From: Amoebophrya sp. A120
Taxonomy: Eukaryota > Protista > Dinoflagellata
Direction of reading: 5' to 3'
DNA: 33,225 nt
Assembly: GCA_905178155.1 (NCBI GenBank)
Contig: CAJINV010000002.1
Location: 1,571,738 to 1,604,962, forward strand
Within the stretch, counting starts at the first letter, position 1, and each line of letters starts with the position of its first letter. This document shows positions 1 to 33,225 of the stretch, one piece after another. Below the pieces are notes generated by a model that worked only from the letters and a program-made list of their open reading frames with translations, searched no databases and was not told the DNA's origin. A program made the translations under genes and the position numbers.

Positions 1-555
1 AGCACGGGGAAAGCGGGAAGCACGGGGAAAACGGCAAGCCAGGGGAAAGCGGGAGGCACGGCGGAAGCGGGAAGCACGGCGGAAGCGGGAAGCACGGCAG
101 AAGCGGGAAGCAAGGCGGAAGCGGGAAGCACGGGGAAAGCGGGGGGCACGGGGGAAGCGGGAAGCACGGGGAAAGCGGGAAGCATAGGGAAGACGGGAAG
201 CACAGGGAAGGTGGGAAGCACAGGGAAAGCGGAAAGCACGGGGAAAGCGGGAAGCATAGGGAAGGCGGGTGGGAAGCATAGGGAAGGCGGGAAGCACGGG
301 GAAAGCGGGGAGCATGGGAAAGGCGGGAAGCACGAGAAAGGCGCGCGGGGGGCACGGGGAAGGCGGGAAGAACGGGGAAAGCGGGAAGAGCGGGGAAGGC
401 GGGAAGCATAGGGAAAGCGGGAAGCACGGGAAAAACGGGAAGCACGAGAAAGGCGGGAGGCACGGGGAAGGCGGGGAGAACGGGGAAAGCGGGAAGCACG
501 GGGAACCGGGAAGCACGGGAAACCGGAAAGCACGGGGATAACGGGATGGAAACAC
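1..555. repeat. Purine-rich minisatellite, ~18-bp unit GCGGGAAGCACGGGGAAA
   Basis: Direct inspection; degenerate tandem copies. Confidence 0.9.
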
Positions 556-598
556 GGGCGGGGGGCGCAAAGAAGGCGGGGGGCGCGGGTAACTAACT

Positions 599-1451
599 AA
601 CGCCGCCGGCGGCAAAGCCCCAGGCGAGCAGCTGCCCACCACCCTCCCCCGGCGCCCTCCCTCTGTTCGCGAAGGGAATGCCGCGCCCCCCCCGGCACCC
701 GGTTTGCAGGCGGGCAGCTGCCCACCACCCTCCCCCGGCGCCCTCCCTCCACTCACGTCACCTCACGAGGAGACTGGCAGAGGGCGCCACCGTCCGCCGC
801 CTCTGTCAGTCTTGGACGGTGCGCGCGAGGCTAGCAGGTGGGGGCGGAGCAGATTACTGCATGCGAGCTAACGCGGGGGGTGCCGCCTGTGTCCGGGGGT
901 GCTGGGGGAGGGTGGTGGGCCCCTGCGCCTGGGGGGCAATGAATGCCCCGCCCCGGCGCCCGTGCTGCCTTCATCCACGCGCGCGGCAGGGCCCCCCGCT
1001 CTGCGAGGCTGCGCGCGGGGGAAGGGCGCGGGGGGCACCAAGGCGCGCAGGGGCAACCGGGGCACAAAGGCAGGCGGCACGAACGGGCCACGCCGCAAAC
1101 GCGCGGGCATGGCGTCACGCGCCAACGCCTCGCATGGCGCGGACTGTTCCCCTGCTTCCTCCCCCCGTCCACTGGCGCCCGCCCGCTGCCGCGCTTTGCG
1201 TTGTTGCCTGGGCCTAAGGCTTGCCGCCACGCAAATGCACGCCCATGCGGGTGGGGTCCTAGCGCTCGCGCAGAGACTGGAACCACGGGCGCCATGGCGC
1301 TCCGCCTACGTTCTGGCAGCAAGAAGCGGCGCAGATGCCTGGCCCCGCCCTGCATCAAAAATTTTTTCCCTTGCCCACCCTCTGGCGTTTTTGTTTCCCC
1401 CCTGTCCACTCGTTCACCCTCCCACTACGCGACATAAGCTGCGGCCTTGTA
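599..1451. repeat. GC-rich ~830-bp dispersed direct repeat, copy 1
   Basis: Collinear with 2997-3822 from AACGCC.CCGGCGG to GCGGCCTTGTA. Confidence 0.9.
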
Positions 1452-1567
1452 ACTCCTATTGCTGAGCTGCGCAAGTTAAAATTTTGCAACGGGAAAGAAA
1501 ATCGCCCGCGTCCAAAATTTTTTGGCAATTTTCAAACTTTTCAAAAGCTGTCGCGATTTGTGAAATT

Positions 1568-1708
1568 GCCCAACGGGAAGCGGCCAACGGGAAGCGGCCA
1601 ACGGGAAACGGCCAACGGGAAACGGCCAACGGGAAACGGCCAACGGGAAACGGCCAACGGGAAGCGGCCAACGGGAAACGGCCAACGGGAAACGGCCAAC
1701 GGGAAACG
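1568..1708. repeat. 14-bp tandem repeat GGCCAACGGGAAAC, ~10 copies
   Basis: Direct inspection. Confidence 0.95.
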
Positions 1709-1709
1709 A

Positions 1710-1981
1710 GTCGAAATATTTTGGAAGTCGAAATATTTCGCAGCTCCAAATATTTTGCGGCTTCAAATATTTTGCGGCTTCAAATATTTTGCGGCTTCCA
1801 ATATTTTGCAGCTCGGAATATTTTGCAGCTTGAAATATTTTGCCGCTCGAAATATTTTGCCGCTCGAAATATTTTTCCGCTCGGAATATTTTGCGGCTCG
1901 AAATATTTTGCGGCTCGAAATATTTTGCGGCTCGAAATATTTTGCAGCTCCAAAATATTTTGCAACGCAAAATATTTTGCG
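1710..1981. repeat. 17-bp tandem repeat GCTCGAAATATTTTGCG with palindromic AAATATTT core
   Basis: Direct inspection, ~16 copies. Confidence 0.95.
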
Positions 1982-2156
1982 GGGTCCCTCGGATCTGCGC
2001 GATCGCGTGGCGATTCCTTACTGAAATCCCTAAGGAAAAAAACGCCAGCTGATCGCGCGTCCGAGGAGAGCACCGCGATCAGGCAGCCGTCCGAAGACCG
2101 AAGGCGGCGATCGCATCCCTGCAAGCTGTACATGGGTTGTCGCCTGTCCTACTGAG

Positions 2157-2641
2157 AAATCTTTCCCCTGGGTAGCCAGAATTGCTGTGCTAAACACAGC
2201 AACTCGGGGAAAGCAAGCAAGCTTCTCCCTCCCCATACCCGTGCCGCCCCTCTGTGCCAAAATCCCCTCACTATCGTGATACTCTCCCAGTACCCTACTG
2301 GGAAATCTTTCCCCTGGGTAGCCAGAATTGCTGTGCTAAACACAGCAACTCGGGGAAAACGAACAAAATTCTGCCTCCCCTTACCCGTACCTTCCCACTA
2401 TGCCAATACCCCCTTATTACCCTTCAACACCCTACTGGAAAATCTTTCCCCTGGGTAGCCAGAATTGCTGTGCTAAACACAGCAACTCGGGGAAAACAAA
2501 CAAAATTCTTCACTCCCTTACCCGTGCCGTCTCACTATGCCTATATCCCCTCAATATCCTGATACCCTCCCAGCGCCTTACATATTGGCAAATCTTTCCC
2601 CTGGGTAGCCAGAATTGCTGTGCTAAACACAGCAACTCGGG
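2157..2641. repeat. Four identical 52-bp cores at 137-150-bp period, each with hairpin TTGCTGTG-CTAAA-CACAGCAA
   Basis: Cores start at 2157, 2303, 2440 and 2590; intervening segments are diverged but related. Confidence 0.9.
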
Positions 2642-2774
2642 CAAAAAAGCGAAAGGCCCCGAAATCCCTGCTGGAAATGCCCTTGGTCATCTCCACCCGA
2701 AATTCCGCCTGGATATGCCTTGGGGGGTCTTGCTTCGCCTGAAATTGCAGCAACACCCGCGCCGCAGATGCCTT

Positions 2775-2855
2775 CTCAAAGTGTTTCCAGCTGGATTTCC
2801 AGATAGAAATGGAGCAGGCCTCTTCAGCTGGAAATCCAGCTGGAAACACTTTGAG
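2775..2855. repeat. Perfect 28-bp inverted repeat with a 25-bp loop
   Basis: CTCAAAGTGTTTCCAGCTGGATTTCCAG (2775-2802) / CTGGAAATCCAGCTGGAAACACTTTGAG (2828-2855). Confidence 0.85.
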
Positions 2856-2996
2856 CAGGCCAGGTGGGAAATGCGTTGAAAAGGCGTCTGCAGCTGCGTC
2901 TCCAGGTGGAAATGCGCTGCGGATGCCTTTTCCAAATGTTTCCAGCTGGATTTCCAGCTGGAAATGCACTGAAAAGGCGTCTGCCGCCGTCTGGGG

Positions 2997-3822
2997 AACG
3001 CCACCGGCGGCCAAGCACCAGGCGAGCAGCTGCCAGCCCACCACCCTCCCCCGGCGCCCTCCCTCTGTTCGCGAAGGGAAAGTCGCGCCCCAGCGCCAGG
3101 CTTGCAGGCGAGCAGCTGCCCACCACCCTTCCCCGGCGCCCTCCGACCGTCTGTTCACGAAGAGGCCGGCAGTGGGCGCCACCATCCGCCGCCTCTGTCT
3201 TGGGGGGTGCGCGCGAGGGAGGCAGGCGGGGGCGCAACAGATTGCACGCGGGCTAGCACGGGGGGCGCCGTTGTTGTCCGGGGGTGCTGGGGGAGGGTGG
3301 TGGGCCCCTGCGCCTGGAGGGCAATAAGCGCCCCGCCCCGGCGCCCGTCCTCCATCCACGCGCACGGCAGGGGCCCCAGCGCGCCCCGTCTCTGCGAGGC
3401 TTCGCGCGGGAGAAGGGCGGGGGGGGCACCAAGGCGCACAGGGGCGGGGCACACAGGCAGGCGGCACGGACGGGTCACGCCGCAAACGCGCGGGCGGGGC
3501 GTCACGCGCCAGCGCCTTGCATGGCGCGGCCTCCCTGTTCCGTCCCCCGTCCATTGGCGGCCGCCCGCTGCCGCGCTTTGCGTTGTTGCTTGGGCCTAAG
3601 GCTTGCCGCCACGCAAACGCGCGCCCAGAGCGTGAGGGCACGGCGACAGGAACCACGGGCGCCATGGCGCTCCGCCTTCGTTCTTTCAGCAAGTAAGAAG
3701 AGGCGCAGATGCCTGGCCCCGCCCTGCATCAAAAAATTTTTCCCTTGCCCCTCTGGCGTTTTTCTTTCCCCCCCGTCCACTCGTTCACCCTCCCACTGCG
3801 CGACATAAGTCGCGGCCTTGTA
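2997..3822. repeat. GC-rich ~830-bp dispersed direct repeat, copy 2
   Basis: Collinear with 599-1451; terminal hairpin CGCGAC-ATAA-GTCGCG. Confidence 0.9.
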
Positions 3823-3889
3823 GTAGTTTAACGAACAAATCTGGTCTACTTCTCTTTATATTTTACCACCTGACTTCTCGCCTCCCGCG

Positions 3890-3957
3890 CTGCACAATGT
3901 TGACGGAACACGACATCATCAAGCCACACTGCACAATGTTGACGGAACACGACATCG
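3890..3957. repeat. Short tandem duplication CTGCACAATGTTGACGGAACACGACATC x2
   Basis: Direct inspection. Confidence 0.85.
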
Positions 3958-4363
3958 ACGAACTTGATGTCGTACATGGAACGGCGGTACATAAGCGCAC
4001 CGCCAGGTCCACGAAAAACCGTTTTTTTTTCTCCTTTTGGGATGGGGTTTATATTAAAAATAATAATAATTTGCTTCGTACGGGGTTGAAATAAGTATAA
4101 GTAGATGTGAGGCGTCTTTCCTGGGTTTAATATCCTTTGACAGTTGACAAAAAAAGGGACAGCGGGGACGATAATTTATCCTTTTCCCTTTTGAGTTCTT
4201 GGGGACGATAATTTATTATCGTATGGGGGTTTATTTTTCCGGGTGGAACAAGTATTACTTTAGTGGGGAGATCATACTTACTTTTTGGGTTAAAAATACT
4301 TCTGAAGAAAGTCCATTTCAGTTTGTGGCTAGGGTTAAAACGCTGTTAGGGTTACCAACAGGG

Positions 4364-4674
4364 TATTACAATGAAAAATGCCCCCTCCCCATATCGGAAA
4401 CGAAATTTGTGATGCTGTATTTGAGTACACAAATCGGCTTGTATTGCTAGAAGGCCAAGAGCCGCAGTTGTGGCCTGAATTGCAGGCAATTTGTCATGCT
4501 GTTTCCCACTTCCAGTTGCCTCGTGTCAAGCTGGAGACGCACTACTTTCCCACGCTAGGTAGCACTACAGTCCGCATCTTCTGCCTTCCAGCATCACAAA
4601 GCTGATTTGTGACCACAAATCTGCATCACAGATTTCCGTTTTGATATGGGGAGGGGGGATTTTTGTTCTTGATA
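4364..4674. mobile_element. Introner-type element, family A (outside the reconstructed CDSs)
   Basis: CAGGG|TATTACAATGAAAAATGCCCCCTCCCCATAT...ATATGGGGAGGGGGGATTTTTGTTCTTGATA|CAGGG; close relative of 25290-25604. Confidence 0.9.
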
Positions 4675-4822
4675 CAGGGGACGCTTTACCATATTTGACG
4701 CCACATCTTCGGATAGTATGAAGATGCCGAGCAACAACGAGTGCTGCTCTCAACATCTCACAAGGAACTCAAGAAAAAAAACGAGGTTTTGGTTTTCTAG
4801 ATGAAACAATTGCGATTGCCGG

Positions 4823-4943
4823 TCGTTCTTGCAGATTAAGTATTGTACAGGGCTGAATCCTTGGGAAAATCGTGGGTGGTGACTTCGTTCTTGCAGGTTA
4901 AGTATTGTACAGGGTTGAATCTCTGAGAAAATCGTGGGTGGTG
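4823..4943. repeat. ~60-bp tandem duplication
   Basis: TCGTTCTTGCAG.TTAAGTATTGTACAGGG.TGAATC...GAAAATCGTGGGTGGTG twice. Confidence 0.85.
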
Positions 4944-5561
4944 GTTCGCGGTAGGTGCGGTTGCTTTTTTTGCGGAAAAAATGTGTAAGAGCTTTTGAAA
5001 AACGAAACTGAGTGTTTGTATGCAATGTGCAAACTTGTTCTGACAAATCTCGGAGTAGTTCTTATGCGAAATGATGATGAAGAATGCTACATGGTAAAAA
5101 ACTGGTGACTTACTTCTTTCAAAAATTTTACGTACGATTTGTTCAGATAAAAATTCATAGTTTTGAAAAAGATTTTGTTATGCTTCGAGAGATTGATATG
5201 AGCTGATCTGCTGAAAGACCAACTTTGTGGCGTTTACGACAATCCTACTACACATCTCCTTGGTATTACATCTCTCTTTTGCTCTACAACCACTGGTGTA
5301 TTTGCTCTACAACGTAGTCGCGTGCCAGGTCGCGAACAGATGCAAGCCCGCGTCTGTCTATCGAGGGTTGGGGTAAGAGGCAACGCCAATCACCACCTAA
5401 TTCTGTCCGTCCGTCCTTTGCATCTCATAAAAGTCGAAACGCAGATCCTGGCTACTAGACATTTGTTGAAAATTCAGAAGATTTTCCATCGGTCGTGGGT
5501 CGTTTTTGAGTTTATTACCTAACCTCAAGGCTGGGCTCGATCTAGAGTTTCGCCCTCTCTT

Positions 5562-8500
5562 CTACCGACGACAACCACCAGTTCCACCTCCAACTCCAGT
5601 TCCACCTCCAACTCCAGTTCCACCTCCAACTCCAGTTCCACCTCCAACTCCAGTTCCACCTCCAACTCCAGTTCCACCTCCAACTCCAGTTCCACCTCCA
5701 ACTCCAGTTCCACCTCCAACTCCAGTTCCACCTCCAACTCCAGTTCCACTTCCAATTGCGCCGACTCCTCGTCTTCGTGCTGAAGACCCCCCACCGCCCC
5801 CGGACCCGGCATTCGACGCGGGAGTCTCAGCGTCCCAGCCGTGCAAGCCTGCAGAACGTTCGTCACACTATCGCAAGGGATAAAAAGCGTCTGCTCTTCA
5901 TCAGGATCATCTTGTAATGCGAAGGACAACATTTTATTTTCATTCCTTGAGACAGTTTTTTCTTGTCATGCTCGAGTTGCCAAGAAGGCGAACTTGTATC
6001 TTCACAGGTTTTGGCTGTCAAGCCGTGCAGCTCCTGAATCTGCAAAGAAGTTCTGAGCCTGAGTAGACCACAACTTTTTCTCGCGATACACACACGTAGG
6101 ACTGCAGAATCACTTCTCCGCCCCCGCCAGTGAACATATCCAGCCTCGGCTGCCATAGGACACGCAGGAGGTCGCCTCGGCTGCCGCTCCAATACCCGTG
6201 CGCGAGGGACTTCGTATCACCTTTTTCCCATGTCTCCACATGTGCTGGGTATTCACTCGAGTCTGACAGTTTCCCATCGGGGTCGTACGCGTCACAGCTC
6301 ATCTCAAACTCAACATCATCTCGGTCGTCGGCGTCCCATCCCAGTTCCGTTTTCCAGTACGAGTAGTCCGCTTTGACATTGGTTTCACCCTTGTCGATAA
6401 GAATCACGCCGTCAGACGTTATCGGGTCTTTGTCGTGTCCGCCCCACCCTGTATGCCTTGCAAATATCGATCTGGGTCTGGAAAGTTTTACTAATATCAA
6501 GTTAATCCATGGCCGGGGAAAAAATGAGCCGAATGGAGCAACGCAAAACCGAAAACCGAGAACCGGAAGTCTCGGTCTCTCTTTTCTCGGTTTCTCTTTT
6601 GCCCGTTTTTCTTTTCTTTGTTTCTCTTTTGTCTTTTCGGCTTCTCTTTTTTGTTTTCTCTCGCCGGTTTCTCTTTTCTTTTCCCACATCGGAAATCGGG
6701 ATCCGGAAACCGGGAATCCAGAATCTCGGTTTGCCTTTTCTCCTCGGTTTCTCTTTTGTCTGTTTTTCTTTTCTTTGTTTCTCTTTTCTCTTTTCTTGGA
6801 AACCGGGAATCGGAAACCGAGAATCGGAAACCGGGAATCGGAAATCGAGAACCGGGAATCCAGAGTCTCGGTTTGTCTTTTCTCGGTTTGGGTTTCTTTC
6901 TCTTTTTTCTGTTTTTCTTTTCTTTGTTTCTCTTTTCTCTTCTCGCTTCTCTTTTCTCGGAAACCGGGAATCGGATGTGAAGAGGACACGCTGTTCGCGC
7001 CTCTTCATTGCGAGAGTGGGACATGGAGGAGTGTTTAGGAGCGTGCTGAGTAGCGACAAGAGCCGCAATGCCAAAGAGCATGGCGGAATGGCTGCAAAAG
7101 ACAACACATCTTTGACGCGCGTCTAGATTTAAACTAGGACTTTAGCCCCGCGGCGCCAGCCGCACGCGGGGAACAGTAAATGCAAAAATGACAAACATCT
7201 GCACACAACATGGGAAGGAATTATGCAAAGACGAGCAGAGCGCAGTGGCGCCAAAGCGCGCCGGCAGAAGCGTGCTCCCTGTTCTCTCCTTCTCGCAAAC
7301 TTTGATACGACAGTAACACAGATCCCTTCGTATCACAATCGGAGACCGAGAATCGGAAACCGGAAATCCAGAGCCTCGGTCTGTCTTTTCTCGGTTGCTC
7401 TTTTGTCTGATGTTTTTCTTTTCTTTGTTTCTCTTTTCTCTTCTCGGTTTCTCTTTTCTCGGAAACCGAGAATCGGACGCCGGGAATCGGAAACCGGGAA
7501 TCGGAAACCGGGAATCGGAAACCGAGAAGCGCAAACCGAGAATCGGGATTCTCGGTTTCTCTTTTCCCGGTTTCCCTTTTCTCTGTTTCTCTTTTCTCGG
7601 TTACATACCTTTTTCTGTTCTCGGCGTTTCTTTTCTTTTCCCGGCCTTTCTTTTCTTTTCTTGGTTTCTCTTTTCTTTTTTCGGCTTTCTTTTTCGTTTT
7701 CTTTTTTCTCGGTTTCCCTTTTCCCGGTGATTCTTTTCCCGGTTTCTCTTTTTTCGGTCTCTCTTTTCTCGGTCTGCCCTTTCTTTTGTTTCTCGGCCCC
7801 TGTGGCCTTTTCCCGACTTCTGTTTCCCTTTCTCGGCTTCTCTTTTCCCGGTTTCTCTTTTTCCGGTTTCCCTTTTCCCGGTTTCTTTTTTCCCGGTTTC
7901 TCTTTTCCCGGTCTCCCTCTTCTCGGTTTCTCCTTTCATTCCCGGCTTCTCTTTTCCCGGCGTCTCTTTTTCCGGCTTCCCTTTTCTCGGTTTCTTTTTT
8001 CCCGGCTTCCCTTTTCCCGGTTTCTCTTTTCCCGGTTTCTCTTTTTCCGGTTTCCCTTTTCTCGGGCGGCTTCTCATTTCCCGGCCTCTCTTTTACCGGA
8101 TTCTCTTTCTCCGGCTTCCCTTTTCTCGGTTTCTCTTTTCCCGGCTTCTCTTTCCCTTTTCCCGGTTTCCCTTTTTTCCCGGTTTTCCTTTTTTCCCGGT
8201 TCCCTTTTTTCCCGGTTTCCCTTTTTTCCCGGTTTCCCTTTTTTCTCAGTTTCCCTTTTTTTCCGGTTTCCCTTTTTTCCCGGTTTCCCTTTTTTTCCGG
8301 CCCCCCTTATTTTCCGGTCTTTCTTTTTTCCCGGTTTCCTCTCTTTCCCCGGTTTCCCCTTTTTCCCCGGTTTTCCCTTTTTTCCCGGTTTCCCTTTTAC
8401 CCCGGTCCCCCCTTTTTCCCGGTCCCCCCTTTTCCCCGGTTTCCCTTTTCCCGGGTTCCCTTTTTTCCCGGTTTCCCTTTTTTCCCGGTTTCCTCTCCCA

Positions 8501-11500
8501 CGCCTGTCTCCCTTTCTCCTCTTGACTTCTCCCAGCTCCCCTTCATACCTCAGACGGCGCTTTTTCCCGGCCGTCGGCCTTTTTCTTCCGGGCCTGCCCT
8601 TTTCTCGGTGCCCCCGGGATCATCACGCACCCCTTTGGTCAGCACACTGAGCGATGCGCTTTCACGCTCACAGGCCAGGAGTTTACCAGGCGGGCCTCCA
8701 TCTCCCGGGCCCTTTGAGACCTATGGACCGTGGGCCGGGGTGGTGTGGCCTCTTTTTGCTCGGCTGTGCGCGCCCTTGCTTTCTCGGACTCAATTCCTTT
8801 GCGTTGCTCCTCGTTGCTCAATGAATTGTGGCGACATGACCTGCCAACTTGTATATAGATGCGGGAAAGGTGGAAAATGCCTGAAAGCACTGAAACCGTG
8901 AAGCACCCAAATCACCCCCCGCGCACCCTTATGCGAAACCACTCTAAGGAAACCCCTATGCGAAACCACTCCGGGGATACCCTTACCCGAAACCACTGCA
9001 GGGACACCCTTACCCGAAACCACTCGAGCGACACCCTTACCCAAAACCACTCCCGGCGCACCCTTACCCGAAACCACTCCAGGGCTTCCCGGTTTCCCGG
9101 CTCCCCGGTTGGTTCCCCGGCTTCCCGGTCTCCGGGTCTCCCAGCCTCCCGCACTCCCAGTCTCCCTGCCTCCCCACCTCCCAGTCCGTAGCTTCCTAGC
9201 CTGCCAGCCTGCCAGCCCAGTCTCCCAGTCCTTAGCCTGCCAGCACCCCACCTTCCCAGCCTTCCCGGCTTCCGGTCTCTTAGTGTCCCGGCTGACTTTC
9301 CCCACCCGTCTGACTTTCCTCAACCTTCCCCGACTTCCCAGTCTTTTCAGCTACCCACCCCCATTTGTCCCCGCGGTCCTTTCCGGCTTCCCAGTCGTCC
9401 CAGTCTTTCCAGCTGTCTCAGCATTTTCAAGCTTTGCAGCTTTTCAATCTGTTTCCCCGCTTTCCCGGGTTTCCAGCCTTCCCGGCTTTTCCAGTTTTCT
9501 CAGCCTTTCGCATGGACTTAGCCTTTTCAGTTTTTCAGTCCTCTCAGCCGCCGCAGCCTTACCGGCTTCCCTAGCCCTCCCAACTCTCGCAGTCTGTGCA
9601 GACTTTCCCGCCTTTTTCGTCTTTCCACTCTTTCCCGTCTCCCCATTGTCCCGAGGGTGCGGCCTCCCTGCCTCCCGGTGTTCCGCCGCTTTCCCCGTCG
9701 CTTCTGCGTGGCTTTCAAACTGTTCGCAGATAGAGAAACAGGCCCCGCAGCAGACACAAGAAAACACGAAAGAAAACGGCCGCTGGAATCTGTTCGCACA
9801 TAGAGAAGGAGGCGGCGCAAACGCCCTCCCGTTCTTTCTAGGCAACAGCCCCAACGCAGCGCCCAAGAAAGTCCCACCGCGGAAAATATGACGCGCGCCA
9901 TGATCATCAAACGCACAAAGTTCTCAAAGTAAACGCACGAGCAAAGAGCCACAAAACGGCCCACACCTGCGGAAAAATAAGATCGGCAAAGCACGACCTG
10001 CCGCGCTGAATGCCGCTCCATATCAGGCTCAGGGCCACCCGCTAGAGCTCCGAAAATATATTTGGCAGAGAGCAGAGCGGCCGCATCTCGAATTTCATCG
10101 ACACACCCAGGCCCCCACTGTCTGGCTAGCTGAAACAGGCACCAAGATGAAGACCGACTTTCCGCGAGCTGTTCTGTTGCAACTCGAATAGTTTTAGGAC
10201 ATAGCGGGCGCGCCCCATATAATAGCCCACCCCTCGCACCCTGCAAACACTTCGCCACCCTTTTTGCAACGTAGCAAACATGCCAGCGCGAGGATCGAGC
10301 AGCCGCTCACGCTCGGACGGCAGCAGCTCGCCGCCTACGAAAGTGCGCAAGACGGCGCCCCAGCAGAAAAAACCCACCCCAAGAAGGTCCGCGGCACCCA
10401 AGCCGGCGGACTTGAAAGGGGTAAAGGGGCAGAAACCCCCGGCGGCACGTCCTTACGTGCCTAAACCGGCGAAAGGAAAGGCCGCCGCGGAAAAGCCGCG
10501 CAACTTGGTGCTGCGCCGCACGCACTTCACTGCGGTGCAGAGGAAGCTGGGGGCGCTGACCGAAGTGCTCAGCGCCACGCCTGAGTACATACTTTGACAA
10601 GGTTGGCGGGGCTTTAGAAGAAGCGAACAAGCCGACCAAGCCCGCTCCGCCCCGCTGTGGTCTTTTAGAAGAAATCCGCACCGCGGGGGATCCGGTGAAA
10701 CCGGTGGAAATGACGGACAGCGAAAAGCCGAATACGGTAGGGGGAGGCCCTCGGAATCTGTTCCGCGTAGAGACATAACCAACGCAGGAAAAAAACCGAA
10801 AACGGTGGGAACACAGTCCTCAGAATCTGTTCGCACATAGAGAAGGAGCCGCCGCGGACAACGAACCTCCCGCCCCCCCCGGCCTCCAAGCAGTTCTATG
10901 ATGGAGAAATAGCCGCCGCAGGAAAAAACCGAAACAAAGCGCCAGGGAAACAGCCCTCGGACTCTGTTCGCACGTAGAGAAACAGCCACCACAGGAAAAG
11001 CCGAAAACGGCAGGGGCACAACCCTCGGACCCTGTTCGCACATAGAGAAGGAGCCGCCGCGGACGCCACGCCGCCCCGGCAGTTCTGCGCTAGAGAAGTA
11101 GCCACCGCAGAAACGAAAAAGCCGAATACGGTAGGGGGACAGTCCGCGGAATCTGTTCGCACATAGAGAAATGGCCGCCGCAGGCAAAAAACCGAAAACG
11201 GTAGGGACAAAGCCCTCAGAATCTGTTCGCACATACAGAAGGAGCCGCCGCGGACACCCTCCTGCCCCTCCGGCCTCAAAGCAGTTCCATGATAGAGAAA
11301 TAGCCACCGCAGGCAAAAAAGCGGAAACGCCAGGGAAAAGGCCCTCGGACTCTGTTCGCACGTAGCGAAAAAGCCACCGCAGGAAAAAAAGCCGAAAACG
11401 GCAGGGACACATCCTTCGGGCTCTGCTCGCACATAGAGAAGGAGCCGCCGCGGACGCCCTCCCGCTTCCCCGGTTTCCCGGCGCCAGTTCTGTGACAGAG

Positions 11501-14118
11501 AAATAGCCACCGGCCGCAGGAAAATAACCGAAAACGGTAGGAGCACAGCCCTCGGACTCTGTTCGCATATCGAGAAATAGCCGCCGCAGGAAAAAAGCCG
11601 AAACGGTGGGGAACAGCCCCCGGACTCTGTTCGCACATAGTGAGGGAGCCACCGCGGACGCTCTCCCGCTTCGAATCCCAGCAAGGTCAGGGCGTTAAAT
11701 CACACGCGCCACCGTTCTGCAGCTTCCCCCGCGCAAAATGTGCAGCGGGCCACGATCTTCAACCGCGAGCGATCCACCAAAAAAAAATCCCTCGCTCCGC
11801 AAATTTCATCACAACTCGCGTCAAAAAACATTGCCAACAAGAAACCCGCCCCCGACTTAAATGCTACCCAGATCGCGCGCCTTTTTGCCTAAGTGTCAAC
11901 GTTCGCCGTCAATCAAATCCACTCAGAACCCGACTCAGGGCCCGCCCCTTCTAGTTCTGCTTTCTCCCCCCCGGTGCTCTCGATTTCGCTTCGGGATACA
12001 GATTCCTTTCCCCTGGCTAGTACTAAAGGTGAATAAGAAGAGGCGTACTGCAATACACAGCCAAGCATGGCAAATTGTTGGGCTGCTATGTGATGTTGCG
12101 TTTTCCGCATTTGGCAAACTGCGTTTTTGCATGACATCAAGTAAGCGGACCTCTTCATGCCCCTGCATGATCACAGAGTGTTGAACTTGAATCATGCCAG
12201 ATATGCATGACAAATCTAGAGATCTTCCAGACCCAAACATAATTGCGATGAATACCCTGTCTTGCTCGGCGAAACTCCTTCTTCCACCGCTTTGTCCTGC
12301 TTCTTCCGAAGCTTCAGGGTCGGCTCACCCCGACAACGATGAAAGAACTTGCGTCCGTCATCGTCCTTCTTCATCAATGTTCTGTGAAGAATGCAGTTCG
12401 CACCTTCAAATTCGAAACCCCTGAAGGCGAATTTCGCATAACCATCCGGCGTTCTTAGATCGTCTGCTGGCCCCATCGACAATACATGGTGGCTCACCGG
12501 AGCAGCTTCTTCCGGTCGGACCGCGCTGTCCTCTTCTTCTTCGCCCGAATCAATACTTCCCTCCTCGCCGCAACACCCGGGGAGAGAGTCGCTCCCGTCG
12601 CCGTCGCCAGCGAACCCGTTCTTCATCGCGGCCTCGCGCTCTTTCCCGAGTGGAATCCAGTAGCTTTCCTGAATCACGGGCAGCTCCTATCATTTGTAAA
12701 AACGTACCCACACCAGAGTTGTCATGCAGATTTGCAATGACAGGAACATTTGTAATGCGCATCGCCAGGAGAGGCATTTTTAGTCGTGTTTTGGAATTTG
12801 TAATGCTGTAAACAGGATGAGCAGATGGATTTCTGATGCAGCTGGCCTTGCGAACCTGCACTACACTACGGACTGCAACTTGTGATGNTAATGCTGTAAA
12901 CAGGATGAGCAGATGGATTTCTGATGCAGCTGGCCTTGCGAACCTGCACTACACTACGGACTGCAACTTGTGATGCGTGACCCCCAAAAGTTCTAGGTTT
13001 GTGTTGCAAAATCCCCATCTTGACTCTGGTGTGGGGATGTTTTTACTCAGGATAGCTCCTGCCCCCCAGCACCGTCCGCATCTTGCTCCGAAGGGTCGTA
13101 AGTCGGTCCAGTATCAAAAGGAAAAATGCCCCCTCCCCATATCGAAACGAAGTCTCTGACGCTGGATTTCCGCACACAAATGGGATTTGTCTTGCAGTAG
13201 AGGACTGCAGGCATATGGCAAGCCTGAGCTGAGGGGTTTTGGCATAGGCGCCGAGCATGAAAAAAGTCTTCGCTGTACGCCGAGCAGCATCACAAACCGC
13301 CTGCATAATGTGGCGGACGCTCTGGGCTTGCCCTCTCTCAAGACAGACAGGATTTGTGGTCACAAATCTGCATCGCAAATTTTCAGACGGATGCGCTTTC
13401 AATATGGGGAGGGGGGGTTTTTCCTCGCAATATCCAGCAGTGCTGCTACCGGTTGATGTAGAAGAAGTACTGTTGCTACCAATCAGTAGTTATCAAGGGC
13501 AAATATGTCTGGGGCTGGAAGCTTACAAGATCTGTCATGGAGGTCTCGCATGGCACAGAAGGTCTGGAATGCGAGCTGTAGCATCACAAGTATTATTGAG
13601 AAGGCCTTCCAGTTCCAATGCGTATTCTGCATGAGAAACGTCATCTTCGGGTGCCCAAAAGTGGACGGCTTGTGCTGCTTGCGCAATACAGATTTTTGTA
13701 AGTATCGTCCAGACGTAGCATGACAAACTCTGACTCTTCCAGAGGACCCAGACATATTTGCATTCGATAGTACTTTTTTGTCCCGTAGAAGTTCTTCTTG
13801 CCGTTGTAGTTGCAGGGCAGCACCAGTCTGCAGCTTTTGTTTCTTTCCTGCTCGAGAAGTTGTAGACGAAGCTCTTGCCTGGCCGGTTTTGTGTTCTTGT
13901 TTGTTGTTCACCTTGATCTGCAGTGCGACAGCGAAAAACGATTGCGACGAAAACTGCGGCGCGCACGACAGCACGCCCAACTTGGCCATCCTTCCCAGCC
14001 GACTCGCCCCTGCTGGCAGATTTTTGGTCAACATCTTGGTGCCGGCGCGGGCGCGGCGACCACGTTGGGTGGCCCGAAAGGTTGCAAGATTTTTCTGCTG
14101 GAGGTGCAGCTGCGCCAT
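5562..14118 (-). CDS. Hypothetical protein, ~513 aa, 6 exons; ends in a (GTGVGG)n Gly-rich tail
   Basis: ATG at 14118. Exons with one DR retained: 14118-13770, 13485-13433, 13106-13055, 12682-12255, 6446-6089, 5863-5562. Span 8557 minus 7015 excised = 1542 nt (514 codons). Junctions read RDKKV/LIGSNS, STAG/PTYDPS, GGQE/LPVIQE, SPSKTG/WGGHDK, SYVC/DERSAG. No family recognised; start and stop are not transcript-verified. Confidence 0.8.
5578..5755. repeat. 18-bp tandem repeat CCAGTTCCACCTCCAACT (~9-10 copies), coding GTGVGG on the minus strand
   Basis: Direct inspection; frame fixed by excision of 5869-6088. Confidence 0.9.
5869..6088. mobile_element. Introner, singleton family J (non-canonical intron)
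   Basis: CACAC|TATCGCAAGGGA...TTTTTCTCGCGATA|CACAC; excising 225 nt keeps the frame. Confidence 0.82.
6545..8500. repeat. Pyrimidine-rich degenerate minisatellite (TTTTCCCGGTTTC) with GGAAACCGGGAATC blocks
   Basis: Direct inspection; interrupted by unique sequence at ~6975-7340. Confidence 0.9.
8924..9081. repeat. 28-bp tandem repeat ACCCTTACCCGAAACCACTC..., ~5-6 copies
   Basis: Direct inspection. Confidence 0.85.
10720..11660. repeat. Degenerate ~60-bp unit array (CTGTTCGCACATAGAGAA...GCCGCCGC) with ~180-bp higher-order period
   Basis: Direct inspection; related units at 9715-9840. Confidence 0.85.
12688..13054. mobile_element. Introner, family C
   Basis: DR GCTCC; TATCATTTGTAAAAACGTACCCACACC...GGTGTGGGGATGTTTTTACTCAGGATA; contains an 87-bp duplication around the N at 12888. 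Confidence 0.9.
13112..13432. mobile_element. Introner, family A
   Basis: DR TCCAG; TIR with CCCCCTCCCCATAT; frame restored. Confidence 0.9.
13491..13769. mobile_element. Introner, family B
   Basis: DR GTAGT/GTACT; TIR TATC..GCAAATATGTCTGGG; frame restored. Confidence 0.88.
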
Positions 14119-15054
14119 TTTTCAACACCCGCGCAGGGTCTAGTTCCTTGTACTTGGGCTCCTTCTAAAGACGAAATTGAAAACTACTTCGACGTATAAT
14201 AATTCTTGCGAAAAGTAGAGCGGGAGTGTTGAGCAAAAGTATGTTTGAGTAAAGCAAGTAGTTGGATTTAAAATCTGCTCGTGCTTGAAAAAAAAAACGA
14301 CAGGCGTCGAGAAGGTTGATGTTTTTAATCTTTCCGGTCTTCCAGGAAGACAGAAAAATTCCTGATTTTAGGTAAAGAAGTGAGCTCCTTTGACATAGTC
14401 TCGAGAGGGCTGTAGCACTGTACAGCATAGCAATTTCACACGAACGAAAAAGTATATGTATCAGACGACCACGACAGTACGACATCAGTCGACATTGCTG
14501 TAGCTTTTCGCAGCTGCACGAGTAGTTCTTGTCTACTTTTTTCACAGCGGAACGTCGACGCGGATGGAAAAAAATCCGTTGCCTGCTAGCGAGACATGTT
14601 GTATGACGTCGGAGGGCCACGAGTCGACAAAATTGAAGGTCCTTCTTTTTTTAAGGAAAAGCCCATTAGTAGAGCACGACTTCGAGCTGGACGACAAAAC
14701 ACGACCACGACCGGTTCGGCACAACCAAGAGGTTCACCAGCACGAAGAACATCTCGCTTGTTATTGTTTCTCTTTCTGGACAAATGTACGCGCCGGAACG
14801 ACATCACGCGTTGAAGCAAACAGCTACAGATTTCTACTAAGTAGGTACGAAGAGTCGCAAAATTGTTTTCATCTTCACGCTATGGTACTAGTTTCAACAG
14901 CAGTAGTTCCACGATTGTTCTTCTCACCCTTTAGTTATTTCAATTGAGAACAGCTGCGAGTGCGACGCAATGGACTTCGCTAGCATGATAACATGACGTT
15001 TCCAATAAGTCAGGTCTTGAAAAAAACCTCGCTGCACTTATTTTCAGAGAACTT

Positions 15055-16021
15055 GTATGTATGTATATGATCCGCTCTTGTTTCAAACAGATGCGGCGCT
15101 CGCTCTTTGACCAGGCTATACTTGCGATGATCCGTCTGACAGCACGGCTGTGGGAGCAGGACGTGCGAAAACCCTTCAACGCGACACACGGCCTCAAGTC
15201 GTGGAAGCTGAAGGGGAGCAACGTGCATGAAGGGAAATGGGCGCGCTGTGCTGCCCTGCTTCGAGCACTGGCTCCTTATAGCAGCATTATTCAGAGGGTG
15301 CACACCGGGCGCACTAACACAGAATAATTACGCTACGTGCGTAGGGAGGTGCGCTTCCAGAGCGGCTCCACGGACATCCGGCTATTGCCGGACGGGCAGA
15401 ATGTAGGGCGCAAGCTGTGGCGGTTGGGGCTCACGCAGGCGGAGCCTCCGCCGCCTCTTGCGCCGCCTCCCGGGAACGGTTTTCCGGCCCCGCCAGGGGG
15501 GTAAGGGTGCCAGCCCAGGCTTTCCAGAATAGCGCAGGCCCCACCGTTTTCGCCAGTCTTCGGCAAGTGCCGCCGGCTGCGTGCTGCGCACTACGTGAGG
15601 CAGTAGGGCGTACGACGGTGCGCCTCCACCAATACGGCACAAGGCCGCCGGGAGGGCACGCCATGCCGGGCCTCCTTGCACACGACGCGGCAACACACTA
15701 AAGTGCCCGCCTCGGACTGGTCGGGCGCGGTGTGGCGCTGTGCCGCTCAGGTTAAGCACGCGGACGGCCCTCCGCCGTCTCACTCGCCAGGAGCATAGTA
15801 CAGGGCGCACCAGCTTCCAGAGCTGGGCTCGTCCTCAAGAAGAGAACACCCACCAGGGGCGAGGGGGCGCGCGCTGGATTGCGGGCGCCGCCCTACATTA
15901 CTCACCAGGAGCAGCGGCGTGCTGCCGCTTAGTTTGCGAGACTTGATGCGTCTGCCTCAGGTAGGTAGCGCATCTGGGCGCCAGGCCCTTATCACGACTT
16001 CCCTTCCCTCCAGGGGCGGGA
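15055..16021 (-). mobile_element. ~970-bp GC-rich insertion with a 15-bp DR and a short (ATAC)n tail; possibly a 5'-truncated non-LTR retroelement
   Basis: ATTTTCAGAGAACTT at 15040-15054 and 16022-16036; GTATGTATGTAT directly inside the left repeat; GC content rises relative to the flanks; no RT motif recognised. Confidence 0.55.
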
Positions 16022-16351
16022 ATTTTCAGAGAACTTCAACAAATACAAATGGAGAGGGTTTTTCCTGCATGATTATCCTTTGACAGATCAAAAAAAAACG
16101 CACAGCGCTGACGAGCCACGAAAGAATATTGCTCATCACGTAAATTTCCTCGAGGTATGGCCGAGCAGGCCCTGTAGAAGTTTATCCTCTTGCGTCCGCA
16201 AGGTCTCATGACCGCTTGGATTTTTGGAAAAAAATATCTCCTTGGTATTGTTCGTTTGAAAGGAGAGAGCTGAATATGTATTGCTGCTGCTAGTGCGAGC
16301 AACACTACTTGAAAAATAAAAAGAAAAACCAACATTCGGCCACATCTAATA

Positions 16352-16735
16352 AATAAAATGCAGTAAAAGCGAGTTTGTTTGACGTCGAGAGCAAGATGAC
16401 GCACCAGCGCCGGGATACTACTTTCCCATAAGTTTTTGAATAAAATCAAGTAAAAGCGAGTTTGTTTGACGTCGAGAGCAAGATGACGCACCAGTATCCA
16501 AGAAAAAAACATTGTAGGTGTAACTTTTTTGGAGGAACAGCATTACAAATTTGTCTGGCATGACAGCAAAAACCTGTCATGCGCAGATAGTACGTGAAAG
16601 CGCCCTTTCATGGACCCTGCGACGCATGCCAAGCATGACAGACGCAATCATCTTGCATGTTGAGCATCACAAATTTACACTAACAACGTTTTCTTGGATA
16701 ACCAGCGTCGGGATACTACTTTCACATAAATTTTT
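16352..16735. repeat. ~88-bp tandem duplication; second copy carries the family-H element
   Basis: AGTAAAAGCGAGTTTGTTTGACGTCGAGAGCAAGATGACGCACCAG...CGGGATACTACTTTC present twice. Confidence 0.9.
16495..16700. mobile_element. Introner-type element, family H (downstream of the 16934 stop)
   Basis: ACCAG|TATCCAAGAAAA...TTTTCTTGGATA|ACCAG; inverted relative of 28468-28676; empty-site paralog at ~16352-16440. Confidence 0.92.
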
Positions 16736-16933
16736 CAAAAACAGCACGATCTTAACATTTGAGTTAGGGCGCTTTGGCCTCTTTTTCTTGAAGAACGACC
16801 CAACAAGAGTGATTCTCGTACATTTTTCACAGCAAAGAAGAATACGACTTTTAGAAAAAAAGGCGTAATACTTTCAAAAAAAATACCGGCACGGGCAGCG
16901 CCTCGGCCCAAACCTGCGCTTCTTTCCCCCTCG

Positions 16934-19900
16934 TCACAACCCCGGCATCAATATCCTGAGTAAAAACGTACCCACACCATAGTCAAGATGGGGAATCGGC
17001 TAGACAAATCCACAAGTTTTGGCTGTTTTGCATGACAAATTTGGATTCGTAGTGTAGTGCTGTTTGAGCTAGCTCAGCAGCATCACAGATCTAGCTTACC
17101 ATGCTGATTCGAGCATGACAAATTGCAAAACACGACTAGCAAATGCTTCTCATGGGGCTCCGCATGAGAAACATTTTCAGCATGCAGATTTGCATGACAA
17201 CTCTGGGGTGGGGACGTTTTTAAATAGGATAATCAAAACTTCGTCGTCATCGTCCATATCTCCCGTTGACAAAATCTCCTCTTCGATCTCATCGTCCTCA
17301 AAATCATCCTCATAGTCCCCTCCCGGACTCATTGCCGGCTCGACACCTCCATCTAGTTCTGCTGCAGTGGATATCCTGTGCAAAAGTATCGTACTCGTAG
17401 CAATTGCACTTCTGCATTACAAATCTTTTTCCTAAGGTCAATCAGCATTACAAATTCCATTTCTCATGCTGAGGACGAGATTTGTATTGCGATTTCTACT
17501 AGTACGATACTTTTGCAGTGCATAGTGGAAACAGGAACGTTGCTCACATTCACGGTGACCAGCTTGCTGTTGCCAGTTGGTTCGGTCGACGTGGTTTCAG
17601 CTCCACCAGGAGCCGTTTCTTTCATCCCGTTCGACGCTTCCTGCTTTTTACTCTCTTTCTCAAGCAAATCATATGGATTGCAAAAGTATCGTACTCGTAT
17701 AAATGCATTACAAATTAGCCCAGCATTGCAAATTAAATTTGTAATGCTGTTTTGCCTTGAGAAAGAGATTTGTAATGCATAAATGCAATTACTACGAGTA
17801 CGATACTTTTGCACAGGATAAATCAAATTCCGCGACGAAAGTCTTTGTTTGTTCCCCACTACTATGAAATGCAAAAATGTCTGGGTCTGGAAACTTGTAA
17901 TGCTAAAAGTGAATGATAGACGCGCCGCAATACGCAGCTACGCATGAAAAATTTTGTGGCTGCCATGTCTTACGTATTCCGCATGGCAAACTGCCTTTTC
18001 GCATGACAGTTAAGAGGGCTCTTTCATGCCTACGCAACACAGATTCTCGACTCATGCCAGACAAGCATGACAAACTTGCATTCTTCCAGACCCAGACATT
18101 TTTGCATTTGATAACGACTAGTACCCGACCCTGTCGGCGAGGGCTTTCTACTGCTCGTGGCGCTACTGTTGCTTTTTTCCTTCTCCGCATTGGAGGACGA
18201 CTTGGATATGAAATCATTCAAATCCATGGACTTTGACAGGCTGTTCTCATCTATCCTGATTAAACACGTCCCGCCCACACCAGAGTCAAGACGGGAAACC
18301 TGCTAGACAAATCAACCCGCTTTGGTTGTTTGGCATGACAAGTTTCGATCCTTGTAGCGTAGTCCTGTTTTAGGTAGGTCAGCACGCAGCATCACAGATC
18401 TAGCATAGCATGCTAGTCCTACCATTACAAATTCCCAAACACAACTAGAAAATGCTTCTCATAGGGCTCCGCATGAAAAACTTTTTTGGCATGCAGAACT
18501 GCATGACAACTCCGGGGAGGTGGGGATGTTTTTACAAAGGATATCATCCAGCATGTCCTCGTCGAATCTGTTCAACGATTCCAGCACGTCATTCAGGATC
18601 TTCTCGCTTTTGTTACTTCTCAGCGAATATGCATGGCAAATATGTCTGGGTCTGGAAGAGTGCGAGATTTGTCATGCTAGTCTGGCATGTTGACACTGAG
18701 CTGTGTATTGCGTGGCCAGCAAGAGCTCCTCTTGTCTATCATGCAAGAACCCTGTTTGTCATGCGGAATATGCAACATGGAGCCACGGAAAAATCTGTCA
18801 TGCATGGCGGTGCATTACAGCGTGGCTTCTATTCACTGACATGCATCACAGGTCGTTTCCAGACCCAGACATATTTGCAGTTGATAGCGACGTGAGCAAC
18901 TTGTCCGCCGCGGGGTTTTCGACTTTATTTTTCCCAAAAGACTTCGTGAAAGAACTCGTTTCATCTTGAGACTTCATGATTTTCACCGCCTCGTCGTCTT
19001 TCTCGTCGGCATTCTTCATCTTCTCAACAGGCTTAGAAGTACTACAAGAACCCACTGCAGTAGTACCACCTGCATTCTTCATCGCGCCAACTATCCCGAC
19101 CGCGGAAGAAGAACTAGCGGAGCTGGAAAATTCGTCCACCGCGTCAAAGTCCGCTAGTTGCACGTCGTCATCCAAATGGACTCGCGCGACAGAGTCCCGG
19201 AGACTGGTTTCATCTTCTTCTACCGCGGAAATTTTTACCGGATCGACATCGAGGTCTTGTTCTTTCTCATGCGGTTTTATTTTAACATCTTCCATCACAA
19301 CCGGATCATCATCGTCGTCAAAAAACTCGTTCGTACCGGACGACATTCCGGCTCTGCTCATTTGCAAAGAACTCGCAATCAGGGGATTCATCACTTCGGA
19401 TTTGTCATGATTGTTGGCAGTTTTGTAATCAACATCATGCGAAGTAGCTGTTACCGCGCCAGCTGTACCCTGCATCCGGTTCTGCGAGGAGATAATTACG
19501 CGATTGGGAGAATCGGCGAAGAACTCCACGTGGTCTGGGACTTTATCTTCTTCCTCTGCTGCACCTCCAAAGGCTTGATCCTTTTCTCCTCCGACCGCAG
19601 GATCTACTTCTTTGAAATCTATTTTCCCCAACTGCTCTTCTTATCAAATGCAAAAATGTCTGGGTCTGGAAGAGTGTGAACTTGTCATGCAGGTTTTCCA
19701 TGACCCTTGAGGTCTGGAATGCGGGACCTAGCATGACAGAGTCTGTGAGGTCTCTTTCATGCCTATTCTGCATGAGAAACTGCCTCTAAACTTGTTCAAA
19801 AGTGGCCCTCTTTTGGTAATCATGCAACACAGATTTTTGCATGATTCGGATTTAGCACGACAAGTTGCAATCTTCCAGACCCAGACATTTTTGCAATTGA

Positions 19901-22900
19901 TACTTCTAGACTATCGTTCAATTCCATCTCGTCGTTGTCCATTTCCGGGGAATATGAATTGCAAATATGTCTGCTTCTGGAAACTTGCAATGCTAAAAGT
20001 GAATGATAGACGCACTGCAGCACGCAGCTATGCATGACAAATTTTTTTGCTGCCATGTCTTACGTATTCCGCATGGCAAACTGCGTGCTTGCATGACAGG
20101 CAAGAGGACCTTTTCGCGCCTATGCAACACAGATTCTCGAGTCATGCCAGAAAAGCATGACAAACTTGCATTCTGCCAGACCCAGACACTTTTACATTTG
20201 ATAGAGAATCATGGTGCTGTCCTCGTCGGGCATGCGGTGGAAACAGGTTCAAATCATCGGCTTCATCCACTTTATTCCCATCCTCTTTTTCATCATCTTC
20301 GCTAAACCCTAAGTCCTGCGGCGAAAAACTGTTGCTGATTTTGAAGCGGTCTGGAGATTTTTTCTTCTTACTATTGTTCTCGCCGGTTGTGCGGTGCGGC
20401 AGAAAGAACTTGGAGTTGGAAGATGAATTAGTACTGCTTTTGCTAGTGCTGTTGTCCTCTTTCGTGTACGAAGGATCCGGTTTGCTGGCACCGCTGCTAC
20501 CTCCTTTGTTGTTCATCGTCATGCTCACTACACTGTCCTCACCAAGAAAAACGTCCTCCACAAGATCATCGTCGTCAAAATCGTTTGCGATGATAGCCGC
20601 TGCACCACCGCCGTTTATTGTTCCGGCAGAGGCACTATGCGGAACATCGGCGTTCATTTTCTCCTCTCCTGGATCCGCAAGACAGCCCCGGCGCATCCGC
20701 AATTTTACCGAATTGTTTTCCGAGTCATCGTGCTCTGGATTATTTGGAGACGCCTTCACACTGTTCACCCCAGATACTTCGGAGACAGACACGGTCGAGA
20801 AATTATCCTTGAACGTGTCCGCCTCCTCCCTGGATAAAAACCGATTTTCTCCCAACTCCTGCGGCTGCGCACGGGGGAAAGAAGAGGAAACCGCTGCGGC
20901 TGCAGCTCCTCGAGTCGTGTAAGAGCCCCCTTGTTGTCCACCAGCTGCGGGTATCAACTGCAAAAATGCCTGGGTCTGGAAGAATGCGCGACTTGTCATG
21001 CAGCTTTTCCATGACCCATGAGGTCTGGAATGCACAGACACCTAGCATGACAGGTTCTGTGCGATCTCTCTCATGCCTATCCTGTCGATGAGAAACTCCC
21101 TCCCGACTTGGTCAAGACTGGACGACTTTTGGTAGTCATGCAACACAGATTTTTGCATGCTTCAGATTTAGCATGACAAGTTGCATTCTTCCAGACATCC
21201 AGGGATTTTTACATTTCATAGCGGTTCCCAACAAGGGTCCCTCGTTCGAAAACGACATGGTGCCGGATGCAGTGCAAATTGGAAGGATGCAACTTGTGAT
21301 GCTGCATTCGGATACTACAAAAATCTGTATTGCATCAACAGCAAAAGAGGTCCATTTTTTGCCACGCCGAGAGGGCATTTCTCATGCGGTATAGGCATCA
21401 GGAAGCCCTCTCAAAATCTGAGATGCTATGGCATGCATCACAGACATCAGGAGTCATGCAAAATGTGCATGGCAAACCTTGCATCCTTCCAGACGTCCAG
21501 GGACTTTTGCATTTGATATCCCCGCTGCGGCTCCCATTTTGCCGGAGATAGTTAACGGAGAGGACGTATCAAATGCAAAAGTGTCTGGGTCTGGCAGGAG
21601 ACTCATGCTGTTTTTGCATGACGCAGAAGGTCTGGCGTGGAAGCTCTAGCATCACAAGTTTCGAGAAGCTTCCGCAATGCCGAATCCGCATGACAAATGT
21701 CGCCCCATTTTTGTGACAGAAAGTGGGCAGCTTTTGCTACCTATGCATGACAGATTTTTCTGTGTTCTGAAATGCGCATCACAAGTTTGTCTTCTTCCAG
21801 ACCCAGCCATATTTGCAATCCATAGGACGTTTTCGCTTTCAATGGTGGACTGGATTCCCTCGGCCCGTGGCGGAACTTGTAGTTTTGATGTGCTGTCTGC
21901 TGGTTTTGATTAAAGCCGCTTATCCTCAGTAAAAACGTCCCCACACGCCCAGAGTCAAGTTGGAATCTCCGCAACACAAATTGAAAAGTCTTGGAAATCA
22001 CGCATGACAAGTTTCTCGCTGTATTGTAGTGCTGGTTATGACAAAGGCAGCCGCATGAGAAAGCCGTCCCCTTATCCTGTTTGCAGCATTGCAAATGCCA
22101 AAACACGATTGTAAATGTAATACCTCTCTTGGGGATGCGCATTACAAGTGTGCCTGTCATTGCAATTCTGCATGACAACTCTGGGCGGGTGGGGACGTTT
22201 TTACTCAGGATACCGCTGTTGCTTTCCTTGCTCGTGTTGGACAAAAATTGCTCCGCAACCGATGGTATGAAATGCAAAAATGTCTGGGTCTGGAAGATTG
22301 CCAGGTTTGTCATGCACAGGCTGCATAACCCATGATGCCTGTAATGCACGACCTAGCATCACAGATTTCGAAAGGGCCTTCTGATGCGTATTCCGCATGA
22401 GAAACGCCCACTCCGCGTAGCACAAACTAAACTCCTTTTGCTGGTCATGCAATACAGATTTTTTTTACCTTCCAAAGACAGCATCACAAGTTGCTTTGTT
22501 CCAGACCCAGACATTTTTGCATTTGATAGATGGAAGTTTTTCCTGGTCGAAAGAGGTAGAAAACGCATTCACGTTCTGGTGCGGAAATGCATTGCCATTG
22601 CCCCCACGACCACCTCCGGGCACAACAACTGTGTCCCCCATCGGCGATAACTTCTTCGTGGGATTGTACCCGTGCAGGTGCGCCTCCTGCAACACCTCCC
22701 CCGCAACTGGGGAGACGACTGAACAAGTCTGGTGCTGGCTGGTATTGCTGTAGTTCAGGAAGTTAGACGACTCATTCAGCATCTGCATCTGGTTGCTCAA
22801 GACGCTCGTACTGCTATGTACTACGTCGAATTTCGCCATGCCCGCAACAGCCGCCCCGGAAGTAGATGAGCTCAAATTATTGCTCCCGTATCCTATGTAA

Positions 22901-25900
22901 GAACGTCCCCACCCCATAGTCAAGATGAAGAGCCGGCTAGACAAATCCACAAGTTTTGGCTGTTTTGCATGACAAATTTGGACTCGTAGTGTAGTGCTGT
23001 TTGAGGTAGTTCAGCAGCATCACAGATCTAGTATATCATGCTGATTGGAGCATGACAAATTCCAGAACACGACTAGACAATGCTTCTCATGGGGCTCCGC
23101 ATGAGAAACATTTTCAGCATGCAGATTTGCATTACAACTCTGGGGTGGGGACGTTTTTGAATACGATATCCCGCTACTCTGCTTTAACTCCATGTGCTTC
23201 ACCAGATCGGACATATCCAATGCAAACATGTCTGGGTCTGGAAGACTGCAAGTTTGTCTTGCTTGGCTAGCATGACGCTTAAGTCTGTCATTCACGTTAC
23301 CCAAAAGCCACAGCTTTCTGACATGCAAAAACGCAGTTGTTTGTCATGCCGGATAGACAACACCCAGCAACTCAGAAATTTGTCATGCTCAGCGGTCATT
23401 TGTGGCGTCCTCATGATTTGTCGATCAGCATCACAGGTTTCCAGACACAGACATATTTGCAGTTGATACGACACTTGCTTCGACAGCGTTTCAATCTGCT
23501 CCTGCGCGGATTCGCAAATCTTCCGCATATCCTCGATTTCCGTCGATTTTGTGTTCAGGTTTTGACTCTTTTCCTGTTGCTGCTCTAACTGCTTGATCTT
23601 TGCGACGACTTTTTTCAAATCGTCCAACCGCTCCGTGTGCTGGAACTCGCTAAGAAGGGATTTTTGCGAATCCGTGACCTTCTGGTTGTTTGTTCCGGGA
23701 AGACCTACGAGCTGCTGATTGCTTTCCAGTTGCCACCTGAACTTATTTCCCGATGAATTGATGTTGTTCATCATCCCCAGTTCTTCGTGTTGTCCTACGT
23801 GCTGACCCGGTAGAAGTGCTTCTAGCTCTACTTCCTCTCCCTTGTCCTCTGTCAACGGGGAAAAGGGTCCTTGCAAAATGACCCCGTCGGCTTTCAGATG
23901 CTCCTCCGCTGTGGTGGTGGATTCTTTGGACGGGGCAGCATTTCCTTTTTGGAGTGTATTGTTCTTTTCACTTGCCAGAATTGTTCCAGCGGAAGGAGCA
24001 GCTCTTTGTTGCGTCACCGTGGTAGTAAGCTTCTCTTCTACTTCTTTCAAATTCGCGGTTAACGTATCCACGTCGTCCTCCAGCGTTGCGATTCTACCAC
24101 GAAGAACCGCGTCCCCTTCAGTTCTTTCAGTATCAAATTTCAGCGGAGATGAAGCTGCACCCCCGGCAGTGTTCAACAAAAACTCCCTGTTTTTAACCCT
24201 CGTTTCTACCTGCCCGATTTTTTCCTGCACGAGCTGCAAGTCCATCCGCAAATCCACACTCCTGTCATATAACGCGCTCAGCCGTTACGATCTCAAATGT
24301 TGCAATAGAATATAGAAATCTGTGACGCAAGAGCGCATGATCTAGCCAACCCTCATAGGATTGCGCATGACAAGTTCCAGAGCCAAACCCCACTACAATC
24401 TGGCGAAATTTGTATTGCAGAAAGTGGAACGCTATGCGAGTCTGTCGTGCTCATCATGCAAGACAAATCTCAGACTCTATTGTAACGTTTGACATTGTAA
24501 CACCTGAGCGGGTTATATGTCGTTCGCCTTCTGCGACACTTGCTCCGCTTTCTCGGCCTGCTCCGCGGCGGATTCGGAGCGAGCGTATCAAATGCAAATG
24601 TGCCTGGGTCTGGAAGGATGCAAGATTTTTTGTCATGCACATTTCGCATGACTCCTGACGTCTGTGATGCATGCCCTAGCATCACAGATTTTGTGAGGTC
24701 TCCCTGATGCCTATACCGCATGAGAAAGGCCCTCTCGCCGTCGCCGTGGCGAAAACTAGACCTATTTGATGCTATAAATGCAATACAGATTTTCGTAGTA
24801 TCCAAATGCAGCATCACAAGTTACATCCTTCCCGACCCAGACACGATTGCAATGCATAGACCGGTTAAACGGGCGATTTCGGTGGACAATTGCTCCATTC
24901 GAGCTGTTATGCATTGCAAATAACGTCTTGTCTGGAAAACTTGAACCTGTATTGCTTCGCTTGCATCTTCCCTGTAGAATCTGTCCTGCATGACTGACAA
25001 AAGGAGCGCGACATCTTTGTTCGTACAAAAACGCAGTTTGTAATGCGCATTGCGAAAAAGGAGAAAGCGTCTGAAAAATTTGTCATGGTAGGCCGCTGCA
25101 CTCGAGAGGATGCTCAGTCATTACGATCCAGCATCACAAGTTTCTAGACCCAGATAAATTTGCATTTGATAGCTGTAGATTCCGCTTCTAAAAGATTTTC
25201 CAACGCCTGGAGTTCCTCCTGTAGCTTTTCCTCCGTCACGGTGTTTATTTCTGTTGCAGCTTGTTTCACTTGATTGAACTGTACCACCGTATCAAAAGGA
25301 AGAATCCCCCCTCCCCATATCGAAAACGAAATTTGTGATGCTGTATTTGAGTACACAAATCGATTCGTATTGCTAGAAGGCCAAGAGCCGCAGCTGTGGC
25401 CTGTTTTGCAGGTAATTTGTCATGCTGTTCCATACTTCCAGCTGCCTCCTGTCATGCTGAAAGTGCGAAGAATTCCCACACCGCCCTGCACTACAGTCCG
25501 CAACCTTTTGTTCCCTTCTAGCATGACAAAGCTGATCTGTGTCCACAAATATGCATCACAGATTTCGGTTTTGACATGGGGAGGGGGGATTTTTCTTTTC
25601 GATACACCGCCTCTGCGATTTTCGCGGTACACCCCTCGATGACCGTCGTTATGGAAGTGTCAGAATCGAAATTGAGAAAATCGAAAAACTTGTGATGTAA
25701 AAAATCGATACCAGTTGGAGCCTCAGCTTGTACGTGGCGCATGACAAATTTCGGGAGCACCCAAATTCAGTCTGTCATGCTTTTTGGGCAAAGAAGGCTG
25801 CTCCTGTCGTGCTACTCTGGCAGCACATTGTATACCCATAAACACGCTTACAATCGGCATCGTTTGCCTGTTCCCCACTACAGGCCTTACGTGCCCTACA

Positions 25901-28900
25901 TTTTACGCATCACAAATTTTTCGATTTTGTCGATTTCAAACCTGACGCTTCCATAGTCGTTTCTATCTCCGTAAACTTCGCGTCGACCGCCTCGCCGAAC
26001 TGGTCGGTTTCTTGCTTTAAAGAAGAAATTTCCTTTTTGACAGCATCGGCATTGTCCTGGACCTCCATAATATCCGCTTTGATTTTGTCCATCTCCAACG
26101 CAAGGGTCGTCCCCTTCTCCGCCTTCAACTTTGCTTCCTTCACTAAAGCCTCCAACACGTCCATTTTATCCGGTAAGATCGCCAATTTCGTGTACAGCTG
26201 CGGTGAGATTTTGCTCGAATTCTGCTTTTCCTTTTCCTGCGCTTCCGCCCACTGCTTCACGGTTAAACCCAATTCGTTCAGGTTTTTTTGGAACTGCTCT
26301 TTCAGGGAGGCGACTTCGGTTTGAACTTCTGAAAACTTCTTCATTTCCTGCTCTTGGTCAGCTTGTTGTGCTAGTGCGGTTTTACTTGCGTTCTGCACCG
26401 CAACTGCCTCCGCTTTTGCTGTCCTATCCGCGTCGATTTCTTTTTTCACCGTGTTGATTTGCGAGAAAACGTTTTCCTCCAAATCACTCACCGCGGTTTT
26501 GATTGCGGTTTTCAACTTCTCACTCACCACCCTGTCAATCCGCGCAAGCGTCGCTTGCTCCGTTTCCGTCCCGAGTTTTTCCAAGTCTTCGTTCAATTCT
26601 TTCACCGTGTCGGTTAAGTCCCACAGTTTCGCGGATAATTTCGAAACCTCGTCTTCTTGCTTCGTGGTGACATCCATTTCCGCTTCCATCAGCGCAAATT
26701 GCTTTTGCAGGGTCTGGAGTGAGAATTTATGGACTTGGAATTGCATCGTGATTTGTGCATGACAAAACTTGACTACCATAAAGGACTATGCATGCATGAC
26801 AAAAAGCAAAAAACGACTGTACCTCCCCTTGATGCGAGACTTCCTGCCTCAATTTTTTCTCCACATTCCCGACCAAGACCTGCACATCCTCCACCTTCTG
26901 TGGCATTTTCGCGAACCCCTCAATGCGGTTCGATAAAGTCTGCAACTCCGCTTCCACCGCTTCCAATCGCCAGCTGTTATTACTCCCGTTCGCTTCACTC
27001 GGAACCCCACCAGTTTTCGTTGTTACCGGCGACGCGAGCTGCGGCCCGCAGGAATTTTCATCGTTCATCATTTTGTCGGTCAAATGCCAATCTTCCAAGG
27101 ATTTCAACTTGTTGCTCATGGAAAATTTACTATTCATTTTCTCCTGCATTTCCGCCTCTTGATTCGCGAGTTTCTTCTGGATGTATCCTGTGCAAAAGTA
27201 TCGCACTCGTAGTAATTGCAGTCATGCATTACAAATTTTCTTCTTAATGTAAATCCGCATGACAAATTTTATTTCTCATGCTGGCAAAATTTGTAATGCA
27301 TTTATACGAGTACGATATATTTGCAATGCATAGGATGTCTAATGCCGCAATTTCCAATTCCCGCATCTTCTTATCAAAAGGAAAAATCCCCCCTCCCCGT
27401 ATCAAAACGAAATTTCTGATGCTGGATCCGGATACACAAATCGCGCTTGCCTTGCAGCAGAGGACTGCAGGCATATGCCAAGCCTGAGGCGAGAGGTTTT
27501 GACGTAGGTGCCTAGCATGCCAAACGCCCATGCTGTAGGCCCAACAGCATTACAAACCGCCTACATAGTGCAGCGGACTCTCTAGATTTGCCTTCTTGCA
27601 AGACAAACAGGATTTGTGGTCACAAATCTGCATCACAAATTTTCAGGCGCATGCGTGTTCAATATGGGGAGGGGAGATTTTTCCTTACGATACTTCTTCT
27701 CGTACGTTTGGAACTGCTTTTCCACTTCCAGCTGAATTAATTTCGACACTTGATCGGCGTCGAGGGGTAGTTGCTGCTGTTGTTGCTGCTGCTGCTGTTG
27801 CGATGAAACCGTCGCGGTAATTTGCTCCTGCTTTAGTGAAATGTTCGCAAATTTCTCTTCGAATAATTTCTCCATTTGTAACACCTTGTTGTTCTGCTGT
27901 AAAAAATTCCGCTTCCACTCGGAGGACAAATCCATCTTCTCTAATTTCTGCTTTTGCTCTAAGTTCGCGGTTTCCTGGGCCACGAGCGTTTTGCAGAAAT
28001 CGAGGACTTTCTCGTTCATATTTGAGGCGGAACTTCCGGCGTTCAGGTTGTTTCCAGCGATCTGTTGTTCCCACAATTTTTCGTCTAACTCCTATTACAA
28101 TGAAAAATGCCCCCACCCCCAGCTTGGCAGCATTTGTATTGCAAACCTTTCCAACAGAAACATTCCCCGTCTTGCATGCATCAGCATCACAGATTTTCCA
28201 TGCTGAATAGGTCAAATCTGTGTTGCGAAGTAGCCCAACAGCAGCCGGATCTGTTATGCACAAGGCACCTTGCGCACCCAGCTTCTGCATCAGAAGCGCT
28301 CGCATAATCCTTTCATGCATAGATAAAAAGCTCTTCATTTGAAAACCTTATGCATGACAAACTTCTGCAAATTCCGGGGTGGGGGCATTTTTCATCGTAA
28401 TAACTCCCTCACTTTCTTCTGCAGCTGCTGGATCACGTTGTGCTCGGATTGTGTCATGCTCGGAGTCTATGCAGAAAAAAAACTGTGTAAGTGTAACTTT
28501 GTAATGCAGAACATGCAACAGAGTTACGCCTGTCATGCCAAACAACCATGAAGTCCTCTCTTCATGTGTGTTTTCCCTTACAAACCACGCATGACAGGTT
28601 TTCGCTGTCATGTAGAGCGAATTTGTGATGCTGTCAGCCAAGGAAACTTACACTAACACAGTTTTTTTCTTGTATAGAGTCCCGCCCGCATGATGGCTAC
28701 TAAATCCGGACACATTGTTTCCTGTTGCACTACCCCCTCCTCCTCCTCCTCCGTTGGACACTATCTGCAGGATTTTCTGCTCCAATTTCCCCTCCAATAA
28801 CCCAACCGCCCGCTCGATCTCCCGTCTATCGAGTTCCACCTGCTTCTGCAGACTCGCGATCATGGAGATCGATCGTTGATTTACCAAATCGATCTGCTTC

Positions 28901-29136
28901 TGCAACGTCGCCTGCTGCACCGCCTCGGAATAGGTCGGGTAAATCGAGGTGCCGCCCGTGACAGCAGTAGAACCGCCCACACCAGATGGTACTAGCTGAA
29001 ACCCGCCCTGTTGTATCGTGCGGTTGTGCATGACAGAGTCGCGGTGGTTTTCCCGGTTGCTAAAATTATCCATCTGGCGGTCGCCCTCGCGGAGGATGGA
29101 CGCAATGTGCGCCACCGATGCGTTCACGTGGTCCAT
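16934..29136 (-). CDS. Large hypothetical protein, ~1936 aa, 26 exons; N-terminal half coiled-coil-like (E/K/Q/L-rich), C-terminal half Ser/Asp-rich low complexity
   Basis: ATG at 29136 (MDHVNASV), TGA at 16936-16934. Removing 24 introners (element + 5 bp) and one GT-AG intron (26714-26822) removes 6392 of 12203 nt, leaving 5811 nt (1937 codons). Each junction was frame-checked. It links ORFs 28648-29136, 27633-28076, 26727-27206, 25910-26779, 23292-24257, 22465-22950, 20142-21041, 18846-19631 and the micro-exons without stops. Confidence 0.88.
16952..17231. mobile_element. Introner, family C
   Basis: DR ATCAA; TATCCTGAGTAAAAACGTACCC...GGGGACGTTTTTAAATAGGATA. Confidence 0.9.
17372..17524. 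mobile_element. Introner, family D (~150 bp)
   Basis: DR GTGGA; TIR TATCCTGTGCAAAAGTATCGTACT; frame restored. Confidence 0.9.
17672..17820. mobile_element. Introner, family D (opposite orientation to 17372)
   Basis: DR AATCA; frame restored. Confidence 0.9.
17863..18113. mobile_element. Introner, family B
   Basis: DR ACTAC/ACGAC; TIR AAATGCAAAAATGTCTGGGTCTGGAA; frame restored. Confidence 0.9.
18252..18543. mobile_element. Introner, family C
   Basis: DR TCATC; frame restored. Confidence 0.9.
18628..18886. mobile_element. Introner, family B
   Basis: DR GCGAA/GCGAC; frame restored. Confidence 0.88.
19642..19902. mobile_element. Introner, family B
   Basis: DR CTTCT; near-perfect ~30-bp TIR; junction DSLE/EQLGKIDF. 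Confidence 0.92.
19953..20203. mobile_element. Introner, family B
   Basis: DR GGGAA/GAGAA; close relative of 17863-18113; frame restored. Confidence 0.88.
20952..21220. mobile_element. Introner, family B
   Basis: DR GCGGG/GCGGT; relative of 19642-19902; frame restored. Confidence 0.88.
21266..21518. mobile_element. Degenerate introner, family B
   Basis: Left end reads GAT instead of TAT and lacks the GTCTGGGTC part of the TIR; DR TGCCG/TCCCC; removing 258 nt restores the frame. Confidence 0.72.
21567..21824. mobile_element. Introner, family B
   Basis: DR GGACG; frame restored. Confidence 0.9.
21921..22212. mobile_element. Introner, family C
   Basis: DR CCGCT; near-perfect TIR TATCCTCAGTAAAAACGTCCCCAC. 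Confidence 0.92.
22266..22528. mobile_element. Introner, family B
   Basis: DR GATGG; frame restored. Confidence 0.92.
22889..23168. mobile_element. Introner, family C
   Basis: DR TCCCG; close relative of 16952-17231. Confidence 0.9.
23214..23468. mobile_element. Introner, family B
   Basis: DR GGACA/CGACA; frame restored. Confidence 0.88.
24268..24517. mobile_element. Introner, singleton family F
   Basis: DR TGTCA/TGTCG; long imperfect TIR TATAACGCGCTCAG...CTGAGCGGGTTATA; junction QKAND/RSVDLRMD. Confidence 0.88.
24586..24858. mobile_element. Introner, family B
   Basis: DR GAGCG/GACCG; inverted relative of 21266-21518; frame restored. Confidence 0.88.
24908..25171. mobile_element. Introner, family B
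   Basis: DR GCTGT; frame restored. Confidence 0.88.
25290..25604. mobile_element. Introner, family A
   Basis: DR CACCG; frame restored. Confidence 0.92.
25650..25955. mobile_element. Introner, singleton family G
   Basis: DR GTCGT; TIR TATGGAAGTGTCAG...CTGACGCTTCCATA; frame restored. Confidence 0.9.
26714..26822 (-). other. Canonical GT-AG intron (109 bp)
   Basis: GAG|GTACAG...CTCACTCCAG|ACC; phase 0; joins ORFs 26727-27206 and 25910-26779. Confidence 0.75.
27184..27332. mobile_element. Introner, family D
   Basis: DR GGATG; frame restored. Confidence 0.9.
27372..27692. mobile_element. Introner, family A
   Basis: DR CTTCT; relative of 13112-13432; frame restored. Confidence 0.9.
28093..28402. 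mobile_element. Introner, singleton family E (A-like TIR, different interior)
   Basis: DR ACTCC; TIR TATTACAATGAAAAATGCCCCCACCCC; frame restored. Confidence 0.92.
28468..28676. mobile_element. Introner, family H
   Basis: DR GAGTC; TIR TATGCAGAAAAAAAACTGTGTAAGTGTAA; frame restored. Confidence 0.9.
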
Positions 29137-29806
29137 TTTCTTGGTACTGTTGCGGTCGGTCTCAGTGGAAGGAGTTTTTACGTGGCCGCGGGGTGTAGAA
29201 CTACTTCATTATTCAGGCTGTAGAAACGTGCTTTTCACAGAAAGTTGTAGAAGAACATCCTTACTACGCATACAAAAAAAATGCAACTCAGGAGCACCTC
29301 CCCAGCACCTTTCACAGTTGCACGAACTCGCTTATTTCTGCTTTCGCTCGTTCAGCCTACACGGAAGAGATGCACTCAGAGCGGTCATCGCCTCGGTATC
29401 ATGATGAGAAGCAAAAAGTCCCAACAGACGGCCCCGGACGGAACCCACCTACGGCAGGCACGCAAAAATGCGCCGCATTCTGCTTTTTTTTGTCTCGCAT
29501 TGTCGTTGGTATTGGTACAACTCCATCTTACAAATCTTGTCCAGCGCTGTTCTTGCTTTGTTCGTTGCTTTGTCAGTATTGAGTCCTAATCGCGTGTTGC
29601 ATTACGCTCTATTCTTGCCATTGAAACCTAAAACTAAAATCATTCACAGTGTATCATGTCCGTCGTGTTCTGATGTAAAATTTTGAAACTTCAAATGGGT
29701 GAGAGGCGAAAAAATTTTGTACAAGTGGTTGTAAAACAACTTTCAAGAAACGCATAGTGGTTTTCGATACAAAATGCGTACTGCATCAGAAAAGCGTAAA
29801 AAAACG

Positions 29807-32603
29807 CTAGTCCGACAACAGGTTCTCATGCGATTCCGACTTTTCGAGCGGATTTCTGCTTCCGCCGCCGTTCAATTTCGCCACCGCGGCGCTATTCGTC
29901 GCCGTCATCATCTCCGTCCGTGGAGACGGTGCGAAGACGTCCACTTCGCTATGAAAGAGAGAACAACCTCCCCCCGCTCCCTCACTTGGAAGGCAGGGTC
30001 AGCAACAGAAATGGGAGCAGAAATGCGTGCACTACATGAGAAATCTACCCATGGATTCTAGTTCTGTCTCGGATGCTGCAACTTGTCATGTAAGCTATTG
30101 CAATAAGGCAACAGATTGAGTTGCGTTTTTGCATGACAATTGAGGCGCAGGGGAACAGGTCGTTGTGCAATCATCTCATATTCGCGGAAGCTCATGTTGA
30201 AAAAGTCCTGGCTTGTGCGGACAGACGAGGCCGATGCGGGATAATTCGTGTTGCCAGACGCCGATGCAACCACTTGTGACTTGATGTTCTGCAACTGGGG
30301 AGCTACTGAAACTGATGACGAAGCGGAAAACAAGCCACTACCTTTCTCTTCCACGCTCCCCCCGCCGATTGCTAGAGAATTGTTGTTGGCGTACAAAATC
30401 TTCCGATTAGTGCTGTAGTTGTGCTGCTCCCTGCCACCGTCGTCCCGCCCTAGCACGCTGCTCACATTCCTTGGGGAACCCGGGAGAGCTGGGATCGATC
30501 TTAAACTTGGCGGCTCAGCTATCCTATGTAGAAACGTCCCCACCCCATAGCTGCAATGCAAATCTGCATGCTGAAAGTGTTTCTCATGCGGAACCCCATG
30601 GGAAGCGTTTTCCAGTGGTGCTTTGAGATTTGTTATGCTCAAACAAGCATGATAAAACGGATCTGTGATGCTTCGGAACTGGCTAAACAGGATTACACTA
30701 CGAGGACAGACTTGTCATGCGAAATAACCAAAAGTGGCTGCCTTGTCTAGCGGATTTTCCATCTTGACGGATTCCGGTGTGGGGACATTTTTACTCAGGA
30801 TATCAGCTGCTGCTGCTGCGTGTGTCGTGGTTCCTTGTTTCGAAGTATTGTGAGGAAAAATCCCCCCTCCCCATATTGAGCAGGTATGTTCCTAAAAATT
30901 TGTGATGCTGATATGTGGCCACAAATCCTGTCTCTCTTGCAAGAGGGCAAATCCAAAGAATCCGCCGGCCTATGCAGGCGATTTGTAATGTTGTTGCGGC
31001 TACATGGCAGGCCTCTGCTATGCTAAGCACCTACATCAAAACACACCTACACAGGCTTAGGCGTTGCCTGCAGTGTCTCTCTGCAAGACAGAGCTGATTT
31101 GTGTACACAAATCCAGCAACACAAATTTCCGTTTTAATATGGGGAGGGGGGGATTTTTCCTCACAATACGAAGAGCTCGCGGAAATCGTACTTCCACTGC
31201 CACTAGTTCCGTTCAAAGGCCCCACTCCGCTGTTAAAAGCTTTGCCCTTCTCCATATCAGCCTGCTGTTTCAAATGCTCCTTCCGCCCGGGTAAGCCGAA
31301 GCAGAATTCCTCGAACTCCAGGGAGTTCTCTTTATGTTCGAACGCCCGCCAGATCTGCTGTAAGACCAATTTCTTGTTCGGATTCTTCTCGTTGATCAAC
31401 TTGGTGCAACCTAATTCGAACAAATTCTTCGTCATCAGCCTCGCAGGCGTCGCGTGCATGATCGTCTTCCAGGTGTCTTGGATGGTCTTGGTGTACCGGG
31501 CGGTAATGAGCTCGCGGAAGAGAATTAGAAGGACGGCTTTTACCTGATACAGAGGCGGATTAATTTTTGTCATGTGGTGATGTAAACCAAGAAGAGAACA
31601 AACTTCATCCAAATCCAGCATGACAAAAACCTTTATACTCATCCAAATCCAGCATGACAAAAACGATACCTCATCCAAATCCAGCATGACAAAAAACATT
31701 CACACTTAGTACCTGTTCCGGCACATTCGCCTGTGCGTACTTCAACTCCTCCCGTAAATGCGCCAACTTATCCTGTGCAAAAGTACCGCGCTCGTACTAG
31801 TAAAAATCGCAGTCATGCATTAGAAATCTTTTTCTTGAGGTAAATCCGCATTGCAAATCCTAATTCTCATGCTGAGGAAATTTGTCATGCGCTTTGTCGG
31901 TTTGTACCAGTACGATACTTCTGCAATTCATACAATTGCACTTTCTCTAAATCCAATTGCTCCCTCTCCTCCTTGATCTGCAATTCCACCGTGCTTCGCC
32001 ACTTTTTGATTTCCTCGTCTAACTTCAAGTTCGCGGCTTGAAACTCCGACTTTATCGTCTGCATCTCCTTCTCGTGCTTTAGTTTCAACTGGACTAACGC
32101 GTCTTGCTTCTCTAAGTCTTGTTTTTTCTTCACCGATTCGATTTTCTTCTCCATGTTCTTCTCCAACTCGTTGCATTCATTTCTGAACTCTTCCTATCAA
32201 CTGTAAAAATGTCTGGGTCTCCTGGAAAGTTGGAACTTGTGATGCTAACTTTGGACTCTAAAAAAATGTGTATTGCATGACAAGCAACACGAGCCACATT
32301 TGTGCTACGCGAGGAGGGCATTTGTCATGCGAAAATGGCATCAGGAAGCGTTCCAAAAATCTGTGATGCTGGGTCATGCATTACAAGCATCATGGCTCAT
32401 GCCAGACAAGCATGACAAGCCTTTCATTCTTCCAGACCCAGACATTTTTACATTTGATACTTCCTTCAGCTGTTTAATTCCCTCGTGATTTAATTTCTCT
32501 AGCTGCTCTTTCTCCTCCCGGAATTCCTTCACTAAAGCCTTTTTCGCCAAATCAAACTCCGCCTGCTTGTTCTTCATTTGCTTCTCGAATAATTTCTTTC
32601 CCT
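29807..32603 (-). CDS. Hypothetical coiled-coil protein, 3' part only (~445 codons in window)
   Basis: Frame is continuous from GKKLFEKQMKNKQAEF to ...SHENLLSD* (TAG 29809-29807) after removing 5 introners and the GT-AG intron 31544-31712. The upstream boundary is an introner end at 32604, so the 5' exons lie outside the window. Confidence 0.8.
29950..30180. mobile_element. Introner, singleton family I (diverged TIR)
   Basis: TTCGC|TATGA...TCATA|TTCGC; junction MSFRE/VDVFAPSP. Confidence 0.75.
30520..30802. mobile_element. Introner, family C
   Basis: DR TCAGC; frame restored. Confidence 0.9.
30846..31168. mobile_element. Introner, family A
   Basis: DR CGAAG; perfect terminal TATTGTGAGGAAAAATCCCCCC repeat; frame restored. 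Confidence 0.92.
31544..31712 (-). other. Canonical GT-AG intron (169 bp) with three tandem TCATCCAAATCCAGCATGACAAAAA copies
   Basis: CAG|GTACTAAG...TGTATCAG|GTA; phase 0; junction NVPEQ/VKAVLL. Confidence 0.78.
31769..31932. mobile_element. Introner, family D
   Basis: DR CAACT/CAATT; frame restored. Confidence 0.88.
32195..32459. mobile_element. Introner, family B
   Basis: DR CTTCC; frame restored. Confidence 0.9.
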
Positions 32604-32650
32604 TATGCATTGCAAAACTATCCGTACTAGTAGAAGCTGCATCACAAACA
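32604..32650. mobile_element. One end of a D-like introner, running into GC-rich repeat; partner end not in window
   Basis: TCCCT|TATGCATTGCAAAACTATCCGTACTAGTAGAAGCTGCATCACAAA resembles the family-D terminus. Confidence 0.7.
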
Positions 32651-32878
32651 AGGTCCGAGCACGGGGACAGAGTCCCCGTGCGGCGACCTTCCGGCATTTG
32701 TCTGCGCGGTGGCACTGGGCAGGCAGGTCGCTCGCAGCTAGGTATCTCGGTGCGCCTTGCATTCAATGACCCGCGACGGGCCTGCGGACGCGGCACCCTT
32801 GCTTGCGCGCACTGGATTCATCAGCCTGCCGCGCGCAAAGATAAAAAGAAAAGAAGAAACTGGCGCCGGGTCTGCAGC

Positions 32879-33225
32879 CGGCCCCGACGTCATGGCGCGG
32901 CGACAGAGTCCCCGCATTGCCCTAGGGCTTCTGTCTCTTTGCATGCCCCCTCCCTGGCCGCGCGGTGTCGTTCCCGGGGAGCGCGCCCAGCTGGCCCCTA
33001 GGCCATGACGCGGGGACCAAGTCCCCGCGCTGGCCTAGGGCTTTCGCCCCTTGGCAGAGCGGTGTCCGGGGGGCGCACACAGCTGGCCCCTAGGCCATAA
33101 CGCGGGGGCCGAGTCCCCGCGCTGGCCTAGGGCTTTCGCCCCTTGGCCGAACGGTGTCCGGGAAGCGCTTACAGCTGGCCCCTAGGCCATGACGCGGGGA
33201 CCGAGTCCCCGCGCTGGCCTAGGGC
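32879..33225. repeat. 92-bp GC-rich tandem repeat with a strong hairpin (CCCTAGGCCA..GCGGGGAC/GTCCCCGC..TGGCCTAGGG)
   Basis: Units start at 32991, 33083 and 33175; degenerate unit at ~32879; runs off the window. Confidence 0.9.

What the first reader, a model, noticed from the sequence alone, without database searches (positions are those of the whole stretch)
16934..29136. A gene readable only by excising 24 transposon-like, non-GT-AG introns
Seen: 24 of 25 introns are DR5|TAT..TIR..ATA|DR5 elements from 8 families. Removing element + one DR gives an uninterrupted 1937-codon frame. The DRs share no consensus (sense strand CATCC, TCCAC, AGAAG, GACTC, TTGAT...). At 27184 and 17372 no register within the DR yields GT/GC...AG. 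Established: such introners are described in Amoebophrya (Farhat et al. 2021), so the class itself is not new, but to my knowledge the excision chemistry is unresolved. Inference: intron ends are defined by TIR pairing and the invariant TAT/ATA rather than by splice dinucleotides, and excision is seamless at the protein level.
Basis: partly seen in the sequence, partly recalled or inferred. Interest (0 to 1): 0.9.

Follow-up and report, generated by a model that had tools for sequence, protein, structure and literature searches.

The report
Transposon introns cut by fixed ruler
A gene of a marine parasite is interrupted by 24 small transposon copies that lack normal intron signals yet are missing exactly from assembled sequences that are likely its RNA; this intron class is already published, but the cut points here suggest a likely hidden rule (cut one base before and four bases after the element) that would make the unknown splicing chemistry testable.

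Summary
Confirmed, and the class is known: these are Amoebophrya A120 introner elements (Farhat 2021), and the spliced 1936-aa protein is identical to NCBI CAD7932200.1. None of the 24 elements has a GT/GC-AG register. Contigs from two samples (RNA by inference) lack the elements; a DNA-behaving run keeps them, so DNA excision is not supported. What the searches did not find in print: eight imperfect direct repeats leave one common register, 5'-N|TAT...ATA NNNN-3' (one base before, four after the element); its upper bound rests on one intron. In a close relative, terminal mutations are strand-asymmetric: +2 T and the -7 A never changed, while +4, -6 and -5 did (12 confidently oriented cases, Fisher p about 0.008, post hoc). 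So single bases, not TAT/ATA pairing, seem constrained, which fits a spliceosome with a relaxed donor, a predicted branch A at -7 and no AG. All families share an internal box. The chemistry is untested. The scan's earlier notes report similar position-set 3' ends on other DNA.

The parts
16934..29136 (-). Protein-coding gene, 26 coding exons, 1936 aa, no Pfam family above cut-off (GSA120T00015749001 / CAD7932200.1)
29137..29201 (-). 5' UTR; the spliced contig ends at 29201 on an AG, possibly the spliced-leader acceptor (inferred)
   Evidence: table 8
28464..28677 (-). Intron 1, element family H (intron coordinates in the 1+4 register)
   Evidence: record arithmetic
28089..28403 (-). Intron 2, family G
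   Evidence: record arithmetic
27368..27693 (-). Intron 3, family E
   Evidence: record arithmetic
27180..27333 (-). Intron 4, family B
   Evidence: record arithmetic
26714..26822 (-). Intron 5, canonical GT-AG, 109 nt; two internal boxes; A at -7
   Evidence: 26713 joined to 26823 in X3, X4; spanned unspliced in X1
25646..25956 (-). Intron 6, family F
25286..25605 (-). Intron 7, family E
24904..25172 (-). Intron 8, family C; spanned whole by a DNA contig
   Evidence: X1 piece 24803-25319
24582..24859 (-). Intron 9, family C; repeat mismatch at position 3 allows registers 3-5
   Evidence: piece coordinates
24264..24518 (-). Intron 10, family D; mismatch at position 1
23210..23469 (-). Intron 11, family C; mismatch at position 5, the only intron that excludes register 5
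   Evidence: piece starts 23470 in X3 and X4; X1 confirms the genomic base
22885..23169 (-). Intron 12, family A
22262..22529 (-). Intron 13, family C
   Evidence: joint shown
21917..22213 (-). Intron 14, family A
   Evidence: joint shown
21563..21825 (-). Intron 15, family C
   Evidence: joint shown
21262..21519 (-). Intron 16, degenerate family C copy (ends ATC, repeat 3/5, deletion in the 3' TIR); allows registers 4-5 only
   Evidence: joint 21260-21519, both=1, X3 and X4
20948..21221 (-). Intron 17, family C; mismatch at position 1
   Evidence: joint shown
19949..20204 (-). Intron 18, family C; mismatch at position 4 allows registers 4-5 only
   Evidence: joint 19947-20204, both=1
19638..19903 (-). 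Intron 19, family C
   Evidence: joint shown
18624..18887 (-). Intron 20, family C; mismatch at position 1
   Evidence: joint shown
18248..18544 (-). Intron 21, family A
   Evidence: joint shown
17859..18114 (-). Intron 22, family C; mismatch at position 3 allows registers 3-5
   Evidence: joint 17857-18114, both=2
17668..17821 (-). Intron 23, family B, inverted relative to introns 4 and 24
   Evidence: joint shown
17368..17525 (-). Intron 24, family B
   Evidence: joint shown
16948..17232 (-). Intron 25, family A
   Evidence: joint shown
16491..16701 (-). Element intron in the 3' UTR, related to family H
   Evidence: joint 16489-16701
16362..16447 (.). Element-free paralogue of the UTR insertion site (86-nt tandem duplicate, 7 differences): shows that the 5-nt repeat is a target-site duplication
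31544..31712 (-). Predicted GT-AG intron of the upstream gene with the same 1+4 geometry (G+TAC...GTA+TCAG); G, not A, at -7
   Evidence: not checked against RNA
6448..12255 (-). Annotated 5.8-kb intron of the downstream gene: a family C element with a nested 5.5-kb repeat-rich insert, bounded by a perfect 5-nt repeat
   Evidence: annotation only

Best explanation
The 24 inserts are non-coding transposon copies with 5-nt target-site duplications that stay in the DNA and are missing exactly from contigs that are likely mRNA, and they are likely removed by a modified major spliceosome that cuts one base before and four bases after the element. In that reading the intron is N-U-R-Y...A-N6. U+2 and a purine at +3 would be what remains of the normal donor, the first A of the terminal ATA (position -7) is the predicted branch nucleotide, and the 3' cut would be set by distance from it, without AG. 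The inverted-repeat stem would hold the two ends together in place of U1. Because 1+4 equals the 5-nt duplication and both element ends read TAT inward, an insertion at any sequence and in either orientation would be removed without a trace. Shown: anatomy, exact removal, retention in DNA, both orientations. Inferred: one uniform register (about 0.8). Untested: spliceosomal chemistry, the branch A, the role of the stem.
For: Removal: one 6132-nt contig matches the model at 10 of 10 checked coordinates; 13 of 25 coding joints are displayed, the rest follow from piece coordinates; a second sample repeats the 21-27 kb part. Register: allowed sets from 8 imperfect repeats intersect only at 4. A predicted GT-AG intron nearby has the same geometry. 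An A120 orthologue of locus L004 has the residue expected for a register of 4 or less (weak). 5 of 7 elements with a changed 5' triplet have G at the predicted +1 against 31% background, p 0.02-0.06. Asymmetry: among 12 confidently oriented elements with a changed triplet, TIR position 1 changed 5 times at the 3' end and 0 at the 5' end, position 3 changed 4 times at the 5' end and 0 at the 3' end; control TIR positions 8-30 changed 44 vs 40 times. The one +3 change is A to G. Literature: A120 keeps 83 of 89 spliceosomal proteins and U2, U4, U5, U6, with U1 undetected (PMC7789003). The U2 spliceosome removes non-GT-AG introns in Fritillaria (PMC13326754). A fixed branch position at -8 is reported in Entamoeba invadens (10.1101/2022.06.08.495308).
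Against: No lariat or other intermediate was observed. The upper bound of the register rests on intron 23210-23469 alone, whose predicted donor happens to be GT. The runs are labelled 'RNA?' and are contigs from one study. The asymmetry test is post hoc, small, and in a relative without RNA data; strand callers disagree for L019-763 and L055-526 and are near ties for four more. The GT-AG intron 31544-31712 has G at -7. Bases around the -7 A form no clear branch consensus. No G-U over A-C excess in the stems, and the degenerate intron 21262-21519 is cut exactly although 0 of its first 30 bases pair in register, so a role for the RNA stem is not shown. Intact elements are not enriched for GT-AG in any register (at most 6 of 137).
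Confidence: 0.57

Rival explanations
1. A separate, non-spliceosomal or second machinery, as proposed for Euglena nonconventional introns, measures from the stem (here 1 and 4 nt), cuts, ligates the exons and releases a circle or linear RNA.
For: Same overall design: inverted repeats, slidable direct repeats, free spacers, no terminal dinucleotides (PMC12501133; circles in PMC11282704). Most elements are predicted to fold end to end. Works in both orientations. U1 undetected.
Against: The constrained bases (U+2, purine +3, a 3' A) resemble spliceosomal signals and are strand-specific, while pair-breaking changes at the three terminal pairs are tolerated. Hybrid ends (GT-nonAG, nonGT-AG) are common here, whereas Euglena keeps the two kinds apart.
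Confidence: 0.25
2. RNA-level removal is real but the cut slides within the direct repeat, intron by intron (for example using a GT or AG where one exists), so there is no single register.
For: Only one intron excludes register 5 and it has GT at register 4; Farhat 2021 calls splice sites variable relative to the hairpin (Fig. 3 legend).
Against: Four introns exclude registers 0-2 and two exclude 0-3; both ends must move together to keep exactly 5 nt; intron 21262-21519 has 1 nt of shared sequence at the joint.
Confidence: 0.12
3. The elements are excised from DNA, like ciliate internal eliminated sequences, in the transcribed genome copies.
For: Transposon anatomy; the spliced runs are only guessed to be RNA.
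Against: Run X1 gives contigs running through exon-element borders and across one whole element, with 0 differences, and depth 0 at the 4 true joints displayed (53 rows hidden). The spliced contig also lacks the GT-AG intron and stops at the gene's 5' end.
Confidence: 0.03
4. The junctions are reverse-transcriptase template-switch artefacts at hairpins flanked by short repeats.
For: Hairpin plus direct repeat is the known substrate for such artefacts (recalled; PMC2923612 seen as a search listing only).
Against: All 26 introns are missing from one contig; 24 of 25 coding introns would give a stop or frameshift if kept; two joints have only 1 nt of microhomology.
Confidence: 0.02

Closest known systems
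Introner elements among the non-canonical introns of Amoebophrya A120 (Farhat et al. 2021, PMC7789003)
   Same: Same organism label, TAT-initiated inverted repeats, 5-nt direct repeats, about 240 nt, no coding capacity, RNA-supported; this gene's protein is already annotated letter for letter.
   Different: The paper's text leaves the border position unknown and reports no end signature; this work proposes a fixed 1+4 register, strand-specific constraints (U+2, R+3, A-7) and a box shared by all families. Its figures were not visible and may show part of this.
Euglena nonconventional introns (PMC12501133; PMC11282704)
   Same: Inverted repeat with free spacers to the splice sites, slidable direct repeats, MITE-like origin, coexistence with GT-AG introns.
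   Different: Euglena code is N3-CDG...CHG-N5-6 with an exonic purine; here the spacers are 1 and 4 nt, the motif is TAT/ATA, and the first exon base takes all four values. Circular products are reported for Euglena, unknown here.
Non-canonical MITE-derived introns of Fritillaria borealis (PMC13326754 abstract and introduction; PMC11282704 passages)
   Same: Transposon-derived non-GT-AG introns in bulk; removed by the U2 spliceosome, which is the mechanism proposed here.
   Different: Fritillaria keeps U1 and has preferred ends (AG-AC, AG-AT); here neither terminal dinucleotide is fixed beyond U+2.
Introners of Micromonas and Aureococcus (PMC11282704, PMC9860276 passages)
   Same: TIR elements with target-site duplications that become introns on insertion.
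   Different: Those carry one canonical site and take the other from the duplication; here no target sequence is required.
Fixed-distance branch point introns, e.g. Entamoeba invadens (10.1101/2022.06.08.495308)
   Same: Branch A at a nearly fixed distance (-8) from the 3' end, close to the -7 proposed here.
   Different: They keep AG and an AYTRAY consensus; these do not.

Membership tests
Amoebophrya A120 introner elements (Farhat 2021) | Non-GT-AG ends | tested here: met
   0 of 24 in any equivalent register
Amoebophrya A120 introner elements (Farhat 2021) | Terminal inverted repeats starting TAT | tested here: met
   5' TAT in 24 of 24, 3' ATA in 23 of 24
Amoebophrya A120 introner elements (Farhat 2021) | 3-5 nt direct repeat at the borders | tested here: met
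   5 nt; 16 of 24 perfect; 176 of 223 perfect in related loci
Amoebophrya A120 introner elements (Farhat 2021) | Repeated in the genome; removed from transcripts | tested here: met
   8 clusters; summed DNA depth up to about 69,000 against about 27 on exons; joints (runs are RNA by inference)
MITE-like non-autonomous TIR DNA transposons | Target-site duplication made on insertion | tested here: met
   Element-free paralogue in the 3' UTR carries one copy of the 5-mer
MITE-like non-autonomous TIR DNA transposons | A cognate transposase or autonomous copy | tested here: inconclusive
   No Pfam hit of note in 16 + 10 frames in and around the 5.8-kb element; no transposase recognised by eye behind unpaired ends; no genome held
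U2-type spliceosomal introns | GT/GC-AG ends | tested here: not met
U2-type spliceosomal introns | Branch adenosine and lariat intermediate | not testable with these tools
   A at -7 is constrained but no intermediate can be seen in contigs
U2-type spliceosomal introns | Dependence on U2/U5/U6 snRNPs | not testable with these tools
   components present per PMC7789003
Euglena nonconventional introns | N3-CDG...CHG-N5-6 with exonic purine | tested here: not met
   ends are N-TAT...ATA-N4; first exon base C, T, G or A
Euglena nonconventional introns | Release as full-length circles | not testable with these tools
   no raw reads on this gene
Ciliate-type DNA elimination | Element-free alleles in DNA | tested here: not met
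   one DNA-behaving run, 4 true joints displayed at depth 0, contigs cross the borders; contigs drop rare variants

The most novel reading that the evidence does not exclude
Amoebophrya A120 runs a spliceosome that has dropped both G+1 and the 3' AG and reads a palindromic code supplied by the transposon ends (U+2 at one end, a branch A seven bases from the other, a shared internal box in place of U1), with spacers summing to the 5-nt target duplication, so that one transposon superfamily inserts into any exon position, in either orientation, at no cost to the protein.
Probability: 0.4. Interest if true: 0.85.

Novelty: already known. Interest (0 to 1): 0.62.

Why it matters
More than 60% of A120 introns are non-canonical and their splicing mechanism is stated to be open (PMC7789003). 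A fixed register and a named candidate branch nucleotide turn that into direct tests with existing RNA-seq (non-slidable junctions) and one lariat experiment. If true, it shows how far a spliceosome can shed its terminal-base rules, explains why these transposons spread through exons without target preference, and gives a simple rule to correct tens of thousands of gene-model borders. The gene and the intron class themselves are not new.

Tried and rejected
No RNA holder is listed on record; the three raw-read RNA runs gave no reads on exons, only on element look-alikes, and were uninformative. The TIR pattern was not found in viral contigs. Enrichment of GT, AG or GT-AG at any register in 90-137 oriented elements of 211: none clear. 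Position of repeat mismatches in those elements: spread evenly, uninformative. G-U versus A-C asymmetry in stems: none. A sense-strand bias of the internal box seen in this gene (52 vs 26, counted) did not hold in the larger set (154 vs 134, 195 vs 197, 221 vs 210). The codon-score strand call for L019-763 was overturned by a 608-aa spliced frame, so '+3 A invariant' was relaxed to 'purine'. Seven of 24 candidate variant-end elements were dropped after inspection (L007, L041, L060, L062, L076, L079: no family ends, five with no box; L100: mis-registered); kept in under the strict caller, the test is 0:4 and 5:1 (p 0.048; 0.015 with the window's case). Farhat Table S4 (top nine A120 motifs all have T at +2) was not counted as support because aligner preferences could produce it (recalled). 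The 5.8-kb element as an autonomous master copy: rejected for lack of a coding hit. No annotated protein was found for the upstream gene. Function of the protein: no Pfam hit above cut-off, only itself in the homologue search, Atlas hits below 0.9.
Full report
Observation. The region 16934-29136 holds 24 elements of 149-321 nt bounded by inverted repeats that start TAT and flanked by 5-nt direct repeats. Twenty Markov-resampled copies of the region gave 2 comparable pairs in all. Sixteen of 24 repeats are perfect. The elements fall into 8 clusters at 60-65% identity, and members of one cluster lie in both orientations, for example 17672 against 17372 and 27184, and 21266 against 24586. Removing each element plus 5 nt, and one GT-AG intron (26714-26822), gives a minus-strand frame of 1936 aa plus stop, identical to the NCBI protein CAD7932200.1 of Amoebophrya sp. 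A120. None of the 24 has a GT/GC-AG register. The protein has no Pfam hit above cut-off and no relative found; by eye it is coiled-coil-like in its first half and low-complexity in the second, so a scaffold role is a guess.

RNA or DNA. Run X3, guessed to be RNA, has one 6132-nt contig covering 16701-29201 with 10 joints displayed (9 coding, 1 in the 3' UTR); my model predicts its coordinates at 10 of 10 checked places. A second lay shows 4 more joints, identical in X3 and X4 (two samples, one study), and piece coordinates for the next introns; the four 5'-most introns follow only from total length. Run X1 behaves as DNA: its contigs cross exon-element borders, span one whole element and the GT-AG intron without differences, and have depth 0 at the 4 true joints displayed, with 53 rows hidden. 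So the elements stay in DNA and are missing from the likely mRNA. Retention would break the frame in 24 of 25 introns. An 86-nt tandem duplicate in the 3' UTR has one copy without the element and with a single 5-mer, which shows that the repeat is a target-site duplication.

Register. Call k the number of upstream repeat bases kept in the exon. The eight imperfect repeats allow: 17863 {3-5}, 18628 {1-6}, 19953 {4,5}, 20952 {1-5}, 21266 {4,5}, 23214 {0-4}, 24268 {1-5}, 24586 {3-5}. The only common value is 4: the intron is N-TAT...ATA-NNNN. The bound k at most 4 rests on one intron, seen in both samples, with the genomic base confirmed by X1; its donor at k=4 is GT, so it could be special. Three weaker lines agree. 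A predicted GT-AG intron of the upstream gene (31544-31712) is G+TAC...GTA+TCAG with a 4/5 repeat. In locus L004 the repeats differ at position 5 and the A120 orthologue (94% identical) has the residue given by k of 4 or less. Elements with a changed 5' triplet have G at the predicted +1 in 5 of 7 cases against 31% (p 0.02-0.06).

Which bases matter. Seventeen family elements have one changed terminal triplet, after 7 of 24 candidates were dropped as spurious or mis-registered. Eleven are oriented by a spliced frame of at least 100 aa and 1.3 times the other strand (one is a cullin); the window's 21266 element is oriented by RNA. In these 12, TIR position 1 changed 5 times at the 3' end (-5) and never at the 5' end (+2); position 3 changed 4 times at the 5' end (+4) and never at the 3' end (-7); position 2 changed 3 times at -6 and once at +3 (A to G). 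Fisher's test on positions 1 and 3 gives 1/126, about 0.008 (by hand); the six weakly oriented cases mostly agree, though the callers conflict for L055-526. Control positions 8-30 changed 44 vs 40 times. Five cases were seen by eye first, so the test is partly post hoc. T-to-C and A-to-G changes both occur on the sense strand at neighbouring positions, so mutation bias does not explain the gaps. Pair-breaking changes are tolerated while the wobble-keeping change at -7 was not seen, so single bases rather than terminal pairing seem constrained. Stems are predicted for most elements but show no G-U excess (26 vs 23), and the degenerate 21266 element pairs only in an offset register.

Shared box. 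A motif with consensus AAAYYTGTVATGCW occurs 78 times in 6392 intron bases and twice in 5811 exon bases, in all 25 introns; in 231 of 235 elements and all 16 clusters, 686 times against 7 in shuffles, first copy mostly 30-49 nt from each end, with same-orientation spacings peaking at 31-33 and 39 nt (141 of the 235 belong to the family used as bait). It is absent from four non-element stretches and present at +22 in both GT-AG introns checked. It has no strand bias in the larger set. The simplest reading is a binding site for one mobilising protein shared by all families; an intron mark is the alternative. Untested.

Mechanism. The best fit is a modified major spliceosome: U+2 and a purine at +3 as donor remnant, the -7 A as branch nucleotide, the 3' cut by distance, the stem in place of U1. 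Farhat et al. report 83 of 89 spliceosomal proteins, U2, U4, U5 and U6 in A120, and no U1 or minor spliceosome. Against: no intermediate seen, no branch consensus around the A, and G at -7 in intron 31544-31712, although the GT-AG intron inside the gene has A at -7. The main rival is a Euglena-like separate machinery.

Known or new. The elements meet every tested feature of the A120 introner elements, and the gene is annotated, so the thing is known. Farhat's Fig. [quoted passage not shown] Searches for a register, branch point or lariat in Amoebophrya found nothing further; Roy et al. 2023 was not held and may bear on it. What I saw of each paper: PMC7789003 abstract, results sections on introns, the intron discussion, and supplement text (legends, rows of Tables S4-S7), no figures; PMC12501133 passages and discussion; PMC13326754 abstract and introduction; PMC12130899, PMC11282704, PMC12005148, PMC11453091, PMC9860276 and 10.1101/2022.06.08.495308 passages; PMC2923612 search listing only. 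Earlier scan notes on other genomes describe position-set 3' ends and exact removal of similar introns; none exists for this genome or sequence.

Verdict. Observation confirmed; class already known; a candidate splice code, not found in the searched literature, makes the open mechanism testable. Interest 0.62.

Noticed in passing
window 6448-12255: The annotated 5.8-kb intron of the downstream gene (P0002) is a family C element interrupted by a 5.5-kb repeat-rich insert (about 6495-12021) flanked by ACTAA; if the annotation is right, ends 5.8 kb apart still define the cut.
   Followed up: partly
window 32607-33225 and 1-4300: A family B element start at about 32607 runs into GC-rich tandem repeats; similar repeat arrays fill 1-4300. 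Large repeats seem to land inside these introns, also in loci L007, L025, L030, L050.
   Followed up: no
window 31605-31695: A 32-nt tandem repeat inside the predicted GT-AG intron carries the shared box, matching the 31-33-nt box spacing of the elements.
   Followed up: partly
window 29200-29201: The spliced contig ends on an AG 65 nt upstream of the ATG, as expected if spliced-leader and unspliced forms branch there.
   Followed up: no
window 12799-12975: An 88-nt duplication around the window's single N (12888) inside element 12688-13054 looks like an assembly artefact.
   Followed up: no
window 4364-4674: An intact family E-like element with a perfect repeat lies outside any frame examined; it may be a UTR intron or intergenic.
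   Followed up: no
window 30058-30190: Box-bearing stretch at the 3' end of the upstream gene's frame that looks like a decayed element or unrecognised intron.
   Followed up: no
window 16558-17058 (runs X10, X11): Raw RNA reads of the 2026 runs match element interiors at 90-99% with unrelated flanks, so related element copies are present in abundant RNA of another strain or species.
   Followed up: no
L117:65-330: A cullin gene of the relative carries an element whose 3' triplet is AAG; GT-GG at register 4, GG-AG at register 3: a good single test locus.
   Followed up: partly
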